Below are positions 1 to 64,000 of a stretch of DNA of 64,000 nucleotides, one piece after another (positions within the stretch are counted from its first letter, which is position 1; every line of letters begins with the position of its first letter). The notes beneath the pieces are model-generated. The model was not told where the DNA came from. It was given only the letters and a program-made list of their open reading frames with translations, and made no database searches. Made by a program: the position numbers and the translations under genes. Source of the stretch: Nitrososphaerota archaeon (GTDB lineage Archaea > Thermoproteota > Nitrososphaeria_A > Caldarchaeales > Caldarchaeaceae); NCBI GenBank assembly GCA_041641305.1, contig JBEPYN010000002.1, positions 448,001 through 512,000 of the forward strand, read 5' to 3'.

Positions 1-659
1 GCGACATCGTCAAGACTGCAGGGCTTTGCCTCCCCAGCGCTGCAAGCTATCAGGCCTATGGCCGGTATGTAGGGGCCGGCGGCTGCGAAGGCCAAAGACG
101 CCGCCAGAAGCCAGCCGCCTATACCCTTCAGCTTCCCACCGGGAACCGCTAAAAGCGCCACACCTATCGGCGCAAGGGCGACCGCTAAGCTTCCGAAAAC
201 GGTCAGGAACACCATCAGAGTGAAGCCTGTGATTAACGTGACAGAGAGCGCGAGCCCCGGCAGAGAGGCGATTACGCTAAAGATGTTGGCTATCGCCGGC
301 CCCACTATAGGTATCAGAGCAGTACCCATTCCTATGCCCGTAATGATGGCCAAAATGGTGAAAGCCTTCATACCAAGCCCCATGTATATGTCAGGTAGTG
401 AAGCACAGGGCGTCCTCTCCGCAGAAATAGCTTGGGACACCATGCCGACTATGCCGTTGAAGGAGTTAGCCGTCCCGAGGATAGCTATGAAGCCGGCTGA
501 GACGAGGGCATAGCTGATAAGCTGTCCACCCCAAGAACTTCCATGACCTCCGGGTAGGGGCAGCTTGTGTAGGGCGAGTCCAATCCCATAGCCTATGGCT
601 ATAAGCGACCAAGCAACAGCCGCCCAGGCTCCAAGCCCGGAGTATTCGCAGGCTATCAC
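1..659 (-). CDS. Multi-pass membrane protein, CedA/VirB6-like (3' end outside window)
   Basis: Manual translation from GTG 659 (RBS GAGGTGG upstream) is open to the window edge: MIACEYSGLGAWAAVAWSLIAIGYGIGLALHKLPLPGGHGSSWGGQLISYAL..., many TM segments. The LPLP..WG..LI pattern resembles the CedA N-terminus. Confidence 0.65.
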   Translation of the reverse strand, partial: MIACEYSGLGAWAAVAWSLIAIGYGIGLALHKLPLPGGHGSSWGGQLISYALVSAGFIAILGTANSFNGIVGMVSQAISAERTPCASLPDIYMGLGMKAFTILAIITGIGMGTALIPIVGPAIANIFSVIASLPGLALSVTLITGFTLMVFLTVFGSLAVALAPIGVALLAVPGGKLKGIGGWLLAASLAFAAAGPYIPAIGLIACSAGEAKPCSLDDV

Positions 660-731
660 GGATAACCACCTCTAACCATAAACCATATTTTGAAAAAATA
701 TGGAGGGGGTTGGCCCCAACATGTTCACCTA

Positions 732-1175
732 CTAGAATCGGGGCACCTCCCATGGGCTGCTCGGCTGCGGCGGCGTGGTACCAAAGCCAGCGCCTGTCGT
801 GGCCACGGTTGCGGCAAAGTAGAGCAGGTAGACGCCTAGGGCTGCCAGCCCGGCGAGTATCAGGGCGCTGTCAAGAAGCTGGCCGCCGGCGTCCTTGGTT
901 CTATGGCTCCCCGTCGGCAGGAACTTTAATGCTAGACCTGAGCCCAGCAACGCAGCCGCTATCAGGAGCAGGAGCTGCCCAAACCCTGACACCGCGCCCT
1001 GAAACGTGTTGGCTATCGCCGCAGGCCCTCCTCCTTGCCCCGTCTGTTGAGCCATTGCAGCAAGCAGCAGGTGCGCGTTGGCAGCCGCTAGGCTTATGGT
1101 CGTGGTCGCGAGCCGCAGCCTACCGCTTCTCAGCCCTTTTACGAGGTTTGACCCTTTCCGGGTGTGGTGCTTCAT
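732..1175 (-). CDS. CedA1/TedC/VirB2-like pilin precursor
   Basis: Basic leader, then two hydrophobic helices joined by LALKFLPTGSHRTKDAGGQLLDSAL, similar to CedA1-type pilins. ATG 1175 lies ~35 bp from a TATA-like element. Confidence 0.6.
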   Translation of the reverse strand: MKHHTRKGSNLVKGLRSGRLRLATTTISLAAANAHLLLAAMAQQTGQGGGPAAIANTFQGAVSGFGQLLLLIAAALLGSGLALKFLPTGSHRTKDAGGQLLDSALILAGLAALGVYLLYFAATVATTGAGFGTTPPQPSSPWEVPRF

Positions 1176-1196
1176 GGCTTTCTCGAGACCATCCTC

Positions 1197-1588
1197 AAAT
1201 ACGATAATACTTAAGCTTTGGCTGAATCTGAACACTTTTGGTCGGCCACCTAGGTCGGCCAGTTTGGTCGGCCACTCTGGTCGGCCAAAGCTTATAAAGG
1301 AGCATTTTTCATATAACCCCGTTATGGCCGCTTCTTAATATAGCTATGTTCGCATTTTTCGCACTTGGCTCTATAAGCCTTTTATCACCATTTCTTTACT
1401 TTTTAATACTTTTTCAGGAATTTTTTGGTTATCTGGTATTTTTTTGTGTGCAAATTACCTTCCGCATTATTGATAAGCTTATCGGTATGGTTTTTCATGT
1501 TGGTCGGCCACATACTGTATATATTTTTGCTGGTCGGCCAGTTTGGTCGGCCACTCTGGTCGGCCAAAGCTTAAGTATTATCGTGTTT
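1197..1588. promoter_or_regulatory. Divergent control region: 26-bp inverted repeat containing BRE/TATA-like elements plus 8 operator/iteron-like boxes
   Basis: AAATACGATAATACTTAAGCTTTGGC (1197-1222) versus GCCAAAGCTTAAGTATTATCGTGTTT (1563-1588), one mismatch. AT-rich core between the repeat clusters. Confidence 0.7.
1239..1566 (+). repeat. Eight (T/A)GGTCGGCCA boxes, mostly at a 13-bp period
   Basis: Copies start at 1239, 1252, 1265, 1278 and 1501, 1531, 1544, 1557. The box is an imperfect palindrome (TGGYCGRCCA). Confidence 0.95.
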
Positions 1589-1589
1589 T

Positions 1590-2545
1590 AGGGTTGTTGA
1601 ATCCATGCGAGATTCGATGAAGCCTGCGGCTGGCTGAGCCGGGATGGGGCGTCAGCGGAGCGCTCCGACGACGGGGTCCGGCAGGTACCCCGTCGCCCGA
1701 GGGCTGGGCGCCGGCATGCCTGGCCCAAGGTCCCAGGCATTCGCATGGATGAATGCCGAAGCCGGCGATGGATAGGTGGTCCGTGACGGAGAGGGGCTCC
1801 CCGGAGGGTGAGAAAGCCACGCACCACACCCGGAAACCCCGCCCAGGGAACCCCGTAGAATAAACCATCAAGCCCCCATATATTGTTTACCGGGGGTCTC
1901 GGGTGGGGTATATGATGGGTGTCCCGTGAGCGGTCGGGGTCAGGGCCCGGGGTCATCCCGGGTGAGGCTGGATGGTCCAGCAGCCTGCGACGGGTAGCCT
2001 CGGGAGCTTGGCGTGGTCCACCAGAGTATATCCGGGGGATTGTGGGATGATGGCTGGGGCTGGCTCGGCTGCCCAAGGGGGCTGGGCAGGGCTTGGATGG
2101 TTCATCCAAGTGGGTGCTACCCCGCCGGAGCTGGTGCAGCCGGCTGGTGTCCATCCCTTGGACGGTTTATCCAAGGGGGTGACGCCGGCCCAACCCAGAG
2201 CCATTAGAATCACTAGAATGTCCTCTCCGTCTTCTCTGGGCTTCCGCGTCCGGGTTGAAGCCGCCCGCCCAGAAGCCGCTACAGATAACAGCCCCACACG
2301 GACCGGGGTGCGGCGAAGAGGCGGCTAAAGACCCGGGACAAGGGGGAGAACGGTTGGCTGATTCTCCCCGCCATCCCGGAGCCCACACCCGGGAAACTCT
2401 TCCCGGCAACGCCCGTTCACGCGGGCGGGGGGCTCAACAACACAATGCCCCCCGAAGATGCCAGGGAAACTCCGGAGGTGGGCTCTCCGGAATTGTCGTC
2501 CGGCGGGGGGAGACGCCCTCGATGGCCCGTCGGGGTTGCGAGGTG
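1590..2545 (+). ncRNA. Candidate long structured non-coding RNA or leader
   Basis: Starts just downstream of the TATA-like element at 1570-1577. Very GC-rich with nested stems (1601-1610/1741-1750, 1669-1677/1687-1695, 1716-1723/1733-1740, 2092-2110, 2155-2177, several in 2270-2535). No convincing ORF. Confidence 0.45.
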
Positions 2546-2561
2546 AAAGAGAAATGAAGAC

Positions 2562-2813
2562 ATGATGATTCTTTTGCTTGACGGCGGCTCTATCAGTGCA
2601 TCGATAGCAAGCGCTATAAGAGATGTGATTCTGTTGATTTTCGACATCCTGACCCCGATAATCAATATAATCGGGGTCGGCATGATTGCAATAGGGCTCC
2701 TGCTGGGGCTCGGACTCCGGCAGGAGTTCCTCGGCTTCCGATTAGCTATCGGCGGAGCGCTGGCTCTTCTAACTGTCCATGTTCTAGTGCCATTTTTATT
2801 GTCATTCATCTGA
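2562..2813 (+). CDS. Small hydrophobic pilin-like (VirB2/TrbC-like) membrane protein
   Basis: 83 aa, two to three hydrophobic helices, GAGGTGA upstream. Confidence 0.65.
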   Translation: MMILLLDGGSISASIASAIRDVILLIFDILTPIINIIGVGMIAIGLLLGLGLRQEFLGFRLAIGGALALLTVHVLVPFLLSFI

Positions 2814-2997
2814 CTTCTCTGACCTCTTAGCGACCCAAACTCCCCTCCTTTTTTTCCGTGGAGGCTTTCTCCCCCCTTTCGTATTGTCTGTTAGTGTCCG
2901 CCCTCGCGGGCGGAGCCTCCGGTCCCCGAGTCCGGGAGGCTTCCGCCCTTGTGGGGGAGAGGGGCGGAGAAGCCTCCCGGCGGGAGGGGTGAAAGAC

Positions 2998-3135
2998 ATG
3001 AGTGACTTCCAGAAGGTGTGGGGAAGCGAGGACAGCTTCTTAACCTACCAAGCCAAAACTCGGAGGTCATACCTCCGAGTCCGGGCTAGTAGGTGGGAGG
3101 AGCTCGTCCTCCATCTCCAGAACCAGCTCTTTTGA
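2998..3135 (+). CDS. Small hypothetical protein (45 aa)
   Basis: GGGGTGA RBS then ATG 2998; followed by a C-rich/T-run terminator-like tract. Confidence 0.5.
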   Translation: MSDFQKVWGSEDSFLTYQAKTRRSYLRVRASRWEELVLHLQNQLF

Positions 3136-3273
3136 CTGGCTGTGACAGCGCCAGCCAGCCAAAACACCCCTTCTTTTTTTCCTTCATATGCCCATACGCC
3201 TGAAACATGGCGTCCACCCCATAATCATTAAATGGGGTGGCGGGGGTGGTTGGCTGGCTCGCGCCTGGCTCCA

Positions 3274-3557
3274 TGCCCGTGTGCTGGGGCTGCATAGGCC
3301 TTGCCCGTGAGCGGGTCTATGCATCCTGCGCCCTATACACCGGCCACCCCCGCAGGGTCTTGCCCGTGTGCGGGCCCTGTGGTGAGCTTGCCCGTGAGCG
3401 GCTCCGGTGTGTGGGGGGCCTGCTTGCCCGTGTGCGGCGGCTGTCTGCAGGCAGGCGCTTGAGGCGGGTGACAGGGATGTCTCCTGCACCATGTGTTTGC
3501 CGGACTTGCCCGTGAGCGGTCGGCATACATGTGGGGAGCCTTCCTGCCCGTGCGCGG
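3274..3557 (+). repeat. Seven TGCCCGTG(A/T/C)GC(G/T)G direct repeats, irregular spacing
   Basis: Copies at 3274, 3302, 3361, 3389, 3425, 3507, 3545. Confidence 0.9.
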
Positions 3558-4199
3558 TTGGCTCCAGCGGGAGACACCCAAGCAGACGACATACAGACGA
3601 TGTTCAGAGGTTGTTCAGATGCTCCGCCAAGGAAGCTCTCGGAGCCATCTTATCCATGGGAGAGGCATGGTGTCTCTTCCATGGGCTTACTCTATCAAGG
3701 CGCCGTGGGGGTGCTTTGATGGAGAGGCTCCTAGCCCTGTTGGCGGAGACAGGTGACGAATAATGCTTCCGAATATTTCTGACGACATCCCCGAAGATTG
3801 ACACTGGTTCCATGGATTAAGCAGCCGATTCAACAATACCTAGGAGATACAGAGGTTCAAGGTATTCTGATAAGCAGTCGGATGACTCTAGATAACTACA
3901 ATGGTCTCAACAGGTCTCTAATAAACGCCGACAAAAACAGGTCAAAGACTATCAACGATACTTAGCACCTCCCTCGGCGGGCCAACCCCGGGAACAGGGG
4001 CTGGGAGGATGCGGAGACTCTCCCGGGCCGCATAGGCCCGCCTCCCCACAAAAACACGGGGAGGGAAGATGACCCTCCAAATCCTCCAAAAAATCCCCTG
4101 GCTCCCGGGGGTAAGGTCTGGATGGCGACCAGGGACTCCGCGGATGGGCGGGTCCGACCCGTCCGTGGAAACACTGCCCATCGGCCATATGGTGTGGGG

Positions 4200-4466
4200 G
4201 TGCAGAAGAAGTTGACAAGTAGTCTGCTGGTACCCGGATTGATAGCTCTGGCATTGGTCTATGGGATACAGTTGGTCAACGAGGGGCATCTGTTCGAAGG
4301 TGTTCTGTTGATGGTTGTAGGTATCTTTGGCGGAGTGTATGCTGAATACCTTCTGCAGAGATGGCGCATGAGTTACTGTGACTACTGCGGGGGCAAGATG
4401 AGGAAAGATGTCGGCGGACTATACTACTGCGACAGATGCAGACGCTTCGCTCCTCGACGGGCCTAA
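4200..4466 (+). CDS. Two-TM membrane protein with C-terminal Zn ribbon
   Basis: GTG 4200; two TM helices; CDYC...CDRC. Confidence 0.7.
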   Translation: MQKKLTSSLLVPGLIALALVYGIQLVNEGHLFEGVLLMVVGIFGGVYAEYLLQRWRMSYCDYCGGKMRKDVGGLYYCDRCRRFAPRRA

Positions 4467-4480
4467 GAGGGCGTGCAGGC

Positions 4481-5944
4481 ATGTGGGCTAGAGTTTTTGT
4501 GACACTGATAATCATCTTTGGCTTCGTAGGGTACGCTTGGTATGCAGCCATGTTAGCCTCTCAGAGATTGTTTGAACGTGGAATCATCAAAGAATCACCT
4601 ATGCCAACAATAGATGTCAAAACAATAACAACACAGGTGGCTCAGTACACAGGCATCGCTGTAACCCTGCTAATGATAGCCATTGTGGTAAAGAGGGTCG
4701 TTGAATCGGGTAGACTTCTGGGCGTCATTAAAGTCTCCGACCTTCAGAGGCATCTACTACTGCTTGGACCAACCGGTAGCGGCAAAACAAACACTGCTAA
4801 ACAGGCGATTGCCTTAGCCGTACGTCGTGGTGTCAGGGTAATCGTCATCGACTGGAAAGCCCTCTTCTCTCCGCCAGCGTTTTTCACGTCTCCCCAGCTC
4901 AGTTCCGCCGCATAGGGTTCGCGTGGAGCTTCTGGCGGAGCTGGGAGGGCCCAGAAAGGCGAGTACGTTAACTTCATCAAGGGAGCCTCCGTCGTCAGGA
5001 AACTCAACGTGTGGGACAACGGTGGTAGGTCGCCGAAGGAATGCGCTGTCCTCGCTGTCGAGACATTGAGAGAAATTACACGCGATATCGCAGATGTTTC
5101 ATCCGCCAGCGCAGCCCTTCTCCTGAGGGAGCTTGTAAAGCTCTACGGGAGAGGGGTGCCGAAGACATCCGACGTAGTTTCAGCTCTTGAGAAGTTCATA
5201 AACACCGCAATGGCGGAGCGGAGACTTGCCGAGGCGAATATGGCTTCTGCATTGCTTAGAAGGATGATGTGGCTCCAGATAGACGAGGAGAGGCCTGCGA
5301 AGAACATCATAGGCTCTGACAGGGTTGTTGTCTACGACTTATCAGAGCTCGGAAGCGTCTACCTGAAAACCATCTACAGCCTCAGCATCCTTTCAAAGAC
5401 CTACTACGGGGCCCTTAGACAGGGACAGTCCCAGAAACTAGAGACGCTGGTGATTGCAGAAGAGTGCCAAAACTACATACGTGGTAGGCGTTTCGACGAG
5501 CCTCCGTCGATTGGTGAGAGAATGGCTAACGAGCTGAGGGCCTACGGCGTCGGCATGGTCCTGATAAGCCCGGACCCTGTCCAGATACCCTGGCACCTCG
5601 CCAGAGACGTTGCAGCAGTAATATCCATAGGACTTCAGGCGATACCCGACAGCGTCAAGGACCTGTTGAGAACAATTGACCCCAAACAGGCGAAGAGAGT
5701 AATGATGGGTAAGAAGGCCTACGTCTATTACAACGGCAAACTGAAGACAGCCTCTCCGCCCAAGCCTCCAAAAGAAATAGAACTAAACGTTGACGTAAAA
5801 GAGGTGATTGAAGAGACTAAGCCTGAGGAGACTGTCGAGACTACTGCTACACAACCAGACAACTCTGGGGCAGAGGAGAGTGTTCAGACAATGCCGATAG
5901 AGCAGAAGGAGCCTTTGGAGGAGGCCCAGAGAGGCGTGAATTGA
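4481..5944 (+). CDS. Membrane-anchored HerA/VirB4/CedB-like ATPase, spliced join(4481..4857,4957..5944), 454 aa
   Basis: Two N-terminal TMs, Walker A GPTGSGKT, IDWKGEY restored by splicing, Walker B LVIAEECQN, ELRAYGVGM motif. Confidence 0.85.
4858..4956 (+). other. 99-nt archaeal-type pre-mRNA intron (bulge-helix-loop) in the ATPase gene
   Basis: Central helix CTGG 4852-55/CCAG 4951-54; AAA at 4856-58 and 4955-57; inner stems GCCCTCTT/GGGAGGGC and CTCCGCCAG/CTGGCGGAG; in-frame TAG at 4913-15. Confidence 0.85.
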
Positions 5945-5990
5945 TAGAGAGCCGGGGAAACCTCCTCTAAGGCTTGAAGAAGATGAAGAG

Positions 5991-6755
5991 ATGGTCGATG
6001 AAGACGAAGAGCAGGTGACAGAGGCCCCGCATGGGCGCATACCCCCACGGGAGGGAGTCCCGCCAAGATGATGTGGTGGTTGTGAGCGCCCCGGGAAAGC
6101 CGAACCACAGACACAACAAGAAAAAGCAGAAGAGGAGCAGGCAGATGAAACCACTGGTGGATTCCCCCTCCACGGCCACATGGTCGTGGAGGAGGCTTTC
6201 GCTGACGAGTCGGTTCTACGATGTGTTAGATGTGGGGCTTCGGCCTCGCTGACAGAGGCTACACAACTCATGGAGAAGCCTTGCCAAGAACCTCGAATGA
6301 CGCAGGATAACCTTCAGACCCGGTGCGGATGTGGACGGCCGGCGACAAAGCTTATGCCGTCATACGACCCGATAACCATGACGTTTAAAGACCTCTGCCT
6401 GTGCGACGGCTGTGCCAACGACTACCTCAACATCCTCAGGAGGTCAGGCCCAGCCCTAGGCAAGATGAGGGGGAGAATACCTGCGAACGGCTATTGGTTC
6501 AACCTTTACAACACCGTCTTCCAGGAGCTGGCTGGGACATACCCGTGCCCAGCCTGCGACCAGTTCTTCGACGACCTGTATTCCGCGGTCAAACACTTCG
6601 GCGAAAAACACATCGACAAGACAAAGACTCCAGAGGAGGTTGTCATAGACGGGGTTCCCGCCCTTAGGACATGGCAATACATATGGTGTACAAAATGTCT
6701 GAGGTTCTTCGAGAACGAGCGACATTTCCGTTCACATCTCCGAGACCATAGGTGA
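5991..6755 (+). CDS. Multi-Zn-finger protein with acidic N-terminus, spliced join(5991..6031,6098..6755), 232 aa
   Basis: One frame interrupted by a single TGA inside a BHB-bounded insert. CxxC motifs and C2H2-like fingers (CPAC...HFGEKH, CTKC...HLRDH). Confidence 0.75.
6032..6097 (+). other. 66-nt canonical BHB pre-mRNA intron
   Basis: Outer GGC 6023-25/GCC 6099-6101; central CCCG/CGGG; bulges CAT 6030-32 and AAA 6096-98; inner GGGCGC/GCGCCC; in-frame TGA at 6069-71. Confidence 0.8.
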
Positions 6756-7120
6756 AGCAGATGAAGTTCAGGGGAAAAATTTACAGGGATGGGGGAAGGC
6801 TGAAGCTGGTCTTTGACAAGCCCCTCCCGCGTGGGAGGGTGACGCTGCTGCTGACGAGGGTGGACGGAAAGGCTATGGAGTTGAAGTTCGATACAATGAT
6901 AACCAACAACGACCCCTATCGATTAAAGTGTCGGTTGCCACCGTTCCCGGAGCTGAGGCCCGGGGCGGTGGTCGAAGGAATAATCGAAGACGAGCTTAGA
7001 TGCCGCTGGTGCGGAGCCAAGTGCTCCGCACTCATCAACAACCTCTGCGACCATTGTTTCGAGGTATTCAACAGCCCCTACAAACCCCCTCTGGGAGAGG
7101 GTTGGGGAAGGCTGACGTAG
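6752..7120 (+). CDS. Hypothetical protein with C-terminal Zn finger
   Basis: GTGA overlap with the upstream stop; CRWC...CDHC. Confidence 0.7.
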   Translation: MKQMKFRGKIYRDGGRLKLVFDKPLPRGRVTLLLTRVDGKAMELKFDTMITNNDPYRLKCRLPPFPELRPGAVVEGIIEDELRCRWCGAKCSALINNLCDHCFEVFNSPYKPPLGEGWGRLT

Positions 7121-7285
7121 ACCACCGGCCAAAAACCCCAACCTCCGGGCGGTGACCCGGGGTAAAACCCGGGCGCCCCCGGCTATTTTTTCCAAGGGGC
7201 GTGTCCCGTCGGGAGCTTTCCCGGCGGGGCATGCGCCCCCTTGGCCGGGAGGCTCCCTAAGAGGGCCGCTCCGGAGGTCTAAAAA

Positions 7286-8221
7286 ATGGGCAACAACGAG
7301 AAGTGGACTCTGCCGGTGGTCTATGGAAACCGGAGGGTTCGTAGGGAGCTCATCGAGGTGCTGATGACTGTTGAAGAGTACAACGGATACACGGTGCTTT
7401 ACCTATGGTTCCACTTCCCCTACGACTGGTTTACAGCGCTAAAACCCTATGACTGGGAGCCTGTTGCAATAGCGTTCAAAGACAGCCGACCCGCCAGAAT
7501 CTTCTGGAGACCTCACTGGGCGCTTAGATGCACACGGCCTGTACTTGTGGATAAGAAGACTGTTGTCTTCTACATAAGCCCCATCAAGGGAAACGCTCCG
7601 AGATGCTCCCACTTCGATGTACTGCGGTCCATACTGGAAGACCCGTCGACCTACGGAATACCTTATCGAAAGTTCAAAGAGCTACCGCTGAAAAGCCTTC
7701 TGAAGGATGGGTGGCCGCCCGAGCACGAAGCCCGCGCCGAAAGCTTCAGAGAATACGTTCACCGAGGCCTTGAAGACATAAAAAGATGCGGGGGCGTATA
7801 CAGCGTGGTAATGGGCTTCTTCACAGACCTCCTCAGGGCCTACCTTATGGCTAGGAGGAGAAACCTCGACGGCTTCTACTATTATCTTAAGACGGCATGG
7901 GAAAACACCACAGAGAGGTTCAGGAGGAGCGGACCCGGCTACGAGATGTACAACCTACTCGTCGCCGTCAAGTACCTGCTGATGCTGCAGAAAGCGACTG
8001 GTGAAGGGCCGACGGAGCGGTTCTGGCGGGACATGGAAGGCGACCCTATCCTTCCCCCAGTGGTTAGAGCGTTGACAGGCCACATCTGGTACCCCATAGG
8101 GTTGCTGATAGCAGATGGGTATACGCCAGCCCAGCCGTTCAAAGACTTCGTTGATAAAAAATGGAGACAATGGTTCAGAGACGCCCTCAAAGCCTGCAAT
8201 AAACACGCAAACGAAGCCTAA
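7286..8221 (+). CDS. Hypothetical protein (weak NPP1/Vps62-like YLWFHF..DW..DWEPV motif)
   Basis: 311-aa ORF with GGAGGT RBS; family assignment is tentative. Confidence 0.75.
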   Translation: MGNNEKWTLPVVYGNRRVRRELIEVLMTVEEYNGYTVLYLWFHFPYDWFTALKPYDWEPVAIAFKDSRPARIFWRPHWALRCTRPVLVDKKTVVFYISPIKGNAPRCSHFDVLRSILEDPSTYGIPYRKFKELPLKSLLKDGWPPEHEARAESFREYVHRGLEDIKRCGGVYSVVMGFFTDLLRAYLMARRRNLDGFYYYLKTAWENTTERFRRSGPGYEMYNLLVAVKYLLMLQKATGEGPTERFWRDMEGDPILPPVVRALTGHIWYPIGLLIADGYTPAQPFKDFVDKKWRQWFRDALKACNKHANEA

Positions 8222-8584
8222 ACCCCCCACCTTTTTTCCAAGCCACGTGGTCCCGTCTGGGGTTTTTCCCTGGGCGGGGCCATGTGGCTCCGCTCCGGGG
8301 GAGGCTCCATGATGGGTTGCGGCGTCCAACGCCCCTGTGACAGTCCCCGAGGCGTGTGAGCGCGTAGGGGATGAGGGGCGAGGGCCTGGCCGCCTCCTCC
8401 ACGTGGAGGCCGGGGTTTGACCAAGCCCCTTTCCCTCGGGCGCCATGCAGAGGGTTTGGGAGAGGTGTGGCTGAACACCGTGTTCCTATTCCCCTCATCA
8501 GGGAGGGGTGTCGGGGCACGGCTAGTAGGCCATGCTTCCCCAAATTCCTCTGCGTGGTTGTCGGAAAAAGGGGCTGGGGAGGTG

Positions 8585-8695
8585 ATGGATATGAAAAACT
8601 GGAAGAGGTGTTTAAAATGCGAAGAGTTGAACGACATAAACGCAGCATTCTGCCATTACTGCGGTAGAACGTTAGAAGACGCGGAGGAGGTCTAA
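8585..8695 (+). CDS. 36-aa Zn-ribbon protein
   Basis: GGAGGTG RBS; CLKC...CHYC. Confidence 0.65.
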   Translation: MDMKNWKRCLKCEELNDINAAFCHYCGRTLEDAEEV

Positions 8696-9001
8696 ATGTA
8701 CCTAGTGAAGCTGCACACGGACCTTCGGGTACAACGACTCGTCTCGCGACCAGTGGAGATATTCTTTGGAGACTTGGTGACGACGATACCGAAGTCGGCT
8801 ATAGTCTGCGATGCATGCAACCAACAGGTCGCAGTCACGGAGCAGGACCTGAAAAACTTAGCGATGGGGTACGCTGTTGTAGACGGGGAATTCATCCTAG
8901 AGGTCGTATGTGAGGAATGCAGACAGCGCTACTTCGACGACATCCCGGTGTTCGACACATTAGAGGATGCCGAGGAGGTCTACGAGAAGAAGGTGAGGTG
9001 A
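8696..9001 (+). CDS. Zn-finger protein (paralog of next ORF)
   Basis: CDAC...CEEC; abuts the upstream stop. Confidence 0.75.
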   Translation: MYLVKLHTDLRVQRLVSRPVEIFFGDLVTTIPKSAIVCDACNQQVAVTEQDLKNLAMGYAVVDGEFILEVVCEECRQRYFDDIPVFDTLEDAEEVYEKKVR

Positions 9002-9003
9002 AG

Positions 9004-9285
9004 ATGGAGTTCCTAGTTTCGCTATTTACTGACAAAGAGCTCTTGAAAAAACTGCTGACCCCAAAGATTGTCATTAATGATTATGGTTACACGATTGTTC
9101 CGGCTAGGCTTGAATGCAGCCACTGTGAGCAGAAACTGCCTGTGAGGGAACCGGGAGGCTTTGCCCTCTTTGACACGGAGGGGACTCTATGGGAACTACT
9201 ATGTGAAGAGTGTAAGCAACGATTCCATTCAGGAACACCGGTTTACGAAACTTTGGACCAAGCTATTCCAAAGCAGAGGTGGTGA
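9004..9285 (+). CDS. Zn-finger protein (paralog of previous ORF)
   Basis: GAGGTGA RBS; CSHC...CEEC...PVYETLD. Confidence 0.75.
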   Translation: MEFLVSLFTDKELLKKLLTPKIVINDYGYTIVPARLECSHCEQKLPVREPGGFALFDTEGTLWELLCEECKQRFHSGTPVYETLDQAIPKQRW

Positions 9286-9287
9286 AG

Positions 9288-11088
9288 ATGGTCAGGGTAG
9301 TGGAGCTTCGGGAGGAGACTGAGCTTCTAGAAAAACTCAAGAATCGCTTTCCACACACTAGTCTACGTAGATATCAGGCCGACATCGCTAATAGGGTCTA
9401 CGAGAGCCTTTCCAACGGCTCTAGCATTCTTCTGGAGGGCCCTACGGGGCTGGGGAAGAGGCTATGAGGAGACTGTTTATGGGGGGTGGTTGGCTGGCTG
9501 GCGTCTCCGAGCCTCCTATACAGCCCCTGTATGGGCCGCGGTGAGCGCCTACGCGGAGGAGAAAGGTCTGAGGGTTCTATGGCTCACCCGGACGGCGTCC
9601 CAAGTAGCTCACATCGCCAGCGAGATAGGATGCATGCCCATCTACGGCCGCCGGCTTCTCTGTATCCATGAGACGGTTAGCAAGGTTGAGCAGAGACGGT
9701 TCAACGCGGCTTGTAGAGTTGTACGACTATCCGGACGTTGCTCATACTATCCCGGAAGGCCTAGCCAAATAAAGGCGAAGACTGTTGGAGAGATTAAAGA
9801 TGCCGGTAGGAAGTCGGTCACATGTCCCTACGAGCTTCAGCTGACATCGATGCCATACTCGACGTCGCTGGTCGCCACCCATAAACAGTTGTCTGTAGTT
9901 TCCTGGCTTTTGGCAAAATGGCGTTGGACCCGCGAGCGAACCATCTTGGTGCTCGACGAGTTCCAGAACATCTTGAAGACTGTTCTCGACCTCTCAAAAG
10001 ACGCCATAAGCCTGGCAACGCTCCACAAGGCCGCCGCAGAGGCAGCAAGGTATGGCTTCAGGGATATTTCCAGCAGTCTTTCAGAAGCTTATCAAAGATA
10101 CAAGGCGGTTGACGTTGACGAGGCTGAGGTAGAAAACCTACTGCCCAGCTTCGAAGAGCTCTTCGAGGCGGGGCAGGAGATACAGGCTAGGAAACTTGAG
10201 GAGAATGTTGTACCCGCCAGCTATGTGTTGAGCGTCGCAGACTTTAAGGCTGCTCTCGGCCAGCAGAAGCCCCTCCTAGTCAGGGAGGGTGAACGGGTTT
10301 GGCTGGAGGCGCTAGCAGACCCACGCGAGGAGCTTGAAAAGATTCTCGAAGGCTGGAGAACGGTCATAGCTATGACGGCCACGATGGATGCGGAACTCGT
10401 TGAACGCATGGCTTCAACCCAAGTGACGCTGTTGCGAGCAGGGTGGCCCTTCGACGATAATCTGAAGGCATACATTGTCAGCGGCCTTACGACGAGATAC
10501 AGGGACAGGGATGTGGAGCTCTATGAAGATGTCCGATGGCTTATAGAACAATCTCATGGAATGAGGACTCTCGTCTTCCTACCCAGCTATGAATTTGCTT
10601 CAATGATTCAGAAGAGGCTTAGCGACGCTATCGCCGAGCAACGGGGGATGACGCAGGAACAGGTGGAAGCCACGGCCGCTGAATTCGCGGAGGGTGGAAA
10701 AACGCTTTTAGCCGTCTTCGGTGGAAGGCTGGCAGAGGGCATCAACCTCCAAGCCGACTTGGTTATGCTGGTGGGCATACCATTCGCGAAACCATCACCG
10801 CGAACAAAGAAGCTCGAGGACAAGCTTGAGAATGTCTTTGGGAGCAGTGACCTTTCCCGGCTACATGGACTAGTTTTACCGGCCCTCTTTGCCGCCGTGC
10901 AGGCCGCCGGTAGGGCTGTCAGAGGCCCCAATGATAGGGCTCTGGTCCTGCTCGTCGACGACAGATACCGCCGTTTGACAAAACACTTGCCCAGATGGTT
11001 CAGAGACTTGGTCTCAGATAAGCCGGTCAAGCTCACAGATGTTCCCATTCTATTGGATGAGTGGTTGTCATGGATGAAGAGCGTTTGA
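9288..11088 (+). CDS. XPD/Rad3/DinG-family Fe-S DNA helicase, spliced join(9288..9458,9520..11088), 579 aa
   Basis: Q motif RRYQ, Walker A GPTGLGKT restored by splicing, four Fe-S cysteines, LDEFQN, GRLAEGIN, QAAGRAVRG. Confidence 0.9.
9459..9519 (+). other. 61-nt canonical BHB pre-mRNA intron in the helicase Walker A motif
   Basis: Outer GGGGCTG 9446-52/CAGCCCC 9521-27; central GGGA/TCCT; bulges AGA 9457-59 and ATA 9518-20; inner GGCT/AGCC and GGAGAC/GTCTCC. The insert causes a stop and a frameshift. Confidence 0.92.
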
Positions 11089-12512
11089 GACACGTTCTTG
11101 AACGCATCCGCAGACAGAACATCAACTACGTGAAGCTCAGAGGACTTGTCAGCCGATTCATGACTCTCAACCCCGAGGCAGACCCAGAAGCAATAGATTG
11201 GACAGCCGTCTACGATGACTCCCTAAGCTACGACGAACTCGTCGAAGCATTTGAAAAAGAGTATCCCATGTACCGGTGGCGTGAGACAGCTCCCGCAGAT
11301 GACAAACAAATCGAGGACATGCTGGTGAACCATATCCTCAACCAGGTCGAGGACCTTACAGAAGAGTCTCTCAAGTCGCTCGTCAATGCCTTGGAGGAGC
11401 GGCTGGAGGCTCTACGGCAGGCCGAAACCCCGGCATCTCCGACGGAGCAACAACCCGAACATACACAGATGCAACATCCTCAGCACCAACCGCCGACTAT
11501 GACTGAAAACATACAACAGCCAGCGCCACAGCCGAAGGTAACCCTCAAGCTTCTCGCATCCTACCCCTTCCTAGCGGAGGCTAGGGAGGTGGTTAGGGGC
11601 GTGAGCTTCGAGGGTTTACCCAGGGCGGTATACAAAAGAGCCCGGGAGAGGCTAATGGAGGCTCTCGAACGGGGAGAGCTGGGGGTTGTTCCCCGGCTCG
11701 ATGAACCGTTCGTGGAGCTTCTCTCCTTTCCCGTGGCGAAGGCCGTTGTCCACACAATCGACGACGACTGGCTGAAAAGGCGATGGGCCCTCGCAGAGTC
11801 AGCGAGGGTCGAGAGGCTTCTACTGAAGGAGAATGCGGATGTCTCAGAATGGCTCCTCTCCCGGCTACTTGAGGTCAGGCGAGAGGGAGAGGAGTATGCG
11901 CTGAGGTTCACTGATTACCTAAAGCTTGCTGAAGGCCTTACCACCGATATCTCATGGAAGCTAGTAAACCAAAAACTGCATCGAGGCTGGGTCTTCATAA
12001 CAAAGACTCGTCTCATACGACTCATCAGACAAAAACTCTACCAACTTCTCTATAACAGCTTCCAGCAGACGCCCAAACTGACAAAAATACCTCAACAAAT
12101 CGCCGAAATGGTCGCCGACATAACCGAGGAGCTCCAAAAAATCAAAGCCCGGGCAGGACGGGTCACACCCGTCAAAGGCGCAATACCGCCCTGTATGAAG
12201 ACGATTAGCGATAGGCTGGCGGACGCCAGCCACACAGAGAACTTCGTATACGCCGCCTACTTGGTCAATACGGGATACAGCATCGAGGAAATCGTTGATG
12301 TCTTTAGGAAGAGAGCTGACTTCGACGAGAGGATAGCACGGTATCAGATAGAGCATATAGCGGGGCTGAGGGGGAGCCGTGTGAAATACCGGCCACCTTC
12401 ATGCTCCCGCATGCGGGAACTCGGACTATGCATCGAGAACGGAAGACTATGCCCACCGAATATCCACAACCCACTACAATACCGACCTAGACAACAGCGA
12501 CAACCCACCTAA
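11070..12512 (+). CDS. DNA primase large subunit (PriL)-like protein with ~150-aa N-terminal extension
   Basis: LASYPFL, W.LVNQ.L..GWV, and an Fe-S C-terminus PPCM...DFDERIARYQIEHIAG...YRPPSC...GLC...C...NPL. Confidence 0.85.
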   Translation: MDEERLRHVLERIRRQNINYVKLRGLVSRFMTLNPEADPEAIDWTAVYDDSLSYDELVEAFEKEYPMYRWRETAPADDKQIEDMLVNHILNQVEDLTEESLKSLVNALEERLEALRQAETPASPTEQQPEHTQMQHPQHQPPTMTENIQQPAPQPKVTLKLLASYPFLAEAREVVRGVSFEGLPRAVYKRARERLMEALERGELGVVPRLDEPFVELLSFPVAKAVVHTIDDDWLKRRWALAESARVERLLLKENADVSEWLLSRLLEVRREGEEYALRFTDYLKLAEGLTTDISWKLVNQKLHRGWVFITKTRLIRLIRQKLYQLLYNSFQQTPKLTKIPQQIAEMVADITEELQKIKARAGRVTPVKGAIPPCMKTISDRLADASHTENFVYAAYLVNTGYSIEEIVDVFRKRADFDERIARYQIEHIAGLRGSRVKYRPPSCSRMRELGLCIENGRLCPPNIHNPLQYRPRQQRQPT

Positions 12513-12667
12513 ACACCCCCTATTTTTTCTTTCCCCGATAGGAGGCCCTTTCCGCCGCTCTCCGGCGGGAGGGGTTCCTCCTGTCGGGGAGAGGTGGACT
12601 CAGGCCTCCCGGGAAAGCCATGACATTAAGTCATGGTACCGGACCCGGCCACCGGGGTAAAGGTGGC

Positions 12668-13066
12668 ATGGACTCGTCTCCCGAGAGGCTGTTTGATGAC
12701 TCGGGAGCGCCCGCGGTTCCAAGGCCCGCCGCGGGCGACAAGTGCCAGGGCCTGAGTTCGGGGGGTGGTTCGACTTATGAGCGTCTGCTGGAGCGCTACG
12801 GCGGCTTCTTCGAGGAGCTTGGCTATGGTTGTCTCGCCAGCTTTAAGCATCTGATTGAGCAAGTGGAGGTGACTATCGATACGGCGACATCTAATGATGT
12901 CAACCTGTTTGCTAAGCTCCATGTGCTAAAGTCTGCGAGGGCCTCGGTAGAAGTATTTACGGAGTATTATAGTCGATTCCTGCCACCTACTGTCGTCAAT
13001 AACCTGCGAGCTGACCTGACATTTCTGCTTGAGCGTGCTGAGGAGGTGGTGTTGACTTTTGGCTGA
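12668..13066 (+). CDS. Hypothetical protein
   Basis: AGGTGG RBS, ATG 12668; overlaps the MTase start. Confidence 0.65.
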   Translation: MDSSPERLFDDSGAPAVPRPAAGDKCQGLSSGGGSTYERLLERYGGFFEELGYGCLASFKHLIEQVEVTIDTATSNDVNLFAKLHVLKSARASVEVFTEYYSRFLPPTVVNNLRADLTFLLERAEEVVLTFG

Positions 13067-13970
13067 ATTCATAGACCCCACCATTCTGAAAGGGTGGTGG
13101 GGTTCCGAGGAATACCAGAGGCTGTTATCCTTCGAGCCGGAAAATGCAGGTGACTACTATCGGTTACCATTCGCCAAATACAACGAGCTCTTTCCGTTCA
13201 TCAAAGTCAAGATTGAGCACCCTGCAGTGATGAACCCATACTTGGCGATTTTCCTTTGGCGGCGTTACGTAAAACCAAATGATGTAATAATCGACCCTAT
13301 GGCTGGGATAGGGGGTACACCCGATATGTAGGGGCCCAGCTTTATCCCAGCCATAGCCTGCAGATTGACCAATGATAACCACTTAATCCTCAACGATATT
13401 GAGTCGACTTACGCCAGACTCTCTGAGGAGCTTCTTTCGGAGATGCTGGTCGTTACTAATCACAGCACCCTGCTGGACGTCTACAACGTAAACGCTGCCT
13501 CTCTTTATGAACTTCTTAGACCAAGAGGACTTGCTGGAGGCGTACGGAGGAGGGTTATTATTACCTCTCCTCCGTATGGCCTCCTCAGGCCCTGTGATAG
13601 CTTCAGCCCGAGGTTTGGCAGACTGACGGTAACTTCCGCCGGTAACCTTAGCGTGATAACCGGTAAACACTTTAGGGCGGCTTGGCTGGGCGTGCTGACT
13701 TCGATGTATCTCTGTCTCAACCAGTTCCATAGAAACCGTGACTTGGCTGTGATTGTCCTCAAAAACTTCAAGAATAACAATGTGGAAAAGGCTGTTGGAA
13801 AAAACCTCGTCAATTTAACGGTTGAACTCGCGGAGTTCGTTGGATTCAAACATCTCGAGACGCTGAAGTTCAAGATTTCAGGCAGCCACTTCGCCAGATA
13901 CCACGACATCAAGCAACATGTCCATGACCTCTGGCACGAATATGCGCTGGTCTTCCGCAAGGTGGTGTAG
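13059..13970 (+). CDS. Amino (N4-C/N6-A) DNA methyltransferase, spliced join(13059..13318,13340..13970), 296 aa
   Basis: HPA motif, SAM-binding IIDPMAGIGGT, catalytic IITSPPY. Both ORF halves are in one frame, separated by a TAG inside a BHB insert. Confidence 0.85.
13319..13339 (+). other. 21-nt canonical BHB pre-mRNA intron next to the SAM-binding motif
   Basis: 16-bp outer helix CTATGGCTGGGATAGG/TTTATCCCAGCCATAG; central GGGT/GCCC; bulges ACA 13317-19 and AGC 13338-40; inner CCC/GGG; in-frame TAG at 13329-31. Confidence 0.9.
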
Positions 13971-14819
13971 ATGAGGATTTTCGCTGATGTTCATAGGAAA
14001 AAGGATGACAGCGGCTACCGCATCACATATACAACTGACGGCGAAGTCTTTAAACACGTTGATTCTCCGATGGACATCCCCGCGCAGGCAGGAGACGAGG
14101 TATTCGTTGACACTATACCGATAATCCACACCGACGCATTCATAGAGCTACTGAGGAGAGGTGTAGAGGTCTATTATCTACGAAGACTCTCACTTATTGA
14201 AAAGACAAGACAGAGACTGGGGATACCGAAGTCAGCCAAAAATGACGTAAAAATTCTGATGAACATTGAGAAGAAATGGTTCAAGAGAGTTGACGAGGAC
14301 TTCTTGAGCATGCGTCAGATTATTTCGGCGTTTAGGAGATTGGATAGAGACAAACAGAGGTTGGAGAACCAGTCTAAGGACGTGCCGGAGATTACAAAGG
14401 AAAGCTTCAGGAGGCTCATAGACCATACAGAGGAGGAGAAGTTGGTAATAGCCAAACCAATAGTAGAAGAAGCAGAGAAGAGGCTTTCGTTATTTAGAGT
14501 AGTAGCGCAGGAGCTGGGTGTTGCAGACGATAATCATTCGATGGGAAGAGAGGCACTGGCCGAACTACTGACATACGTAGACTTCAGCAAATCCTTCAGA
14601 AAAGTCAGAGAGTATCTCGGACTCTTCAGAAACCCGAAGACCAAAAACATGAGATACAGCCACAGTTCTAGGAAGGCGTTGAACCGTCTAACAATGTCGC
14701 TGACGGGCAGAGAGCCAAAAGCAGAAGACGAGGAAACAATAGCTTTCAAGATATGGCTGACGTTCCGACGGGAAAACCAAAAGAGGCTGGCGGGCATACC
14801 GGCCCAACAACAGGGATAA
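13971..14819 (+). CDS. IS110-related RuvC + coiled-coil + Nop-like protein (TasR-like)
   Basis: IFADVH, VFVDT and KSAKNDV resemble the IS110 RuvC acidic motifs. F.KSFRKVREYLGL...RYSHSSRKAL resembles the IS110/Nop C-terminal domain but lacks the (Q/S)SG serine loop. Confidence 0.7.
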   Translation: MRIFADVHRKKDDSGYRITYTTDGEVFKHVDSPMDIPAQAGDEVFVDTIPIIHTDAFIELLRRGVEVYYLRRLSLIEKTRQRLGIPKSAKNDVKILMNIEKKWFKRVDEDFLSMRQIISAFRRLDRDKQRLENQSKDVPEITKESFRRLIDHTEEEKLVIAKPIVEEAEKRLSLFRVVAQELGVADDNHSMGREALAELLTYVDFSKSFRKVREYLGLFRNPKTKNMRYSHSSRKALNRLTMSLTGREPKAEDEETIAFKIWLTFRRENQKRLAGIPAQQQG

Positions 14820-14910
14820 AACCCATAGGCCGGTATGTCATGTTATAAAACGAACTGGCTCTCTTGCCAGTTATGTCCCAACCTTTAACGACCGGCCTCT
14901 TTTTGGGTTT
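14819..14910 (+). ncRNA. Candidate dual-guide RNA (tigRNA/bridge-like)
   Basis: Stem AGGCCGGT/ACCGGCCT, apical stem AACTGGC/GCCAGTT, and a symmetric internal loop with two copies of ATGTC-N9-AACG; outer AAACCCA/TGGGTTT. Confidence 0.65.
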
Positions 14911-14948
14911 CCTAGGTGTTGTTTGGTGGTTGCCTGCCAGCCAACCAT

Positions 14949-14990
14949 CCCCCTATTTTTCCCTTCTTTTTGTGATGTTTTTTGTTTATA
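14949..14990 (+). terminator. Archaeal oligo-T terminator-like tract at the element end
   Basis: CCCCCTATTTTT followed by further T runs; similar tracts at 2843-2855, 3165-3180, 7185-7191, 8223-8237 and 12514-12528. Confidence 0.55.
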
Positions 14991-15017
14991 TCATGGGTGT
15001 GGGGTGTTTTCGGGGGT

Positions 15018-15460
15018 ATGGTCTCTGAGCTTGGTTATGGTGGGTTTGTTGCGGAGGTGTTGAGTGGGCTTGGTGTGGGGTTGGGTGATGAGGTTGAGGT
15101 TGTGAGAAATGGGCTGCGGCTCCGCGGGTTTGTGATTGCGCGTTACGAGTATGGGGCGCCTGATGTTCTGGTTTTGAAGCTTTCGAACGGCTACAACATA
15201 GGTGTGCGCATCGATGCCTCTACACAGATACGTAAGCTCTCCTCAGCCGTCGCGCCATCTTTCAACCCACCTCCACCCGCCCAGCCTCGGGAAAACCTGC
15301 CCCGCGTCATGATTGCCAACACAGGCGGCACCATAGCCAGCAGAATAGACTACAGGACAGGAGGAGTTAAACCCACTCTCACTGCATCGGACCTCGTCAG
15401 CATAGTTCCCGAAATCGCGGAGAAAGCAAACGTCTCAACCGAGATTCTGATGCAGGTTGT
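15018..15460 (+). pseudogene. gatD: 5' fragment of Glu-tRNA(Gln) amidotransferase subunit D
   Basis: VLKLSNGYNIG and TGGTIASRIDYRTGGV are GatD motifs. Similarity stops at ~147 aa, where the next gene's promoter begins. Confidence 0.85.
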
Positions 15461-15490
15461 GAGTATGTTTATAACATCATCCAACACAGC

Positions 15491-16417
15491 GTGTCCATGG
15501 TTGTTTTCTTTGGAGCAGTCATTCCACGCTATGACGTGGATTTTAGAAAAGTTGTGGACACGGTTTTGATGTTTGAGGAGCTTGGTTTTTCCTCGCTCTG
15601 GGTAACTGACCACATGCAGCCCCGCCGCGCCTCACGCATCCTCGAGTCATGGACGCTTCTCTCAGCGCTTGCGCCTGTGACGGATGCGAGACTGGGAACG
15701 GTTGTCCTATGCTCATGCTACCGCCACCCCTCTCTTCTCGCGAAAATGGCCGCAACCCTCGACATCATCAGCAACGGACGCCTCGAGCTCGGCGTTGGAA
15801 CAGGGTCGGAGCCACAGGCCGAGGAGCTAGAGGCCCTTGGAATGGAGACATGGAAGCCCAAAGAAAGAATTCCACGTCTGCGAGAATATGTTGAGGTGCT
15901 GCGGCTGCTGCTTTCCGACGGCGACCCCGCCACCTACCAAGGCAGGTTCTACACGCTCAAAAAAGCGATGCGCAACACGCCCACGGTCCAGAAACCACAT
16001 CCACCCATATGGATAGGTGCGCGAAAAGGGAAAATGGTTAAGCTGGCGGCCGAGATAGGCGATGGCTGGAACTTCTACGGCGAAACACTGACAGAATACA
16101 GAGAGGCCGTCAAACATTTTGACGAAGAATGCGACAAGCTAGGCAGAAGACCGAGCAAAGCAATCTTCACAAACCTCCTAATCTACAAGGATGAAACGGA
16201 CAAGAGGGAGAAGATAAAGCACCTCGGCGCCTTCGAAACCGAGGAACAAGCCCTGCGCAAAACCTTTACACTCCTACACGGAACCCCTGACCAAGTCATC
16301 AAACAGGTTGAGGAGCTACAGAGTCTCGGCGTCGGACTCGTCATCCTACGAGACATGGACCCAGAAACATCAAGCATAAAAGACTTCGCCAAAGAAATCA
16401 TCCCATCCTTCAAATGA
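15491..16417 (+). CDS. LLM-class (luciferase-like, probably F420-dependent) oxidoreductase
   Basis: LWVTDH, RHPSLLAKMAATLD..SNGRLELGVG, PVQKPHPPIWIG-like motif. Confidence 0.9.
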   Translation: MSMVVFFGAVIPRYDVDFRKVVDTVLMFEELGFSSLWVTDHMQPRRASRILESWTLLSALAPVTDARLGTVVLCSCYRHPSLLAKMAATLDIISNGRLELGVGTGSEPQAEELEALGMETWKPKERIPRLREYVEVLRLLLSDGDPATYQGRFYTLKKAMRNTPTVQKPHPPIWIGARKGKMVKLAAEIGDGWNFYGETLTEYREAVKHFDEECDKLGRRPSKAIFTNLLIYKDETDKREKIKHLGAFETEEQALRKTFTLLHGTPDQVIKQVEELQSLGVGLVILRDMDPETSSIKDFAKEIIPSFK

Positions 16418-16461
16418 GCCAGCACAGAACAAGACCCGCCCACATCCAGACAAACGCTAAG

Positions 16462-16914
16462 TCACCCGACGTAGACCGCGCTTAACCCTTCACTCAAGGC
16501 GATATCACATAGTTTCCTGTCAGCGACTACTATTTGATCAGCGGATACATATTTCGCGGACGTTATCTGCAGCGCGTCAGCCTGGTAGATATGATGTTTC
16601 TCTATAAGCTTCCAAGCATCTCTCAATATGGAAAACCTTAGATGAATTATTGTTAGTGCGCCGAGCCTCGTCAACCGGTTCAGCTCGTTCAAAAATCTTC
16701 TCTTGGCCGCGACACGGTCCTCTTCACTTCTCCTGCCTATTGTATAGGCTTTATCAAGAACTCCCAACATCTCGCCTATATTCCATACGCTTGACGCGAG
16801 CTTCGCCCCGCCCGCGTAAGCGCTTCTATACAGCGACCTGACGAATTCGCTGCCGGGCTTATCCACGTATCTCTTGACGATTGCACTAGTGTCCAGATAA
16901 ACTATCTCTCTCAT
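16462..16914 (-). CDS. vapC: PIN-domain VapC toxin
   Basis: YLDTSAIVKRY, ADALQ, ADRKL. Confidence 0.9.
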   Translation of the reverse strand: MREIVYLDTSAIVKRYVDKPGSEFVRSLYRSAYAGGAKLASSVWNIGEMLGVLDKAYTIGRRSEEDRVAAKRRFLNELNRLTRLGALTIIHLRFSILRDAWKLIEKHHIYQADALQITSAKYVSADQIVVADRKLCDIALSEGLSAVYVG

Positions 16915-17158
16915 CCCTCATCTCTCTGACGAGACCACTTACTAATCCTGTGGCCGGCTTCACAGGCTCAAAATCAAGCTCTATCTCCCCCTGTTCAGCT
17001 AACTCCTCCAAAGCGGCCTGTAGATCTATCATCAGCTCCTCGCGCATCAGCTCTTCGAGCAAAACACTAACCTCCCTCTCCTGTTCTGCGGCATACTTCT
17101 TGAACCTACGCCAAATCTCACCGTCGACGTATACGCTGCTTTTCACCTTAGATGACAT
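16886..17158 (-). CDS. RHH antitoxin (VapB-like)
   Basis: KSSVYVDGEIWRRFKK RHH motif; overlaps the vapC start. Confidence 0.8.
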   Translation of the reverse strand: MSSKVKSSVYVDGEIWRRFKKYAAEQEREVSVLLEELMREELMIDLQAALEELAEQGEIELDFEPVKPATGLVSGLVREMRDERDSLSGH

Positions 17159-17372
17159 CTTTCGACTAATAGTATACCTTGTCGGCATATAAGCTGTTCG
17201 GTACATCGGTCTTTACCTACATAAAACAAAGACTCCCCATTTTGAGGTGAGTACATAGACCCAATAAATCACCAAGTCGTGGATGCAGTCAACACATGTG
17301 TTTTTTTATGTCCATGGATGGTTATCGTGGTTTTTTGTAATATTTATTAAACGGGCTCGTATTACAGAACCC

Positions 17373-17648
17373 GTGAGCACGATAAGCTTCAGGGTTGATA
17401 AGAGACTTAAAGCAAGGGTAGACAGGCTTCGCCACATAAACTGGAGCGAGCTGCTCCGAAAATATGTTGAGACAGTGGTGGAGCAGGAGGAGCAGAAACA
17501 AAGGCCACGCAGAGACCCTTTAACGATGAAACGCGCGGTCGAGGAGATGGATAGACTGGCGAAAATCACCGAAGGCTCGGATTGGATAGCGGCGGATGAG
17601 GTGATAAAATGGAGGAGGAGAAGATTCTCGTACTTGACGCAAGCGTAG
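17373..17648 (+). CDS. RHH antitoxin (VapB-like)
   Basis: TISFRVD..LK...INWSELLR; imperfect palindrome at 17351-17374 after a TATA-like element. Confidence 0.8.
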   Translation: MSTISFRVDKRLKARVDRLRHINWSELLRKYVETVVEQEEQKQRPRRDPLTMKRAVEEMDRLAKITEGSDWIAADEVIKWRRRRFSYLTQA

Positions 17649-18037
17649 CTGTGAAATGGTTTAACGTCGAGCCTTTTCGCGACAAAGCCCTGCTGATAAG
17701 GGACAAATATGTTAGAGGTGAGGTGGACCTAATCGCACCATGTCTCCTGTTCTTTGAAGTGGCTAACGCCTTGCGATACAACCCTAGGTTTGGAATAGAA
17801 GAAGTTAAATCAGCTCTTGCGGCTTTAGAAGACCTAGGCATAACAATCCATGACCTTAGGGGAGAGTTGAAGTTCTTTGCAGTAGAGGCTGCGTATAGGT
17901 ATGGGATCACGTTCTATGACTCGTCCTATGTCGCGTTAGCCATGATGGAGAATGCAGTTCTCTACACCGCTGACAAAGAGGTTGTTGCTAAAACGATGCT
18001 CCCGAACGTTAAACATCTTGCAGAATTAGCGCCGTGA
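17609..18037 (+). CDS. vapC: PIN-domain VapC toxin
   Basis: VLDASVAVKW, EVANAL, ITFYDSSYVALA, TAD. Confidence 0.9.
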   Translation: MEEEKILVLDASVAVKWFNVEPFRDKALLIRDKYVRGEVDLIAPCLLFFEVANALRYNPRFGIEEVKSALAALEDLGITIHDLRGELKFFAVEAAYRYGITFYDSSYVALAMMENAVLYTADKEVVAKTMLPNVKHLAELAP

Positions 18038-18099
18038 CTGAAAAAATTTCAGTTATTGCCCGGCGCGAGCTTAAATTATTCCCCTGCAGAAACATAGTT

Positions 18100-18516
18100 G
18101 TGAAAGTAGTTTATGACACGGTTGTGTTGAACACAAGGTCGCGGGTTGAGTTGCATGATGTTTCTCATGAGGTTGAGAGAGTTGTCGCGGCGTCTGGTGT
18201 GAAGCAGGGGCTGGTGAACGTTTTTTCACAGCACACCACATTCGCCCTCTACCTCAACGAGAACGAGTCAAACCTCAAGCGCGATGTGCTCGAGTTTCTC
18301 GAAAAGCTTGCACCCCAGAGAGAAGGATACCACCACGACACAATCGACCCAACCGCCAACACTTTCTCTCACCTCCGCTCCATCCTCCTCAGCCACGTCA
18401 TAACACTGCCGATAAAAGACGGCAAAGTAGTGAGAGGCACGTGGCAATCCATCATAGCAGCCGAGTTCGACGGCCCACGAACACGCAAACTCCTCGTACA
18501 GGTTTTGGGCGAGTAG
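18100..18516 (+). CDS. YjbQ/UPF0047 family protein
   Basis: HTT..L..NE, HD...N..SHL, GTWQ....EFDGPR. Confidence 0.9.
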   Translation: MKVVYDTVVLNTRSRVELHDVSHEVERVVAASGVKQGLVNVFSQHTTFALYLNENESNLKRDVLEFLEKLAPQREGYHHDTIDPTANTFSHLRSILLSHVITLPIKDGKVVRGTWQSIIAAEFDGPRTRKLLVQVLGE

Positions 18517-18519
18517 AGG

Positions 18520-19062
18520 CTACACCTTCAACAATCCGCGGAACCCTCTGCTCCCGTAGAAAGATTGTGCACTATTCGCTCCTATGAAGACAGTGTCGTA
18601 TCTTCTCTGTCCATATATTGCTCCGCCGAGTTTCCTGATTTTCTCCGGTGTTTTAAGCCAGCTGGATGTGCGGAGGTCAAATTCGCTGAAAGACTGCAGC
18701 CACCTGTACTGCTCCTCTGTCAAAACCTCTACACCCATGGATTTGGCCATGTCGAAGACGTTTCCACGTGGCTTGACACCTTTTCTCAGCTTCTCTGCCT
18801 CACGGTCGTAGCAGAGATTCCTCCGCCCCTTCGGGCTCTCGGCTGAACAATCCATGAAAACATACTCGTCATCAACGTATGCGACCAGACAAGGCTCACC
18901 ACCAGTCTCCTCCATCCTGCGAAGAACCGTAAGCTTATCTCGCTCCTCCTGCAGAGCATCCACAACACGCTCCCACACAACACCATCCAACGGAAACCTC
19001 TCACGAGCCCACTCAAACCTCTGCCTCAAAATATTCAGCAACCTCTCCTCAACACCCACCAA
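18520..19062 (-). CDS. DUF4256-like protein
   Basis: MEETGGEP, DCSAESPKGRR, FDLRTSSWL, RGFRGLL. Confidence 0.8.
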   Translation of the reverse strand: MVGVEERLLNILRQRFEWARERFPLDGVVWERVVDALQEERDKLTVLRRMEETGGEPCLVAYVDDEYVFMDCSAESPKGRRNLCYDREAEKLRKGVKPRGNVFDMAKSMGVEVLTEEQYRWLQSFSEFDLRTSSWLKTPEKIRKLGGAIYGQRRYDTVFIGANSAQSFYGSRGFRGLLKV

Positions 19063-19143
19063 GCTCTATCTCACGCCGCATAAGCAACAATGGCTGAATT
19101 TATGCAATCGTGTTTAAATATCCTCAAACAAGAATCAAAACAT

Positions 19144-19248
19144 GGGCCCGTAGCTTAGCATGGATAGAGCGCTGGCCTCCGGAGCCAGAGGTCGTGAGCG
19201 GCGGTACGGAAGTGCCGCGCCGGCAGGGTTCAAATCCCACCGGGCCCG
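19144..19248 (+). tRNA. tRNA-Arg(CCG) with a 30-nt non-canonical intron (19197-19226) at position 51/52
   Basis: Acceptor GGGCCCG/CGGGCCC; anticodon arm CTGGC-CT-CCG-GA-GCCAG. The T arm GTGGG-TTCAAAT-CCCAC forms after cutting bulges TGA and AGG around helix GTCG/CGGC. TTTAAATA upstream. Confidence 0.93.
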
Positions 19249-19302
19249 TAAAATATGTCACTGGAGGGGTTGTGGATTTTTAACAAGCCGTGAATATAGC
19301 TT

Positions 19303-20187
19303 TTGGGTGTTATGGTGCAGAGTCTCTCGGCTTACTGGGACTGGGTTGCGAGGACCTCTTTCCATCTCAGACATGATAAGCCAGCGGTCACCGATGTTTT
19401 CTACCGCCAAATTGTTTTGTCCCTGCTTGACCAGCTCGTGTCAGGGAACCCAAGGAGGATTCTCAAACTCGATGCCTACAACGAGGCAACCAACACCCAA
19501 TACGGCTACTATTTGATGAAGAACGACCGGGAACTAGTCCTCGTGGACATATCGTCGGGGATAGCTAAGAAAGCGTACGAAAGAGCCAAGGCGAAAAAGC
19601 TCTACGGCAGAACACATATAGTTGTGGGAGACTTTAGACGATTGCCGCTGCGCTCCGGATGCGTCGACATGTCATGCAGCTTCGGGAGCATCGAACATGT
19701 TCCCGAATATGATGTAGCCTTCTGCGAGCAGGTCCGTGTGGTGAAGGAGGGAGGCGAGGTCGTCGTCGGGGTTCCCAACATCGCCAACCTCTGGTTCAGG
19801 GTCGTCTCAACCAAGATACTCCATGTGCTGGGATTGATGAGGAAGATGACAAACCCTGAGAAACATTTTCTCAGGCCACAGCTCATAGCCCTGGCCAAAA
19901 GCCTCGGCCTCTCGGACATAGTTTTCTCCGGCTACCACTTGTTCCCGAAACAGCTCAGGTGGCTGGACCTGTGGCTGGACTCGAGAGGGCGAAACCCTCT
20001 CCGTAGAAGCGGCCTCTTTTTCTGGCTACTGAAGGGCTTCACACTGCTTGAGCTCAAGTATCCGTTTGTGAGAAACTTTGCTGAAATGATTTTGGTTAGA
20101 GGTGTCAGAGTAGTGGGACAGGATAGAGGGCGGCGAAGTATAGGAGATGAAGCAGCAGATAAAGGCCTGTTAAAGCAGTCCACTTGA
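19303..20187 (+). CDS. Class I SAM-dependent methyltransferase
   Basis: GDFRRLPL, SFGSIEHV, RVVKEGGEVVVGVPN. Confidence 0.8.
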   Translation: MGVMVQSLSAYWDWVARTSFHLRHDKPAVTDVFYRQIVLSLLDQLVSGNPRRILKLDAYNEATNTQYGYYLMKNDRELVLVDISSGIAKKAYERAKAKKLYGRTHIVVGDFRRLPLRSGCVDMSCSFGSIEHVPEYDVAFCEQVRVVKEGGEVVVGVPNIANLWFRVVSTKILHVLGLMRKMTNPEKHFLRPQLIALAKSLGLSDIVFSGYHLFPKQLRWLDLWLDSRGRNPLRRSGLFFWLLKGFTLLELKYPFVRNFAEMILVRGVRVVGQDRGRRSIGDEAADKGLLKQST

Positions 20188-21361
20188 CCGACTTGCCTGA
20201 GCTTTCCTCGTAAAGTCTTTTGCCGAGAAAATATGAGATGGCGATTATTACTGGTGGAAGAATTGTGAGGATATAGAAGAGGTATATCAGGCCTCTGAAG
20301 GCCATGTTGACTATGATCCAGCCCATCAGGCCGCCGAACCAGTAGAGAGATGTAAACCGGCCCAGCGCATCTTTTCTCGCAAGCCACAGCATGTAAAGCA
20401 TGGCGGGCACCATGAAGGCCAGAACTGTCCAGCTCACCTGTATGACATAGCTGTATCTAAGGCCCGGCGTAACCAGCGGCCCCGTAACAACCGTTGCGGG
20501 GTTAATCTGGTATCCGGGAACTATGGCAACGGCCCTTGTCACCGGGTAGTTGAAAAACCACTGCCATATTTCGCTGCGTCCCGCTGCCGTAGGGTTGCTG
20601 ATGCTCAGCCTCGAGAGCATCAGCGAAATTCTTTCAACAAGGTTTGATGAACGGGGAACGAGGATGACCCACTCCAGCAAATACCACAGCACGGCGACTG
20701 AGACACCGGTGGCTATGAGAAGCGTCAGCACAGTTTTCCAGTCAAACCGCTGAAGCCAGCTCCTCTCTTTTTTACGAGTTTTTCCACCGGTTTTCCAACC
20801 TGTGTACAGTAGCAGGGGGACAATAACTACGAGCGCCGACTCTTTCGCGAGGAAAGACGCCGCGAATAAAGGCGCCGCCAATATCTTCCGTTTTAAGTTA
20901 TCGTCCAGCAGAAAATAGATTCCGGCGAGCAGGAAGACTAGCATGAATATGTCTATGCGGGCTACGCGGGAGAAGTAGAAGGTGAGGGTTTCGAATGAGA
21001 AGAGGAAAGTAGCAATTGGTGTTGCATAGCTATACTCTTTTCGGCCCTGAAACAGTCTGCTAACCACGAGGTAGAAAATAGGTATAGCTATTGTTCCTGC
21101 CACAGCGGACATTATACGCCATCCAAAGGGGTTGTCGCCGAACACCAGCATGCCTAACGCTATGAGCATCTTGCCCAGCGGAGGATGTCCATACCTAGGG
21201 TCTATGGGCAACCCCTGCTCATTCTGACCCAGGATACTTCTTGCATCTGGCACATAGTAAACCTCGTCACCTATCTGTCTGTCGGGAACATCCAGCTTAT
21301 ACAGCCTGATAAAAAAAGAAGCAACAGTCAACAAGATGATGAAGACGATACGCTTATTCAT
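20105..21361 (-). CDS. PMT/GT39-like lipid-carrier-dependent glycosyltransferase
   Basis: GDEVYYV, HPPLGK, FGWR, SRVARID; many TMs. Confidence 0.85.
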   Translation of the reverse strand: MNKRIVFIILLTVASFFIRLYKLDVPDRQIGDEVYYVPDARSILGQNEQGLPIDPRYGHPPLGKMLIALGMLVFGDNPFGWRIMSAVAGTIAIPIFYLVVSRLFQGRKEYSYATPIATFLFSFETLTFYFSRVARIDIFMLVFLLAGIYFLLDDNLKRKILAAPLFAASFLAKESALVVIVPLLLYTGWKTGGKTRKKERSWLQRFDWKTVLTLLIATGVSVAVLWYLLEWVILVPRSSNLVERISLMLSRLSISNPTAAGRSEIWQWFFNYPVTRAVAIVPGYQINPATVVTGPLVTPGLRYSYVIQVSWTVLAFMVPAMLYMLWLARKDALGRFTSLYWFGGLMGWIIVNMAFRGLIYLFYILTILPPVIIAISYFLGKRLYEESSGKSVKWTALTGLYLLLHLLYFAALYPVPLL

Positions 21362-21430
21362 TCGAGAACGGTGTCTCTGCTCTTATCTAAAAATTTTAAT
21401 TTTGACGGCCCGTTTAAACGAGTTAAGGGT

Positions 21431-21787
21431 TTGGTTAGAGACCTTGTCTACTGGCTGATGCTGCAGCGGTCCCAGTGGTATAGCAGGGAGAAATTAGCCC
21501 GTATTCAGGCCAAGAAGCTCGGCAAGCTCTTGAAACACGCTTATGAAAAGGTTCCGTTCTACAGAGGGGCTTACCGCGACATGTTTACTGAAGATCTTGG
21601 AGAAAATCCTCTAACGGTGCTGAAAAAGCTTTCCCTCGTATCTAGGAGGATGCTGGCTGAAACTCGGCTTGAGCTGCGGACAGCAACATCCATCAACCCC
21701 GCAAAATGTCTAAAACGGCATACAATGGGATATTCCGGAGAATGTTATACACCAAGGAACTACGCGTTCATGTATCGTGTCTATTAG
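21431..21787 (+). pseudogene. N-terminal fragment of phenylacetate-CoA ligase/CapK family
   Basis: SQW.SRE.L..IQ.KKL..LLKHAYEKVPFYR; ends just after a degenerate P-loop (TMGYSGE). Confidence 0.7.
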
Positions 21788-21824
21788 TCTTCTTAGCGGC
21801 TTATGTTGTTCTGGGGGAGATTGG

Positions 21825-23003
21825 CTAGCTTGTGGCTGCCCATAGTTTCATGAATTTGGAAACCCGTGTTAGAACATTTTTCTCACCCACCGCTGCCCAT
21901 GTTTTGATGTAGTCAACCATGGCATGTGGACCCGTGAGATGTAGCCATTTTACCCGACGCCACGCCATGTTGTAGGCTTCCTCGAGGGCTGTTGTATTTT
22001 TTCTCTGGGCCAAAGCAACTACTTTTTCCATGTTGTAATGCGTAATCTTTGCTATTGTTTTCCTACTGTCCTCGAAGCTTCTGTCCAAGAGTGATAGGGC
22101 ACTGGCTATGACTCCTCCGGCTGTTGATATTATGTCGGGTATTATGTTGATGCCCTTGTGTTCGAGGATGCGGGCGGTTGTTGTGGATATGGAGTAGTTG
22201 GCTATAGGGGCAACTATTCTACAGGGTATCGGCTCCGTGATGGTTTTCGGTCTTGCACCGGGAACGAAAATGTCTGCCTCGATATTTGTGATATTTGTAG
22301 GCGGTAGGAGACGGGAGCCCGGGTTCTTCTCGGCATAGATGTTGAGACATTTTTCTCCATGCTCTGCCCTCATATCCAGCAGCTGGTCTATGTCCAGGCC
22401 TTTGTGGTTTAAGAGAGTATGGTATTTGTTGGAGACCGCTACTATTCTGTAACCACGGCTGCTCAGGAGATAAGCTGCCGCGGTTCCCATGTTTCCAAAC
22501 CCCTGTAGTGCAACCGTCTCCACATCAATAAGTTGTTTGATGTGTTTGAGCGTTTCTATGGATGCGTGTAGACTCTCTGCGACGGCAAGCCCTGTGCGTG
22601 ATGGGATTGTTTGTCCACTGTGTAGTGTGGGCCGTCGCACGCCACCCAAAAATGAGTAAAGATACTGTACGTCTTCTTCGCTGAACCCCATGTCTGAGCC
22701 GGGTATGTAGCTTCCCTCAACCAGCAACTCTCTGGTTTTTTCAACAAATTTCTGAATCAGGGTTTTCTTGTTCACTGTTTCCGGGTCGGCCGCTATTCCT
22801 GTCTTGGCGCCGCCTACAGGTATACCTGCCAAAGAAGACTTCAGCGTCATCAGACGGGCCAACATCTCTGTCTCAGCTCTTGTCACGTCGCTGGCTATTC
22901 TAACTCCGCCCCAGCTAATCCCCATTATGAAAAAGTCTATGACAAGCCATCCACGGGCTATTCCAAGGTCAAGCTCTACAACCTTTCCCGGACGCACAAT
23001 CAA
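21825..23003 (-). CDS. Glu/Leu/Phe/Val dehydrogenase family
   Basis: GGVRI, LARLMTLK, GGAKTG, QGFGNMG, PDII..AGGV. Confidence 0.9.
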   Translation of the reverse strand: MIVRPGKVVELDLGIARGWLVIDFFIMGISWGGVRIASDVTRAETEMLARLMTLKSSLAGIPVGGAKTGIAADPETVNKKTLIQKFVEKTRELLVEGSYIPGSDMGFSEEDVQYLYSFLGGVRRPTLHSGQTIPSRTGLAVAESLHASIETLKHIKQLIDVETVALQGFGNMGTAAAYLLSSRGYRIVAVSNKYHTLLNHKGLDIDQLLDMRAEHGEKCLNIYAEKNPGSRLLPPTNITNIEADIFVPGARPKTITEPIPCRIVAPIANYSISTTTARILEHKGINIIPDIISTAGGVIASALSLLDRSFEDSRKTIAKITHYNMEKVVALAQRKNTTALEEAYNMAWRRVKWLHLTGPHAMVDYIKTWAAVGEKNVLTRVSKFMKLWAATS

Positions 23004-23126
23004 CTACCTTGAACCATGCGGTGTAGCCAACTTGTTAACCTTTGTTAAGCCCCAAACAGGCCACCCTAGTCCGCGTATTACAACATAGTGGTTAAGGTTT
23101 TTTGACTGGTTTGGATATTTTCTGCT

Positions 23127-24323
23127 GTGCTTTCTTCACTTGATGAGTTGATGGCTCGGCAGGATGTTGACGCCGTTGTTGTATATGGTGAGTCGACGGC
23201 TTCTTGTCCGGAGTTGGCTTATCTTGTGAGGGCGCCGGTTGCGCGGGGTGGGTTGTATCTGAAGAAGAGGGGTGAGGAGCCTTTGCTGGTTGTGAGCAAC
23301 CTTGACGTGGAGAGTGCGCGAACTGGTCAGGTGTCTCTGGTCAGGACCTTTGACGACTATGGGTTGAGGTTGTTTGTGCGCAGGTTTGGGCGGGGCCGTG
23401 GCTGGGCAGAGTTTGTTTCAGAGGTTTTGCGGAGGGAGAGAGTAGGTGGATGGATTGTTTTGGCTGGCAGGTTTGAAGCGGGATGGGCGGTTTTTCTCGC
23501 GGAGGTTCTCCGTCGCCGCGGCTTCCGCGTCAAAGCCACTCCGGGGCCCTCGCTGCTCGACATTTGTAGACGAACAAAGGACAGCTGGGAGATTGAACGC
23601 ATCAGAGAAGCCGGCCGAAAAACCGTCGCCGTTGCCCAGCGAGTTGAGAAAATTCTTGAGGAAAGCCGCGTGGCGGGTGATAAAGTGCTTTATGAGAAAA
23701 AGCCTCTGACAGCCAACATCCTCCGACAGAGCGTTCGACAAGCATGCGCCGAACAGGGCCTAAACCTCGTTGAAGGATTTATCCTCGCCGTCGGAGAGGA
23801 GTCAGCAGACCCACACTACAGCGGCGAAAAAGACACGCCAATAAAACCCGGTGAACCGGTTCTTCTCGACATCTTTCCCGCGGATAAGACGGGCTACCGC
23901 TACGATTTCACAAGAACCTACTGCGTCGGACGAGCCAAACCACTCCTACGCAAAATGTTCACAGACACCGTTGACGCCCAGAACGCGGCGCTGGACATGA
24001 TCAGGGATAATGTTGTCTGCGAAGCCCCGTTTATCCGTGTTTGCAGGCTTTTCATGGCCCGTGGATGGCCCACTCCGCTGAGCAAGCAGCCTGTTGAGAG
24101 GGGTTTTGTTCACGGCCTCGGCCACGGACTTGGTTTGACGATTGGTGAAGAACCCTACCTAACACGATTCAGCCGCGACAACCTTCTCACGGGCGACGTC
24201 GTCACTGTTGAGCCGGGCCTCTATGACAAGAGTTTTGGAGGTGTCCGCGTCGAGGATGTCGTACATGTCGAGGGTGGTGGTTGTGTTGTTTTGGCTGAAC
24301 ATAGGCGGGAGCTGGAGCTTTAG
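23127..24323 (+). CDS. Xaa-Pro aminopeptidase (M24)
   Basis: D..DFTRT, HGLGHG, VEPGLY, GVRVED metal ligands intact. Confidence 0.9.
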   Translation: MLSSLDELMARQDVDAVVVYGESTASCPELAYLVRAPVARGGLYLKKRGEEPLLVVSNLDVESARTGQVSLVRTFDDYGLRLFVRRFGRGRGWAEFVSEVLRRERVGGWIVLAGRFEAGWAVFLAEVLRRRGFRVKATPGPSLLDICRRTKDSWEIERIREAGRKTVAVAQRVEKILEESRVAGDKVLYEKKPLTANILRQSVRQACAEQGLNLVEGFILAVGEESADPHYSGEKDTPIKPGEPVLLDIFPADKTGYRYDFTRTYCVGRAKPLLRKMFTDTVDAQNAALDMIRDNVVCEAPFIRVCRLFMARGWPTPLSKQPVERGFVHGLGHGLGLTIGEEPYLTRFSRDNLLTGDVVTVEPGLYDKSFGGVRVEDVVHVEGGGCVVLAEHRRELEL

Positions 24324-25129
24324 CCGAGGAAAACCCAGAGAGAGTAAGCTGAGAAGGCTCCGTAAAATGATGTCAAAAGATTGACCAGGTCGTTGTTGAT
24401 AAGCCTGCTTCCACCGAGATAAAGTGTCTCTTTTCCGCAGTGTTTCTTGACCTCGACAGCTCGGCCACACACGGTGCACCTGTACCTTGACTGGACGAGT
24501 CCGCCGACGACGCTGTCGAACAGGCTCCCCGTAAACCCTGAGAAAACGCTGACCAGGGCGACCTTGTTGAAGGGCAGCGTGGCTGCGGAGAAGCCTGTGT
24601 AGAAGAAAATCGTCGCCGTGATGATGAAGCCTGTGACGAAGGCCGACATCAGGCCGAGAGGTGTAACGCCGCCAGGTGTCCCCGGCTCAGTTCTCTTCAA
24701 AGAGGTAATCAATATGGGCGGTCTTTTAGAGAGGAGGCCCAGTTCTGTCGACATGGTGTCGGCAAAAACCGCTGAGACCGCTCCTACGTAGAGCGGAAGA
24801 GCAGTGGAGGGGTCGTTGAGAAAGTAGCCGGCCGTAGCTATGAGGGCCGCCGCAAGACCGTTGCTTATCACGTTGCTCCATGTCCTCACGCCTCTGCCGT
24901 ATTCGCCGTATTTCTCGCGGTAGCGGTATCTTGTGGAGAAGCCAGATACGATGAAGAAGACGAGGAGAAGGAGGAAATGCATTCTGCCCCCGAAAATGTA
25001 TATCATGTAGCCCAAGACCGCGGCTGCCCCGGCTCCACGTAGGTCCAAGAAACGACCTGCAAGTGCCGCGGCTCCAACAGCGGCTATGACCACCGTCGCC
25101 TCTAAAAAATTCGTCAACAAACCCTTCAC
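24320..25129 (-). CDS. DUF92 membrane protein
   Basis: RTWSNV.SNG, ADTMSTELG, GTPGGVT, DSVVG, NNDLVN. Confidence 0.85.
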   Translation of the reverse strand: MKGLLTNFLEATVVIAAVGAAALAGRFLDLRGAGAAAVLGYMIYIFGGRMHFLLLLVFFIVSGFSTRYRYREKYGEYGRGVRTWSNVISNGLAAALIATAGYFLNDPSTALPLYVGAVSAVFADTMSTELGLLSKRPPILITSLKRTEPGTPGGVTPLGLMSAFVTGFIITATIFFYTGFSAATLPFNKVALVSVFSGFTGSLFDSVVGGLVQSRYRCTVCGRAVEVKKHCGKETLYLGGSRLINNDLVNLLTSFYGAFSAYSLWVFLG

Positions 25130-26394
25130 TTCGCCAACATGTTTAACATCTTTTCAAGCGAGTCGGTGACCTGTGTTCTGGTGGTGAGGTCGCGGAGAGT
25201 AACTGTGCCGTCTGCGGCCTCCCTGTCACCTATGATGACCAGGCTCCTTATTCCCCTGTTCACAGCCGTTTCGATGGCGTCGCCCAGCTTCTTCCGAGAC
25301 ACGTCAACAGAAACACTGTATCCATTTTTTCTCAAGAGGTCTGCTACGCGTAGAGCGTAGGATGACGCTTTGTCGGATAATACGGTGAGCAGGATGCTGG
25401 GGGGAACGGTGTAGTCTGTGTTTTTTCTGCTGAGGAGATGCATCTGGATGCGGGTTATGCCGATGGAGCAGCCGACTGCTGGAGTAGGTTTTCCGCCGAA
25501 GAGCTCCACTAACCCGTCGTAGCGGCCGCCGCCGTTAAACGACAGCTGTTCTCCTTCGAGTTTCTGCTCGAAAATCATACCTGTATAGTATTCGAGGCCT
25601 CGTGCAAAGCCGAGATCCACTTCGATTGAGATGCTTGGGTCAACGTTTCTGATGAGCGAAACAATTGCTTCGAGGTTTTCCAGCGACTGTGATGCCTTGG
25701 GCCATGGTGAAACGATGTCCCGGGCCTTCTCAATCACTTTTATGTCTCCACGGTGTTCGGCGAGGCGCCAAAGCGTTTCCACCGCCTCTTTTTCGAGATG
25801 CTGTTCCATCAGCTCCCGTGCCTCTGTATACATTTTGCGGTCGAGGAGAGAAAGTACAGTGTCCTGCGTTTTCTGCTCAACATTCTCCATTATTCCACGC
25901 AATATCCCCACGTGCCCAATCTTGAAACGCTGTTCAACAAGCCCAAGCCGTTGGAAAACATCTCTGCTGGCCAAGATAATCTCCGCATCACTCATTGGGT
26001 CTCTGCTACCGAAAAGCTCAAGACCCCCTTGCCAAAACCTCCTCCTCCTACCCCACTGCGGCTCATCATATCTGTAACAGTCGGCGATGTAGCCAAGACG
26101 GAGTGGCAGAGGCCTCCGCGAAAGCTTGGATGCCACAAGCCGTGCAACAGATGCTGTGACCTCGGGGCGAAGCACGAGTTTGCGGCCGTGAGGGTCGTCG
26201 AAAACAAACATACGATGCCTAATCTCTTCACCAGACTTCGCCTCAAAGAGTTCGAGATATTCGAGGGTGGGTGTCTCAACCTCCTCGTAGCCATAGAGAC
26301 GGTAAACCTCACGGATGACATCCACTATGCGCTGCTTCACCGCGAACTCTTCGGGAAGCAGGTCATCCATACCACGTGGAGGCTCGAATGACAC
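25126..26394 (-). CDS. hisS: Histidine--tRNA ligase
   Basis: PRGMDD, LRPEVTAS, ARGLEYYTG, GGGRYDGL. Confidence 0.97.
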   Translation of the reverse strand: MSFEPPRGMDDLLPEEFAVKQRIVDVIREVYRLYGYEEVETPTLEYLELFEAKSGEEIRHRMFVFDDPHGRKLVLRPEVTASVARLVASKLSRRPLPLRLGYIADCYRYDEPQWGRRRRFWQGGLELFGSRDPMSDAEIILASRDVFQRLGLVEQRFKIGHVGILRGIMENVEQKTQDTVLSLLDRKMYTEARELMEQHLEKEAVETLWRLAEHRGDIKVIEKARDIVSPWPKASQSLENLEAIVSLIRNVDPSISIEVDLGFARGLEYYTGMIFEQKLEGEQLSFNGGGRYDGLVELFGGKPTPAVGCSIGITRIQMHLLSRKNTDYTVPPSILLTVLSDKASSYALRVADLLRKNGYSVSVDVSRKKLGDAIETAVNRGIRSLVIIGDREAADGTVTLRDLTTRTQVTDSLEKMLNMLAK

Positions 26395-26488
26395 ACTTCA
26401 CACCTTCCCAAACACTTGCCACCTCTCTATAAATGGTTAACAAATTATGTAGCAATCATCCATCAGCGTTAATACATGCCTCGACAGC

Positions 26489-27646
26489 GTGATAGACATG
26501 GCCAACGGCTCCGCTAAACTGGTTGCCGCGGTTGTCGCCGTAGCGGTCGTTTTGGTGGGCCTCAACTTCTTCTTCTACATCACGGTGAGGGAGGATGTTT
26601 TACGTCTTCAGCAAGCGTTTTCTTCGCTGCAGAACCCAACTGTTGAAAAAACGGTCACCCTCGTCTCGCAAGTCACCTCTGTGGTGACCGTCGCGGGAAA
26701 CCGTCCCAGCTACGCCGACATCTACGACATGGTGAAGGGCTCGGTGGTTTTGATCCGTGTCTTTTCTCAAGCTGGTGCGGCTGTGGGCACGGGGTTTGTG
26801 TATGACACGGAGGGCCACATAGTGACAAATAATCACGTTGTCGCAGGTGCTTCAAGCATCAGAGTTGTGTTCTACACGGGGGAGATGTATGCCGCCTCCA
26901 TAGTTGGCACAGATGTTGACAGCGACTTAGCCGTGATAAAGCTGGAGAACCCGCCGAAGAACCTTAAGCCACTTAAGCTCGGCAACTCTACAGAGCTCAG
27001 AATAGGTGAGGAGGTTGTGGCCATCGGTAACCCGTTTGGGCTTGAGGGAACCCTGACCACGGGTGTGGTGAGCCAGAAGGGCAGACTTCTGCCGACGGGC
27101 AGAGGCTACTCAATACCGGGCGTCATACAGACAGACGCGGCCATCAACCCGGGAAACTCCGGAGGCCCCCTACTCAACATGAGGGGGGAGGTTGTCGGCG
27201 TCAACACCGCGATTGAGCCGGGCGGGGTCGGAATCGGATACGCCGTGCCATCGTCGATAGTTGCCCGGGTTGTTCCAGCCCTGATAAAAGACGGGGTCTA
27301 TAGACGGAGCTGGCTTGGGATAAGCGGCACAACCCTTGACATGGACATAGCCTCTGCAGGAGGATACAACGTCACCCGAGGAGTCCTGATAACACAGGTC
27401 GTGAACAACAGTCCTGCACAGAGAGCTGGTCTAAGAGGAGGGGACAGAACGGTGGTTGTTAACGGTGTTCAGATTGTTGTTGGCGGAGACGTGATAGTAG
27501 CCGTCAACGGTGTGCCGATACACAGCATCGACGATCTTCTCGTATACATGGAGGAGAAGACCAGCCCCGGCCAAACCATAACGCTAACCATAGTGAGAAA
27601 CAACCAGTTTATTGACGTCTCCCTGTCCCTCGCCACGAGGCCGTAG
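26489..27646 (+). CDS. HtrA/DegP-like serine protease with PDZ domain
   Basis: TNNHVV, DLAV, IQTDAAINPGNSGGPL; N-terminal TM. Confidence 0.95.
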   Translation: MIDMANGSAKLVAAVVAVAVVLVGLNFFFYITVREDVLRLQQAFSSLQNPTVEKTVTLVSQVTSVVTVAGNRPSYADIYDMVKGSVVLIRVFSQAGAAVGTGFVYDTEGHIVTNNHVVAGASSIRVVFYTGEMYAASIVGTDVDSDLAVIKLENPPKNLKPLKLGNSTELRIGEEVVAIGNPFGLEGTLTTGVVSQKGRLLPTGRGYSIPGVIQTDAAINPGNSGGPLLNMRGEVVGVNTAIEPGGVGIGYAVPSSIVARVVPALIKDGVYRRSWLGISGTTLDMDIASAGGYNVTRGVLITQVVNNSPAQRAGLRGGDRTVVVNGVQIVVGGDVIVAVNGVPIHSIDDLLVYMEEKTSPGQTITLTIVRNNQFIDVSLSLATRP

Positions 27647-27647
27647 A

Positions 27648-28574
27648 CTATGTCTCCTTGACACACCTGTTCCTCAACAGCCCAACCTTCTCAATCTCTG
27701 CCTCCACGACATCTCCGTCCTTTAGAAACTGTTTGCCAGCGGCCGCAACGCCGGCGGGCGTTCCCGTGGCTATGATATCGCCGGGCTCAAGGGTTAATCC
27801 GTCGGAGATATACTCTATCAGTTCACCGATTTTGAAGAACATTTCATCTGTGGAACCGTTCTGACGCACTTCTCCGTTGACCTTCAACACCAGCTTGAGC
27901 GGATACGGGCTGCCTACTTCGTCTCTTGTGACGAGGTAGGGGCCGCATGGCGCTGCTGTGTCGAGGCTTTTGCCGAGTATCCAGTTTTGTCCGAAGGGGT
28001 TCAGCTTCTCCGGCCACCCTGGCGGGAGCTGTTTATCACGGAAGCTTACATCGTTGAAAACCATGTAGCCTGCTATGTATTCTTCCGCCTTATTCGCAGA
28101 AATGTACTTTCCTTTTTTACCGATTACGACAGCGAGCTCTATCTCGTGGTCCACCATGGTTGAGGTACGGGGGATGATTATGTTTTCCCCGTGCCCGATT
28201 AAGCTGTTGCCGAATTTTCCGAAGAAATACGGCTTCTCGGGGACGGTGACCTTCATTTCTTGTCCGTGTAGCACGTAGTTGGCTGCGACGCATAAAATCT
28301 TCTTTGCATCAGGAACAGGGGCCTTGAAAACTATCTCAGATTCTTTGTAGTATACGGGTTTGCCATCTCCAAACTCCGCCGCCTTTTTTCTGAGCTTCTC
28401 CACAAGTCTCGCAGCTTCTTCACCTGCTGTTAATAGGCTTCTCATGGAGTAGAGCCAGCGCGGAGCATCCTCGCCATAAACCAGCCTGTAGGCGGTAGCA
28501 AGGTCTAGCACACCCTTGTCAGTTAACAGCCCAACCCTTCTCTCCTCACATTTTTCAAAAGACAGTAGCTTCAT
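27648..28574 (-). CDS. Fumarylacetoacetate hydrolase family protein
   Basis: DHEIELAVVIG, NDVS.RD.Q, GKSLD, PGDIIATGTP. Confidence 0.93.
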   Translation of the reverse strand: MKLLSFEKCEERRVGLLTDKGVLDLATAYRLVYGEDAPRWLYSMRSLLTAGEEAARLVEKLRKKAAEFGDGKPVYYKESEIVFKAPVPDAKKILCVAANYVLHGQEMKVTVPEKPYFFGKFGNSLIGHGENIIIPRTSTMVDHEIELAVVIGKKGKYISANKAEEYIAGYMVFNDVSFRDKQLPPGWPEKLNPFGQNWILGKSLDTAAPCGPYLVTRDEVGSPYPLKLVLKVNGEVRQNGSTDEMFFKIGELIEYISDGLTLEPGDIIATGTPAGVAAAGKQFLKDGDVVEAEIEKVGLLRNRCVKET

Positions 28575-28659
28575 TGGCGACCTACTCGCCACAAGCTAGT
28601 ATATCAGTTATTTCTTGAGAAAAAGAAATAAGCCCCTAAACCTTTTTGGTCATGGCGTT

Positions 28660-30144
28660 ATGCAGGTTCAGGAGTTTTTGGGTCTTTCGTTTGGAAGGCT
28701 GCGTCACTTTGTTAACGGAGAGTGGATAGACTCGCGGACGGAGGTCTGGAGACCTGTGTATGATCCGGGTGCGGGACGGGTTATAGCCGAGGTTCCTTAT
28801 GCAACTGATGAGGAGGTCAACGCTGCTGTTGAGGCTGCTGCAGAAGCTTTTGAGAAATGGAGCCGTCAACCTTTCCTCGAACGCGTAAAATACCTTTTCC
28901 AGATGAAGCGTGTCCTAGAGAACCGTTTTGACGAGTTGGCGGCGATCAACACTCTCAACCATGGGAAGACTCTTGAGGAGAGCCGTGGAGACTTGCGGAG
29001 AGCGATTGAGAACGTGGATGCAGCTATTGCGACGGTCTACACGTTGGCGAAGGGTGAGATGATGCATGAGATTTCACCGCGGATTGATGAGTATTCTGTG
29101 AAGGAGCCTCTTGGAGTGTTCGCGGTCATATGTCCATTCAACTTCCCCATCATGATTCCTTTCTGGTTTTTCCCATACGCCATCGTTTTGGGCAATACTG
29201 TTGTGATAAAGCCCAGTGACATAACCCCTGTGCCGATGACACGTGTGATGGAGGTTCTTCAGGAGGAGGTTAAGCTTCCTCCCGGTGTCATAAACCTTGT
29301 CCACGGCGGAAAAGAAACTGCGGAAGCACTCGTCAAACATCCTGAGGTTAAAGGTGTTTGTTTTGTCGGCTCGACACCTGCTGCCAAGAATATCTACAGG
29401 TTAGCGGGTGAGCATGGGAAGCGCTGCATAGCTCAGGGTGGTGCGAAAAACTACATCGTCGTAATGCCTGACGCAGACATGGATGTGACGCTACCTGCCA
29501 CGGTGTCCAGCTTCTTCGGCAACACGGGCCAGAGATGCCTCGCTGGAAGCAACCTTCTCGTCGTCGATAAAGGGTTTAAGAAAAATTTTCTGGACAAGTT
29601 TGCGCGGCGTAGCAAAGAGCTCGTGATAGGACATGGTCTTTTGCATGGTGTTGAGATGGGGCCTCTGGTGAGCAAGGCCGCTCAGACGCGTGTAAAGAGC
29701 TATGTTGAGAAAGGTGTTGAAGAGGGTGCGAGGCTTTTGTTGGACGGTACAGAGGTGAGGGTGCATGAGTTTCCCGACGGATTTTACCTTGGAGCAAACA
29801 TTTTCGACGAAGTAACGCCAGACATGACCATCGCCAGGGAGGAGATATTCGGGCCAGTTGCATCTGTGATAACAGCGTCCAGCATCGACGAAGCCATCGA
29901 AACAATCAACGCGAAGACAGAATATGGAAACATGGCGTGCATCTTCACATCAAACGGCTCAAACGCATCAAAATTCATCAAATACGTCAACGCCGGAAAC
30001 ATCGGCGTAAACATCGGCGTAGCAGCTCCAGCGGCATACTTCCCCTTCGCAGGCAGAAAAAACAGCTTCTACGGAGTGTTACATGGCCAAATGGATTCCG
30101 TCGACTTCTTCACCGACAAAAAAGTCGTGGTGACACGTTGGTGA
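28660..30144 (+). CDS. mmsA: CoA-acylating methylmalonate-semialdehyde dehydrogenase
   Basis: PFNFPIMIP, FVGSTP, GGAKN, GQRCLA, EEIFGP. Confidence 0.88.
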   Translation: MQVQEFLGLSFGRLRHFVNGEWIDSRTEVWRPVYDPGAGRVIAEVPYATDEEVNAAVEAAAEAFEKWSRQPFLERVKYLFQMKRVLENRFDELAAINTLNHGKTLEESRGDLRRAIENVDAAIATVYTLAKGEMMHEISPRIDEYSVKEPLGVFAVICPFNFPIMIPFWFFPYAIVLGNTVVIKPSDITPVPMTRVMEVLQEEVKLPPGVINLVHGGKETAEALVKHPEVKGVCFVGSTPAAKNIYRLAGEHGKRCIAQGGAKNYIVVMPDADMDVTLPATVSSFFGNTGQRCLAGSNLLVVDKGFKKNFLDKFARRSKELVIGHGLLHGVEMGPLVSKAAQTRVKSYVEKGVEEGARLLLDGTEVRVHEFPDGFYLGANIFDEVTPDMTIAREEIFGPVASVITASSIDEAIETINAKTEYGNMACIFTSNGSNASKFIKYVNAGNIGVNIGVAAPAAYFPFAGRKNSFYGVLHGQMDSVDFFTDKKVVVTRW

Positions 30145-30239
30145 ACAGTTGTCCCCCGCCACTAACTCACCGCTTCATAGACGGGCGTTGCACCGTGTCT
30201 CGAGCGGAGCTTAAGGTGTGGCGGGGGCGTATAATATCT

Positions 30240-31913
30240 CTACTCGGCCCGATATAGTTGTTGCATCGTGTATAGTTTATCTAATTCTATTTCGAAGATG
30301 GCTACTGGCATCTCTATGCCGAAGTTTTCCAGAACCGTGGGAGAAACCTCGCCGACGACACCCACTTGTGTACCGTCGAATGTGAGAGCTGCGCATCTCC
30401 CCTCTATGAATGTTCCCATGGCTTCTGGAACGTATTCGGGTTTTAGCTGGAGAAGTTTGAAGAGCTCGTCGAGGACGCTTTTGACCTCGCTGTGGCCTGC
30501 TTCTGCGTGTGCCGTTGCTGCGGCGAGCTTCTTCATCCTCACGGTTTTCTCGGCGGCTGATGGCTCGATGTATATGATGTCGCCGATCTCGAAGATTTTC
30601 TGGGGATATAGGTTGTCTGTGTTGTTTGCGAGGGTTGTCAAAAGTGAGGGGATGAGGGATGTTCTGACCATGGTGTATTCGCGTGTGGCTGGGTTTGCGA
30701 GTATGACATGCTGTGTATCACCTAGGCCAGACATTTGATAGTGTGTTTGCTCGTTTGTTAGCATGAGGTTGTGGACTTCGGTGTAGCCGAGGCCCAGCAT
30801 GATTTCGGCTACTTTTTCGTAGAAAGTTGTTTGAGGCCTTAGAGAGCCATATGTGTTTGACTGAGGGCTGACGGGTGTCATGTTGTTGTATCCGTAGGCG
30901 ACCGCGATGTCTTCGACCAAGTCGACGGGGTGGAGAATGTCTGCACGATGCCGTGGATAAAATACTCGTAGCCTTTTCCCTTTTACACTTGCCTGCATAC
31001 CCATCCTACGCAAAAGCTTCGCCGCCTCCCTCGGCGAAAGCTGCAATCCTGTCAACTTCTGCACCAGCGTCATGTCCAGCATCATCTCGAGAGGTTTAGT
31101 CTCAGGTGTGTAGAAGGATTTCCGTCCATACACGACCCTTACGCGCTGAACTTTCCCGCCAGCGTCTGCAAATGCTTCGGCGAGAATGTTTAGGGCTTGG
31201 TTTACTTTTTCCATGTCTGTGCCAGTTACGTCGATGAAGATGTCTCTTTTGCCAGGTGTGAGCTCGGTTATGGAGGCGTTTACGATGGGCGGCATCGAGA
31301 AAACCTGTCCACGGCTGTCGACGATGACAGGTGCTTTGGCGGCGTCTTTCAGCAGCCAGGCATGTTTCCGGCCTATCTCGCTCTTGGACAACACCTCACC
31401 CGGTGTCATAGCACGGTAATCCTTGAGTGGGACAAACCTAACCTCATCCATTCCGACAGCCTTGTATGTAAATGGTGGAGATATGGCTGAAAGGTCATGT
31501 AGCCCGATAGCCATTTTCCTCCTGTTTCGGCCGATCACCCAGTGAAGATCCTCCTGCATCGCAATAAACTCGACAAGCTCTGCCTCTGAGAGCTCCACGT
31601 TTCTAACCACTGCGCAGACGATGTAGGGCCTGATGTCTTCGACGCTTCTGTCCACGTAGACGCTTATCCCCGAGAGTGGATAGCTTCTTTTTCTCAGGCC
31701 GGCCTCTATTCCGAGATAGCCTCGGAGAGCCGCTGCAACACCGTAGACGCTTGAGAAATCGGGCCTGTTGGGGTTGTATTCCACACGTAGGATGTCGCCT
31801 ACTTCCTCGACGCTCATGCCTAGGGCTGCCAAGTAGTCGGATATTTCCTCGAGTGTAAGGTCTCTGCCCACGAGACGACGAAGCTTCGCAACGTCTATGT
31901 TTACGACCGGCAT
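30240..31913 (-). CDS. pheT: Phenylalanine--tRNA ligase beta subunit
   Basis: NPNRPD, QEDLH..GRNR, HRADILH.VDLVED. Confidence 0.96.
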   Translation of the reverse strand: MPVVNIDVAKLRRLVGRDLTLEEISDYLAALGMSVEEVGDILRVEYNPNRPDFSSVYGVAAALRGYLGIEAGLRKRSYPLSGISVYVDRSVEDIRPYIVCAVVRNVELSEAELVEFIAMQEDLHWVIGRNRRKMAIGLHDLSAISPPFTYKAVGMDEVRFVPLKDYRAMTPGEVLSKSEIGRKHAWLLKDAAKAPVIVDSRGQVFSMPPIVNASITELTPGKRDIFIDVTGTDMEKVNQALNILAEAFADAGGKVQRVRVVYGRKSFYTPETKPLEMMLDMTLVQKLTGLQLSPREAAKLLRRMGMQASVKGKRLRVFYPRHRADILHPVDLVEDIAVAYGYNNMTPVSPQSNTYGSLRPQTTFYEKVAEIMLGLGYTEVHNLMLTNEQTHYQMSGLGDTQHVILANPATREYTMVRTSLIPSLLTTLANNTDNLYPQKIFEIGDIIYIEPSAAEKTVRMKKLAAATAHAEAGHSEVKSVLDELFKLLQLKPEYVPEAMGTFIEGRCAALTFDGTQVGVVGEVSPTVLENFGIEMPVAIFEIELDKLYTMQQLYRAE

Positions 31914-31914
31914 A

Positions 31915-33474
31915 TCACATACCCCTCATCGCTCTAAACACTTGCAAGGGTGAGACTTCTCTGAGCCATCGGAGGTCGTTGAGGTGGAAGGTTCTGATGT
32001 CCTCGAGGCCGTAGATGACCATGGCGAGTCTCTCTAAACCGAGGCCCCACGCCAGAACAGGATGCCTTACGCCGAAGGGGTAGGTTGTCTCGGGCCTGAA
32101 GATCCCTGAGCCGCCGAGCTCCAGCCACCTGCCGCCAAGCCGCACCTCAACCTCCATCGAAGGCTCCGTGTAGGGGAAATAGCTCGGCTTGAAACGTATC
32201 TCCCTTAACCCCAGGCGGCTGTAAAAATCCCGGAGAACACCCATCAGCATCCTGAGGCTGGCATCCCGTTCAACCACGATGCCCTCAATCTGGTGAAACT
32301 CCGCCAAATGCTTCCAATCCACCTTCTCGTTGCGGAAAATTCTGTCAACGCAGAACACCTTCACCGGCGGCTGCTTAACCGTCGCAAGATGTCTAATGGT
32401 CGTCGCAGTGGTGTGTGTCCTTAGAAGAAGACGCCGCGCCTCTTCGAGAGACCATCTATATCTCCAGCCTTTCGAGCCGGTGTCCCCGCCGTTTTCATGC
32501 ACTTTTTTGACAGCGTCGATGTGTTGTGGCGGAGGATCCCCCTGCTGAGGCTCCAGTAGGTAGAAGGTGTCCTGCATCTCTCTGGCCGGATGGTCCTGCG
32601 GCTGAAACAGGGCGTCAAAATTCCAGAAAGCGAGCTCGACAATCGGGCCCATAATCTCCTCAAACCCCATCTCGACATAGGCTTGTCTCACCATGCGTAT
32701 CAGCTCGGTGAGCGGATGCCTCTTGGCCGCGAAGACAGGAGGTGTTGGAGCCCTTACATCGTAGCGGCTCAGCTTCACCTCACGCCACCGACCAGCCCTT
32801 ATCAGCTCAGGCGTCAAACGAGTCACTTCAGGCACCACCGCCTCCTCGAGCTGAGAGGCGGCTTCGCGGCCCCTCTCAGTCAAAACCACTTTTCTCACAG
32901 GCCGCTCGACAAGCTTCACCACACGCTGCCTGCGCAGAAGCTCGTCAACCACTTCACGAAGCTCCCCCGCATCAGGCACCTCCATCTCTCCAAATTTTTT
33001 CAACTCAATGAGGAAATTCTCGATTTTTGTCGGCGGCGGAACAGGGCCCTTTAGCACAACAACCGTGGAGCCATCCTTTTTCGCGAACTCAACCCAGCCA
33101 CGGCGTCGCGCCCACATCAACCCTATATCCGCTCTCTCGAGAGCTCTCACCTCGTCGACAGATGCTTCGCCGCCACGCTGCTGCAGAAACTCGACAACCC
33201 TTCTCTCGGGCAAGCCCTTAACAACATACTCCTCCCCCTCTACGTCCAAGGTGACAAACTTTCTCGATGTTTTTTCCTCAACAGTCACATAGCCTTTGTC
33301 ACGAAGCCATCCACAGGCTTTAGCGACAGAAGAAACCGTAGCCACGTCGTCCCTACTCCATCCGGAAACCGTTTCCGCAACCTTAGCCGCCAACTCACCA
33401 TAAGACGCGGCTCCGCCCAGCTGATGCAACGAGCGGAGAACAGCTTTCTCAAGCCAGTGAAAAGCCTCGGTCAT
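31915..33474 (-). CDS. pheS: Phenylalanine--tRNA ligase alpha subunit
   Basis: WNFDALFQPQDHPAREMQDTF, LRTHTT, YFPYTEPS. Confidence 0.97.
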   Translation of the reverse strand: MTEAFHWLEKAVLRSLHQLGGAASYGELAAKVAETVSGWSRDDVATVSSVAKACGWLRDKGYVTVEEKTSRKFVTLDVEGEEYVVKGLPERRVVEFLQQRGGEASVDEVRALERADIGLMWARRRGWVEFAKKDGSTVVVLKGPVPPPTKIENFLIELKKFGEMEVPDAGELREVVDELLRRQRVVKLVERPVRKVVLTERGREAASQLEEAVVPEVTRLTPELIRAGRWREVKLSRYDVRAPTPPVFAAKRHPLTELIRMVRQAYVEMGFEEIMGPIVELAFWNFDALFQPQDHPAREMQDTFYLLEPQQGDPPPQHIDAVKKVHENGGDTGSKGWRYRWSLEEARRLLLRTHTTATTIRHLATVKQPPVKVFCVDRIFRNEKVDWKHLAEFHQIEGIVVERDASLRMLMGVLRDFYSRLGLREIRFKPSYFPYTEPSMEVEVRLGGRWLELGGSGIFRPETTYPFGVRHPVLAWGLGLERLAMVIYGLEDIRTFHLNDLRWLREVSPLQVFRAMRGM

Positions 33475-33511
33475 CCCCCGTATCGGCTTAACAGCCCGAT
33501 AAAAAACCCAT

Positions 33512-34150
33512 TTAGGGAATGTTAGCAGTGAAGAACGCTATTGCGGAAAAGATGTTTGCAAGAAGCGCGAGTACGATGACAGGCAACAGCAGGAGAAGAG
33601 AGTTGCCTCCGAGAAGCGCCGCCCCCGTCACCACAGCCGGGGCAGATACCGCTAGAACCAGAACAACAGCCACAAAAACCAACACAAGAATTAGCATAAT
33701 TATTCTCAACACGGCCGCTCGTCTAAACCAGACCGAGTTTAGGACCTTTGCCGCACGGAAATGTGACAACAGCTCCAGAACAACGGTGGCGAGGCCCAGA
33801 GCAGCCAAGGCCACCGCTGCCGCGAGAAAAACAGCCAAATAACCCATTATCTGTGGAAATAAAGCCGCCGCAACCGCGGAGGAGATGTCTTCGCCGCCTA
33901 ATGCAAAGGGTGCTGACATGATGACGCCGATGATGCTGCCCAAGAAGAAAACCAGAAAACCAACAGAAGTCACGAATGTAAGAACCATCAAAATCCCCGT
34001 TGCGCGGAGAAGATTCTGCCCCGTCCTAGACCCCATCTGATACCATGCAATCCCGATCAACAGCGGTGCAACAATGTTAGCCAACGGGATAATGTTCAAA
34101 ATATAGCCAACACCACCTAGAACACTCATTTCTACCCACTTGAACAACAT
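33512..34150 (-). CDS. Multi-pass membrane protein
   Basis: 212 aa, highly hydrophobic, internal repeat-like halves. Confidence 0.75.
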   Translation of the reverse strand: MLFKWVEMSVLGGVGYILNIIPLANIVAPLLIGIAWYQMGSRTGQNLLRATGILMVLTFVTSVGFLVFFLGSIIGVIMSAPFALGGEDISSAVAAALFPQIMGYLAVFLAAAVALAALGLATVVLELLSHFRAAKVLNSVWFRRAAVLRIIMLILVLVFVAVVLVLAVSAPAVVTGAALLGGNSLLLLLPVIVLALLANIFSAIAFFTANIP

Positions 34151-34200
34151 GACCCCCTATAAGGCTTTAAATCATTCTCGGCAGAGATAATTTTTGGATA

Positions 34201-35385
34201 ATGGCTGAGGACGGCGACAGGCTTCTAATCATAGTTGTTGACAGGGATGATGACCTTGGGGTGAAGACTGGGATAAGTGGCCCCGTTGTTGGGAGAGAAG
34301 CTAATCTGGATGCTGCTGTGCGGCTTGCCTTGGCTGACCCAGAGGACCCAGACGCCAACGCTCTCTTCTACGCCGTCAAGCTCTATGATCAGCTGACCCG
34401 GAGCAGAACAGGTGTGGCGATTGAGGTCGCCACGCTCACAGGTTCCCCGAAGGAGGGGCTCGAGGCTGACATGAACATTTTCAACCAGCTCCGCGAGGTG
34501 CTGGAAAAATTTCCCGCTCAGAGCTGCATATTCGTAAGCGACGGCGAGACAGATGCGATAGTTACACCCATAATCTCTTCACAGGTGGCGATATCCTCGG
34601 TTCAGCGGGTCACCGTCAAGCAGAGTCAGACGGTTGAGCAGTCGTGGCTCATTCTTGGTAAGTATCTGCGGCTTGGTATAACCGACCCGCGGTACGCCAA
34701 GTTCATCATAGGCATACCAGGCGGCTTCATCGCGCTCTCCGCGCTCCTAAGCATCTTCGGACTGGCCCAGCCCTCCATCCTACTTCTCTTCCTCGGCCTA
34801 CTTCTGTTCCTCTGGGGCTTCAGGATAGACATTCATCTCTCGCGTTTCTTCACAGGCTTCTACAGAATATCTCAGATGCCGGCAATCGGTCAGATAAGGG
34901 CATTCGCCTACCTTGGCGCGGGAGCGTCTCTGCTCATCGGGCTGTACCTCGGATTATCATCCTCCTACACAACCTACGTCTCCCTCAACCTGTCGACTGG
35001 ACAGATAAATGACCCGGCGATACTTCTGCCCACAATACTCCGGCTCTCAGGGGTTTTCATTAGCCAGAGCATCGACTTCATAGCGATCAGCGCGATACTC
35101 GTGGTTCTCTCCAACATGATATACTACTACATCATAAGATACTATGGGTTCTGGAGAACCATTCACGCAGGTGTTCTCTCGATATGGCTGTGGGCCCTAC
35201 TCAAACGGGCGGGAGTTCTTCTTCAGCAGCCGCAGCCAGCGACGATAACCGAGAGCTCAACATTCCTATTCATTCTCACGGCGGTGATGGGTGTGGTGAC
35301 GCTGGGAGTGACTTTTGCGATGACACGGGTGCTTCGCTCAATCTATGGAAAACAGTTCAGAAAAGGAACAGCCAAGAAACAGTGA
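34201..35385 (+). CDS. DUF373 membrane protein
   Basis: VDRDDDLG.K, LADPED.DAN, VSDG..D, V.VKQS; adjacent to uppS. Confidence 0.85.
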   Translation: MAEDGDRLLIIVVDRDDDLGVKTGISGPVVGREANLDAAVRLALADPEDPDANALFYAVKLYDQLTRSRTGVAIEVATLTGSPKEGLEADMNIFNQLREVLEKFPAQSCIFVSDGETDAIVTPIISSQVAISSVQRVTVKQSQTVEQSWLILGKYLRLGITDPRYAKFIIGIPGGFIALSALLSIFGLAQPSILLLFLGLLLFLWGFRIDIHLSRFFTGFYRISQMPAIGQIRAFAYLGAGASLLIGLYLGLSSSYTTYVSLNLSTGQINDPAILLPTILRLSGVFISQSIDFIAISAILVVLSNMIYYYIIRYYGFWRTIHAGVLSIWLWALLKRAGVLLQQPQPATITESSTFLFILTAVMGVVTLGVTFAMTRVLRSIYGKQFRKGTAKKQ

Positions 35386-36175
35386 CCCGGCTTTGTTGAA
35401 AAAACTTCTCCAGCTAACAGGTGTTTACTGGGTATATGAGAAATGGCTTTTGAGAAACGTTTCCTCGGGGCAGATGCCTAGCCATGTTGGGCTTATTCTC
35501 GACGGTAACAGGAGGTGGGCGAGGAGCCGCGGGTGGCCGCCTTGGAAAGGCCACGCAGCAGGAGCGGATAAGGTCGAGGAGATTCTTGACTGGCTGCTGG
35601 ATCTGGGCATAAAAACCGTGACACTCTATATTCTCTCCACAGAGAACCTGAACCGTCCCATGCACGAGGTTGAGGAGATATTCAGGCTGATTGAGGAGAA
35701 GGCCTACTCTCTTCTTAGAGACCCGAAGATATACAAGCACCGCGTTAAGGTCAAGGTCATCGGCAGAAAGGACATGCTTCCCACAAATGTTGTGAAGGCG
35801 CTTGAGAAGCTTGAGCACGCGACTGAGATGCATGACAACAGGTTCCTCAACCTCGCAATAGCGTATGGAGGCCGGCTGGAGATACTTGAGGCTGTTAGAC
35901 AGATTGCGGAGCAGGTGAAGATGGGCCAGCTATCTCCCGAGCAAATCGATGAAAAAACTATCGAGAAACATCTTTACACGAACGGTGTACCCAACCCTGA
36001 GCCTGACCTCATCATAAGAACGTCTGGCGAGACACGTATAAGCAACTTTCTGCTCTGGCAATCTGCTTACAGCGAGTTTGTCTTCCAAGACGTGAACCTA
36101 CCAGACTTCAGATATATCGACCTTCTCCGAGCAATACGCATATATCAAAACAGGGAACGTAGGTTCGGGCTCTAA
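35345..36175 (+). CDS. uppS: cis-prenyltransferase (polyprenyl diphosphate synthase)
   Basis: ILDGNRRWA, STENL.R, YGGR, IIRTSGE.RISNFLLWQ. Confidence 0.96.
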   Translation: MENSSEKEQPRNSDPALLKKLLQLTGVYWVYEKWLLRNVSSGQMPSHVGLILDGNRRWARSRGWPPWKGHAAGADKVEEILDWLLDLGIKTVTLYILSTENLNRPMHEVEEIFRLIEEKAYSLLRDPKIYKHRVKVKVIGRKDMLPTNVVKALEKLEHATEMHDNRFLNLAIAYGGRLEILEAVRQIAEQVKMGQLSPEQIDEKTIEKHLYTNGVPNPEPDLIIRTSGETRISNFLLWQSAYSEFVFQDVNLPDFRYIDLLRAIRIYQNRERRFGL

Positions 36176-37260
36176 CCAACCTCCATCTCAGTATCCGCAT
36201 CAGTCAACTTCTCCACACCTCTCGAGGTTACAAGATATATGTCGGAGACGGATAAACCGTATCTGCCTGGGAGAAGCAGGTCTGGGCCTACACATACTAC
36301 GGCCCCCTCGCGTATAATGTCGGTGCTCGCCGAGTCGATGAAGGGATGCTCCTCAGCTTCGAGACCCACACCCCGTCCGAATAATGTTAGAGATGTGGGG
36401 TCGAGGCCAATCTCCATCGCGAAAGCTCTTGCTCTATCATATATGGAGACGGCTGAGGACCATACAGAGAGAAGTGAGCTGATGTGCTCTTTTAGACGGA
36501 TTAGCTGTTGATAAGTTTTCTTGATTTTTTCCTGTGATTTTTTGTAGAAGTAGGTGCGTGAAATTTGTGATATGTATCCTTCGACTGATGCTGATAAAGT
36601 TATCTTAACGAGTTCGCCTTCTCTTATTCCCCGGTTTGCTGGGCTGTCTATGTTGAGGAAGGTGTCTTCGCCGATGGATATGTGGGGGCTGTATGGGAGG
36701 TCGGCTTCGAGGCGGTAGATGTTGTCGGCCAAGGCTCGCCTAATATCCGAAGCCGTGGTTCCTCCGGCGATAACTTCTCTGACGATATCCATGGCGAAGG
36801 AGGCGATTGATGAGGCTTTGCGGATAAGCTCTATCTCGCGCTCGGATTTGCTCTGCCGCTGTTCATAGACAAGGTCTTTGACACAGGTGAGCGAGAGGGA
36901 TGGATAGTTCTTGATGATTGATTGATAGGTTTCGGCAGGCATGCTGTCGTAGCCAACCGCCATCCTCCTGTCACCTATGTACTCAAACACCGTTGGATAG
37001 ATTTCTCTGCGGCCGAGTCTCTCAACGATGTGTATTCGGCTGGCCAGAGGAGTGTTAACGGGGGTGTTTGAGAAGATGCTGACTGTGCCGTCCACGGTTA
37101 TCAGCAGCATCCCGTTCTGTGAACCTGTAAAGTATTGTACGTTGGATTGCTTGGAGAGAATAACCGCTTCCACAGGTGAGCTTCTAAGCCGGGAAAGAAA
37201 CCTCTCCAACCTGTCTTCATAAGGGTGCTCGCTCAACGGTGGAAAACCAGTAGAATCCAT
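36172..37260 (-). CDS. M24 peptidase-fold protein lacking metal ligands (pseudo-enzyme)
   Basis: Creatinase-N plus M24 architecture (KS..EIELIRKA, GYISQISRT, GRGVGL, GPDL, GLSVSD). Confidence 0.8.
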   Translation of the reverse strand: MDSTGFPPLSEHPYEDRLERFLSRLRSSPVEAVILSKQSNVQYFTGSQNGMLLITVDGTVSIFSNTPVNTPLASRIHIVERLGRREIYPTVFEYIGDRRMAVGYDSMPAETYQSIIKNYPSLSLTCVKDLVYEQRQSKSEREIELIRKASSIASFAMDIVREVIAGGTTASDIRRALADNIYRLEADLPYSPHISIGEDTFLNIDSPANRGIREGELVKITLSASVEGYISQISRTYFYKKSQEKIKKTYQQLIRLKEHISSLLSVWSSAVSIYDRARAFAMEIGLDPTSLTLFGRGVGLEAEEHPFIDSASTDIIREGAVVCVGPDLLLPGRYGLSVSDIYLVTSRGVEKLTDADTEMEVG

Positions 37261-37361
37261 ATTTATGCATCGTCGTGTTTTACCCCCGTAATTGGGGCAT
37301 ATCACCCATCTCCTCATCCTGAGGCATGTTGATAAACATCCCTTTACGCTGAATTAGGCGG

Positions 37362-40300
37362 ATGGTTAGAATAAAGTCGGTGGCTATCACGGGTTTTAAA
37401 TCGTTTGGAAACAAGAGAACCGTGATAAAGCTGCCGCCTGGCCTTGTGGTCATAACGGGGCCCAACGGCGGGGGCAAGTCCACAGTCCTCGACGCCGTAA
37501 AGTTTGCGCTAGGGGAGCTGAGCGCACACAATCTCAGGGTTGACAGGTTTTCTAAGCTGTTGCATGAATCAAGCAAGGGCACTGATGCTCAGGCCCTTGT
37601 GACCCTTACGCTCGACAACTCCGACCACAGCATCCCCGTTGACTCGGAGGAGGTGGTCATAAGCAGACGGCTCTACTCGACAGGTGAAAGCGAATACATG
37701 CTCAACAACCGCATCGTTTCAAGAAACGAGCTTCTCACGATTCTCTCAGCGGCTAACATCAAGCCGGATGGGTTGAACCTTGTGACGCAGGGCTCGGTTG
37801 TGGGCATCGCAGAGATGACGAGCAGGGAGCTTAGGGAGGTTTTAGAGGATGCGGCCGGCATATCCGGCTACAAGAAAAGACGCGACGAAGCTCATAAAGA
37901 GCTTGAAGTTGCACAGAAAAACATAGACATCGCGAAAGCAGCCACTTCGGAGGTAAGGTCACGCGTCAAACAACTTGAGCTGGAACGCAACCAGCTTCTT
38001 CGAAAAACCCTAGCCGAAAAAATCCTCAACAGCTTGAAATCACTCTCTCTTGTCAACGAGTACAAGTCACATGCACAGGCTTTGAAAGAGCTTGACACAC
38101 GTGCAGCTGATCTGTTAAACAGGCTTGCAGAGAAACAGGCAGAGGCCGAAGAGGTTAGAGCTAGGTTGGAGGCTCTCAGGACCGAGGCCGAGGAACTTGG
38201 GGACAGGCAGCGAGAACTGGCCGCCGAGGTCAGCAAAATAGACCGCACAGTTCTCAGCCTCGAGACAGAGAAATCCCGTAAAATAGCTGAGAAAAACTCT
38301 GCGGAAAACGCGTTAAAACAGCTGGACCTACAGCGGAGGTCTCTGGAGACACGTGTCGCAAACTGGCGGGAGAGACAAAAACAGCTCAAGGAGGAACATG
38401 AAAAGAAAACCTTGCAAGTTGAAGACGCACGCGAAAAATGGACTCTTAGGGAGGCAGAGTATAACGATTTCAAGAAACGTGTTGAAGAGCTTCAGAAAGA
38501 GGTCGACGAAGCCGAGAACAGTTACGCGGCAAAAGTGGAGGAGCTGCGTTTCCTCAAGCTCAGCGACGACGGCAAATCCCTTCTCCTCGACAACATCCAG
38601 AAACAGCTGACACGCAAACAGCAGGAGAAAAAAGAGGCTGAGGAAAGGCTTGCAGAGATCAGAAACAGCCTCAGCGAAAAAACCGAGCAACTAACCCATC
38701 TCGTAAAATCTATGGAACAGCTATCCCAGCTGCTAGACAATCAGATAAACACGGCCAATACCATCCAGAGAGAACTCGAATCAAGACGTGAAAAAACCGC
38801 GTCAATCGACAAACTCTTAGAAAAAACTCGTCTACTAAAGGCCGCTGGCCAACAGTTGCTTGAAACACTTCGGTCGGCCGTGAAAGAGGATAGGCGACAG
38901 AGTGGTCTCAAGACTGTTCGCGAAGTTTTTGGTGAGAAGCTCACGGGTGCACATGGGGCTGTTCTCGGTGACTGGCTTAACGCGGTTTTTGTCGCAGATG
39001 TTGAAGCGGCTTTGTCGCTGGCGAGGGAGGCGGCTGAGAAGAAGATTCCGCTTAAGATTGTTGCCGAGTCTCTAGACCTTGATTCGCTGGTGAAGGCCCT
39101 CACCCGCGGTGCAGGGTTTAGGACTGTGGAGTCTGTGAAGCAGCTTCAGCTCGGTGACAGAGACGTGGCCACGATGGACGGCGTGTATGTAGGAGATTCG
39201 GGAATAATCAGCGTCGCCGGCGAAATGGGCGAGGCTGTAGCAGCCGAGAGGGTAAACAGAAGCATCGAAAGGCTCGAAGCGATTGAGGCCAAGCTTCTAA
39301 AGGCGAGGGAAACCTTTGACACGGAGGCCAAGCTCGCGGAAAAACGTCTCAGAGAAATACATGCCGAAATAGAGGAGACGAGGCGGCAGCTAAACTCAAA
39401 GACTCTTGAAAAAACCCGTCTCGAGACAGAGATAAACAACTTCTCCAAATCCATAGAAAACAGCGTCCAACGTCTCAAGCAACTCGAAGACGAGGTCTCG
39501 CGCCTCATTCAGGAAAAGGAGAAGCTAACGCAGCTGTTAACCGATAAGACTGATGAGATTACTGCTCTCACACGTCTGAGACAGGAGGTGGCCGAGAAGA
39601 AGCAGATGCTGAGGAAAGCCGAGGAAGAGATGCGGAGGAAATCGCAGGAATCATCCACATTTTACCGCGCCTATATCAACCTCGAAAGGGAAAGGGATAG
39701 GCTTCTGATTGAGCTTAGGAACATAGAGGAGTCTATTGCTGGTGCAGAGAAAGAGTTTGAGCAGATTGCTCAACGTGAACATGAGCTTGCCGAAGAGCTT
39801 GAGCGACTCCGCGGCATGGTAGAGGAGCTTGACCGGAAAATAGCTGAGGCCAGGGAGGTGAAGGAGAAGGTGGAGACGGAGTTGAGCCAGTTCTCCGGGA
39901 CGCTGGCTGAGAAGAGTAAAGAGGTTAAACAGCTTGAACAGCATCTCGCCACCTTGTTGAACAAGGTTTCTGCACTTGAGAGGGAGAATAACAATTTGGC
40001 TATTGAAAGAGTTCGCATAGAGACCACCCTTAAGTCCATCGGCGAAAGGCTGCAGAGCATCGGCTCACCCGAAGAAGCGGAGACAACTCTCCCCCTTGAA
40101 TTGATCCCACATCTCGAAACAGAGGTGGCCGAGATACCTGTGGTCAACCAGCTTGCGGCTATGCAGTATGATAGCATAATCGAAAACTATCGCCTCCGCT
40201 CCACGAGGATAAACGAGCTCGAGATGGAGAGAAAACGCATACTCGACCTGATCGAGTCTATTAACAGGGAGGAGGTGGACGCTTTCCGCAGAGCCTTGGA

Positions 40301-40739
40301 CAGGGTTTCGGATAGTTTCAGCTTCTACTTTAACCAGTTAACAGGTGGAGAGGGTTTTCTCAAGCTCGAGAACCCCGATGACCCACTCAACTCCGGTGTA
40401 GAGATGCTTGTCAAGTTTGTTGGAAAACAGACCCGGAGCACTGTCTCGATAAGCGGTGGAGAGAAATCGGTGTCAGCGGTTGCGTTGATACTCGCATTAC
40501 AGGACCTGACACCGGCACAGTTCTACATGTTTGACGAAATCGACGCGCACCTCGACGTTGTATACGTCAAAAACCTCGTCAACCTTCTCAAGAAAATGTC
40601 GACCAAGAAACAGATAATAATCATCACTTTGAAGGACATTATCGCGGAGCAGGCGGATGCGTTGTATGGTGTCTACATGGCTAACGAGTCTTCGCATGTT
40701 GTTAGGACGCGGTTGAGCGAGGTGGTTGAGGCTGGATAA
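37362..40739 (+). CDS. smc: Chromosome segregation protein SMC
   Basis: GFKSF, GPNGGGKS, long coiled coils, ISGGEKS, FDEIDAHLD. Confidence 0.96.
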   Translation: MVRIKSVAITGFKSFGNKRTVIKLPPGLVVITGPNGGGKSTVLDAVKFALGELSAHNLRVDRFSKLLHESSKGTDAQALVTLTLDNSDHSIPVDSEEVVISRRLYSTGESEYMLNNRIVSRNELLTILSAANIKPDGLNLVTQGSVVGIAEMTSRELREVLEDAAGISGYKKRRDEAHKELEVAQKNIDIAKAATSEVRSRVKQLELERNQLLRKTLAEKILNSLKSLSLVNEYKSHAQALKELDTRAADLLNRLAEKQAEAEEVRARLEALRTEAEELGDRQRELAAEVSKIDRTVLSLETEKSRKIAEKNSAENALKQLDLQRRSLETRVANWRERQKQLKEEHEKKTLQVEDAREKWTLREAEYNDFKKRVEELQKEVDEAENSYAAKVEELRFLKLSDDGKSLLLDNIQKQLTRKQQEKKEAEERLAEIRNSLSEKTEQLTHLVKSMEQLSQLLDNQINTANTIQRELESRREKTASIDKLLEKTRLLKAAGQQLLETLRSAVKEDRRQSGLKTVREVFGEKLTGAHGAVLGDWLNAVFVADVEAALSLAREAAEKKIPLKIVAESLDLDSLVKALTRGAGFRTVESVKQLQLGDRDVATMDGVYVGDSGIISVAGEMGEAVAAERVNRSIERLEAIEAKLLKARETFDTEAKLAEKRLREIHAEIEETRRQLNSKTLEKTRLETEINNFSKSIENSVQRLKQLEDEVSRLIQEKEKLTQLLTDKTDEITALTRLRQEVAEKKQMLRKAEEEMRRKSQESSTFYRAYINLERERDRLLIELRNIEESIAGAEKEFEQIAQREHELAEELERLRGMVEELDRKIAEAREVKEKVETELSQFSGTLAEKSKEVKQLEQHLATLLNKVSALERENNNLAIERVRIETTLKSIGERLQSIGSPEEAETTLPLELIPHLETEVAEIPVVNQLAAMQYDSIIENYRLRSTRINELEMERKRILDLIESINREEVDAFRRALDRVSDSFSFYFNQLTGGEGFLKLENPDDPLNSGVEMLVKFVGKQTRSTVSISGGEKSVSAVALILALQDLTPAQFYMFDEIDAHLDVVYVKNLVNLLKKMSTKKQIIIITLKDIIAEQADALYGVYMANESSHVVRTRLSEVVEAG

Positions 40740-41415
40740 CGGGTTTGCTGAGCAGCTGATGTCGGCTCCTTGGCGGATACTCTTTGACGTGACACGGCTG
40801 GATAGGGTGAAGGTTTGGGAGGTGAAGCTCTCGGAGGTTTTGACGGAGTTTGCCCAAGTTCTCCGATCACAGGGCTACATAGACTTCAACATCTGCGGAA
40901 TAGCCGTTTACTCCGCCGCCGTCATACATCGGATAAAGAGTGAAAAACTTCTACAAGCCGATCAGCCGCCTAAACCCAAGCCCAAGCCCGAGATAAACAT
41001 CATGCCACCCATCGAGCTCCCCTTCAAACCCGAGCTAATTACAGCAACGCTACAGGAAATCGTGACAGCGCTTCAAAAAGCTCTTTCACAATCAGGCCGC
41101 AGCAAAACCGAGACCGCCACACCCCAGATAATGGAGAACAGGCTGATACTCAACGAGTTCATAGTCAAGATTGAGGAGGAGCTTGACAAGTTTCTCGAAA
41201 AGCTGAGAGAAATATTCAGCGTGAAAACATCTATCACCTTCTCCGAGCTTGTGGAGGGAATGCCCCGTCTCGAGGCCGCCAAAACCTTCATACTTCTCCT
41301 CTTCGCCGCCGCCCGCCGCTATGTTCTGCTTCTCCAACCCGACGAGTTCAGCGACCTCGTCGTCCTTGGGGGTGAGCTTTCTGGAGCCTCAGGCGGACAG
41401 CAAGCTGGTGGCTGA
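40726..41415 (+). CDS. scpA: Kleisin ScpA
   Basis: Follows smc; W...L N-terminus, FILLLF C-terminal wHTH. Confidence 0.85.
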   Translation: MRLDNGFAEQLMSAPWRILFDVTRLDRVKVWEVKLSEVLTEFAQVLRSQGYIDFNICGIAVYSAAVIHRIKSEKLLQADQPPKPKPKPEINIMPPIELPFKPELITATLQEIVTALQKALSQSGRSKTETATPQIMENRLILNEFIVKIEEELDKFLEKLREIFSVKTSITFSELVEGMPRLEAAKTFILLLFAAARRYVLLLQPDEFSDLVVLGGELSGASGGQQAGG

Positions 41416-41983
41416 GGCCCTCCTATTCGCGTCAGACAAACCCGTGGACATCAAGACGCTGCAGCGCGCTCTCCGAACAAGGTCACCTGAAAAGGTTCGG
41501 AAAATTCTGGAGATGTTGAAGAACGAGTACAGCGGGAGAGCTGTGGAGATAGTTGAGCTGGACGGCGGGCGATACTACATGCGGCTGAGACCCGACCTCG
41601 CAGCCCATGTCAAAAAATATACACGCCGCAAGATGCTTCCACACGGTGTCCTCAAAACCTTGGCGACAATCGCATACTACCAGCCCATACCGCTTTCAAC
41701 ACTCGCGGCAATACGTGGAAAAGACAGCTACAGGCAAATCAAGATACTTCAGGAAAGAGGGTTGGTCGAGTCTGAGAAAAAAGGCCGCACATCCGTTCTA
41801 AGGACTTCTCGACTTTTCGCGGACTTTTTCGGCGTGGAGAACACCCCGGCCTCCATCAAGTCGCTCATAGAAAAGATGCTTGCCTCGGGAGGTGAAACAA
41901 GTATAAAACATGCTTCAACTCCGAAGAAGCAGAATGGTTCAGTGGCACAGCGACCTTCACAAACGCAAAAAGACGGGGGCTAA
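41372..41983 (+). CDS. scpB: ScpB
   Basis: EALLF, LKTLATIAYYQPI, IRG, T..F...FG. Confidence 0.92.
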   Translation: MSFLEPQADSKLVAEALLFASDKPVDIKTLQRALRTRSPEKVRKILEMLKNEYSGRAVEIVELDGGRYYMRLRPDLAAHVKKYTRRKMLPHGVLKTLATIAYYQPIPLSTLAAIRGKDSYRQIKILQERGLVESEKKGRTSVLRTSRLFADFFGVENTPASIKSLIEKMLASGGETSIKHASTPKKQNGSVAQRPSQTQKDGG

Positions 41984-42323
41984 GGCTCATCCAGCCAGGA
42001 GTAGGAGAAAGAGGGAACGCGGCGGCGAGATAAACCTTGTCTCGCTTGGGGAGCAAAAAGTGGTTACACGTAGAGCATCAGGCGGAAACCTTAAGGCAGC
42101 TGTTCTATCGACGAAAACAGCCAACGTCGCAGTCGGCTCCGTTGTCAAGCGTCTCGAGATACTCCGCGTAGTATCCAACCCCAGCAACAGAGACTATGAC
42201 AGAAGAAAAGTCATCACCAAAGGCACATTAATAGAGACGCCTGAGGGTCTCGCAAGGGTCACGTCAAGCCCCGGACAAGACGGCACAGTCAACGCCGTTC
42301 TCGTGAAGCAGGGAGGGGCTTGA
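41934..42323 (+). CDS. rps8e: 30S ribosomal protein S8e
   Basis: KRKKTG, NPSN.DY.RR.VITKG, SPGQDG.VNA. Confidence 0.96.
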   Translation: MVQWHSDLHKRKKTGAKAHPARSRRKRERGGEINLVSLGEQKVVTRRASGGNLKAAVLSTKTANVAVGSVVKRLEILRVVSNPSNRDYDRRKVITKGTLIETPEGLARVTSSPGQDGTVNAVLVKQGGA

Positions 42324-42607
42324 TTAGACGTGATGGCTTGATTTTGTGGCCTGTTTACTTCGACTCTAAGAGCAGCCGTAAACAGGGGCGTCGTGTTTCA
42401 CGCGGTCTCGCGGTTCAGAGGCCGTCGGCGGATGATTTGGCGGCGGCGTGTAGGAGGCTTGGCTACGAGGTTGAGAAGGCTGAGGCTGCTTACCCTCGGC
42501 GATGGAGCAGGAGAACTGGCTATGTTGTCGTGAAGCCGCGGCCGAAGATGTCGAAGAACATGTTTCTCAAGATGGTTGCGGAAGAGATGCGGAAACATGG
42601 TAAGTAG
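42320..42607 (+). CDS. srp19: SRP19
   Basis: LWPVYFD...SR..GRRV, YPR.W. Confidence 0.93.
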   Translation: MIRRDGLILWPVYFDSKSSRKQGRRVSRGLAVQRPSADDLAAACRRLGYEVEKAEAAYPRRWSRRTGYVVVKPRPKMSKNMFLKMVAEEMRKHGK

Positions 42608-42845
42608 ACAGACGCTGCGAAGGCTAAAGCTTCTCGGAGAAGTCCTCCACATCCGCAGGGACTACCTCGTCATCAGGGCCTACACCGTGCCACGGCTCGG
42701 CGACAAAGTCTACAACGGCAAGGGCAGAGAAGTTGGTTATGTCTCAAACATATTTGGGCCTGTGTCGTCTCCGTACGTGGCTGTTAAGCCCGCTGCGGAG
42801 GCTGAGGTTGTGGAGGGTGAGGCGCTATACGTGGAGAAGAGCTGA
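42597..42845 (+). CDS. gar1: H/ACA RNP protein Gar1
   Basis: LG.VLH, VG.V..IFGPV..PY. Confidence 0.9.
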   Translation: MVSRQTLRRLKLLGEVLHIRRDYLVIRAYTVPRLGDKVYNGKGREVGYVSNIFGPVSSPYVAVKPAAEAEVVEGEALYVEKS

Positions 42846-43636
42846 GAATTTGTCCACAGTGTGGAGAGCCTTCACTCGTTAACGACCCTGCTTCGGGCGA
42901 GCTTTTCTGCAGCGTCTGCGGCTCGGTTGTAGAGGAGAGAGCAGCATCAACAACTCCCACTAAGAAAATGTTGCTCGACCCCAGGGGCGGGGTAGGGCCT
43001 AGGGTTACAAGCCTTCTACACGACGGGGGAATAGGGACAATCAGCAAGGGCCGCTTGTTCTCCGCTGACGAGAGGTTGTTGAGTCGGTTGCTGAGCGAAG
43101 TTTTCTGGATAGCCGACAAGGCCGGTCTACCTCGTCAAACAGCCGAGGGAGCGGGGGAGCTCGCGAAAAAAGCTGTCGCATCGAAGCTGGTCAAGCGCTC
43201 GAGAAGACCCGCCGCAGCGGCTCTGGTTTACCTGTCATCAAACAGCAACGGCCTCTGCAAATCCCTGGAAGAGATTGCCTCGGCGGCCGATGTCCCCCTC
43301 AACCAGCTCAACCGAGAGGTATCCAAGCTCGTTTTCGGCCTCAACCTGAAGCTCAAACCATTCAACATCGCAGCCCTAATAGACAAGCTGACACGGACCC
43401 TGGAGCTGCCGCCAACCCTGGCCAACACAGCCTGCAGAATCTACCAATCTGCAGCCAATTCAGGCAAACTTTCAGGCAGAAAGCCAGCCACCATATCCGC
43501 GGCCGCGGTCTATCTAGCCTGCCGCCGAGAAGGAGTAAAGAAGCCCCTCAGCACCGTCTCCGAAGCAGCGGGGGTCAGCGTCCTAACCCTCCGCAAAGCC
43601 ATAGCCCTTCTCGAATCAACCGCCGAAACATATTAG
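42842..43636 (+). CDS. tfb: Transcription initiation factor IIB-family protein (short), probable CTG start
   Basis: Zn ribbon CPQC...CSVCG in frame upstream of the first ATG (42968); two cyclin repeats (AAALVY, GRKP.TISAAAVY). Confidence 0.85.
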   Translation: MRICPQCGEPSLVNDPASGELFCSVCGSVVEERAASTTPTKKMLLDPRGGVGPRVTSLLHDGGIGTISKGRLFSADERLLSRLLSEVFWIADKAGLPRQTAEGAGELAKKAVASKLVKRSRRPAAAALVYLSSNSNGLCKSLEEIASAADVPLNQLNREVSKLVFGLNLKLKPFNIAALIDKLTRTLELPPTLANTACRIYQSAANSGKLSGRKPATISAAAVYLACRREGVKKPLSTVSEAAGVSVLTLRKAIALLESTAETY

Positions 43637-43686
43637 ATGAGACATCTTTATCAATAAGCAGTGCGTTTATATCATTTTGGGTAAAC

Positions 43687-44034
43687 TTGCCTGCGAAGCT
43701 TTCTAAGCTGGAGGAGAAGGCGTTAGCGCTGTTGATGCAGAATGAAGTGGGGATGCTTCAGTCGGAGCTGTGGCATAAGCTGGGGGTGACGAGCCGTGAG
43801 GGCTCGAGGATAGGTATTAAGCTGGAGCGTAAAGGCTACATTAAACGGGTTAAGGCTTTCAGCAACGATAGGTGGACGCGGAGGCTTGTCCCCCTCATTA
43901 AGCAGATAAACATAGAGCCGCTTGTCGGCGTGCCCTGTCCCTCATGTGTGTATGACAACGTCTGTGGACCGAGAGGCGAACCCCACTACAAAACATGCAT
44001 ATTGCTAGAGGAGTGGCTGAGCGGCCAGAAGTAA
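43687..44034 (+). CDS. TFE beta / RPC34-like wHTH + Fe-S protein
   Basis: QSELW..LG..SREGSR...KLE; C-terminal PCPSC...C...C...WL; next to tfb. Confidence 0.8.
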   Translation: MPAKLSKLEEKALALLMQNEVGMLQSELWHKLGVTSREGSRIGIKLERKGYIKRVKAFSNDRWTRRLVPLIKQINIEPLVGVPCPSCVYDNVCGPRGEPHYKTCILLEEWLSGQK

Positions 44035-44714
44035 AGTTGACGAAGGAGCAGTGGCTTCAGCGGAGAAGGGAAGACCCTTATTGGCGGAAAGCCAAGGAAA
44101 TGGGCTATCCCTCACGCGCCGCCTTCAAGCTTCTCGAGATACAGAAAAGATGGAAGATTATCCGCGAGGGTCATAGGGTGCTTGACCTGGGGGCCGCGCC
44201 CGGGGGAATGGCGGCGGTCGCGTCAGACATCGTCGGCGAGAAAGGATTGGTGGTGGCGGTGGACAGGGAGCCTCTTCAGCTTGAATGGCCGAACATAGTC
44301 TCGATAACGGCCGACATCTACGAAGCACGGTTGACCAGAGAGGTTCAAGAAGCTTTGGGCCAAGGTTTTTGCGACATCGTGGTCTCCGACCTCTCCCCCC
44401 ACCACTCGGGAGACTATGACTTGTTGGTGGAGCAGCAGATAGACCTCCTCGAGGCAAGCCTCAACCTTTGCCACAGGTTTCTCCGAAAGGGTGGAAACGC
44501 GGTGTTCAAGGCCTTTGAACATCCTCGTCTAAGGGTTTTCGAGAGGAAGATGATGACGTGTTTCTGGAGGGTTGAGCGTTATGTGCCCCGGTCAACCAAG
44601 AAGGGGAGCAGCGAAATCTTTCTCCTCGGCCTCGGCTACCGGGGCCCGGCTAGGCGTCGGATGCTCGACCAGCGGCGGCCCTCAACACATCCTCAAGAGG
44701 AGCATCAGTCTTGA
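43995..44714 (+). CDS. rlmE: RlmE/FtsJ rRNA 2'-O-methyltransferase (start may be slightly downstream)
   Basis: DPY..KAK..GY.SRAAFKL, LDLGAAPGG, VSD.SP, SSE. Confidence 0.92.
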   Translation: MHIARGVAERPEVKLTKEQWLQRRREDPYWRKAKEMGYPSRAAFKLLEIQKRWKIIREGHRVLDLGAAPGGMAAVASDIVGEKGLVVAVDREPLQLEWPNIVSITADIYEARLTREVQEALGQGFCDIVVSDLSPHHSGDYDLLVEQQIDLLEASLNLCHRFLRKGGNAVFKAFEHPRLRVFERKMMTCFWRVERYVPRSTKKGSSEIFLLGLGYRGPARRRMLDQRRPSTHPQEEHQS

Positions 44715-45840
44715 CAGCCGTCGGGTCCACGTGAGTTAGCGAGGCCCTGTAACCCATCGACCTCAAAGAAGCAACAAGCACTATCGGCGACCGAGGCGTC
44801 GAACCAGTTACATGAGCTATCCTATCCACAGGATAATAGCCGACAACGTCCACCTCCCCGCTTATCCTCTCTAAAACTTTCTGAGCCTTCGGCAAATCCA
44901 TGGACTGTGCGAGCATCTTCTCAACATGTTCTTCGCTGTGTAGAGGCCCCAGCCAAGCAGGCCCTACAACCGAAGCCTTGCCCCCGCATCTCGGGCAAAC
45001 CCTACTTGGGAAATCATGCAGTTGAGAGATTTCGCTGTATAGGCAGTTGCAGGCTTTTATCCATCCCATTTTCTCGAGCAACTTGATTACACGAGACCTG
45101 CCGCGGAGAACGTGGAAAAATACGCGGACAAAGTGTCTGTGCTGGACGCTGAGAACAGGTGTTGCCGCTATGTTCAACGCGGCTCCACGTATTATGACGA
45201 ATGATGCGAGGAGGCGGAGAGCCGCTTCCTTGGCGAAAAAAGTTTTCCCAGAGTATAGCCCGTATTTTCTGAAGCATGTCTCGGGATGGTTTCCGACGAG
45301 AGGCGCCAAGTCCGTGGCGGAGACACCTATGTATCCGCCGTTCGCAACAGCGCGCAGACTGTTTTCCACAAACTTTACGGGGGCGCCTACCGGGTCCACA
45401 TCAACATAGTGAACCCGCTCCCGCCATCCGCTAAGCCGCGTCAAAAACACAGCAGCATCACCCTCGAAAATCTCGCATCTACCTGCTACACCGTTCCACT
45501 CCGCGTTGAGGCGCATGACTTTCACCGCGTTTGGGTTGATGTCGTTCATCAAAACCCGTGTAACCGTGTTTGTCTCAACAAGCAGACGAATGGCTCTTAC
45601 ACCGGAGCCGGCGAGAGGCTCCGCTGCAACAGCCCCTTCGCCAAATGTTCTGGCCAAAATAACTGTCAAGTCTCTTGACAGTGCTGAGAAGGGGTTGTAG
45701 AAGACTGGGGAGCGTGTCGGAGCGGCTGGTTCACCGACGTTCGTCGTCGGAAACACGGGAGCCACAAACTCTACACGCCCCTCGCGGTACCATTTCGCCG
45801 GAAAACCCAGCGACTCCAACAAGCTCAGCTTCTCAGCCAC
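44650..45840 (-). CDS. trm1: tRNA (guanine26-N2)-dimethyltransferase
   Basis: VFYNP...SRD, LAGSGVR.IR, DVDP.G, SATD, KTDAP. Confidence 0.93.
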   Translation of the reverse strand: MAEKLSLLESLGFPAKWYREGRVEFVAPVFPTTNVGEPAAPTRSPVFYNPFSALSRDLTVILARTFGEGAVAAEPLAGSGVRAIRLLVETNTVTRVLMNDINPNAVKVMRLNAEWNGVAGRCEIFEGDAAVFLTRLSGWRERVHYVDVDPVGAPVKFVENSLRAVANGGYIGVSATDLAPLVGNHPETCFRKYGLYSGKTFFAKEAALRLLASFVIIRGAALNIAATPVLSVQHRHFVRVFFHVLRGRSRVIKLLEKMGWIKACNCLYSEISQLHDFPSRVCPRCGGKASVVGPAWLGPLHSEEHVEKMLAQSMDLPKAQKVLERISGEVDVVGYYPVDRIAHVTGSTPRSPIVLVASLRSMGYRASLTHVDPTAVKTDAPLEDVLRAAAGRASDA

Positions 45841-46373
45841 CTCTTCACCACCTCGTAAACAACCCTCGGAACCCTATCCCTATTCACCGTGTCGAGAACA
45901 TAGAGGTTTTCCCCAGCCATTTTCCTTATCGTCTGTGCCACGGGATGTGTGGCGGATACGTGGACGGTGAAGACCGAGGGTTTACCGCCGTGCAGAATTT
46001 TTTCCACGGTTTCCACGAATTTGTTGCTGAGAAGCTCCATAGGCCCCACCTCATCCACCGCCAAGACATCACATGTTGCCAAGCTTCTTTCAAGAGAGGC
46101 TACGCCAAGCCTCTCCAAATTGTCCAACATGACGACGTATTTGCCTATGCGGGGGCCTGCTCCAGCCGAAACCGATGCAAGCAACGCCTTTTCACCGCTC
46201 GTGATGTCCACGAGCTCAAACCCTTTCCTCACACCAGCCTCCCGAAGCTCACGGGTGTAGAAACCTCCCACCCTGAAGCCATCTCCCCTAAGCATCTCAA
46301 CAACACGCATCATCGCTGTTGTCTTTCCTACGCCTGGGCGGCCTGTAAACGCCGCTATCCTAGAACTCGTCAA
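45825..46373 (-). CDS. THEP1-family NTPase
   Basis: TGRPGVGKTT, GGFYT.E.R, VDEVGPMEL. Confidence 0.92.
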   Translation of the reverse strand: MTSSRIAAFTGRPGVGKTTAMMRVVEMLRGDGFRVGGFYTRELREAGVRKGFELVDITSGEKALLASVSAGAGPRIGKYVVMLDNLERLGVASLERSLATCDVLAVDEVGPMELLSNKFVETVEKILHGGKPSVFTVHVSATHPVAQTIRKMAGENLYVLDTVNRDRVPRVVYEVVKRWLRS

Positions 46374-47025
46374 GCCTTGTTTGTTTGAGGTTTTCAAGGG
46401 TGGCCCATCCCATGCGAATGTATGGTCTGATAGCAGGTTGTTCAAGGTTTTCGAGGAGCCATTTCCGTGTCCTCGGGTCTGATGGGTATCCTGAGCCGAA
46501 GTCTCCCAGCCGCCGCCTCAGCATCTCCACTCTCCTGTCACGCACCACTTTCGCAACAATAGAGGCCGCCGCGACCAAAACATGCCTCCTATCACCCTCC
46601 ACCATACACTTAACCTCCATATCCGCGTCAATCTTCTCCAAAAGCCGTCGGCGAGCACGTCGTACATCCCTGTCAGGCGAGTCAACAAACACCACACGAG
46701 GCCCAATTCTCCGCACAAGCTCCGCCATCACATCATATTCCAGATTGTTCAACCCCTCGCCGCCGTTAACCCTTAGACACGACGATATACGCCTCGGCGT
46801 AACCACCATATACCCGAGCCGAAAATTCTCCCGCAGCTTCTCAAAAATCTCCTCCCTTCTTTGCGGGGAAAGCGTCTTCGAGTCAGCCACCCCCAAACCT
46901 TTGAAGATAGGTAGTTCATCGTGCTCGGCGGCGACAGCGGCTATAACCAGAGGCCCAACCACACAGCCTCTCCCAGCCTCGTCAACACCGCAGAGCAAGC
47001 CCTTAGCCAAGGTAAATCGCCGCAA
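46360..47025 (-). CDS. rnhB: Ribonuclease HII
   Basis: GVDEAGRG, DSK.L, AAASIVAKV.RD, GSGYPSDP. Confidence 0.97.
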   Translation of the reverse strand: MRRFTLAKGLLCGVDEAGRGCVVGPLVIAAVAAEHDELPIFKGLGVADSKTLSPQRREEIFEKLRENFRLGYMVVTPRRISSCLRVNGGEGLNNLEYDVMAELVRRIGPRVVFVDSPDRDVRRARRRLLEKIDADMEVKCMVEGDRRHVLVAAASIVAKVVRDRRVEMLRRRLGDFGSGYPSDPRTRKWLLENLEQPAIRPYIRMGWATLENLKQTRLDEF

Positions 47026-47698
47026 CCATCACATGATCTTTCTCAAAAGGCTCGAGGCCGAGTGTCTCCTTTATCTCGAACCCGCTTGAGGCAAGCGTGC
47101 GCACCTCACGGTCGACCACTTTTCCCGGATCCTCGACGCTGTCGATGCTCCGCGCCTTCACAGCAAGCAGAAGACCCCCACCTCTTCGCAGCATAAGCCT
47201 CGCATTAGCGGCAACGAGGTCAGCTTGAGCGGGCCAAGCGACGTCGGCGTAGATAACATCCACGACACCGACGAGATGTGCATAGGTCTCGGGCTTCGAC
47301 GCATCAGCCAAAATAGGGACAACATTTCTCCTCCGCTCAGCGACTTTCTGGATAAACTGCTGCATAACCTTTGGAGCAAAATCAACGCCATACACAATTC
47401 CACGCAGCCCCACGATGTCTGAGACATGCGACGCAGTTGTCCCAGAAGCCGAGCCGAGATAAAGAACCCTAGACCCGGGACGGATGAAAATCTCCCTCAC
47501 ATCCTTTATGATGGCCGCGGCGAGCTTGCTTCGGAAAGGGTTCCAGACACGGTACTCCACATCATCCACTCTAACCAGCTCTTCTCCATAGACTTGGAAC
47601 CCGGGGTCAAGGCTCCTGGTCGCGGGCCTCAGCCCCTCAACACCCTCGACAACATAAACACCCTCAAAGCGTGGATGAGGCTTAACCGACACCTTCAA
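47003..47698 (-). CDS. flpA: Fibrillarin
   Basis: YRVWNPFRSKLAA, VLYLG.ASGTT.SHVSD. Confidence 0.97.
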   Translation of the reverse strand: MKVSVKPHPRFEGVYVVEGVEGLRPATRSLDPGFQVYGEELVRVDDVEYRVWNPFRSKLAAAIIKDVREIFIRPGSRVLYLGSASGTTASHVSDIVGLRGIVYGVDFAPKVMQQFIQKVAERRRNVVPILADASKPETYAHLVGVVDVIYADVAWPAQADLVAANARLMLRRGGGLLLAVKARSIDSVEDPGKVVDREVRTLASSGFEIKETLGLEPFEKDHVMVAAIYLG

Positions 47699-48861
47699 CG
47701 TCTCCTACGCCTCCGCTCAACAGTTTTCTTCACAGGCGGCGAAGCATATTTGCGGCGTATCTCCTCAACCCTCTTCTCCAACGCCTCACGCAGCTGCGCA
47801 CCCCGATCCTCCTTAGAGAAATAGTCTATGCGCGCAGCTATGCTTATCTTGGTTGCGAGGGCCCTTGCTATCTTTCCTCTCTGCCACTTGGGTGCGGTGT
47901 GTATGAGGGGGTGCTGGAAAATCACGCCGTGTTTGGGGGAGCCGCGTCCCGTTTTCAGAAACCTGAACAACGCCTTTTCCGCACCGAGAACCTGAATAGT
48001 GCTTGCGGGAAGCCGTGCAAGACGCTCAAGCCCTCCCGCCAAAGAAATCAGCCTACTGCCCAGCACGGGGCCGGCCACGGCGGAGAGGTTCGGCGCCTCC
48101 GAAGCCATAAGCTCCCTGATGTATTCGGCGGTTTTCTCGGCCAACCTGCTGACCTCAAGCCCGAGAGAAGCTGTCGACGAAAGCATCGCCGCATCCCTCG
48201 GCCCCAGCGACCCGCCAACCGACTTCCCCGCAGCCTCTACAACACGCGCGGCCAACGCAGGGCCCAAAATCTTCGAGACCACCTTCTCATCAAAACTATG
48301 CCTCAGGACAGGCACAGCAGCCAGCTCGAGAAAATCATCCACCTCAGTCACAATCGAAGCCAGCTCCGGAAAGTGAACACCATACCACTCTCTCACACGC
48401 ACATATAGCTGGTTTCGCGTTTTCTCAAGGTCGTCAAGCACCCTCACGGCGTGGACGATGTGGAGATCCCTCCTACCAGCTTCAGCCATGATACGTTGCC
48501 GTGTCAGCGCCAACGTCACCTCCCGCACAAGGGTACGCAGTTTCTCCGCCTCTGCCGGCTCCAACGCGGCCTCAACATCGACAAGCGTCCTCTCTACCCC
48601 CTCGAGACCCAGGCCAAAAGCTGTCACAAACTTTTTCAAAACTTCGCCAACCCTGTCATCCCAATAACCCAACACAGAATATCCACGATCCCGCAATTCC
48701 CTGAGAAATCCCTCAACAAACACACTGGGCACGTCGCCCGACGAAACAATACGAACAAGCTCATCCAAATCCTCGGAAAAAGACCTCAGCAAAACAACCC
48801 TTCCACCATCATCCACAGCAGCCCAGCCGACACCCGTCGGCACCACAACAGCCCGCGACAT
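47695..48861 (-). CDS. nop5: Nop5 (Nop56/58) box C/D RNP protein
   Basis: REWYG.HFPEL, PASTIQVLGAEKALF, PKHGVIFQHP, GKIAR. Confidence 0.97.
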   Translation of the reverse strand: MSRAVVVPTGVGWAAVDDGGRVVLLRSFSEDLDELVRIVSSGDVPSVFVEGFLRELRDRGYSVLGYWDDRVGEVLKKFVTAFGLGLEGVERTLVDVEAALEPAEAEKLRTLVREVTLALTRQRIMAEAGRRDLHIVHAVRVLDDLEKTRNQLYVRVREWYGVHFPELASIVTEVDDFLELAAVPVLRHSFDEKVVSKILGPALAARVVEAAGKSVGGSLGPRDAAMLSSTASLGLEVSRLAEKTAEYIRELMASEAPNLSAVAGPVLGSRLISLAGGLERLARLPASTIQVLGAEKALFRFLKTGRGSPKHGVIFQHPLIHTAPKWQRGKIARALATKISIAARIDYFSKEDRGAQLREALEKRVEEIRRKYASPPVKKTVERRRRRR

Positions 48862-49115
48862 CCGCGGAAAACACCACAGTCCCTACATTTAAAAGTGGAA
48901 GACTGGCCCACCCCTCCACGCGAAAAACATAGAACCACATGATAGCTAGTTAGAAGCCTAATGCAACAACAGACGCGATAGTTCAGACACGACCCACTAA
49001 GCAAGCTTCTCCATGCGGATGGACAGCTTCAAACCTCGAAAAAGGGCAGCAGAAATGTTCTATCCTCACGAACATGGAAATGTTTTAAATCAAACACGTC
49101 AACGGACGGAGTTTG

Positions 49116-51695
49116 ATGAAGAAAGCGGTACTGGGTTTTTTGCTGGTTTTGCTGGGATTGTCCAGCTTTATGGCAGGCCAGTTAACGACCACATTTACCG
49201 CAACCATCTACTCAACAGTTACTGAAACAACCACTTATCTCTCACAACTCAGCACCACAGTGAAAGAGTATGTTTCATCGATTGTAACTGTAACACGGCA
49301 TGTAACTAAGACAACTGTACAGCAGACAACAATAACCACCAGTAGCCCCCCAGCCCCACCATCTAACCTGAGAGTGCAAAACGCTGATTTCGGAAGCATT
49401 GTTCTTACTTGGCAGGACAACTCGGTTGATGAAGAGGGTTTTCGCATCGAGAGGAGCGAAGACAACGAGATTTTTACAACAATTGGTGAGACACCTCCCA
49501 ACACAATGAACTTTGTGGACACTTCTGTAGAAAGCGAAAAAACGTATTTTTACAGGGTCAGAGCCTACCGTGGAGAGTATGTAACCTCTCCTTCTAACAC
49601 AGTTGCGGAGACAGCAACACCATACGGAATACCTCTTAGCAACTATTTCGGCGGCTTGGGCGAGCTTGAAACAGTCGTCTCCAACGTGCGTGAACGAGAA
49701 GGTTTTGCAGACATCTTCAACCCCTACTGGAACTGGATGAAATGGCCCCAAGGCTCCAAAGGAGCCAAAGCAGAGGCATCCATAGACTTTAACGACTTCG
49801 TCTCTGGCGCAGGAAGCCAAAAAATCTCAATCCAAAGAACTAACGAATCAGGCGAGGATACAAGGCTTATTCTGACATCATGGAAAATACAGCCTAAAAA
49901 CCCTACATATAAGGCATTCTATCCTCTTCCAGGTGAGAAAATTGTATTCACTTTCAGCTACAAGACCAGTGAAAAAGTAATCAACATCGAATATGCTGTC
50001 ATGTTGTATTTCATCGTCCGCGACAACACGGGCAACGAGCGCTATCTCCCGCCACTATATGTTTTACGAACACAGGAAGCGTCACCATTTTGGAGAAAAG
50101 TTTCATTCACAGCAGAAGTTCCAGCCAATTTCACAGCCGTAAGAATCTTTGTCACCTATATATGCAGAAAATCATGTGCAGGAACATTCTGGCTCGACAG
50201 CTTTGTTCTGCATACGGAGCCTGAAAAACGTCTTCCACTGCTAGGCAAGGACAAAATCAATTTCAAGCTGGCCGCCATCCATGGAGAAGTATTCGGAAAG
50301 GATCCGCTGGAACTTGCTCAGAAATATGACCTGCTTCTAGGCGGCCTAGCCACCAACACCTACGTGAAAGGATTAAACACACAGGTTCTCAGCCTCCTAT
50401 ACTTTAACGACCCCTCCCTCGCATCCAGCAGGAGAAACAGCTCAAACACTCCTCCCTGCATGATGAGATGGAACGGCACAACACCTGTCTACGAGTTCCT
50501 ACACTACTGGCCCAGCGTTTACGGAGGGGTTTCGGAGGAATGGCTTTTAAGCGCCTCCTCCTCAGCCAAATACCCACGCATAAACAGTTCAGGATACTTC
50601 ATAGTCCGGGAAAAGTATTGCGAGTTTCTCGTGGACATAGGTCGTGAGGATGTAATCGAAACAGCGCTGAAAAACATCGAAATGCTATATGTGTACGCAG
50701 GGTACAGAAATCCCACACTGTCCCCGATCCTCTTCCACGACAACCTCCCCAACTTTGTCTATCTCTGGAACATGGACGGAGCTCCTCCATCAAAATATCC
50801 AGACCGCGAAACACGTAAAATAATCTTAGACCATATGCTCAACCGTTTAAAGAAAAGCATCTTGGACCCCTATCCCGACCGTAAAATCATAGCAAACATA
50901 GGAACATACAGCAACGAAGAGTTCCAGTATGTCGTTAGGTTTGATTACGACGGCGTTTTAATCGAGTATTTCACACGAATCTTTAACAAAACGTTGTCTC
51001 CCTCACTATTGTATCAACAGTTTCATGCTCTCAAAAATTACCCCGACAACAAGGTCGTAGTGTTAGTAGATACAGTTCCAGGACAATACGTTAAACTGTG
51101 GAATGAAAATCCTATGCTTGTCCCCGATAATGTGAGAAGACATTTTGGCTTCGTTTTGGCTGCACTATACCTGCTTAACAGACCTAACACGTATATCACT
51201 CTCCGCGGAGATGAAGGAGGATACTCGTCATCATATATTCTGAAAGATTTCTACCTCCCATTAGGCAGGCCTCTGCAAGACTTGGAAACCGTTGAAGGAG
51301 ATGAGAAAAATGGCGCTCTCTTTCTGAGAAGGTACAGCAACGGCCTAGTCCTTCTCAACACGGCGTCAAGCAGAAGCTTCACATACTTTGTTGCGGAGAA
51401 ACATCGTGACAGGGCCGGCAACGTGTTTACCGGCTTGATAACCATCCCACCCCAGACAGGACTCGTATTATATAGAAACGAAACGCAGAGCAACAGTGAA
51501 TACGGCACCTCCACCACGGCATTAACCACCACCACGGCGCCTCCGCAATATGCCAAGAGCACAGAAACCAAAAATCTTAGAGGAAATGCACCCATATGGC
51601 TTAACGAATCAAACAAGATAGCATTAAATACCGGAAAACAGACGACAATATGGTATGCCCTCCCACGGAAGCATAACCAAGGCTGGGAAAGTTAG
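49116..51695 (+). CDS. Secreted Thr-rich/FN3 protein with putative glycoside-hydrolase-like (GHL15-like) domain
   Basis: Signal/TM, Thr-rich linker, FN3 (LTWQDNS..E.GFRIER, Y.YRVRA), CBM-like region, FHDN, DGVLIE, LG.P, RRYSNGLVLLN. Confidence 0.75.
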   Translation: MKKAVLGFLLVLLGLSSFMAGQLTTTFTATIYSTVTETTTYLSQLSTTVKEYVSSIVTVTRHVTKTTVQQTTITTSSPPAPPSNLRVQNADFGSIVLTWQDNSVDEEGFRIERSEDNEIFTTIGETPPNTMNFVDTSVESEKTYFYRVRAYRGEYVTSPSNTVAETATPYGIPLSNYFGGLGELETVVSNVREREGFADIFNPYWNWMKWPQGSKGAKAEASIDFNDFVSGAGSQKISIQRTNESGEDTRLILTSWKIQPKNPTYKAFYPLPGEKIVFTFSYKTSEKVINIEYAVMLYFIVRDNTGNERYLPPLYVLRTQEASPFWRKVSFTAEVPANFTAVRIFVTYICRKSCAGTFWLDSFVLHTEPEKRLPLLGKDKINFKLAAIHGEVFGKDPLELAQKYDLLLGGLATNTYVKGLNTQVLSLLYFNDPSLASSRRNSSNTPPCMMRWNGTTPVYEFLHYWPSVYGGVSEEWLLSASSSAKYPRINSSGYFIVREKYCEFLVDIGREDVIETALKNIEMLYVYAGYRNPTLSPILFHDNLPNFVYLWNMDGAPPSKYPDRETRKIILDHMLNRLKKSILDPYPDRKIIANIGTYSNEEFQYVVRFDYDGVLIEYFTRIFNKTLSPSLLYQQFHALKNYPDNKVVVLVDTVPGQYVKLWNENPMLVPDNVRRHFGFVLAALYLLNRPNTYITLRGDEGGYSSSYILKDFYLPLGRPLQDLETVEGDEKNGALFLRRYSNGLVLLNTASSRSFTYFVAEKHRDRAGNVFTGLITIPPQTGLVLYRNETQSNSEYGTSTTALTTTTAPPQYAKSTETKNLRGNAPIWLNESNKIALNTGKQTTIWYALPRKHNQGWES

Positions 51696-52120
51696 AAGCC
51701 AGACACCCAAACTCGAGGCCAAGCCACGCAAATCACCCTTCCCACGCCAGAGAAACAGAAACAACTATCTCAAAAGAGTCCTCGCACCAGCAGCCTCGCA
51801 GACAGAATAGCTCAAACAATAACCTTCCTAAACCCTCAACACAAAACAGACTGAACCCATAGGATAAGAACAAGCGTTCTTGAACTCGGGGCAACATGAT
51901 TTTAAGAAACGCTATTCCACTCCGTGAATTTGTTAAATTATCATTTTTCCGCCACAGATGTACAGGGTATGTCTGCTTTTCTAATCTGCTTGTAAAACTG
52001 TTTCCAGTAGCAGCGTCCAAAGCTGTTACCTGAAAAGCAGTTAGATTCCTCTAGTGGATGTAGTGTTCAAGAATCTGGTTAAGAAGGTGGGGAATAGTTG
52101 GTTTCAGCGTTTTTGTTGAT

Positions 52121-53080
52121 TTATGGACTGGGTTGTGTTGTTTTCCAGTATCTTATGTATTTTGCCACCATATCCTCTATGTCTGTTCTCGGTCTCCAGC
52201 CCAGTTGTTCTCTGGCTTTTGTGTTGTCGGAGTAGCTTTCTAGCGCTTCGTGGGGTTTCAGCTCTTTTTCGACTATTCTCGAGCTGCTGCCCAACTGTTT
52301 TATGATGAGCTCGGCCACTTTTCTGACGCTGACTGGTCTCCCGAATCCTATGTTGTAAACCTCCCCCCGTCCACCTCTTTCGGCCGCCAGAATAGTGCCT
52401 TGGACGGCGTCCTTAACGTATGTGAAGTCTCTGGAAGCTGGTTTGAAGACACCGTCTACATATCTTCCGTAAACCTCAAGGTCGAGGTTCTTGGAGGCAC
52501 GTTCAGCGAAAACACGGAAAACTATGTTCCCGCGGCATCTTTCTCCCACAACGTTAAAGTACCTGACAATTACCACGTCAAGCCCATAGTCTTTGACATA
52601 CTGGCTGCATAGCTCTTCACATATCCATTTGCTGAGGGCGTAGGGCCCCATGGGGTCTGGCTTCATGTCCTCTCTGAGAGGTGGGGTGTTTTTCCCGTAG
52701 ATGCTGCTGCTTGATGAAAAAAGTATTCTGGGACTGGGTTCGCTAAGCCGTGCCGCCTCCAAAATGTTAAGCGTCGAAAGTATGTTGTTTTCGAGATATT
52801 TGTATGGTTCGTTCATGCTCAGTCTATGGGATGCCAGCGCCGCTAAATGATACACTGCATCTGGCTTGATGATTCTAAAAATTTCTTTTACTTTTTCAAG
52901 GTCTTTCAGGTCGTTGTACTCTACTTTGAGGTTTGACGCTGATTTGTGGCTGGTTAACGAGTTCAAGTTATTCTCCGGGGGTGATGGGTTGCTGATTCCG
53001 GTGATTTTCTCACCTCTGTCTAGGAGTGTTTCGACGAGGTGGCTGCCTATGAAGCCTAAAGCGCCTGTGACAACTATCAT
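52121..53080 (-). CDS. NAD-dependent epimerase/dehydratase
   Basis: VTGALGFIG, SSSS.YG, YALSK. Confidence 0.93.
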   Translation of the reverse strand: MIVVTGALGFIGSHLVETLLDRGEKITGISNPSPPENNLNSLTSHKSASNLKVEYNDLKDLEKVKEIFRIIKPDAVYHLAALASHRLSMNEPYKYLENNILSTLNILEAARLSEPSPRILFSSSSSIYGKNTPPLREDMKPDPMGPYALSKWICEELCSQYVKDYGLDVVIVRYFNVVGERCRGNIVFRVFAERASKNLDLEVYGRYVDGVFKPASRDFTYVKDAVQGTILAAERGGRGEVYNIGFGRPVSVRKVAELIIKQLGSSSRIVEKELKPHEALESYSDNTKAREQLGWRPRTDIEDMVAKYIRYWKTTQPSP

Positions 53081-53105
53081 AGTTCGGAGACGGCTGGGGC
53101 ATTTT

Positions 53106-54212
53106 TTAAGCTAAACATTTTCTGTAAACTTCCTTGTATTGCTCAGCTATTTCCTCGGGTTTGAACAGTGCCGACTTTGTAGCCGCGTTTTGGGACATCC
53201 TTGTCCATAGCTCTTTATCCGTCAACAGTTTTGTTATGTGCTGCGCTAGCTCGTGATGGCTTCTTGGTGTGAAGAGGAGGCCGTTTACGCCGTGGTCGAC
53301 TATTTCTCTGAGGCCGCCGACGTTTGACGCTATGACTGGCCTGCCGGCGGCCATCGCTTCGGCCGCGGCCATGCCGAACGGCTCGTAGATGGATGGAAGT
53401 ATGAAGATATGAGCTTTGGCCAGCAGTTTTTCGACATCAGACCTGTGGCCTAGAAACTGGATGTTGTTTTCGAGTCCCAGCTTTTTAACTAGTTGGGTGT
53501 AGCTTTGTCTTAGCGGGCCGTCGCCTGCCACGAGAAGGTTTGGCCGGCTCTGCTTGTCTATGTTTGCTATTGCTTTTATGAGTGTTTCTATGTCTTTTAC
53601 TCTGTCGAGTCTCGCTGTGGTGAGAATGGTCGGCTCCCGAGGGGGTTTCTGCTCTGTTTTTGAGAATCTTTCGTGGTCTATTGGGTTCCATATTGGTGTG
53701 GCTTTTACCCCATGTGTTTCTCTGAGGTGTGCGGCCATCCACTGGCTGCATCCCACAACTTCATCAGCCAGCTGGAGACCGAGTCTGAATAACACCGTGT
53801 TAACCAGTCTGGAGAGGAGGCTGTTTTTGTTGAGATGCGTCTCCAATACCGGGTCACCCTCCACCGTGTAGACATGTTTTATGCCGAGAATCTTTGCGAC
53901 AACCCCTGTTACCGCTGCTTCCTTGGGCCCGTGGCTGTGAATGATGTGGATACCTTGCTTCCTGGCCGTTTTTAATGTTTTGAAGAAGAGCCACATCCAG
54001 TGGAGGGCTCCCCTTACCCTAGGGTTTTCGCCGATAACCTCTACTTTTTTTGCCTTTAGTTTGTTGAGTAGGTTTTTGTCGATGGCCGATGGGTTAGGTG
54101 TTATGAGGATAGGTTTTACACCAGTATGTGGAAGGCCGAGCATGAGGTGAAGCATAGCCAGAGTCGCTCCGCCAACTCTCCCACTCGCGGTGAACAGTAT
54201 CTTCATGTTCAT
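53106..54212 (-). CDS. GT4 glycosyltransferase
   Basis: EPFGMAAAEAMAAG.PV. Confidence 0.92.
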   Translation of the reverse strand: MNMKILFTASGRVGGATLAMLHLMLGLPHTGVKPILITPNPSAIDKNLLNKLKAKKVEVIGENPRVRGALHWMWLFFKTLKTARKQGIHIIHSHGPKEAAVTGVVAKILGIKHVYTVEGDPVLETHLNKNSLLSRLVNTVLFRLGLQLADEVVGCSQWMAAHLRETHGVKATPIWNPIDHERFSKTEQKPPREPTILTTARLDRVKDIETLIKAIANIDKQSRPNLLVAGDGPLRQSYTQLVKKLGLENNIQFLGHRSDVEKLLAKAHIFILPSIYEPFGMAAAEAMAAGRPVIASNVGGLREIVDHGVNGLLFTPRSHHELAQHITKLLTDKELWTRMSQNAATKSALFKPEEIAEQYKEVYRKCLA

Positions 54213-54298
54213 CCGCCTTTTCTCAGGTTGGATGTCCTGTTTGGATGTTGTTTGGCATGGGTTTTCTGTATTCGTTGTTGCGTCAGTGTTCTTAAGGA

Positions 54299-55747
54299 TT
54301 AGTCTGATGAGGTTAGGATAAGTCTTCGGGCTTCTTCTACGGCTTGTTTAGCTAGTTGTCTAGCATCTTTGTCTATGAGCAGTAGGAATGCGAAGTAGGT
54401 TGCTGCACCTATGGCGATTGATGCTAGGGTTTGTATGGTTCCTACAGGGTTGATGATCAACAGGGTTATGGCCATTGCTATTGAGGCTGGAACAGTTTTC
54501 TCCAGGCCGTTGAAGATTGTTTTTGGTGGGGCTTTTTTCGCGTATATTAGAACCATGGGTATGATGCCTGTGATTGAGGAGGCTAGTCTGGCGGCTGCGG
54601 CGCCATGTATTCCAAGTGGGCCTGCTGTAGCGGCGGTTACTGTGATGAGGGTTGCTAGGGATAGGTAGCTTGGTAGCTGGGTGGTGAATAATGTGCTTTT
54701 TAGCAATTGTTTGCTGCTGTTTTGTGTGTCGCTTTTTTCTAGTGCGGTGATGACTGTTTTCATTGTTAGGGTTGTGATGCCTATGGCGTTGGCTGTGAGT
54801 AGCATGGGTAGTAGAGGGGCGGCTTGTATGTATCTTGTTCCAAAGATTTCGGTGAGTTGTTTGGATAGTGTGATGCCTCCTATTATCATGGGTGTGGTGA
54901 AGATGTGTAGGAATTTGAAGAGTGCTTTTAGTTCTGTTGGCTGCGCTGTTTTTGTTTTTAGGAGTTTCGGGTAGATTGTTCCGGTTAGTCCTTTTGCTGT
55001 GCCTATGATGCTTGCTATGGCTAGGGCGATGCCGTAGTGTGATAGGTCTGTTGCTGTGAGGAGGACGCCTATGATGAAGGAGTCGGTGGCTGTTGAAATA
55101 TAGCCTAGCAGGTTCTCGTGTAGTGGTATCCATATTTTTTTTAGCGAGTTTCTCAGCCATGTTTTGTTGAAGCTGTGTTTGAGATGTTGTTGGTTTGTTT
55201 TGAGTAGGTATAGTGTGTAGGCTATGTTGCCTGTCGTGACTGCTGCTACGATTCCTTCAAGTCCGTATGGTAGTAGGATGAAGGCGAGGGGGATTTTTAC
55301 GCTGTCTATGATGATTGTTCTTAGTCCGAGTTTGTGGGGTGCGGTGCTGTAGGTAATTGTTGTTAGTGCGGCTGAGATGTAGTAAACCGGTATGAGTGTT
55401 GATGCGAGGATGAAGGTTCTTGGCTCAGATTCTATGATTGATGATAGGGTGTTTGATAGGAGTATGAATACAAGTGTTATGGGTATGGATATTGCGGTGT
55501 TGAATAGTAGGGTTGTTTTTCCCACTTCTTCTCCTCGTGGGATGTCGCGACCCGCCCAGTAGGGTATGGCTTTCTCCAAGACTTGGAAGTAGGGGAGGAC
55601 GCTGCCGATAAAGAACCATGTTCCAAGAACGGGTTGAGGGAGGTTTCGCGCTATCAACACGTTGAATATGAAGCCTGTTAACAAGGTGACGAGGTTGCCG
55701 GTGAACAGCAAAGCTCCGCTGAATCGGACACGGATACTTCCCGACAA
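54299..55747 (-). CDS. Oligosaccharide flippase (Wzx/MATE-like)
   Basis: About 12-14 TMs inside a polysaccharide cluster. Confidence 0.8.
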   Translation of the reverse strand: MSGSIRVRFSGALLFTGNLVTLLTGFIFNVLIARNLPQPVLGTWFFIGSVLPYFQVLEKAIPYWAGRDIPRGEEVGKTTLLFNTAISIPITLVFILLSNTLSSIIESEPRTFILASTLIPVYYISAALTTITYSTAPHKLGLRTIIIDSVKIPLAFILLPYGLEGIVAAVTTGNIAYTLYLLKTNQQHLKHSFNKTWLRNSLKKIWIPLHENLLGYISTATDSFIIGVLLTATDLSHYGIALAIASIIGTAKGLTGTIYPKLLKTKTAQPTELKALFKFLHIFTTPMIIGGITLSKQLTEIFGTRYIQAAPLLPMLLTANAIGITTLTMKTVITALEKSDTQNSSKQLLKSTLFTTQLPSYLSLATLITVTAATAGPLGIHGAAAARLASSITGIIPMVLIYAKKAPPKTIFNGLEKTVPASIAMAITLLIINPVGTIQTLASIAIGAATYFAFLLLIDKDARQLAKQAVEEARRLILTSSD

Positions 55748-55961
55748 GCCTCAACAACTACACTCCAACCTACTAAAAGCTGTATGCTGATGTTTCCATG
55801 ACTGAGAAAAGATGGGGCCTGCGGTGTAGCAGTGATCTGGCGTATGTTTTTCTCATGCCTGTGTCATAGTTGATGATTACACAGCTCGGGCTGAGTCTTG
55901 CTTTTGGCGATGATTGTGTTTATTGGAAAAACTTCTTAAATGTTTGGAGCGAGGATATTTT

Positions 55962-56582
55962 ATGGGTCTTCTTGAGGGGCTTGTTGCTTTTAGGTTGGCG
56001 TTATTTTGCAGGGAGTTGAGGGATGGTCTGAGGGTTGCGGTGGATGTTGGATGTAGATTGGGCTGGGCTGGGCATATGTTGGCTGCTGTTGCAGGCAAGC
56101 CTGTTAAAGTTGTTGGGCTGGATGTTTACGAGCCCTATCTCAGAACCTTGGCAGAAATAAGCAAGATATATGAGCCGTTGAGGGTTGACTTGGAGACAGA
56201 GCCGATACCTCTACCCGATGGCTTCTCGGACCTGACGCTGTGCATCGAGGTTATCGAGCATCTCAGCAAGCCTGCGGGGTATCGTCTCCTAGATGAAATG
56301 GAGAGGATAACTAGGAAAGGTGGCTATATCTACTTAACCACGCCCAACGGCTGGCATGGAGCGAAAACAGAGAGATGCGTTCCTTTACAGCACAAATCTG
56401 CATGGGTCGTTCAAGATTTTGTGCAACGCGGTTACGTTGTTAAAGGATATGGGTTTAGAGGTTTAAGGGGTAGAGGAAAAATCGGTAAATTCTATCTTCT
56501 GGCTGACTATGCTTGGACTCCGGTTGCCCGCATAGTTCCGCAGACAGGGTTTGGGCTCGAGGTGTTTAAGAAGATAACGTGA
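55962..56582 (+). CDS. Class I SAM-dependent methyltransferase
   Basis: VDVGC..G, EVIEHL, GG...LTTPN. Confidence 0.88.
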   Translation: MGLLEGLVAFRLALFCRELRDGLRVAVDVGCRLGWAGHMLAAVAGKPVKVVGLDVYEPYLRTLAEISKIYEPLRVDLETEPIPLPDGFSDLTLCIEVIEHLSKPAGYRLLDEMERITRKGGYIYLTTPNGWHGAKTERCVPLQHKSAWVVQDFVQRGYVVKGYGFRGLRGRGKIGKFYLLADYAWTPVARIVPQTGFGLEVFKKIT

Positions 56583-56685
56583 AGCGTTGACATGAGGTTT
56601 TTTCAAATGAATGGATGAGCTGCGTGTTGCTGGCGATGTTGTTCAGTAATTTAACTTTTATTTGTGGTAGTTTCTGGGTTGAGGC

Positions 56686-57756
56686 GTGAAGATTGGTACT
56701 TTTGTGTCTGCCTATCCGTTTTACAACTTTAGGTACTTGAAGTTATTGGGCGAGTTTTCTAAGAGGTTTGGTGTCTATGTTTTCGCGGGATCTACCTTGG
56801 GAAAGCATTACCGTGTTGACGGTTTTAGGCTTTTGCGTGTTCTTCCTTTCAGACTTCCGCGCAGAATTGGTTACTTGGTTGGTAGTTTGTCTGGGCAGGT
56901 TTTCATGGGTTTGGCGGATGTCGATCTATACTGGTTTTTTGACACAGCTTCTCCATTGATTCTATCTGTTCTTACTAAGCCGGTTGTTCTAGATGTTGAT
57001 GACCCTAAGATTACTCTACCCTACTCGGAGAAGAAGAATGTTCCACGCTTTACTTTGGCTAGGGAGCTTCAACTTTTGAAGAATAAGCGGGTTGCAAAAA
57101 TAGTTGTTCCAACGGAGATGATTCGGGATAAATTCGTCATGAATGGGGTTGATTATGAGAAGATTGAAGTGATTCCATATGGTGTAGATACCGATTTGTT
57201 CACACCTTCTCCTCTGCCCGATGACCCGGTCGTGTTATACTATGGAACCTTTCAACACCACCGTTCCAGACTATTAGTGGACCTCGTGGAGGCTTTGGCG
57301 AGGAAGAGAGGTGATGTCAGGTTCATACTCGTTGGCGATATGCCGCCATCAGTAAGGAGAAGGCTGGAAAGATTTGTTGGTGGCAGGGCTGAGATGCCTG
57401 GGTTTGTCACCCATGACGAGCTTCCTAGCTATATTCAGAGAGCCAGAGTGTGTATTCTGCCGCAGGGCAGGTCGTTGGGTGGCAGGCTCTCATTTAAGCT
57501 TCTTGAGTACATGGCTTGCGGAAGGCCTGTGGTTTCAACGGATGTTGATGAGTCTTTCCCAGTCAAGAAATCGGGCGCAGGAATAGTAACACCTGTGGAC
57601 GCCGAAGCTATGGCCGACGCCATAATCGACCTACTCGACGACGACACGTCAGCAAAGCAGATGGCTGAAAAAGGCATAAACTACGCTAAACAATTTGACT
57701 GGCACAACATGGTAGACAAATACGTCAATCTCTTTAAACAAGTGGCTGAAAAATAG
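56686..57756 (+). CDS. GT4 glycosyltransferase
   Basis: GVD..LF.P, KLLEYMACGRPVV. Confidence 0.9.
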   Translation: MKIGTFVSAYPFYNFRYLKLLGEFSKRFGVYVFAGSTLGKHYRVDGFRLLRVLPFRLPRRIGYLVGSLSGQVFMGLADVDLYWFFDTASPLILSVLTKPVVLDVDDPKITLPYSEKKNVPRFTLARELQLLKNKRVAKIVVPTEMIRDKFVMNGVDYEKIEVIPYGVDTDLFTPSPLPDDPVVLYYGTFQHHRSRLLVDLVEALARKRGDVRFILVGDMPPSVRRRLERFVGGRAEMPGFVTHDELPSYIQRARVCILPQGRSLGGRLSFKLLEYMACGRPVVSTDVDESFPVKKSGAGIVTPVDAEAMADAIIDLLDDDTSAKQMAEKGINYAKQFDWHNMVDKYVNLFKQVAEK

Positions 57757-57760
57757 TTAC

Positions 57761-58660
57761 CTAAAATTCCCAAAAAACAGTTAAGATCATCCGTTTTTCT
57801 CCTGAACGGGTTTGAGTTAATCTTTTGGACAAGATTTTTCCGTCGCCAAGATGGTTACGCAACTCGCTGACAGATGCAACAGCTTCATGATTTGGTATAT
57901 CATGAAAATCTACCACCAGTCTTTTCACTCCCAAGGCAGGAAGTAGGAGCAACTCTTTCATGACAAAGTGTTCGCACCCCTCACAGTTGAGCTTAACAAC
58001 TTGGGGCTTATATATACTAACTAACTCGGTTAAACTTTTCACAGGCACCTCAAGTTTGGATAAATTGCCATCTGGAAATTCTAACCCATATCCAATCGAT
58101 CCATAATTTGACGGAATGTCCGGGACAGCGTTGCCCACAGCTATGTTCAATGTTTCAACGGGAAGTCCGCGACAATTCATCTCAATGAACCTAACATGGT
58201 AAGGTACAGGCTCAACTGCAACAACCCTGCCCGCCTTCTTGTACATCCACATCAGCGGCGTATCTCCCAAATAAGCCCCTACGTCGAGCACAACAAGTCC
58301 CTCAACATCCATCGGATACTTGCGGAGAAGAATGGTAGGAGGCGCCACCCCCTCGGCCTTAAGAGGTATAGTGAAATCCCTCCCGAAATAATCTCCAATA
58401 ATTAAGACATCGGGTCCAAAATTGACTACAGAAAGCATGTCACCATAGTGACGCCAGCTTTTCTCAAGCCTAACAAGCTGCCTCAAAAGCAAACGTGCAC
58501 TACAAACAATCACCCCACCACGTCTTGAAACAAACCCCCCCTCCAACCTAAACAAAGACCTCAGCAAAAGCTGAAACCAGTTAACCACATGCCTCCTAGC
58601 AACAGACAAAGCAAAAAAATAACTTCTGACGCGACTGACAATTGAAGCGTAACCAGACAT
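57761..58660 (-). CDS. FkbM-family methyltransferase
   Basis: VLDVGAYLG, AVEP, KLNCEGCE. Confidence 0.85.
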   Translation of the reverse strand: MSGYASIVSRVRSYFFALSVARRHVVNWFQLLLRSLFRLEGGFVSRRGGVIVCSARLLLRQLVRLEKSWRHYGDMLSVVNFGPDVLIIGDYFGRDFTIPLKAEGVAPPTILLRKYPMDVEGLVVLDVGAYLGDTPLMWMYKKAGRVVAVEPVPYHVRFIEMNCRGLPVETLNIAVGNAVPDIPSNYGSIGYGLEFPDGNLSKLEVPVKSLTELVSIYKPQVVKLNCEGCEHFVMKELLLLPALGVKRLVVDFHDIPNHEAVASVSELRNHLGDGKILSKRLTQTRSGEKRMILTVFWEF

Positions 58661-58710
58661 CTCATGATTTGCTGGCAGAAACTCATCTAAATACTTTTAT
58701 GAATTAGTAA

Positions 58711-59700
58711 TTAAGCTGAAACGTTGGAAAGCATTAGTGCTGTTAGCTCCTTTATCGAAAGCCGCGGGTCCTTCAACTCCCTGACACCGAGAATTTCCTT
58801 GATGCGGTCGATTTTGCAGATAAACCTGTTTTTGTCGTCGGGTGTAAAGAGTGGTGGAAACCCTTTATCCACAACCTCAACCACTGGGCTGACCCTGCCG
58901 TTCGTCAACTGCTCCACAGCCTTCTTAACAATCTCAGCAAGCTCGATGACTGTGATCGGCTCGGGGTACACGAGGTTAAAGATGTTTCCAACCCCCCGTA
59001 AGCCGCCGTCAAAAATCCTCCTAATGACCAGCTCATAGACCTTGACAACGTCCTCAACATCCACATACAGGATTGGCCTATACATGCTGTTTCTGTACGG
59101 GGTAAGGGGCAGCCCCTTGACAGCGTTCTTTATGAAGATTTTCGCAGCGGTCTGCTCAGGCATTCCAGGCCCCAGAACCGTCCCAGTCCGTACCACCACA
59201 TACGCCTTATCCCTAAACATGTAACTAAATAACCTCACCACAGACTCCTGACACACCTTAGACAAGGCGTAAATTCTAGCCCTCTCCTCAACCTTGTCAG
59301 GCCTATACCCAAAATCCTCGTCAACAACCCCCATCAACCCCGTCTCCCCGATAGTATGCCAAGTACCCGCCTGAACCATACCCAAGCATGAAACACTCCT
59401 CGCCACAGCCTCACAAACATTCTGGGCACCTACCACGTTAACCTCATAACCGAGACGAGGCTCATCATTAATCCTTGGAATCTGAACAATAGCCGTGTTG
59501 ACCGCAACCCGGGCATCATCCAAAGCGTCGGAAACGGACTTCAAATCACGAACATCACACTCGAAGAACTCAGCATCAATCTGCTCTCTAGGCCTGACCA
59601 CATCCGCAATCCTGACCCTAAAACCAATACTTGACAAATGCTTGGCAACGGACGAGCCGATAAATCCCGCCCCGCCGAAAACCACTACATCAACAGTCAT
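58711..59700 (-). CDS. NAD-dependent epimerase/dehydratase
   Basis: VFGGAGFIG, YALSK. Confidence 0.9.
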   Translation of the reverse strand: MTVDVVVFGGAGFIGSSVAKHLSSIGFRVRIADVVRPREQIDAEFFECDVRDLKSVSDALDDARVAVNTAIVQIPRINDEPRLGYEVNVVGAQNVCEAVARSVSCLGMVQAGTWHTIGETGLMGVVDEDFGYRPDKVEERARIYALSKVCQESVVRLFSYMFRDKAYVVVRTGTVLGPGMPEQTAAKIFIKNAVKGLPLTPYRNSMYRPILYVDVEDVVKVYELVIRRIFDGGLRGVGNIFNLVYPEPITVIELAEIVKKAVEQLTNGRVSPVVEVVDKGFPPLFTPDDKNRFICKIDRIKEILGVRELKDPRLSIKELTALMLSNVSA

Positions 59701-59734
59701 AGAAGCCACGCTATAAAACCATGATTTAAATTGT

Positions 59735-60910
59735 TTACGCCCTGCGTTTACCCACCTCGTCCAAAACCCGGGCAATTTTTGGAACAATCACAGCATAGCT
59801 AAACTCTTTCTCAACATGTTGTCTCGCGTTTACCCCCATTTCTTTGCGTAAAGAATCGTCGGTAAGTAGCTTGTGTAAACGATCGGCCAACGCCGCTATG
59901 TCCCGGGGCTCCACAACGAAACCTGTAAAACCATCGACCACGGCCTCAGGTATTCCCGCAACCCTTGTCGCCACAGCAGGTCGGCCGCACGCCATCCCCT
60001 CCAGCAAAGCCCTCGGAATACCCTCACCCTCCCTCGTCGCATAAGCCACAACATCAGCTGACCTGAAGAGCATAGGCATCTCCCTGTTGGGAACCGGGCC
60101 CAAGAAAAAGACAGAATCAGCAAGACCCGGTTTCTCAACCATCTTAGCCAGTCGGCTCATATAGCCAGCTTCACCAGAACCAGCAATGGCCAAAACACAG
60201 TCACTATACTTGGCACTAACTATTTCGAAGGCTTGAACGAGGTCGCCCACACCTTTTTTCTCATTAACTCGTCCAACATAAAGTACGCATCTCCGTCCTC
60301 TCTTCAACGTCTCAAGCCGCTGACTTCTATCACCCCATGGATTAAACCTGTCAACATTCACAGCGTTATGTATGTAGATAACCTTAGAGACGTCAAGCTT
60401 CCGATGGTAGAGCAAAACCTCGGGAAGCATAAGCCTCGAATATAAAACAACTTTCTCACAAGCATCCAGAGCCCTTCTAAGAAACCATCTATAGAACCTC
60501 TCCTTTCCCTTAGCCTGCATCGGGTCGCCGAACAGCCAAGTTCCTGGGAGAACAAGAACGGACGGTATGCCAGCCAACTGTTTACCCATCCATATGGCTG
60601 AGAGCTCAGGTGGGCTAAAGGTCCTAACATAAACAACATCAACATCCCCTCCCTTCAGAACAGGTGTTAAACTATAGAAAACAATTTTAGTGGCTCCGTA
60701 CAACTTGGGAACCCTGAGAGCTGGAACCTTAACAATCTCCATGTTAGGGGGCAGGTCAAATCTACGTGATGCAACAGTATCGGATACAACAAAAAGATGA
60801 TCAACATATCTGCTGAGCATCAAATATTCTTCGAAATACTGTGCATGGAGGGATGGGGCATCCAGCCCTTCAACCCGGCCGATGAAAGTCAATACATTAA
60901 CCATAGACAT
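59735..60910 (-). CDS. GT4 glycosyltransferase
   Basis: YVGR...KG, EGIPRALLEGMACG. Confidence 0.92.
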   Translation of the reverse strand: MSMVNVLTFIGRVEGLDAPSLHAQYFEEYLMLSRYVDHLFVVSDTVASRRFDLPPNMEIVKVPALRVPKLYGATKIVFYSLTPVLKGGDVDVVYVRTFSPPELSAIWMGKQLAGIPSVLVLPGTWLFGDPMQAKGKERFYRWFLRRALDACEKVVLYSRLMLPEVLLYHRKLDVSKVIYIHNAVNVDRFNPWGDRSQRLETLKRGRRCVLYVGRVNEKKGVGDLVQAFEIVSAKYSDCVLAIAGSGEAGYMSRLAKMVEKPGLADSVFFLGPVPNREMPMLFRSADVVAYATREGEGIPRALLEGMACGRPAVATRVAGIPEAVVDGFTGFVVEPRDIAALADRLHKLLTDDSLRKEMGVNARQHVEKEFSYAVIVPKIARVLDEVGKRRA

Positions 60911-60967
60911 CGAGCGTGGAAATAACCACTAAATAAACCCTATAACAACAAGAAAAACCTTGATAAC

Positions 60968-61942
60968 CTATTGGGTCTTCAATATATTCGCGGCAAAACG
61001 CATATAGCTCAAAGCATACCTCTCTATCGATTCACTCCATTCAAATTTTGTTGCAACGATTTCGCGCGCTTTTTCAGCAATCTGTGTGCGTTTTTCTACA
61101 TCGTTCAGTAGCTGTGCTATTTTTTCGGCGAGAAGCTGGGGGTCTCTCCGCTTCACCAGTAGAACGCTTTCCCCGTCACGGAGCACCTCGGGAACTATTC
61201 CAACGGGTGTTGAGACACTGGGCGTCAGACATGCCGCGGCCTCGAAAACAGTTCTCGGCCCGCCTTCAAAATGGGAGGTGCACACAAAGACAGCGGCCTC
61301 GTTATAGTGTCTAACAACCTCATCCTCGGTAACCCATCCCAGAAACCTCACCACATCAGATACACCAAGCTGTTCAGCCAAGCGGCTCAACCGCGCTCTC
61401 TCGGGCCCATCACCGAGAACCTTAACCTCCAAATCATGAAAATCACGGCGGAGAATAGGAACCGACTCCAGCAAGAGCTCAAGACCCTTTTCAGGAACAA
61501 GCCGGGCCGCTGTCAAAACCATATGCCCCCTCCCAGAGGGTTTACTGAGAGGCTTGAAAAGGTCGAGCCTAATGTAGACCGAGGGGATCACGGAAACCTT
61601 CGAAACGCCGTTTGCTCTGAGATGAGAAGCGATGTTGTTGTTGACCGCGCGAACCATGTTGGACGACCTTAGGACAAACCAGGCAGCCAGCCTGTCTTTG
61701 CGGGGAAGAAAACCCTGCTCCAAGTAGGAACCATGCACCTCCGTGATGAGTGGAGCTCCTGACAGTTTTGCTTGCAGAAGGGCTGGGACCCCGACCCGGA
61801 GAGTAGGCTCCTGCGCAACCACCAGGTCATACCGTCTCAGCCTAGGCTTGAAGAAACCCGTCACAACCTCGACCTCGCCCCAGTATCTTCTCAAGTCCTC
61901 CAAAGCTATCGAAGGCTTTCTCCCAACCATCAATACTCTCAT
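60968..61942 (-). CDS. GT4 glycosyltransferase
   Basis: ARL..EKG, EGGPRTVFEAAAC. Confidence 0.9.
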   Translation of the reverse strand: MRVLMVGRKPSIALEDLRRYWGEVEVVTGFFKPRLRRYDLVVAQEPTLRVGVPALLQAKLSGAPLITEVHGSYLEQGFLPRKDRLAAWFVLRSSNMVRAVNNNIASHLRANGVSKVSVIPSVYIRLDLFKPLSKPSGRGHMVLTAARLVPEKGLELLLESVPILRRDFHDLEVKVLGDGPERARLSRLAEQLGVSDVVRFLGWVTEDEVVRHYNEAAVFVCTSHFEGGPRTVFEAAACLTPSVSTPVGIVPEVLRDGESVLLVKRRDPQLLAEKIAQLLNDVEKRTQIAEKAREIVATKFEWSESIERYALSYMRFAANILKTQ

Positions 61943-63258
61943 GAGCCGAGTCCTACCGCCGCAAACCTCACCCTCTCCGAAAACTCTGACGGGCTGTAAA
62001 CCCTTCTCCCATCAACCAGAACAGGCCGCCTCATCAGCTTTTCAAAGGTTCGAGGCCTTAATCTCCTGAACTCATCCCACTCCGTCGCCAATATACAGAC
62101 GTCAGCCCCTCTTAAACAGTCTTCCGCAGAACCTGCGTAAACCACTTTTTCACCAAGTATTTTTCTCACGTTATCCATGGCCACCGGGTCATACACCTTC
62201 ACCACACACTTTCTCTCCAGCAGTGCTTTGATTATTTTGAGCGCAACGGCTTCTCTCACATCGTCTGTGTTGGGTTTGAACGAGAGTCCGAGAACAGCCG
62301 CGGTCTTTCCCTCAAGGTTTCCAACCATTTTTTCAGCCAGTTCAATGGCTTTTAGGGGCTGGGACTCGTTAACCTTGTCGACGGCGTCCAGTATAAGTGG
62401 GTGCTCACCCATTTCCTCCGCAAACTTCTTCAAGGCTTTGACATCTTTGGGGAAGCAGCTTCCGCCGTATCCAAGTCCCGCGTTCAGGAAATAGGGGCCT
62501 ATACGTTTATCCAATCCAACCGCTTTCGCAACAACGGTGATGTCTGCTCCCGGGATGTGTTGGCAGATGTTTGCAACCTCGTTGATGAGGCTTATGCGTG
62601 CGGCGAGGAACGCGTTACTCGCATATTTTATCATCTCAGCGTTGACCGTGTTTGTCAAGATTGTTGGCGGCATCATACGCCGGTAAAATCCTTGATAAAG
62701 CTTGAGCAGTCTTCTCCCACCTTTCCCCCAGTCATCACCTATCACAATCCTGTCAGGATTAAATGTGTCTTGCACAGCGTTGCCTTCGCGGAGAAACTCA
62801 GGGTTGACGCAGAGAAAGAGCCCATCACCAACCGTCTTACCCGACGCGTTTTCCAGCTCTTTTTTCACAAGCCCCCGCGTCGTCCCGGGAACAACGGTGC
62901 TCCTCACAACAACTGTGCAGGATCTTCTGCGGCTGGCCAGGGCCTCCCCGAGACTATGTGAAGCTTCGGCGACATACGACAGGTTAATACCTCCATCGGG
63001 TTTCGAAGGTGTTCCGACAGAGATGAAAACAAAGTCCGCGTCACTTGCTTCGGCGTAATCGCTGCTGCAGCCAAAGTTATGCCTGCTTTTTTTCAGAAGT
63101 TTTTCGAGGCCAGGTTCCTTGAAGGGTGCTTTCCCGGCCTTGATTGTCTCGACTTTGTTTTGGTCAACGTCTATGCCCATAACCTTGAAGCCTCGGGAGG
63201 CAAGGCAGGCCGCTGTGGTGAGTCCAACATATCCGAGCCCGATGACGGCTATTTTCAT
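61939..63258 (-). CDS. ugd: UDP-glucose/GDP-mannose 6-dehydrogenase
   Basis: GLGYVG, NPEFLREG, GYGGSCFPKD, FKPNTDD.RE. Confidence 0.93.
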   Translation of the reverse strand: MKIAVIGLGYVGLTTAACLASRGFKVMGIDVDQNKVETIKAGKAPFKEPGLEKLLKKSRHNFGCSSDYAEASDADFVFISVGTPSKPDGGINLSYVAEASHSLGEALASRRRSCTVVVRSTVVPGTTRGLVKKELENASGKTVGDGLFLCVNPEFLREGNAVQDTFNPDRIVIGDDWGKGGRRLLKLYQGFYRRMMPPTILTNTVNAEMIKYASNAFLAARISLINEVANICQHIPGADITVVAKAVGLDKRIGPYFLNAGLGYGGSCFPKDVKALKKFAEEMGEHPLILDAVDKVNESQPLKAIELAEKMVGNLEGKTAAVLGLSFKPNTDDVREAVALKIIKALLERKCVVKVYDPVAMDNVRKILGEKVVYAGSAEDCLRGADVCILATEWDEFRRLRPRTFEKLMRRPVLVDGRRVYSPSEFSERVRFAAVGLGS

Positions 63259-64000
63259 GTTTCGCCGCCTCTGGTGTAACGATATGAAAGTGACAGTGCT
63301 TCCATGTATGTTTCGGGTGTTCCTATGTCTAGGCGGAGCTCTTTTTCATCGAGTTCGACCGCGAGTATGTTGCCGCCTGTGTCTATGAGTTTCTGGATTG
63401 CGTCGGTTAGCTGCAGCTCTCCTCCGGCGTCTTCGGGTGTGGCGTCAAGTGCTTTCATGATGTATGGTGTGAAGATGTAGAAGGGCATGATGGCGAGGTT
63501 GGAGGGCGGTGTCCTGGGTTTCTCAAAAACCTTGGATACGCGGTGAAGTCCTCCGCCGACCGGCTGTGAAACAACCACTCCATACTGCTGTGGGTTCTCT
63601 ACTTTCTGGACAAGGAGTGTTGCGTCGTACTCGTTCTTGGGCCCGGCTGCTATGAGGTTCTTGAGAAATTTGCCGTCCTTGCTGTAGATGTAGGTGTCTC
63701 CTGCGCAGAGAAGGAAGTTGTCGTCTCCGACGAAGTGGCGGGCTGTTTTCACGGCGTCTCCGAACCCGCGTGGAGCGGGCTGGCTCACCCAAACTATGAC
63801 TGATTCCTCCAGCATCTTGTAGAATGTGATGAGCTCTGAGACGGTTGAGTATTTGCCCATCTTATCCATTTTATCGATAAAGTCCCAGTCGGGTGTGAAG
63901 TGGTCCTCGATGGCTCTTTTGCCTCTGCCCACGACGAAGCAGAACTGTCTGAACCCGAAGGTGTAGAGCTGTTCAAACAGGGCCTGTAGGAGGGGCTTGA
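63255..64000 (-). CDS. Sugar-1-phosphate nucleotidyltransferase (GalU-like), 5' end outside window
   Basis: KPLLQ...VVGRGK.AIEDHF, Q..PRGFGDAV, EKP, GELQLTDAI, DIG. Confidence 0.9.
   Translation of the reverse strand, partial: KPLLQALFEQLYTFGFRQFCFVVGRGKRAIEDHFTPDWDFIDKMDKMGKYSTVSELITFYKMLEESVIVWVSQPAPRGFGDAVKTARHFVGDDNFLLCAGDTYIYSKDGKFLKNLIAAGPKNEYDATLLVQKVENPQQYGVVVSQPVGGGLHRVSKVFEKPRTPPSNLAIMPFYIFTPYIMKALDATPEDAGGELQLTDAIQKLIDTGGNILAVELDEKELRLDIGTPETYMEALSLSYRYTRGGET

What the first reader, a model, noticed from the sequence alone, without database searches (positions are those of the whole stretch)
4481..13970. Mobile element whose genes appear to need tRNA-type (BHB) pre-mRNA splicing: four introns in ~9 kb
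Seen: four element genes (ATPase, Zn-finger protein, XPD helicase, DNA MTase) each carry a 99, 66, 61 or 21 nt insert with a stop or frameshift. Each insert sits in a 4-bp helix with two 3-nt bulges. Cutting after the second nucleotide of each bulge, the known rule for archaeal EndA, restores the frame every time and rebuilds IDWKGEY, GLGKT and DPMAGIGGTF. The inserts are unrelated in sequence and have no target duplication, apart from the AAA(G) overlap in the ATPase. Known: archaeal mRNA introns are rare, and cbf5 is the standard example. Inference: transfer, replication and methylation functions depend on host EndA plus RtcB. This could be a regulatory switch, a host-range filter, or a way to disrupt conserved target sites. 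Standard annotation would call these pseudogenes.
Basis: partly seen in the sequence, partly recalled or inferred. Interest (0 to 1): 0.97.

Follow-up and report, generated by a model that had tools for sequence, protein, structure and literature searches.

The report
Six spliced introns in archaeal island
Three protein genes and one small gene on a mobile-looking DNA island of a hot-spring archaeon carry six short tRNA-type introns, and environmental RNA shows some of them being cut out, a process that the papers I could search report inside only one other archaeal protein gene.

Summary
Confirmed and extended. All four inserts are present and form bulge-helix-bulge (BHB) motifs. I found two more (5932-5959, 7082-7109), so there are six in 8.5 kb. 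Homologues without the insert join exactly at the BHB cuts. Homologues with an insert keep the site but vary in length and sequence, with compensating changes in the helix. The exons are under purifying selection. Metatranscriptomes show the joins that skip 66 and 61 nt, the 61-nt intron as a circle, and 28-nt gaps that fit the two new introns. The ATPase join is supported only indirectly; the methyltransferase join was not seen. One correction: the 'Zn-finger gene' is the last exon of a three-intron, 693-aa ATPase-linker-Zn-finger gene. Relatives without the helicase Walker A intron mostly carry one that splits the start codon instead. The host (Caldarchaeales) has a two-subunit EndA, RtcB and the classic cbf5 intron. 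That EndA does the cutting is inferred. Whether the introns are a selected switch or persistent passengers is open. The scan has noted single introns of this kind in other archaea; my look-ups found no earlier cluster like this one.

The parts
4481..4857 (+). Exon 1 of the ATPase-linker-Zn-finger gene: hydrophobic N-terminus and Walker A of a HerA/TrwB-like ATPase
   Evidence: Pfam DUF87 and TrwB_AAD_bind
4858..4956 (+). Intron 1, 99 nt, in DW^KGEY; relaxed BHB with no adjacent exon helix; in-frame stop
   Evidence: Intron-less homologues and 79-156 nt variants at the same site. An RNA contig starts matching at 4954 after 17 unmatched letters, as a spliced contig would (indirect)
4957..5931 (+). 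Exon 2: ATPase core and acidic linker
   Evidence: dN/dS 0.07-0.12 against intron-bearing relatives
5932..5959 (+). Intron 2, 28 nt, new; degenerate central helix on an 11-15 bp exon helix; removal puts the ATPase in frame with the Zn-finger part. The exact cut may be 1-2 nt further left
   Evidence: An RNA contig has a 28-nt gap within 5844-6030 and also the 66-nt skip. Variants of 25, 29 and 34 nt, one with a canonical central helix. Any 28-nt removal starting at 5910-5944 gives 693 aa
5960..6031 (+). Exon 3, 24 codons of linker
6032..6097 (+).
   Evidence: Spliced join in an RNA contig, and a circle of a variant closing at 6032; the same site in relatives
6098..6755 (+). Exon 4: Cys/His-rich Zn-finger domain, C-terminus of the 693-aa protein
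   Evidence: Weak zf-C2H2; a 753-aa intron-free fused homologue exists
6752..7120 (+). Small Cys-rich ORF; splicing shortens its C-terminus
7082..7109 (+). Intron 4, 28 nt, new; canonical BHB; its flanks resemble the start-codon intron of the helicase in relatives
   Evidence: The only 28-nt window in 6455-7120 with a full central helix and both flanking helices of 4 bp or more. Two RNA contigs are 28 nt short here, one resuming at 7110. Variants of 29 and 31 nt
9288..9458 (+). XPD/Rad3-like helicase exon 1, ending at the Walker A lysine
9459..9519 (+). Intron 5, 61 nt, in GLGK^T; frameshift and stop; K-turn-like motif beside the BHB (seen by eye); holds an 18-nt motif also found at the unit's ends
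   Evidence: Spliced join in a contig and in 3 raw reads; circle 9519 to 9459 in a contig and in 4 raw reads with 4 starts
9520..11088 (+). Helicase exon 2; the spliced protein is 579 aa
   Evidence: Pfam DEAD_2 and Helicase_C_2; uninterrupted homologues of 574-582 aa
11061..12512 (+). Primase large subunit (PriL); no intron detected
13059..13318 (+). Methyltransferase exon 1, ending in SAM-binding motif I
13319..13339 (+). Intron 6, 21 nt, in GGT^F; canonical BHB on a 16-bp exon helix; in-frame stop
   Evidence: Intron-less homologues L013, L014, L016, L019; variants of 20 nt (L008) and 18 nt (L111) with a changed helix. No RNA join seen
13340..13970 (+). Methyltransferase exon 2; the spliced protein is 296 aa
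   Evidence: 74% identical to L008 with synonymous sites saturated
13971..14819 (+). IS110-like recombinase/transposase candidate at the right end; further copies in the genome
   Evidence: Atlas look-alike clusters with DEDD_Tnp_IS110 and Transposase_20 on 19-44% of members (a lead only)

Best explanation
The + strand operon of an accessory, mobile-like element of a Caldarchaeales archaeon is transcribed as a pre-mRNA with six BHB introns. The host tRNA-splicing endonuclease cuts after the second base of each bulge, and RtcB joins the exons and circularises the intron. Splicing assembles a 693-aa ATPase-linker-Zn-finger protein from four exons, completes the helicase Walker A and the methyltransferase motif I, and trims a small ORF. 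Shown: inserts, structures, homologous intron-less joins, covariation, exon selection, RNA joins for introns 3 and 5, a circle for intron 5, and gaps of the right size for introns 2 and 4. Inferred: that EndA and RtcB are the enzymes, that introns 1 and 6 are spliced, and that the proteins are made. Why the introns persist is open. My estimate: a near-neutral ratchet (cheaply spliced, hard to lose precisely) 40%; a selected gate on expression 35%; spread by homing in trans 15%; other 10%. Either way, output of the full-length proteins depends on host splicing.
For:: more than 65 helicase homologues have exactly 78 nt across the site; the window has 78+61 and relatives 78+61, 83, 94 or 96. One search, a homology-based insert finder blind to structure: 65 of 166 frame-breaking inserts carry a BHB at the breakpoints against 3 for the mirror geometry, and 1 of 397 in-frame inserts (loci are related, so not independent); the central helix covaries, e.g. 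helicase GGGA/TCCT, GGTA/TGCC, GGCA/TGCC; dN/dS 0.07-0.45 in ATPase and helicase exons; joins skipping 66 and 61 nt, circle 9519 to 9459, stranded reads on the + strand; no near-identical DNA held shows the joined forms of introns 2-6, and the 15 listed members of the 90% helicase cluster are 532 aa or shorter; linker BHBs fuse ATPase and Zn finger in 23 of 39 distinct loci against 4-5 for decoys; an intron-free 753-aa fusion joins exactly at both predicted linker cuts; two EndA subunits, the catalytic one closest to PDB 3ajv and 3p1z (from memory, the Aeropyrum two-subunit enzyme), and RtcB; host cbf5 carries a 14-nt intron inside the catalytic Asp codon, the position given in PMC2738675.
Against: The RNA data are environmental and shallow (3 and 4 raw reads). 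Logan contigs can include DNA, and no DNA run was laid. The ATPase join is indirect and the methyltransferase join is unseen. Intron 2 has two mismatches in its central helix, and the position of its gap was not printed. The Zn domain against L109 gives dN/dS 1.1. L127 may show that an intron-free element exists, so splicing dependence may not be obligatory in the family.
Confidence: 0.88

Rival explanations
1. Selected regulatory gate: the element keeps its ATPase, helicase and methyltransferase off, or truncated, until host splicing allows them. Partial splicing of the linker would give ATPase forms with and without the Zn finger.
For: Almost every helicase copy with a complete 5' region has either a start-codon intron (38 by a strict score, 55 by a loose one) or the Walker A intron (10-11), never both; 2 had neither. 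Unspliced products lack a start codon or a complete motif. A K-turn-like motif flanks the BHB in four lineages (by eye). The ATPase and helicase introns of the window and L007 are 97-98% identical inside genes that are 60-75% identical.
Against: The start versus Walker A split follows the tree and amounts to one or two events (quick tree). No condition-dependent data. Other lineages lack the K-turn. An intron-free fusion exists (L127). Covariation only shows that splicing must work, not that the intron is useful.
Confidence: 0.35
2. Selfish mobile mini-introns spread by a homing endonuclease acting in trans.
For: Several sites are in conserved motifs (Walker A, Q^AAGR, PRW^F, motif I). Islands of intron identity look like short conversion tracts. 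Earlier scan notes describe endonuclease-linked mini-introns in other archaea (not checked here).
Against: No LAGLIDADG match lies in the island. LAGLIDADG-like genes in related loci are free-standing, two of the three beside tRNA genes. Three sites lie in a variable linker or a gene tail.
Confidence: 0.15
3. Pseudogenes broken by hairpin insertions, with the RNA joins coming from intron-less DNA alleles.
For: No DNA run was laid; gene callers report fragments; intron-less relatives exist.
Against: Low dN/dS between intron-bearing copies; the same sites kept with covarying helices across about 40% protein divergence; circular junction reads at the exact ends; all near-identical DNA assemblies that cover a site carry the insert.
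Confidence: 0.04
4. The introns protect the element by breaking CRISPR or nuclease target sites, or restrict it to hosts with a broad-specificity EndA.
For: Introns 1 and 2 are relaxed motifs, and PMC6379350 links relaxed motifs to the two-subunit and epsilon types of EndA.
Against: None of 115 host spacers matches the element or a junction, apart from one 21/23 chance-level hit. Four of the six motifs are canonical.
Confidence: 0.08

Closest known systems
cbf5 pre-mRNA BHB intron of Desulfurococcales and Sulfolobales (Watanabe 2002; Yokobori 2009, PMC2738675)
   Same: Short, ORF-less, frame-breaking insert in a coding sequence, bounded by a BHB and often inside a conserved motif. The host has this intron too.
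   Different: cbf5 has one intron (16-44 nt in that paper) at one site in a core gene. Here six introns of 21-99 nt lie in one accessory operon, three in a single gene. The family has at least nine sites, one of which splits a start codon, and splicing fuses two apparent ORFs.
HVO_1309 5' UTR BHB intron of Haloferax volcanii (PMC7714728)
   Same: EndA-processed mRNA; removal appears to matter for expression.
   Different: Untranslated region, single intron, chromosomal gene.
Archaeal tRNA and rRNA BHB introns, including relaxed hBH/HBh' motifs (PMC6379350)
   Same: Same motif and cut rule; the excised intron is circular.
   Different: The substrate is mRNA; no homing endonuclease ORF as in long rRNA introns.
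Thaumarchaeal integrative-conjugative and cryptic integrated elements (PMC6563490)
   Same: HerA/VirB4/VirD4-like ATPases, membrane proteins, ParB and helicases in an accessory region.
   Different: No tyrosine integrase or tRNA att site found; an IS110-like gene at the end; a word search of that paper found 'intron' only twice, and the passage shown concerns tRNA genes.

Membership tests
Archaeal BHB (EndA-type) intron | 4-bp central helix with a 3-nt bulge on each strand at the exon-intron borders | tested here: met
   Introns 1, 3, 4, 5 and 6. Intron 2 is degenerate in the window but has a canonical central helix in L126
Archaeal BHB (EndA-type) intron | Cut after the second base of each bulge gives the functional exon join | tested here: met
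   Matches intron-less homologues and RNA joins for introns 3 and 5
Archaeal BHB (EndA-type) intron | Excised intron is ligated into a circle | tested here: met
   Join 9519 to 9459 in a contig and 4 raw reads; variant circles for introns 3 and 5
Archaeal BHB (EndA-type) intron | Spliced RNA for every one of the six introns | tested here: inconclusive
   Direct for 3 and 5; gap size for 2 and 4; indirect for 1; none for 6
Archaeal BHB (EndA-type) intron | Cleavage by EndA and ligation by RtcB | not testable with these tools
   Both enzymes are encoded by the host; activity not tested
Homing-endonuclease mobile intron | Endonuclease ORF in or beside the intron | tested here: not met
   only LAGLIDADG was searched by profile
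Group I or group II self-splicing intron | Ribozyme core of sufficient size | tested here: not met
   Inserts are 21-99 nt; no Rfam match except a tRNA in 1-20000
Integrative-conjugative element | Conjugation-type ATPases and membrane proteins | tested here: met
   Three HerA/TrwB-like ATPases, a 1328-aa protein without a Pfam match, and a weak CedA1 hit in a homologue
Integrative-conjugative element | Integrase and att repeats | tested here: not met
   No PF00589 match in a 99% complete genome; no att repeat found; serine recombinases not searched
Integrative-conjugative element | Excision and transfer | not testable with these tools
   Only patchy distribution and variable flanks

The most novel reading that the evidence does not exclude
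A family of archaeal mobile elements uses the host tRNA-splicing machinery as a selected control layer: multi-exon genes, a start codon made by splicing, and alternative splicing of a linker that yields ATPase forms with or without a Zn-finger domain, possibly tuned by a protein that binds the K-turn or the element-end motif inside the helicase intron.
Probability: 0.3. Interest if true: 0.95.

Novelty: new variant of a known kind. Interest (0 to 1): 0.86.

Why it matters
The papers I could search name cbf5 as the only archaeal coding sequence with a BHB intron, plus one 5' UTR case (PMC7714728). This locus shows a three-intron, four-exon archaeal gene, six introns in one operon and at least nine sites in the family, with RNA support. 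It makes exon-intron gene structure, domain fusion by splicing and possibly alternative splicing testable in a prokaryote, using short substrates and an enzyme type already purified from other archaea. Intron-bearing and intron-free alleles at each site offer a natural series for studying intron gain and loss. It also means that standard annotation misreads such genes as fragments.

Tried and rejected
A loose genome-wide BHB scan gave as many hits for decoy geometries, and so did a structure-only scan of the island; structure alone is not evidence here. Folding z-scores are mixed, from -0.8 to -3.2. A separate Zn-finger gene starting at 5940 was rejected: L007 has no ATG, GTG or TTG in that frame, and relatives fuse the domain to the ATPase. 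A 29-nt or 31-nt cut for intron 2 was considered; the RNA gap is 28 nt. A C/D-box guide RNA in the helicase intron was rejected by inspection because there is no room for guides, and Rfam found nothing. No CRISPR spacer hits. No related loci in viral contigs. A search for longer proteins with the Zn domain found none, but the ATPase query found one. The representatives search was still queued and was not collected. The intron-free PriL control for dN/dS failed on a naming error. The tree is the quick version only. Joined proteins could not be sent for folding or remote searches. Five literature searches found no report of this family; most subscription journals are not covered.
Full report
Setting. 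The window is G000:C2:448001-512000 of a 1.66-Mb genome that is 99% complete. The closest helicase homologues are named Ca. Caldarchaeum or Aigarchaeota, so the host is a Caldarchaeales archaeon. The finding lies in a + strand operon: HerA/TrwB-like ATPase, Zn-finger region, small ORFs, XPD-like helicase, PriL, a methyltransferase and an IS110-like gene. Upstream, on the other strand, are two more HerA-like ATPases, a 1328-aa protein without a Pfam match, ParB, a DEAD-box helicase and RadA-like genes. The helicase matches 9 of 150 related genomes, three only weakly, and the right flank differs between strains. No tyrosine integrase or att repeat was found. I therefore call it a mobile-like island, not a proven ICE.

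Observation. Each has a complete 4-bp central helix and two 3-nt bulges, and cutting by the known rule restores the frame. Frame restoration alone proves little, because shifted cuts of the same length do so too. Structure alone is also weak: loose scans gave equal numbers for decoy geometries. A stricter scan that requires two coding pieces to be joined ranked three of these introns 2nd to 4th in the genome and also recovered the cbf5 intron.

Homology. More than 65 helicase homologues have 78 nt across the Walker A site, and the intron-bearing ones have 78 plus 61 to 96 nt. The ATPase and methyltransferase sites behave the same way. An insert finder blind to structure, run over 110 loci, found a BHB at the breakpoints of 65 of 166 frame-breaking inserts (mirror geometry: 3) and of 1 of 397 in-frame inserts. 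The others look mostly like alignment artefacts. These loci are related, so the counts are not independent. Intron interiors differ while the central helix covaries with the exon's third codon position. Exons of intron-bearing copies show dN/dS of 0.07-0.45 where dS can be estimated, and synonymous sites are often saturated; the Zn domain against L109 is an exception at 1.1.

Corrections to the anatomy. The 66-nt intron lies in an acidic linker. None of 48 loci encoded ATPase and Zn finger as one ORF, but removing one or two linker BHBs fuses them in 23 of 39 distinct loci, against 4-5 for decoys. A 753-aa intron-free protein with both domains exists, and its joins equal the predicted splice products base for base at the cut; whether that contig is DNA or RNA is not known. 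In the window the fusion needs a further insert at about 5932-5959, which relatives carry as 25, 29 or 34 nt. The product is 693 aa. A sixth BHB lies at 7082-7109.

RNA evidence (two assembled and two raw metatranscriptomes). Stranded reads cover the + strand at low depth. One contig skips 66 nt at 6031/6098 and has a 28-nt gap within 5844-6030, with no other differences there. The 61-nt skip appears in a contig and in 3 raw reads. The circular join 9519 to 9459 appears in a contig and in 4 raw reads with 4 starts. Two contigs are 28 nt short around 7082-7109, and one resumes at 7110. One contig begins matching at 4954 after 17 unmatched letters, which is where a spliced ATPase contig would begin, given the three shared bases; the letters themselves were not shown. 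No methyltransferase join was listed. No DNA run was laid, but no DNA that I hold has the joined forms of introns 2-6, and near-identical assemblies keep the inserts wherever they cover a site.

Machinery. The host encodes two EndA subunits. One has the Tyr, His and Lys motifs and best matches PDB 3ajv and 3p1z, which I recall as the Aeropyrum two-subunit enzyme; PMC6379350 describes that type as able to cut relaxed motifs. RtcB is present in a 975-aa frame with the domain split in two, probably by an intein (inference). Host cbf5 has a 14-nt BHB insert inside the catalytic Asp codon, as in PMC2738675. That these enzymes act on the island's introns is inferred.

The family. Further sites occur in relatives: two more in the helicase C-terminal part and one that splits the helicase start codon, AT^G. 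Among helicase copies with a complete 5' region, 55 carry the start-codon intron by a loose test (38 by a strict one), 11 carry the Walker A intron, none both and 2 neither. This fits selection for splice dependence, but it follows the tree and may be one or two events.

Why they persist. Covariation shows that splicing must work, not that the introns help. A near-neutral ratchet explains varied interiors and scattered sites. A selected gate explains positions that destroy activity when unspliced, the K-turn-like motif in four lineages and the unusually conserved introns shared with L007. Homing lacks an endonuclease in or beside any intron. Defence evasion has no spacer support.

Comparison and verdict. 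The inserts work like, and meet the testable defining features of, archaeal BHB introns. The published coding-sequence case is cbf5, with one 5' UTR case in Haloferax (PMC7714728). Earlier scan notes list single introns of this kind in at least 66 genomes and one more in this genome; these notes are unchecked, except that one search recovers a matching 27-nt candidate. What is new here is the cluster, the four-exon fusion gene, the start-codon intron in relatives and direct RNA support. New variant of a known kind; interest 0.86.

Noticed in passing
window 3150-3167 (-), 3245-3262 (+), 9485-9502 (+), 14932-14949 (-): An 18-nt motif occurs at both ends of the unit and inside the helicase intron; genome-wide it is otherwise found only beside other copies of the IS110-like gene (pattern chosen after seeing it). 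It may be an end signal or a protein-binding site.
   Followed up: partly
window 13971-14819; G000 C1 about 439900-441700 and 515850-518250; C2 about 514900-519300: The IS110-like gene has further copies, and two of them lie with pieces of the unit's left end, like shorter derivatives.
   Followed up: partly
window 3500-4050 and 12559-12590: Much higher RNA depth in non-coding stretches, mostly from related sequences; possibly small RNAs of the IS110-like family.
   Followed up: no
window 7160-7290, 8215-8345, 12505-12630: Related G+C-rich hairpin units preceded by a T run sit between genes; they may be terminators or cassette borders.
   Followed up: partly
window 14985-15463: A partial copy of the 5' part of gatD, 87% identical to the copy on C1, abuts the right end.
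   Followed up: no
G000 C1:76821-76834 (L117): Host cbf5 carries a 14-nt BHB intron at the known position, in a lineage not among the passages I read of the 2009 survey.
   Followed up: yes
G000 C1:429820-429846 and C1:542269-542303: Further candidate coding-sequence BHB introns of 27 and 35 nt in host genes.
   Followed up: no
L065, L067, L069, L070, L081, upstream of the helicase: The start-codon intron is about 110 nt here and holds a second BHB-like hairpin, possibly a nested intron.
   Followed up: no
window 5900-7100 against L007; 9520-11300 against L109: Mosaic identity: blocks of 90-100% identity begin next to introns, which suggests crossovers at the conserved intron flanks.
   Followed up: partly
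L095 (G009 C1 about 905270): A divergent helicase homologue in the same genus has no start or Walker A intron but a one-base frameshift.
   Followed up: partly
window 19143-19249: An intron-containing tRNA-Arg(CCG), missed by the default tRNA scan but found with the intron option and by Rfam.
   Followed up: no

What the first reader, a model, noticed from the sequence alone, without database searches (positions are those of the whole stretch)
4838..4966. 99-nt relaxed (bulge-helix-loop) intron in the DxKGEY motif of the transfer ATPase
Central CTGG/CCAG with AAA on each side and long inner stems. The exon helix is displaced (GTAaTCGTC/GGCGAgTAC with a 5-nt loop). Relaxed motifs of this kind are accepted by crenarchaeal-type heterotetrameric EndA, so splicing, and hence DNA transfer, might be restricted to such hosts (inference).
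Basis: partly seen in the sequence, partly recalled or inferred. Interest (0 to 1): 0.84.

Follow-up and report, generated by a model that had tools for sequence, protein, structure and literature searches.

The report
tRNA-type intron in DNA-transfer ATPase gene
A 99-base insert that breaks a conserved motif of a membrane ATPase gene on a mobile island of a hot-spring archaeon is almost certainly an intron cut out of the mRNA by the cell's tRNA-splicing enzymes, a kind of splicing published for only one other archaeal protein gene (cbf5).

Summary
Observation confirmed. Window 4858-4956 is a 99-nt insert with an in-frame TAG. It lies between the Lys and Gly codons of the invariant D-W-K-G-E-Y motif of a CedD/VirD4-like HerA-superfamily ATPase. 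It folds into a 4-bp helix (CUGG/CCAG) with two AAA bulges, a long inner stem and an outer helix displaced by 5 nt.

Comparative evidence is strong. Thirty-one distinct alleles from Caldarchaeales genomes and hot-spring metagenomes carry inserts of 25-170 nt at this same junction. Thirteen have lengths that shift the frame. All keep the helix and bulges, and the inner stem covaries. Exons evolve at dN/dS 0.10-0.19. The closest relative lacks the insert exactly at the predicted cut sites. No other copy exists in the genome, so it is not a MITE.

The host has a catalytic and a non-catalytic EndA paralogue and RtcB.

New here: one metagenome allele has a 97/99-identical intron between exons only about 65% identical. 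The helicase intron of the same contig shows the same pattern, which suggests intron-limited lateral exchange.

This scan noted this intron cluster before and reported similar mRNA introns in Asgard genomes.

The parts
4436..4857 (+). Exon 1 of the ATPase gene. The ATG at 4436 opens the ORF, but homologues suggest the real start is the ATG at 4481 (MWAR...). It encodes the N-terminal hydrophobic segments, Walker A (GPTGSGKT) and ...VIVIDW + the first two bases of the Lys codon.
   Evidence: alignment with intron-less P0002, P0004, P0006, P0010, P0012
4838..4846 (+). 5' strand of the displaced outer (exon-exon) helix, GTAaTCGTC. It is followed by the unpaired ATCGA (4847-4851).
   Evidence: MFE folds
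4852..4855 (+). 5' strand of the central 4-bp helix H (CTGG). It is exonic: the last base of the Asp codon plus the Trp codon.
   Evidence: 4/4 pairs in all 31 alleles
4856..4858 (+). 5' three-base bulge AAA. The predicted 5' cut lies between 4857 and 4858.
   Evidence: The cut rule (after the 2nd bulge base) is established knowledge of archaeal EndA.
4858..4956 (+). The 99-nt intron, a rod-like hairpin with an in-frame TAG at 4913-4915. The inner helix h' is 4859-4866 paired with 4943-4950.
4951..4954 (+). 3' strand of the central helix H (CCAG), which is intronic. Across alleles it reads CCAG or CCGG; only the base opposite the U varies.
4955..4957 (+). 3' three-base bulge AAA. The predicted 3' cut lies between 4956 and 4957, and 4957 becomes the 3rd base of the Lys codon.
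4957..5944 (+). Exon 2, encoding (K)GEYVNFIKG... through to the stop codon. The first in-frame start codon after the intron's TAG is the GTG at 5009, so the 17 conserved codons GEY...KLN cannot be translated unless the intron is removed.
4958..4966 (+). 3' strand of the displaced outer helix (GGCGAgTAC)

Best explanation
The 99 nt at 4858-4956 are a bulge-helix-bulge (tRNA-type) intron inside the coding sequence of a membrane-anchored, CedD/VirD4-like HerA-FtsK-superfamily ATPase. The gene lies on an accessory, patchily distributed element of a Caldarchaeales (Aigarchaeota) archaeon. In the pre-mRNA the exonic CUGG pairs with the intronic CCAG. The long inner stem closes the 5' AAA bulge, and a displaced exon-exon helix closes the 3' AAA into a 5x3 internal loop. 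This is a relaxed, HBh'-like form. The host's two-subunit EndA (catalytic alpha plus a paralogue lacking the catalytic Tyr and His) would cut after the second base of each bulge. RtcB would then join the exons to give ...D-W-K-G-E-Y... and probably release the intron as a circle. Unspliced mRNA would stop at the TAG and yield a 159-aa stub, so full-length ATPase depends on splicing. Shown here: the structure, its conservation and covariation, the frame logic, selection on the exons, precise loss, and presence of the enzymes. Inferred: the cleavage, the ligation, the circle, and any regulatory role.
For: (1) The structure is the MFE at 37 and 75 C, with z = -3.3. (2) 31 distinct alleles carry an insert of 25-170 nt at exactly this junction. 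All have 4/4 central-helix pairs, 3-nt bulges and an inner stem of 3-8 contiguous pairs. The inner-stem sequence differs between lineages (GCCCUC/GAGGGC, GCGGGC/GCCCGC, GCCGAGG/CCUCGGC, GCUGGGGG/CCUCCAGC). The only variable base of the intronic helix strand is the one opposite U (A or G). (3) 13 of the 31 lengths are not multiples of 3, and the window's allele has an in-frame stop, yet both exons stay open and evolve at dN/dS 0.10-0.19 between intron-bearing alleles. (4) The conserved codons GEY...KLN have no start codon available without splicing. (5) Intron presence needs only 3 changes on a 50-row tree. A 17-row intron-less clade is nested among intron-bearing ones. The window's sister allele L108 (82% nt identity) reads GACTGGAAAGGG, a precise absence at the predicted cut sites. 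(6) The 3rd base of the Lys codon, which is the 3rd base of the 3' bulge, is A in 47/47 intron-bearing loci. In intron-less loci it is A 13 times and G 23 times. (7) The one clearly decayed allele (frameshift, Walker A GPTRSGKT) is the only one with neither the central helix nor either bulge in its MFE fold at both temperatures. (8) The host encodes an EndA alpha that aligns without gaps to the A. pernix catalytic subunit, including the Crenarchaea-specific loop and the Tyr/His/Lys residues. It also encodes a second paralogue without Tyr/His, RtcB, and about 8 tRNA genes with short introns. (alpha-beta)2 EndA is reported for Aigarchaeota and is the type that cuts relaxed motifs (PMC5829648).
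Against: The outer helix is not canonical. In about half to two thirds of alleles, depending on temperature, the MFE pairs part of the 3' bulge with exon CCUC; forcing the bulge open costs up to 6 kcal/mol at 37 C and up to 3 at 75 C. Cleavage at the 3' site therefore relies on the known tolerance of (alpha-beta)2 enzymes, which was not tested for this enzyme. Alleles with in-frame, stop-free inserts are annotated in public databases as read-through proteins (P0005, P0009).
Confidence: 0.88

Rival explanations
1. The insert is not removed. The gene is either dead, or expressed as two polypeptides: a 159-aa membrane/Walker A stub and a 311-aa C-terminal part starting at the GTG at 5009.
For: Gene callers split it this way (P0003, P0008, P0011). 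One allele, in G004, really is decaying.
Against: dN/dS is 0.10-0.19 over both exons in intron-bearing alleles. The 17 conserved codons between the insert and the first possible start would go untranslated. Insert lengths and frames vary, yet the BHB core is invariant and the stem covaries. A selected splice motif has no role in a split or dead gene.
Confidence: 0.05
2. The insert is a MITE-like or other DNA insertion: inverted repeats, with the 5-bp GAAAG repeat as a target duplication. It would be removed, if at all, at DNA level.
For: The window's allele is flanked by GAAAG on both sides, and the insert is a long inverted repeat.
Against: It is single-copy in the 1.66-Mb genome. None of the 31 insert variants hits anything else in the genome. 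A 36-mer of the insert is absent from 185,579 species genomes and from IMG/VR. In 27 of 31 alleles the flanks are GGAAAG versus AGAGAG or GGGGAG, so the 'duplication' is just the two bulges. All inserts sit at one codon junction of one gene family.
Confidence: 0.02
3. Translational bypass (as in T4 gene 60) or read-through: ribosomes hop from the AAA take-off codon to the matching AAA before GGC, or translate the insert.
For: In this allele the take-off and landing codons match (AAA...AAA) and a hairpin follows the take-off site. Some alleles have stop-free, in-frame inserts.
Against: In 27 of 31 alleles the would-be landing triplet is AGA or GGA, not AAA. Inserts reach 170 nt, and 13 of 31 shift the frame. 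The conserved features are those of an EndA substrate, not of a bypass element.
Confidence: 0.02

Closest known systems
cbf5 (pseudouridine synthase) pre-mRNA intron of Desulfurococcales and Sulfolobales (Watanabe 2002; Yoshinari 2006; Yokobori 2009, PMC2738675)
   Same: It is a BHB-type intron inside a protein-coding sequence, often with a relaxed motif. The hosts have hetero-oligomeric EndA. The intron is short (tens of nt), and it shows lineage-specific gain and loss with precise absence in some relatives.
   Different: The gene is different (a CedD/VirD4-like ATPase, not cbf5), and the lineage is different (Caldarchaeales/Aigarchaeota). The gene sits on an accessory, patchily distributed element and not in a core gene. 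Length diversity at one site is far larger (25-170 nt in 31 alleles). There are signs of intron-limited lateral exchange. Splicing has not yet been shown experimentally.
Non-canonical (HBh'/BHL) tRNA introns of Thermoproteota cut by (alpha-beta)2 EndA (Marck and Grosjean 2003; PMC5829648; PMC2724299)
   Same: It has the same motif geometry: a 4-bp helix, 3-nt bulges, a strong inner helix and a weak or displaced outer helix. The same enzymes are presumed to act.
   Different: The substrate is an mRNA with no tRNA body. The exon strand of the motif is fixed by codons (Asp-Trp-Lys / Gly-Glu-Tyr).
CedD/TedD, the VirD4-like membrane ATPase of the Ced/Ted DNA-import systems (PMC11823120; NCBIfam NF053655)
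   Same: It is the best named family for the host protein (E 1.7e-25). Both are HerA-FtsK-superfamily P-loop proteins with an N-terminal membrane segment. A neighbour in the sister locus has a faint CedA1 match.
   Different: The score of 89.7 bits is far below the equivalog cut-off of 600. The protein is shorter (about 470 aa against a 527-position model). It lies on an accessory island next to XPD-like helicase and primase genes. No function has been tested.

Membership tests
Archaeal bulge-helix-bulge (EndA-dependent) intron | Central 4-bp helix flanked by two 3-nt bulges on opposite strands | tested here: met
   CUGG/CCAG with AAA bulges appears in the MFE. The feature is 4/4 pairs plus 3-nt bulges in all 31 alleles.
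Archaeal bulge-helix-bulge (EndA-dependent) intron | Flanking helices h (exon-exon) and h' (intron-intron) for the strict hBHBh' form | tested here: inconclusive
   h' is strong, with 8 contiguous pairs here and 3-8 across alleles. h is displaced by a 5-nt loop here and is weak or competing in many alleles. This fits the relaxed HBh' class, not the strict form.
Archaeal bulge-helix-bulge (EndA-dependent) intron | Cutting after the 2nd bulge base on each strand restores the functional product | tested here: met
   Joining 4857 to 4957 gives DWKGEY, identical to intron-less homologues. The same rule works for all 31 alleles, including the 13 frameshifting lengths.
Archaeal bulge-helix-bulge (EndA-dependent) intron | Structure maintained by compensatory change across relatives | tested here: met
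   The h' stem sequence differs between lineages while pairing is kept. The intronic H strand varies only A/G opposite U.
Archaeal bulge-helix-bulge (EndA-dependent) intron | Removal from RNA by EndA and exon ligation by RtcB (spliced junction, circular or linear intron) | not testable with these tools
The enzymes are encoded.
Host with (alpha-beta)2 heterotetrameric EndA | Two paralogous about 180-aa subunits: one catalytic (Tyr/His/Lys, Crenarchaea-specific loop) and one structural | tested here: met
   Two PF01974 genes are present. One aligns without gaps to A. pernix 3P1Z_B, including the loop and the catalytic residues. The other lacks Tyr and His. Assembly into a tetramer was not tested.
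MITE / insertion element | Multiple dispersed copies with terminal inverted repeats and target-site duplications | tested here: not met
   The insert is single-copy and absent elsewhere. The flanking repeat is not conserved.
CedD (NF053655) DNA-translocating ATPase | Score above the curated equivalog cut-off (600 bits) | tested here: not met
   The score is 89.7 bits. It is the best named relative only. Pfam gives DUF87/HerA central and TrwB_AAD_bind, and the nearest solved structures are HerA-type.
Translational bypass element (T4 gene 60 type) | Matching take-off and landing codons conserved across relatives | tested here: not met
   The triplets match only in 4 of 31 alleles (AAA/AAA). The others have AGA or GGA.

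The most novel reading that the evidence does not exclude
These mRNA introns move laterally as units between diverged alleles, a homing-like replacement without a homing endonuclease. In metagenome contig L036 the ATPase intron is 97/99 identical to the window's, while the exon sequence on both sides is about 65% identical (dS about 2.7). L036's gene is sister to L038, which carries a different 83-nt intron. The 61-nt intron of the XPD-like helicase 4.5 kb downstream shows the same island of identity (59/61) between exons about 60-70% identical. If real, a mobile island whose transfer and replication genes each need host EndA/RtcB is also a vehicle in which BHB introns spread. That would make the open question of how BHB introns arrive at new sites directly testable.
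Probability: 0.45. Interest if true: 0.85.

Novelty: new member of a known kind. Interest (0 to 1): 0.74.

Why it matters
In the papers I could search, splicing of a coding sequence by the tRNA-splicing machinery is confirmed in Archaea only for cbf5, and reviews up to 2025 still cite only that case (PMC2738675, PMC6379350, PMC12397907).

This locus adds a second gene family, in another major lineage, with an unusually rich natural mutagenesis series. Thirty-one alleles of 25-170 nt at one site define what the enzyme needs in an mRNA context.

It also matters for annotation. Public databases list these genes as truncated halves or as read-through proteins with a spurious 33-45-residue loop.

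The gene is the likely DNA-translocating motor of a transfer module on an accessory island. Neighbouring genes carry similar introns, so expression of the island appears to depend on host RNA splicing.

The intron-limited identity islands offer a concrete handle on how BHB introns spread, which a 2026 preprint on Asgard tRNA introns calls an open question (10.64898/2026.10.13.758758).

Tried and rejected

Rfam: nothing in 4700-5100 at E <= 1.

Dispersed copies: none in the own genome by blastn or by blastn-short with all 31 intron variants. A 36-mer of the intron is absent from genome contigs and viral contigs.

Known plasmids and phages: tblastn of the intron-less homologue P0002 found nothing. 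The element is therefore not tied to a described plasmid or virus.

Second candidate for lateral intron transfer: the L074/L080 pair (intron 169/170, dS 0.64) turned out to be an ordinary crossover inside exon 2. L080 matches L074 through exon 1, the intron and the first about 100 nt of exon 2, and then matches L088. I do not count it as intron-specific mobility.

Host restriction by EndA type: five other genomes carrying intron-bearing or intron-less alleles all have two EndA paralogues, so there is no informative contrast.

C/D-box or other functional RNA in the intron: no motif seen by eye, and not pursued.

Spliced full-length protein identical to the window's exons: none among the 5.8 billion clustered proteins. 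The best full-length hit is 77% identical, so no assembled cDNA-like record exists for this allele.

Full report
**1. What is in the sequence**

The window is part of a 1.66-Mb, 99%-complete genome. Its best protein matches are to Candidatus Caldarchaeum.

- An ORF from 4436 (more likely 4481) encodes hydrophobic N-terminal segments, a Walker A loop (GPTGSGKT) and ...VIVIDWK. It then runs into unrelated residues and a TAG at 4913-4915.
- The same frame resumes with GEYVNFIKG... and continues to 5944.
- Intron-less homologues read ...DWKGEY... without a gap, and G, E and Y are nearly invariant.
- The extra DNA is exactly 99 nt.

- CUGG (4852-4855) pairs with CCAG (4951-4954).
- An unpaired AAA follows each strand.
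- An inner stem starts at GCCCUCUU/GGGAGGGC.
- An outer helix UCGUC/GGCGA is displaced by an unpaired AUCGA.
- The energy is -60 kcal/mol against -47.7 ± 3.8 for shuffles, and none of 200 shuffles folds as well.
- It is also the MFE at 75 C.

With the archaeal rule (cut after the second bulge base), the intron is 4858-4956. The exons then join to TGG AA+A GGC GAG TAC.

**2. Comparative evidence**

I collected 103 loci. They came from the 75 genomes of the same order, from metagenome contigs, from species-representative genomes and from contigs encoding the database hits.

At the DWK|GEY junction there are 25 distinct intron-less alleles and 31 distinct insert-bearing alleles. Insert lengths are 25, 69, 79, 83, 89, 95, 98, 99, 100, 113, 114, 117, 120, 123, 135, 142, 155, 156, 166 and 170 nt.

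Every insert-bearing allele keeps the core motif:

- The pattern is CUGG-AAA-[stem]...[stem]-CCRG-RRA-GGN.
- The central helix has 4/4 pairs in all 31 alleles.
- The only variable base of its intronic strand is the one opposite U (A or G).
- The inner stem has 3-8 contiguous pairs.
- Its sequence differs by lineage: GCCCUC/GAGGGC, GCGGGC/GCCCGC, GCCGAGG/CCUCGGC and GCUGGGGG/CCUCCAGC.

Thirteen of the 31 lengths are not multiples of three. In those alleles the downstream 300 codons would be out of frame without removal.

In unconstrained folds the central helix, the 5' bulge and the inner stem are in the MFE for 27-28 of 31 alleles. The 3' bulge is fully open in only about a third to a half of them. 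Elsewhere exon CCUC pairs with GAGG, at a cost of up to 6 kcal/mol at 37 C and up to 3 at 75 C to open it. This is the relaxed HBh' class. The window's allele is one of those with both bulges open.

**3. The genes are alive**

- Between intron-bearing alleles, dN/dS over both exons is 0.10-0.19, with dS from 0.08 to above 2.
- After the intron's TAG there is no in-frame start before the GTG at 5009. The 17 conserved codons GEY...KLN can therefore be translated only from a spliced message.
- The third base of the Lys codon is the last base of the 3' bulge. It is A in all 47 intron-bearing loci, but A 13 times and G 23 times in intron-less loci. This is a constraint that only the RNA motif explains.
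- The one allele with clear decay (G004: frameshift in exon 2, Walker A GPTRSGKT) is the only one with neither the central helix nor either bulge in its MFE fold at both temperatures.

**4. History**

On a 50-row maximum-likelihood tree, intron presence needs only three changes.

- The deep branches are intron-less.
- A 17-row intron-less clade is nested among intron-bearing clades.
- The window's closest relative, L108 (the gene for P0002; 82% nt identity), is its sister (support 0.91). Both lie inside an intron-bearing clade (support 0.999).
- L108 reads GACTGGAAAGGG, a precise absence at the predicted cut sites.
- The gene itself is patchy: 18 of 75 genomes in the order and 3 of 11 others in the genus. 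This fits an accessory element.

**5. Not a MITE, a bypass or a known RNA**

- The 99 nt are single-copy in the genome.
- None of the 31 variants hits elsewhere in it.
- A 36-mer of the intron is absent from the species-genome and viral collections.
- Rfam finds nothing.
- The GAAAG repeat of this allele is simply the two bulges. In most alleles the 3' bulge is AGA. That also removes the matching landing codon a translational bypass would need.

**6. The machinery**

- The genome has two EndA genes.
- One aligns without gaps to the catalytic subunit of the A. pernix heterotetramer (3P1Z_B, E 7e-54). The alignment includes the Crenarchaea-specific loop region and the Tyr, His and Lys residues.
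- Deletion within that loop abolishes activity in P. aerophilum EndA (PMC2724299).
- The second gene has both EndA domains but lacks the Tyr and His.
- (alpha-beta)2 EndA is reported for Aigarchaeota. [quoted passage not shown]
- RtcB is present and is interrupted by an intein.
- ARAGORN finds 46 tRNA genes, about eight with short introns.
- Five other genomes carrying intron-bearing or intron-less alleles all have two EndA paralogues.

**7. The host protein**

- Pfam gives DUF87/HerA-central and TrwB_AAD_bind.
- The nearest solved structures are HerA-type.
- The best NCBIfam model is CedD (E 1.7e-25, 89.7 bits, far below the equivalog cut-off), followed by CedB.
- CedD is the VirD4-like membrane ATPase essential for Ced DNA import (PMC11823120).
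- In the sister locus a neighbour has a faint CedA1 match.
- In the window the gene is followed by an XPD-like helicase and a primase large subunit.

'Transfer ATPase' is therefore a reasonable, untested label.

**8. A further observation: intron-limited identity**

Contig L036 (VAPR01003202.1) carries a 99-nt intron that differs from the window's at 2 positions. Its exon 1 and exon 2 are 66% and 64% identical at the nucleotide level, with dS about 2.7.

L036's gene is sister to L038, which has a different 83-nt intron. L036's last 60 nt of exon 1 are identical to L038's.

Along the whole contig, identity to the window runs as follows:

| Region | Identity to the window |
|---|---|
| ATPase exons | about 0.6 |
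| ATPase intron | 0.98 |
| 1.1-kb block covering the zinc-finger genes | 1.0 |
| Next 2.2 kb | no counterpart in L036 |
| Around the 61-nt XPD intron (59/61) | 0.93-0.97 |
| XPD exon 2 | about 0.6 |

Two introns are thus islands of near-identity between diverged exons. Typical pairs show intron divergence 3-8 times lower than dS, whereas this pair shows 110 times.

The simplest reading is lateral replacement of introns between elements that also exchanged a 1.1-kb block. The caveats are:

- It rests on one metagenome contig. The switch points share only 16-17 nt, which argues against an assembly join but does not exclude one.
- A second candidate pair proved to be an ordinary crossover.

**9. 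What is missing**

I did not verify that and do not count it as support.

**10. Verdict**

Published literature confirms the kind only for cbf5. This is a new member of that kind, in a new gene, lineage and genomic setting. It has an exceptional allelic series and a lead on intron mobility.

Noticed in passing
window 6023-6101: A 66-nt insert (6032-6097) upstream of the zinc-finger ORF folds in the MFE into a canonical hBHBh' motif: GGC/GCC outer helix, CCCG/CGGG central helix, CAU and AAA bulges, GGGCGC/GCGCCC inner helix.
   Followed up: partly
window 9453-9520; L002 ~5902, L006 ~2785, L007 ~3980, L036 ~2532, L038 ~4873, L010 ~2908, L085 ~4466: A 61-nt insert (9459-9519) splits the Walker A Lys-Thr of the XPD-like helicase, with GGGA/UCCU central helix and AGA/AUA bulges. 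Relatives carry inserts of other lengths at the same site, while many others are intron-less (GGGAAGACN). L010 has this intron although its ATPase allele is intron-less.
   Followed up: partly
window 13290-13400: A long, near-perfect hairpin (z = -2.7) lies between the ORF ending at 13066 and the ORF starting at 13365. The MFE did not show an obvious BHB, and I did not resolve it.
   Followed up: no
L036 (VAPR01003202.1) versus window 6010-7090 and 7090-9300: The 1.1-kb block covering the two zinc-finger-type genes is about 100% identical between elements whose ATPase and helicase exons are only about 60-70% identical. The window's 7090-9300 segment has no counterpart in L036. The elements have a mosaic, recombining architecture.
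   Followed up: partly
G000:C1:535991-538729 (L106, L107): The RtcB ligase gene is one 975-aa open frame interrupted by a 460-aa intein, with intein splicing domain and LAGLIDADG matches.
   Followed up: yes
proteins P0003, P0005, P0008, P0009, P0011: Public gene calls for this family are wrong wherever the intron is present. They are either C-terminal halves of 302-360 aa without Walker A, or full-length 'read-through' proteins carrying a spurious 38-45-residue loop in the DWKGEY motif.
   Followed up: yes
L012/L028/L103 (G004:C36): This allele looks like a pseudogene: a frameshift after ...AALLLR, and Walker A Gly changed to Arg. Its 123-nt insert still sits at the same site but has a weakened motif.
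   Followed up: yes
L078, L083, L039, L040 versus L037, L065, L072: The 155/156-nt introns look like the 113/114-nt form plus an internal, roughly 42-nt partial duplication. The longest forms (166-170 nt) contain repeated GC-rich palindromes such as GTCCGGAGCCGGAC. Intron length seems to change by internal duplication and deletion while the ends stay fixed.
   Followed up: no
window ~19143-19249 (G000:C2:467143-467249): ARAGORN calls a tRNA-Arg(CCG) with a 10-nt intron inside the window, about 14 kb downstream of the ATPase.
   Followed up: no

What the first reader, a model, noticed from the sequence alone, without database searches (positions are those of the whole stretch)
6023..6101. Hidden 66-nt BHB intron extends the Zn-finger gene upstream
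The ORF track starts this gene at 6180, but the frame is open back to ATG 5991 except for one TGA in a canonical BHB insert. Splicing gives a continuous acidic/Gln-rich N-terminus (EQVTEAPQAEPQTQQEKAEEEQ). Unlike the other three introns, this one lies in a low-complexity region, so insertion is not limited to catalytic motifs.
Basis: partly seen in the sequence, partly recalled or inferred. Interest (0 to 1): 0.78.

Follow-up and report, generated by a model that had tools for sequence, protein, structure and literature searches.

The report
tRNA-type intron inside mobile-element ATPase gene
A 66-base insert in front of a zinc-finger reading frame in a hot-spring archaeon is very probably a real intron of the kind normally cut out of tRNAs. 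The zinc-finger "gene" it interrupts is most likely the tail of the neighbouring DNA-pumping ATPase gene, which is notable because such splicing inside a coding sequence is documented for only one archaeal gene (cbf5).

Summary
Bases 6023-6101 fold into a strict bulge-helix-bulge (BHB): outer GGC:GCC, central CCCG:CGGG, bulges CAU and AAA, inner GGGCGC:GCGCCC. Cutting after the second base of each bulge removes 6032-6097 (66 nt, with the only in-frame stop, TGA 6069) and gives the predicted junction GCCCCGCA|AGCCGAACCA.

The motif alone is at chance level: 8 equally strict hits genome-wide against 8 in a mirror-image control. The case is comparative:
- Relatives keep the BHB core unchanged, while bulge bases, interior and length (64/66/69 nt) vary.
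- In seven related loci from about five lineages, strict-rule excision merges the ATPase frame with the Zn-finger frame (220-300 aa become 310-695 aa).
- Two relatives have the fusion with no intron.
- Met 6180 is Leu or Ile in relatives, and the predicted fold begins before it.

The exon is more probably internal to a four-exon, 708-aa ATPase-linker-Zn-finger gene, joined through a further relaxed ~28-nt insert (5932-5959). That step is inferred.

The parts
4436..4857 (+). Proposed exon 1: N-terminal part of the HerA/CedD-like ATPase, with the Walker A motif
   Evidence: Pfam DUF87 scores 34.2 bits against a cut-off of 23.2. The best NCBIfam match is CedD, far below its cut-off. ATG 4436 is the first Met of the 726-aa open frame obtained after removing three inserts.
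4858..4956 (+). 99-nt sibling intron; not studied in depth here
   Evidence: Central helix CTGG:CCAG, bulges AAA and AAA, 8-bp inner helix, no outer helix. Removing it is needed for the 708-aa model. Earlier scan note e1-5606403 reports RNA evidence, which I did not check.
4957..5931 (+). Proposed exon 2: ATPase core and the start of the acidic linker
   Evidence: ORF 5009-5944. Weak CedD match. tblastn matches of 44-74% identity to ATPase parts of related loci.
5932..5959 (+). Putative relaxed (HBh'-like) mini-intron of about 28 nt; it holds the ATPase ORF's TGA at 5942-5944
   Evidence: A conserved 12-15-bp outer helix plus a 3' AAA bulge; fold z-score -3.1. The central helix is degenerate in the window (2-3 of 4 pairs) but is TCCG:CGGG in L008 and L010. 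Those two loci have 16- and 29-nt versions with the family's 'GAGGCTCCG AG|A' boundary. L009 and L002 lack the insert and read straight through. Removing 28 nt gives an in-frame fusion, whereas removing 29 nt gives a stop. This part is inferred, not shown.
5960..6031 (+). Proposed exon 3 (72 nt): acidic linker module ...PPLRLEEDEEMVDEDEEQVTEAP; its last 9 nt carry the 5' strands of the outer and central BHB helices
   Evidence: The equivalent exon lengths of 72, 69 and 63 nt in window, L008 and L010 are all multiples of three. Alignment indels in this exon are multiples of three. The frame is open from 5940.
6032..6097 (+). The 66-nt BHB intron, in phase 2; this is the finding
   Evidence: It holds the only in-frame stop (6069-6071). 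Orthologues measure 64, 66 or 69 nt, with an unchanged BHB core and varying bulges and interior.
6098..6755 (+). Proposed exon 4: end of the linker plus the Zn-finger domain (Zn-ribbon followed by C2H2-like fingers)
   Evidence: Homologues align from AE... through FPLHGH upstream of Met 6180. The AlphaFold2 model of 6162-6752 has pLDDT 91.6, with ordered structure from residue 2, before Met 6180 at residue 7. There are only weak C2H2 matches.

Best explanation
The 66 nt at 6032-6097 are a genuine archaeal BHB intron in a pre-mRNA. The end of the upstream exon (GGCCCCG), the two ends of the intron and the first bases of the downstream exon (GCC) form a helix-bulge-helix-bulge-helix. The host's two-subunit splicing endonuclease (EndA) cuts after CA in the first bulge and after AA in the second. 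RtcB joins the exons, creating a CAA (Gln) codon, and probably circularises the intron. The intron sits in phase 2 in the acidic, repetitive linker of a mosaic gene on a mobile element. After removal of the 99-nt intron, a relaxed ~28-nt insert and this intron, the gene encodes a 708-aa membrane-anchored HerA/CedD-like DNA-translocating ATPase joined by a linker of about 94 residues to a C-terminal Zn-ribbon/C2H2-like domain. Unspliced message would stop at TGA 6069 (or at 5942) and give an ATPase without the Zn-finger domain. Shown: the fold, the frame arithmetic, conservation, intronless fusions in relatives, and the presence of the enzymes. Inferred: that splicing actually occurs, the boundaries of the 28-nt insert, and any regulatory role. 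My confidence that the 66-nt insert is spliced is about 0.85. My confidence that it is internal to the ATPase gene in this genome is about 0.65.
For: (1) The fold is a strict BHB with the correct handedness. (2) Five related lineages keep GAGGCCCCG-NNN-GGGCG...CGCCCCGGGA[AG]AGCCGA unchanged. The first bulge varies (CAT, GTT, GTA, CGA, CAA), the length varies (64, 66, 69 nt), and the interior is wholly replaced in L002 and L015. (3) A frame test that does not depend on the motif search: tblastn frames of the ATPase and Zn-finger parts differ by exactly the intron length modulo 3. Strict-rule excision enlarges the open frame through the Zn-finger part as follows: L009 220 to 695 aa, L002 247 to 577, L015 247 to 591, L019 302 to 677 (two introns), L018 257 to 310, L023 121 to 455, L020 229 to 614. 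L021, with a 65-nt relaxed version, also fits. (4) L022 (563-aa open frame in a genome) and P0034/L030 (516 aa) are intronless fusions of ATPase, linker and Zn-ribbon. (5) Met 6180 is Leu or Ile in relatives, FPLHGH upstream of it is conserved, and there is no conserved start codon between the intron and the domain. The predicted fold begins before Met 6180. (6) Linker introns of distant relatives keep the geometry with different pairs: central CCCC:GGGG, GTCC:GGAC, GCCC:GGGC; outer GAC:GTC, AGC:GCT. (7) The genome has two EndA paralogues and RtcB. Caldiarchaeum has a heterotetrameric EndA and non-canonical tRNA introns (PMC3082918), and (alpha-beta)2 enzymes cleave relaxed motifs (PMC5829648). 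(8) The BHB and the intron's 5' half are the best-conserved DNA in this region, at 81-96% identity against 72-77% for the Zn-finger core and 42-73% for the linker exons.
Against: The motif is at chance frequency genome-wide (8 against 8). Orthologues show no covariation because the helices are invariant. The compensatory changes come from introns I selected with a scanner that required pairing, so they are partly circular evidence. In the window the link to the ATPase depends on a non-canonical insert whose central helix is degenerate, and the canonical counting rule would there give a stop rather than a fusion. ATG 5991 exists only in the window's lineage, which would fit a recent gene fission. 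No fused protein of 383-2000 aa closely related to this Zn-finger part was found.
Confidence: 0.65

Rival explanations
1. The 66-nt intron is real, but the Zn-finger protein is a separate gene that starts at ATG 5991. The ATPase ends at TGA 5942, after a gene fission in this lineage.
For: ATG 5991 is in frame and downstream of the ATPase stop. The window's mini-insert has a degenerate central helix. L008 and L010 each have an in-frame ATG inside their inserts.
Against: ATG 5991 is GAG or GAA in L008 and L010, and their ATGs are absent from the window, so no start codon is conserved. No Shine-Dalgarno-like sequence is evident upstream by eye. The insert is flanked by a conserved 12-15-bp helix with an AAA bulge, and the fold z-score is -3.1. 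The position of the ATPase stop is not conserved. All other lineages have the exon in frame with the ATPase.
Confidence: 0.2
2. There is no splicing. The hairpin is an intergenic structural element, such as a terminator, a stability element or a protein-binding site, and the Zn-finger protein starts at ATG 6180.
For: Motif frequency equals that of the mirror control genome-wide. The fold z-score is modest. Gene callers place starts at 6180 or inside the insert.
Against: Met 6180 is Leu or Ile in relatives, and L008, L010 and L002 have no start codon between the insert and the domain. Indels on both sides of the insert are multiples of three. The frame offsets equal the insert length modulo 3 in several lineages. 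The predicted fold starts before Met 6180.
Confidence: 0.07
3. The BHB is cut by EndA but the exons are not joined. It would then be a processing site that separates an ATPase message from a Zn-finger message, as in rRNA processing stems or the Haloferax HVO_1309 5' UTR.
For: EndA also processes substrates other than tRNA introns (PMC7714728).
Against: The cut RNA would begin at A6098, 82 nt before the first AUG. In relatives there would be no AUG before the conserved domain. The coding signal continues on both sides of the insert.
Confidence: 0.04

Closest known systems
BHB intron in the cbf5 pre-mRNA of Crenarchaeota (Watanabe 2002; Yokobori 2009, PMC2738675)
   Same: A short BHB intron inside an archaeal protein-coding sequence that must be removed by the tRNA-splicing endonuclease and ligase to restore the frame. 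Presence and absence vary among relatives.
   Different: The gene is different (a mobile-element ATPase, not a housekeeping pseudouridine synthase). The gene carries several introns, with 0 to 2 in the linker of different relatives. The position is a low-complexity linker. The exon parts of the BHB recur as a peptide motif (EAP-x-AE). Splicing here is not yet shown by RNA in my hands.
BHB intron in the 5' UTR of Haloferax volcanii HVO_1309 mRNA (PMC7714728)
   Same: An mRNA substrate of EndA outside tRNA and rRNA.
   Different: That intron lies in an untranslated region and does not interrupt a reading frame.
Non-canonical and multiple tRNA introns of Thermoproteota and Caldiarchaeum (PMC3082918, PMC5829648)
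   Same: The same BHB geometry and cut rule. The host enzyme is the broad-specificity (alpha-beta)2 type, which explains tolerance of relaxed motifs such as the 28-nt insert.
   Different: The substrate is a translated mRNA. The exons are constrained by coding, not by tRNA structure.
CedD / CedB / conjugative TraD-like HerA-FtsK ATPases
   Same: P-loop HerA-type domain (Pfam DUF87), an N-terminal membrane segment and a DNA-transfer gene neighbourhood.
   Different: The protein scores far below the NCBIfam equivalog cut-offs. It carries an acidic linker and a C-terminal Zn-finger domain that I did not find described for these families.

Membership tests
Archaeal BHB (EndA/RtcB-dependent) intron | Two 3-nt bulges on opposite strands, separated by a 4-bp helix and flanked by helices (hBHBh'), with the correct handedness | tested here: met
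   3 + 4 + 6 G:C pairs, with bulges CAU and AAA.
Archaeal BHB (EndA/RtcB-dependent) intron | Cutting after the second base of each bulge yields a functional, continuous product | tested here: met
   the frame is restored in the window and in seven related loci, including 64-, 65-, 77- and 85-nt versions that shift the frame.
Archaeal BHB (EndA/RtcB-dependent) intron | The host encodes a splicing endonuclease and an RNA ligase | tested here: met
   Two PF01974 genes and RtcB PF01139 in the same genome.
Archaeal BHB (EndA/RtcB-dependent) intron | The structure is kept in evolution, by covariation or by an invariant core around a variable interior | tested here: inconclusive
   The core is invariant in orthologues, so there is no covariation, although bulges, interior and length vary. 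Compensatory pairs are seen only among linker introns of distant relatives, and those were picked by a pairing-dependent scan.
Archaeal BHB (EndA/RtcB-dependent) intron | Spliced exon junction and excised (circular) intron present in RNA | not testable with these tools
cbf5 intron lineage | Located in the cbf5 gene at the conserved catalytic-domain site | tested here: not met
   The host gene is a HerA/CedD-like ATPase with a Zn-finger tail. The mechanism is the same but the locus is different.
HerA/FtsK-type DNA-translocating ATPase (CedD-like) | P-loop HerA central domain above the family threshold | tested here: met
   Pfam DUF87 scores 34.2 bits against a cut-off of 23.2 for the piece 4436-4915. 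The CedD equivalog cut-off is not met (35.9 and 32.4 bits against 600), so this is superfamily membership only.
C2H2 zinc finger | Profile match above threshold, or a clear structural match | tested here: inconclusive
   Pfam zf-C2H2 scores 14.9 bits against a cut-off of 25.2. Foldseek's best hits are C2H2 arrays, but at E >= 0.05. By eye, C-x2-C...H-x4-H motifs and invariant Cys and His columns are present.

The most novel reading that the evidence does not exclude
A family of BHB introns whose exon-borne halves spell the peptide motif E-A/T-P-x-A-E has multiplied within the repetitive acidic linker of a mobile-element DNA-transfer ATPase, giving 0, 1 or 2 copies in different relatives. Splicing by the host tRNA endonuclease would then decide whether the cell makes a bare ATPase (stop inside the retained intron) or the ATPase-Zn-finger fusion. 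That would be alternative protein isoforms, and host-dependent gating of a mobile element, through archaeal BHB splicing.
Probability: 0.2. Interest if true: 0.88.

Novelty: new variant of a known kind. Interest (0 to 1): 0.74.

Why it matters
In the papers I could search, EndA-type splicing inside an archaeal coding sequence is established only for cbf5 (PMC2738675; restated in 2020 in PMC7714728). This locus shows a gene that is a mosaic of several exons, on a mobile element. One intron lies in a disordered linker rather than a conserved motif, and the number of introns differs among relatives. If confirmed, three things follow. First, archaeal gene callers would be systematically splitting such genes; here one 708-aa protein is annotated as three or four ORFs, with false start codons inside introns. 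Second, BHB introns would be able to spread within coding DNA. Third, mobile elements would depend on, or exploit, the host tRNA-splicing machinery. It also gives a concrete system for asking how splicing competes with coupled transcription and translation in archaea.

Tried and rejected
(2) Motif enrichment: the genome-wide strict BHB count equals the mirror-image control (8 against 8), so the motif alone cannot carry the claim. (3) Fused long homologues: a search for 383-2000-aa proteins related to the Zn-finger part found none. Fusions were found only through the representative search and genome loci. (4) Repeat or mobile-DNA idea: the intron is single-copy in the genome. (5) Known RNA families: nothing meaningful in Rfam for 5880-6200. 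(6) C/D-box sRNA inside the intron: AUGAUGU and GUGA are present in the window, but the boxes are only loosely kept in L008-L010 and absent in L002, so I rejected this by eye. (7) Logan contigs L027 and L028 turned out to begin inside the unspliced intron, so they are not spliced transcripts. (8) Foldseek against the PDB gave no significant match for the Zn-finger domain. (9) The genome-contig scan gave one relative, cut at a contig end, with no upstream context. (10) The canonical counting rule applied to the window's mini-insert (29 nt) gives a stop rather than a fusion. I kept the 28-nt register only by homology with L008 and L010.

Full report
OBSERVATION. In the minimum-free-energy and centroid structures of 6010-6120 and 6018-6108, GGC (6023-6025) pairs with GCC (6099-6101). 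CCCG (6026-6029) pairs with CGGG (6092-6095). CAU (6030-6032) and AAA (6096-6098) are 3-nt bulges on opposite strands. GGGCGC (6033-6038) pairs with GCGCCC (6086-6091). Each strand reads helix, central helix, bulge, helix in the 5'-to-3' direction, which is the handedness of tRNA introns. Cutting after the second base of each bulge is the established rule for archaeal EndA (my own knowledge, consistent with PMC5829648). That cut removes 6032-6097 (66 nt) and joins GCCCCGCA to AGCCGAACCA. From ATG 5991 the only in-frame stop is TGA 6069-6071, inside the insert. The spliced reading is MVDEDEEQVTEAPQAEPQTQQEKAEEEQADETTGGFPLHGHMVVEE.... The frame is in fact open back to 5940.

IS IT MORE THAN CHANCE? 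Not by the motif alone. A Watson-Crick-only scan for 3+4+3 BHBs gives 45 hits in the window. The stricter 3+4+6 pattern, which this site meets, occurs 8 times in the 1.66-Mb genome and also 8 times in a mirror-image control that EndA should not recognise. The fold z-score is only -1.6 to -1.8. At that hit density, the chance of such a motif falling on the right strand in the ~190 nt between 5991 and 6180 is about 5e-4. The real weight comes from relatives.

ORTHOLOGUES. The Zn-finger part has homologues at 59-74% identity, and their contigs were fetched.
- The homologues' called N-termini (...GFGRPGRAE, MQRRPGKAE) are translations of the intron's 3' end, so the gene callers started inside the insert.
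- The DNA alignment and RNAalifold show GAGGCCCCG-NNN-GGGCG...CGCCCCGGGA[AG]AGCCGA unchanged in window, L008, L009, L010, L002 and L015.
- The first bulge varies (CAT, GTT, GTA, CGA, CAA), the second is AAA or AGA, and the length is 66, 69, 69, 66, 64 and 64 nt.
- The interior of L002 and L015 is unrelated to the window's.
- Met 6180 is Leu or Ile in these relatives, and the preceding F/Y-x-x-HGH is conserved.
- Between the insert and that motif, L008, L010 and L002 have no ATG, GTG or TTG in frame (read).
- Alignment indels in the flanking exons are multiples of three, but those inside the insert are not.
- An AlphaFold2 model of 6162-6752 (pLDDT 91.6) has ordered structure from residue 2, whereas Met 6180 is residue 7.

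THE FRAME TEST AND THE GENE MODEL. tblastn with the upstream ATPase piece and with the Zn-finger part shows both in eleven loci. Their frames differ by the insert length modulo 3. I scanned the linker regions for strict BHBs and excised the candidates by the strict rule. The open frame through the Zn-finger part then grows as follows:
- L009: 220 to 695 aa.
- L002: 247 to 577 aa.
- L015: 247 to 591 aa.
- L019: 302 to 677 aa (two introns, 78 and 77 nt).
- L018: 257 to 310 aa (85 nt).
- L023: 121 to 455 aa.
- L020: 229 to 614 aa (two introns each).
L021 has a 65-nt relaxed version with the same boundaries and the right remainder. The junction peptides are uniform...E-A/T-P-[x]-A-E..., and the split codon is built from two bases of the first bulge and one base of the second. 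Two relatives have no linker intron at all. L022 is a 563-aa open frame in a genome of the same order. P0034/L030 is 516 aa with Pfam DUF87. Both read ATPase, acidic linker and Zn-ribbon in one ORF. I conclude that the Zn-finger reading frame is the C-terminal exon of the ATPase gene in this family.

THE WINDOW'S OWN LINK TO THE ATPASE. Here, and in L008 and L010, the ATPase ORF (5009-5944) and the exon frame (open from 5940) are out of phase.
- Between them lies a variable insert, flanked by a conserved long helix (...GGAGGAGG / CCTCCTCTAAGG...) and a 3' AAA bulge. The fold z-score is -3.1.
- In L008 and L010 the 5' boundary reads GAGGCTCCG AG|A with central helix TCCG:CGGG, like the family. 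Excising 16 and 29 nt there, and 28 nt (5932-5959) in the window, gives EEA[P/Q]-R-PPLRLEE in frame.
- The intervening exon measures 72, 69 and 63 nt, all multiples of three.
- L009 and L002 lack the insert and read straight through (G/E)PL[R/K]LEE.
- With the 99-nt intron also removed, the window gives a 708-aa product without stops.
Caveats follow. The flanks are homologous across the three loci, so this amounts to a single one-in-three frame test. The window's central helix is degenerate (2-3 of 4 pairs), and the canonical count (29 nt) would give ...AQNLL-stop instead. ATG 5991 exists only in the window's lineage. A separate gene from 5991 therefore stays as a rival at about 0.2.

MACHINERY AND CONTEXT. 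The genome (99% complete) has two EndA-family genes of 182 and 185 codons and RtcB. A homologue is named Candidatus Caldarchaeum sp. by NCBI. Caldiarchaeum is reported to have a heterotetrameric endonuclease and tRNA introns at non-canonical positions (PMC3082918). Only (alpha-beta)2 and epsilon2 enzymes cut relaxed motifs (PMC5829648). The sibling 99-nt insert has no outer helix at all. The ATPase pieces match HerA (DUF87) above threshold, and their best (sub-threshold) NCBIfam match is CedD. Downstream lie an XPD-like helicase and a PriL-like primase. The Zn-finger domain has no significant family or fold match; only weak C2H2 hits appear.

OTHER FEATURES. The BHB halves and the intron's 5' interior (6039-6065) are 81-96% identical between the window and L008-L010. 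The Zn-finger core is 72-77% identical and the linker exons 42-73%. The intron is thus the most conserved DNA here, yet the L002 lineage has a different interior. The intron is single-copy in the genome and matches no Rfam family.

MECHANISM. The pre-mRNA forms the BHB across the exon-intron boundaries. EndA cleaves both bulges and RtcB ligates the exons, creating a CAA (Gln) codon. Translation then continues from the linker into the Zn-finger domain. Retention of the intron would end the protein at TGA 6069. The fold, frames, conservation and enzymes are shown. The splicing event, the 28-nt boundaries and any regulatory use are inferred.

COMPARISON AND NOVELTY. The mechanism is that of the cbf5 pre-mRNA intron (PMC2738675). 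A 2020 study still lists cbf5 as the only coding-region case and adds one 5'-UTR case (PMC7714728). This case is not in cbf5. It differs in having several introns per gene, a variable number in a repetitive linker, exon-encoded BHB halves that recur as a peptide motif, and a mobile-element context. I therefore file it as a new variant of a known kind.

EARLIER SCAN NOTES. These report RNA evidence for the sibling 99-, 61- and 21-nt introns, and one says the ATPase gene has three introns. That agrees with my model, but I could not check the RNA data.

LIMITS. I have no RNA or protein evidence. The compensatory-pair table is partly circular, because the introns in it were selected for pairing.

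Noticed in passing
window 5932-5959 (with helices 5915-5927 and 5955-5970): A second, relaxed BHB-like mini-insert lies between the ATPase ORF and the linker exon. It has a conserved 12-15-bp outer helix and an AAA bulge, and measures 16 nt in L008 and 29 nt in L010. L009 and L002 lack it. Removing 28 nt fuses the ATPase to the Zn-finger part.
   Followed up: partly
window 6039-6065: The 5' interior of the intron (ATACCCCCACGGGAGGGAGTCCCGCCA, with a CGGGA/TCCCG hairpin) is 93-96% identical to L008-L010. The surrounding coding DNA is 42-77% identical. L018's intron has a similar ACCCCC-CGGGAGGG stretch. This points to an unexplained constraint or to recent transfer.
   Followed up: partly
L019 (reverse strand) 1129-1206: A 78-nt linker BHB insert in a distant relative is in frame and free of stops, so it could be translated whether or not it is spliced.
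   Followed up: no
L018 (reverse strand), about 930-1000: The ATPase C-terminal region changes frame between ...RDIFQ and LRMLRKKTLVF.... This could be another small intron or a frameshift in that same-genus relative.
   Followed up: no
G000:C1:535991-538729 (L029): The RtcB ligase gene matches its profile in two blocks, about 1.4 kb apart, within one 975-codon open frame. This looks like an intein-type insertion.
   Followed up: no
window 19144-19248: A 105-nt tRNA match by Rfam (42.5 bits) that ARAGORN missed. It is presumably an intron-containing tRNA, about 2.7 kb beyond the luciferase-like monooxygenase ORF 15491-16417; whether it marks an integration border of the element I did not test.
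   Followed up: no
L027 and L028 (Logan contigs), equivalent to window 6051: Contigs from a dozen or more run assemblies all begin at the same base inside the intron. This suggests an assembly-graph branch from strain variation near 6049 (C in the window, A in L008-L010).
   Followed up: partly
L021 1528-1653; L022 1504-1632; L030: In some relatives the ATPase tail carries only the N-terminal Zn-ribbon (about 70 residues) and lacks the C2H2-like half, so the Zn-finger region is modular.
   Followed up: partly

Follow-up and report, generated by a model that had tools for sequence, protein, structure and literature searches.

The helicase gene of a Caldarchaeales archaeon from a hot spring is split by a 61-nt insert within its Walker A motif, and this insert is very likely a tRNA-type (BHB) mRNA intron in a live gene, spliced by the host with EndA as the cutting and RtcB as the joining enzyme. 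Exon 1 of the XPD/Rad3-like helicase (9288–9458 on the forward strand of the window, i.e., the whole 64,000-nucleotide stretch of DNA analyzed here) contributes 57 codons, which carry the Q motif and Walker A up to Lys57, and its ATG at 9288 is preceded by a strong Shine-Dalgarno tract. The intron (9459–9519, forward strand) shifts the reading frame and contains an in-frame TGA at 9465–9467. Exon 2 (9520–11088, forward strand) starts at Thr58 and encodes Walker B (DEFQ), motif VI, and four Cys (residues 105, 122, 131, and 159) that are invariant among homologs. As a first-pass annotation of this DNA had proposed, excising the 61 nt of 9459–9519 produces a single open frame over 9288–11088, with 579 aa and the junction EGPTGLGK|TAPVW. 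The division of Walker A between Lys and Thr by a BHB intron is strongly supported, in that 43 distinct intronless loci pass through the motif ungapped (PTGLGK|T).

All parts of the BHB described in that annotation can be found in the DNA. The 5′ side (9446–9459, forward strand) comprises one strand of the 7-bp outer helix (9446–9452), one strand of the central helix (GGGA, 9453–9456), and the bulge AGA (9457–9459); the 3′ side (9514–9527, forward strand) comprises the opposing TCCT (9514–9517), the bulge ATA (9518–9520), and the second strand of the outer helix (9521–9527). One of the central pairs is G-U, and a 4-bp inner stem (9460–9463/9510–9513) closes the intron side. The 4-bp helix with 3-nt bulges on opposite strands is the geometry of EndA-type introns, and cutting after the second base of each bulge, i.e., after 9458 and after 9519 as predicted, yields exactly the sequence of intronless homologs. 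The flanking helices are also present, with an exon helix of 7 bp (extendable) and an intron helix of 4 bp here, and an outer helix of 4–7 bp among the genes that carry the insert. In a scan of the 1.66-Mb genome that did not require ORF repair, this was the only BHB of such strength, and 12 shuffled genomes gave two in total.

Fold prediction gave a mixed picture. In this genome a slipped register is favored over the strict BHB by 2.6 kcal/mol at 37°C and by 1.4 kcal/mol at 65°C, the probability of the central helix is about 0.02 at 37°C and 0.1 at 65°C, and the fold z-score is only about −1; the BHB is the predicted minimum-energy fold in the homologs L021, L023, L003, and L030. An Rfam search at the intron returned no match. 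A group I or group II intron was rejected, given the length of the insert, this Rfam result, and the catalytic core of several hundred bases that the class needs. An assembly artefact, a concern raised in the first-pass annotation, is ruled out by the identity of 106 bases in two independent assemblies (L264 and L265).

The identification of the product as an XPD-like helicase was also borne out: exon 2 matches DEAD_2 and Helicase_C_2, and a search with an intronless homolog finds Thermoplasma XPD structures at E of about 1e-36. Together with the Fe-S cysteines and SF2 motifs, these domains place the protein in the XPD/Rad3/DinG family of SF2. Assignment as the XPD/Rad3 repair ortholog (TIGR00604) was rejected, as its scores of 98–113 bits lie below the curated cut-off of 247 and helicase matches are patchy, occurring in 10 of 75 genomes of the order.

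In the mechanism that we propose, the transcript would fold into the BHB, the two-subunit host EndA would cut after 9458 and after 9519, and RtcB would ligate the exons, restoring the Lys-Thr step of Walker A; the 61-nt intron would be released, probably as a circle. The full helicase would be made only from spliced RNA, because the exon 1 frame of unspliced RNA ends at the TGA at 9465–9467 and gives only a 59-aa peptide. We infer cutting and joining in vivo from the anatomy of the site and from the enzymes that the host encodes, namely two EndA subunits (two PF01974 genes, at C1:295824 and C3:39058) and RtcB. Moreover, the host cbf5 gene contains a 14-nt BHB intron (G000:C1:76821-76834) in its catalytic Asp codon, a site at which splicing is proven in Crenarchaeota (PMC2738675). 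We found this intron, with lengths of 13–23 nt, in 28 of 30 listed Caldarchaeales loci (L230–L257), a group that does not appear in the 2009 cbf5 survey table (PMC2738675). Since EndA and RtcB are encoded and cbf5 has an intron at the known site, the lineage very probably already splices mRNA. Apart from cbf5, no candidate BHB whose removal would restore an ORF in a host gene was convincing; the highest-ranked (C1:501493) would fuse two separate genes. RtcB itself lies within a 975-aa open frame (G000:C1:535991-538729) whose Pfam matches are separated by a long stretch that is probably an intein.

Helicase homologs with and without inserts

Close homologs of the helicase come from Candidatus Caldarchaeum and other Caldarchaeales, and most of them have no intron. 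Fifteen distinct carriers contain inserts of 35–183 nt (35, 36, 61, 78, 83, 84, 88, 91, 94, 96, or 183 nt) at the identical phosphodiester, which is the one predicted by the BHB rule. Each insert brings a stop or a frameshift, and the lengths occupy all three frames, even differing as 95 versus 96 nt in near-identical genes. These lengths argue against restoration of the frame by some route other than RNA splicing, i.e., ribosomal bypass or frameshifting, excision at the DNA level, or a two-chain enzyme. A stable hairpin and a stop codon right behind the Lys codon would suit such a route; however, the matching take-off and landing codons of a bypass are absent, a chain break within Walker A is implausible for a two-chain enzyme, and the exact 3-4-3 geometry is that of an EndA substrate. 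We consider restoration without splicing extremely improbable.

Covariation supports the BHB reading. The central 4-bp helix is paired in all 15 carriers, compared to 34–54% pairing in controls with slid partners. At the pair that involves the third Gly-codon base, seven carriers have C-G, five G-C, and three U-G, indicating compensatory changes, although the carriers are related to one another and these counts overstate the number of independent events. The exon-helix codons GGG CTG … ACA/ACG are fixed in all 15; intronless genes use many synonyms at these flanking codons, with ACC the commonest.

The helicase genes of the carriers are live, as judged from purifying selection on their exons: dN/dS for exon 2 is about 0.08–0.24 between carriers whose helicase proteins diverge by up to 38%, and exon 1 is constrained as well. 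The alternative, an unspliced pseudogene broken by a small MITE-like hairpin element, draws on the fact that the element family in which the gene resides does decay, with stops, frameshifts, or truncations elsewhere in L005, L006, L035, and L206. Against it stand the openness of both exons, the selection just described, and the occurrence at one site of unrelated inserts of many lengths with covarying BHB borders; a search for a target-site duplication at the helicase insert found none. This makes the pseudogene highly improbable. One decayed copy, in a Caldarchaeum genome (L206:141-252), keeps exon 1 and a 91-nt intron, while its exon 2 ends after a few codons.

The helicase intron is identical to that of L022 at 59 of 61 positions, with exon 2 only 62% identical between the two, whereas L019 has an exon 2 that is 90% identical to that of this gene and an unrelated intron. 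Judged by these comparisons, the helicase region is mosaic among elements.

A second intron family occurs at the same lysine. In another lineage, seven loci have unrelated inserts of 124–225 nt with the BHB junction 2 nt upstream, within the Lys codon. The first intronic base varies among them (A, G, or T), and Lys would be lost if this base were exonic; two loci have one mismatch in the central helix. On a quick tree with a provisional root, two second-family loci branch between intronless genes, and the presence or absence of the intron requires three changes or more. Repeated, separate gain at a single motif is the behavior of homing-type mobile introns. ORF-less derivatives of such introns have been discussed (PMC2738675), and with less certainty we regard the introns of the element as possible ORF-less remnants of mobile BHB introns that landed in highly conserved motifs. 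This origin rests on analogy because a homing-endonuclease ORF is absent from every intron of the helicase family (inserts of 35–225 nt). Searches of the element with LAGLIDADG_3 gave no match, and a long, endonuclease-bearing version was found neither in genome or viral scans nor among the metagenome matches listed. Once in place, such introns could persist if only exact deletion is tolerated and removal by the host costs little. A genome BLAST with the helicase intron, directed at an origin from a host tRNA intron, gave no match, and a 12-nt stretch that the intron has in common with exon 2 (9878–9889) is within chance. Elsewhere in the genome, a LAGLIDADG-type ORF (G000:C2:287705-288105) adjoins a tRNA-Ser gene on the opposite strand.

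The intron interior

The first-pass annotation had pointed to a G-rich tract and a TTG at 9490, in frame with exon 2, from which unspliced mRNA might be translated into an ATPase-dead, N-truncated helicase with its own function. Both the tract and the in-frame TTG are present, the duplex of the tract with a generic anti-SD is calculated at −11.9 kcal/mol (−12.6 kcal/mol for ATG 9288), and the arrangement is in frame in this intron, L022, the L023 group, and L206. Conservation, however, does not support the isoform: in half of the carriers that have the TTG (L021, L031/L032, L035, and L146), it lies in another frame or is followed by a stop, and tract and TTG are both absent from L019, L004, L144, and L145. 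Furthermore, a closed stem-loop contains the tract, for which a better explanation is that it duplicates a non-coding repeat present at other sites of the element. A functional product from TTG 9490, predicted at 532 aa, is thus quite improbable, though a leaky start in this one genome is conceivable. A sigma-70 promoter scan gave matches at chance level, with a model that is not apt for archaea.

The intron contains a kink-turn-like motif (9460–9513, forward strand), in which a 3-bp stem, a UAU bulge, and tandem GA/GA (9466–9467 and 9509–9510) are followed by a 6-bp stem closing a G/U-rich loop. By sequence pattern it has the stem, 3-nt bulge, tandem G-A/A-G, and second stem of an L7Ae site. 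The GA/GA is shared with L022, L023, L031, L032, and L035, the pattern lying three pairs from the BHB, and with an RU bulge it occurs in six carriers from two clades. Despite the kink-turn core, a box C/D guide sRNA was rejected: the boxes are degenerate, and we saw no C′/D′ motif, Rfam match, or stable-RNA target.

The intron loop segment (9482–9499, forward strand), which includes the tract ahead of TTG 9490, is identical to an element repeat (3242–3259, forward strand) and complementary to C-rich segments at about 3149–3170 and at 14934–14956. The repeat pairs with 3149–3170 in a long stem. Both C-rich segments precede T runs, and the one at 14934–14956 (forward strand) is close to the element's right end. 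The loop match extends over 18 nt, whereas 3,000 random 61-mers of the host reach at most 15. Loop and repeats co-vary between lineages, as comparison of L023–L026 and L031 (19 nt) with this genome indicates.

These features raise the possibility that the intron is spliced but kept as a regulatory gate, with L7Ae at the kink-turn or the slipped register tuning splicing. The excised RNA might pair with the C-rich pre-terminator segments of the element, so that its replication and transfer genes would be coupled to the RNA-processing state of the host. Such a role would add to host splicing of a live gene rather than replace it. Besides the shared kink-turn and the loop match, the near-identity of the intron to that of L022 despite the diverged exon 2, and the density of introns in the element compared to one convincing host case, cbf5, are in line with this idea. 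On the other hand, kink-turn and loop motif are missing from L019, L003, L004, L030, L144, L145, and the second-site family, the repeats occur in intronless elements, and many elements have no helicase intron; repeat capture followed by recombination explains the pattern of loop and repeats equally well. We therefore treat regulation of splicing as a doubtful though conceivable addition. It is unlikely, by a further step, that the intron has been domesticated into a switch of element activity, with L7Ae bound at the kink-turn and the excised circle acting in trans on the terminator-like repeats. If that were so, the helicase, transfer ATPase, and methyltransferase of a mobile-element family would all depend on host tRNA-type splicing.

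Other introns and the surrounding element

The helicase intron is one of four or five BHB introns within 9 kb of the element, and three of the others follow the same BHB rule. A 99-nt intron (4858–4956, forward strand) interrupts a HerA/coupling-type ATPase at DWK|GEY; it has an in-frame stop and no stacked outer helix, and homologs are intronless at this site or have inserts of 83–156 nt. A 66-nt intron with an in-frame stop (6032–6097, forward strand) lies in an acidic linker ahead of a Zn-finger domain; the insert of L019 at this position is a different one, and L039–L088 have further inserts nearby. The shortest, 21 nt (13319–13339, forward strand), falls in SAM-binding motif I of a DNA methyltransferase, contains an in-frame stop, and is framed by a 16-bp exon helix; it ranked top in the genome-wide BHB scan. 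Splicing is predicted to give a methyltransferase ORF of 296 aa (13059–13970), and homologs have inserts of 18–23 nt at the motif I site or none (intronless in L036, L043, L051, and L056). In genome G031 (L170, L176, L180, and L182), the methyltransferase gene with its intron is present about ten times, as copies or pieces.

The tentative fifth case is a relaxed BHB-like insert of about 28 nt with uncertain borders (5930–5960, forward strand), which carries the stop codon of HerA within a long flanking helix. Its excision would tentatively join HerA and the Zn-finger part, the arrangement seen in L019. In L039, L044, and L058, taking out two linker introns merges the ATPase and the Zn-finger domain in one frame. 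By comparison with these four loci, the ORFs for the HerA-like ATPase, acidic linker, and Zn-finger at 4481–6755 may belong to a single gene of about 690 aa that contains three introns. The elements of L039, L044, and L058 have no helicase intron, and the two BHB introns in their ATPase–Zn-finger linker are 59–71 nt long. Elements combine introns in various ways, and in the family BHB introns are present at no fewer than six positions, spread over four protein regions. A 28-nt BHB-like hairpin at 7082–7109, near the end of ORF 6752–7120, is possibly due to chance; its excision would only trim the C-terminus.

The helicase gene is close to genes for PriL, the HerA/coupling-type ATPase, and the methyltransferase. 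The PriL (primase large-subunit) gene (11061–12512, forward strand) overlaps the end of the helicase gene, and no intron was found in it. In addition to the HerA-like ATPase inside the window, two HerA/VirB4-like ATPases are encoded within 10 kb upstream of it. From this gene content we read the element as integrated and of conjugative type; searches for a tyrosine integrase and for the element ends found neither. A role of the helicase in element replication appears more likely than one in repair.

Several further features were noted in and around the element. The stretch 13971–14819 encodes a protein of 282 aa that matches neither Pfam nor NCBIfam families; the genome has several paralogs of it, and a short structured repeat follows the gene. 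Two stretches of about 2 kb (G000:C1:518052-515851 and C1:441709-439938) contain pieces like 3145–4405 and 13824–14965 and have the same G-rich repeat, inverted, at each end; they are likely deletion derivatives or smaller elements. A tRNA-Arg(CCG) gene at 19144–19249 has an insert in its variable/T-arm region, and a paralog with a similar insert is located at C2:650735-650841.

Relation to known introns and helicases

Although the splicing chemistry is known, the combination found here is distinctive in its multi-intron mobile element, intronless relatives, and repeated gains at one motif. cbf5 has been described as the only case of a BHB intron in an archaeal coding region, with one more added in a Haloferax 5′ UTR (PMC7714728); predicted introns elsewhere and unproven 12-bp viral inserts have also been mentioned (PMC2738675). 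Our literature search, which covered few subscription journals, returned no report of this element or gene, and in the papers that it covered cbf5 is the only archaeal gene with confirmed splicing within its coding sequence.

The closest likeness is to the cbf5 pre-mRNA intron of Desulfurococcales and Sulfolobales (Watanabe 2002; Yokobori 2009, PMC2738675), which is also short, ORF-less, and located in a coding region at a catalytic motif with BHB borders. It is likewise cut after the second bulge base, variable in length, and gained or lost among relatives (PMC2738675). The present family differs in its host gene, an SF2 helicase on a mobile element, its length (35–225 nt versus 16–44 nt in cbf5), its internal kink-turn, its two intron positions 2 nt apart, and the three or four further introns in neighboring genes; splicing has been shown for cbf5, while here it is deduced from sequence. 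BHB borders, patchiness, conserved targets, and a hairpin-rich, variable interior are shared with the archaeal rRNA introns that have homing endonucleases and with their ORF-less derivatives (PMC2738675, PMC3608112), but here the target is mRNA and no member has an endonuclease ORF. In the BHB intron of the Haloferax HVO_1309 5′ UTR (Schwarz 2020, PMC7714728), EndA acts on mRNA, as we predict here; unlike the helicase intron, it lies outside the reading frame and the protein needs no restoring. The putative 12-bp introns of an archaeal virus (Peng et al., as cited in PMC2738675) are, in that secondary account, similarly proposed introns in protein genes of a mobile element. As described there, they are in frame, of fixed length, and unproven in splicing; the helicase inserts, by contrast, disrupt the reading frame, and their BHB borders covary.

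These genes are informative in that two distinct intron families occur at a single Walker A lysine and the intronless relatives serve as controls, and mRNA splicing by the tRNA endonuclease looks routine in this lineage as far as sequence can indicate. The introns of the element are small, ready substrates for testing intron origin and spread and the regulation of a mobile element. In public databases, its intron-bearing genes are mis-annotated as fragments.

The predicted protein resembles archaeal XPD/Rad3 Fe-S helicases (e.g., Thermoplasma Ta0057, PDB 4a15) in DEAD_2, Helicase_C_2, the Q motif, Walker A, the four Cys, and motif VI. It differs from them, beyond its sub-threshold TIGR00604 score and patchy distribution, in a Walker B of the form DExQ and in a gene that always stands beside a PriL gene on an element.
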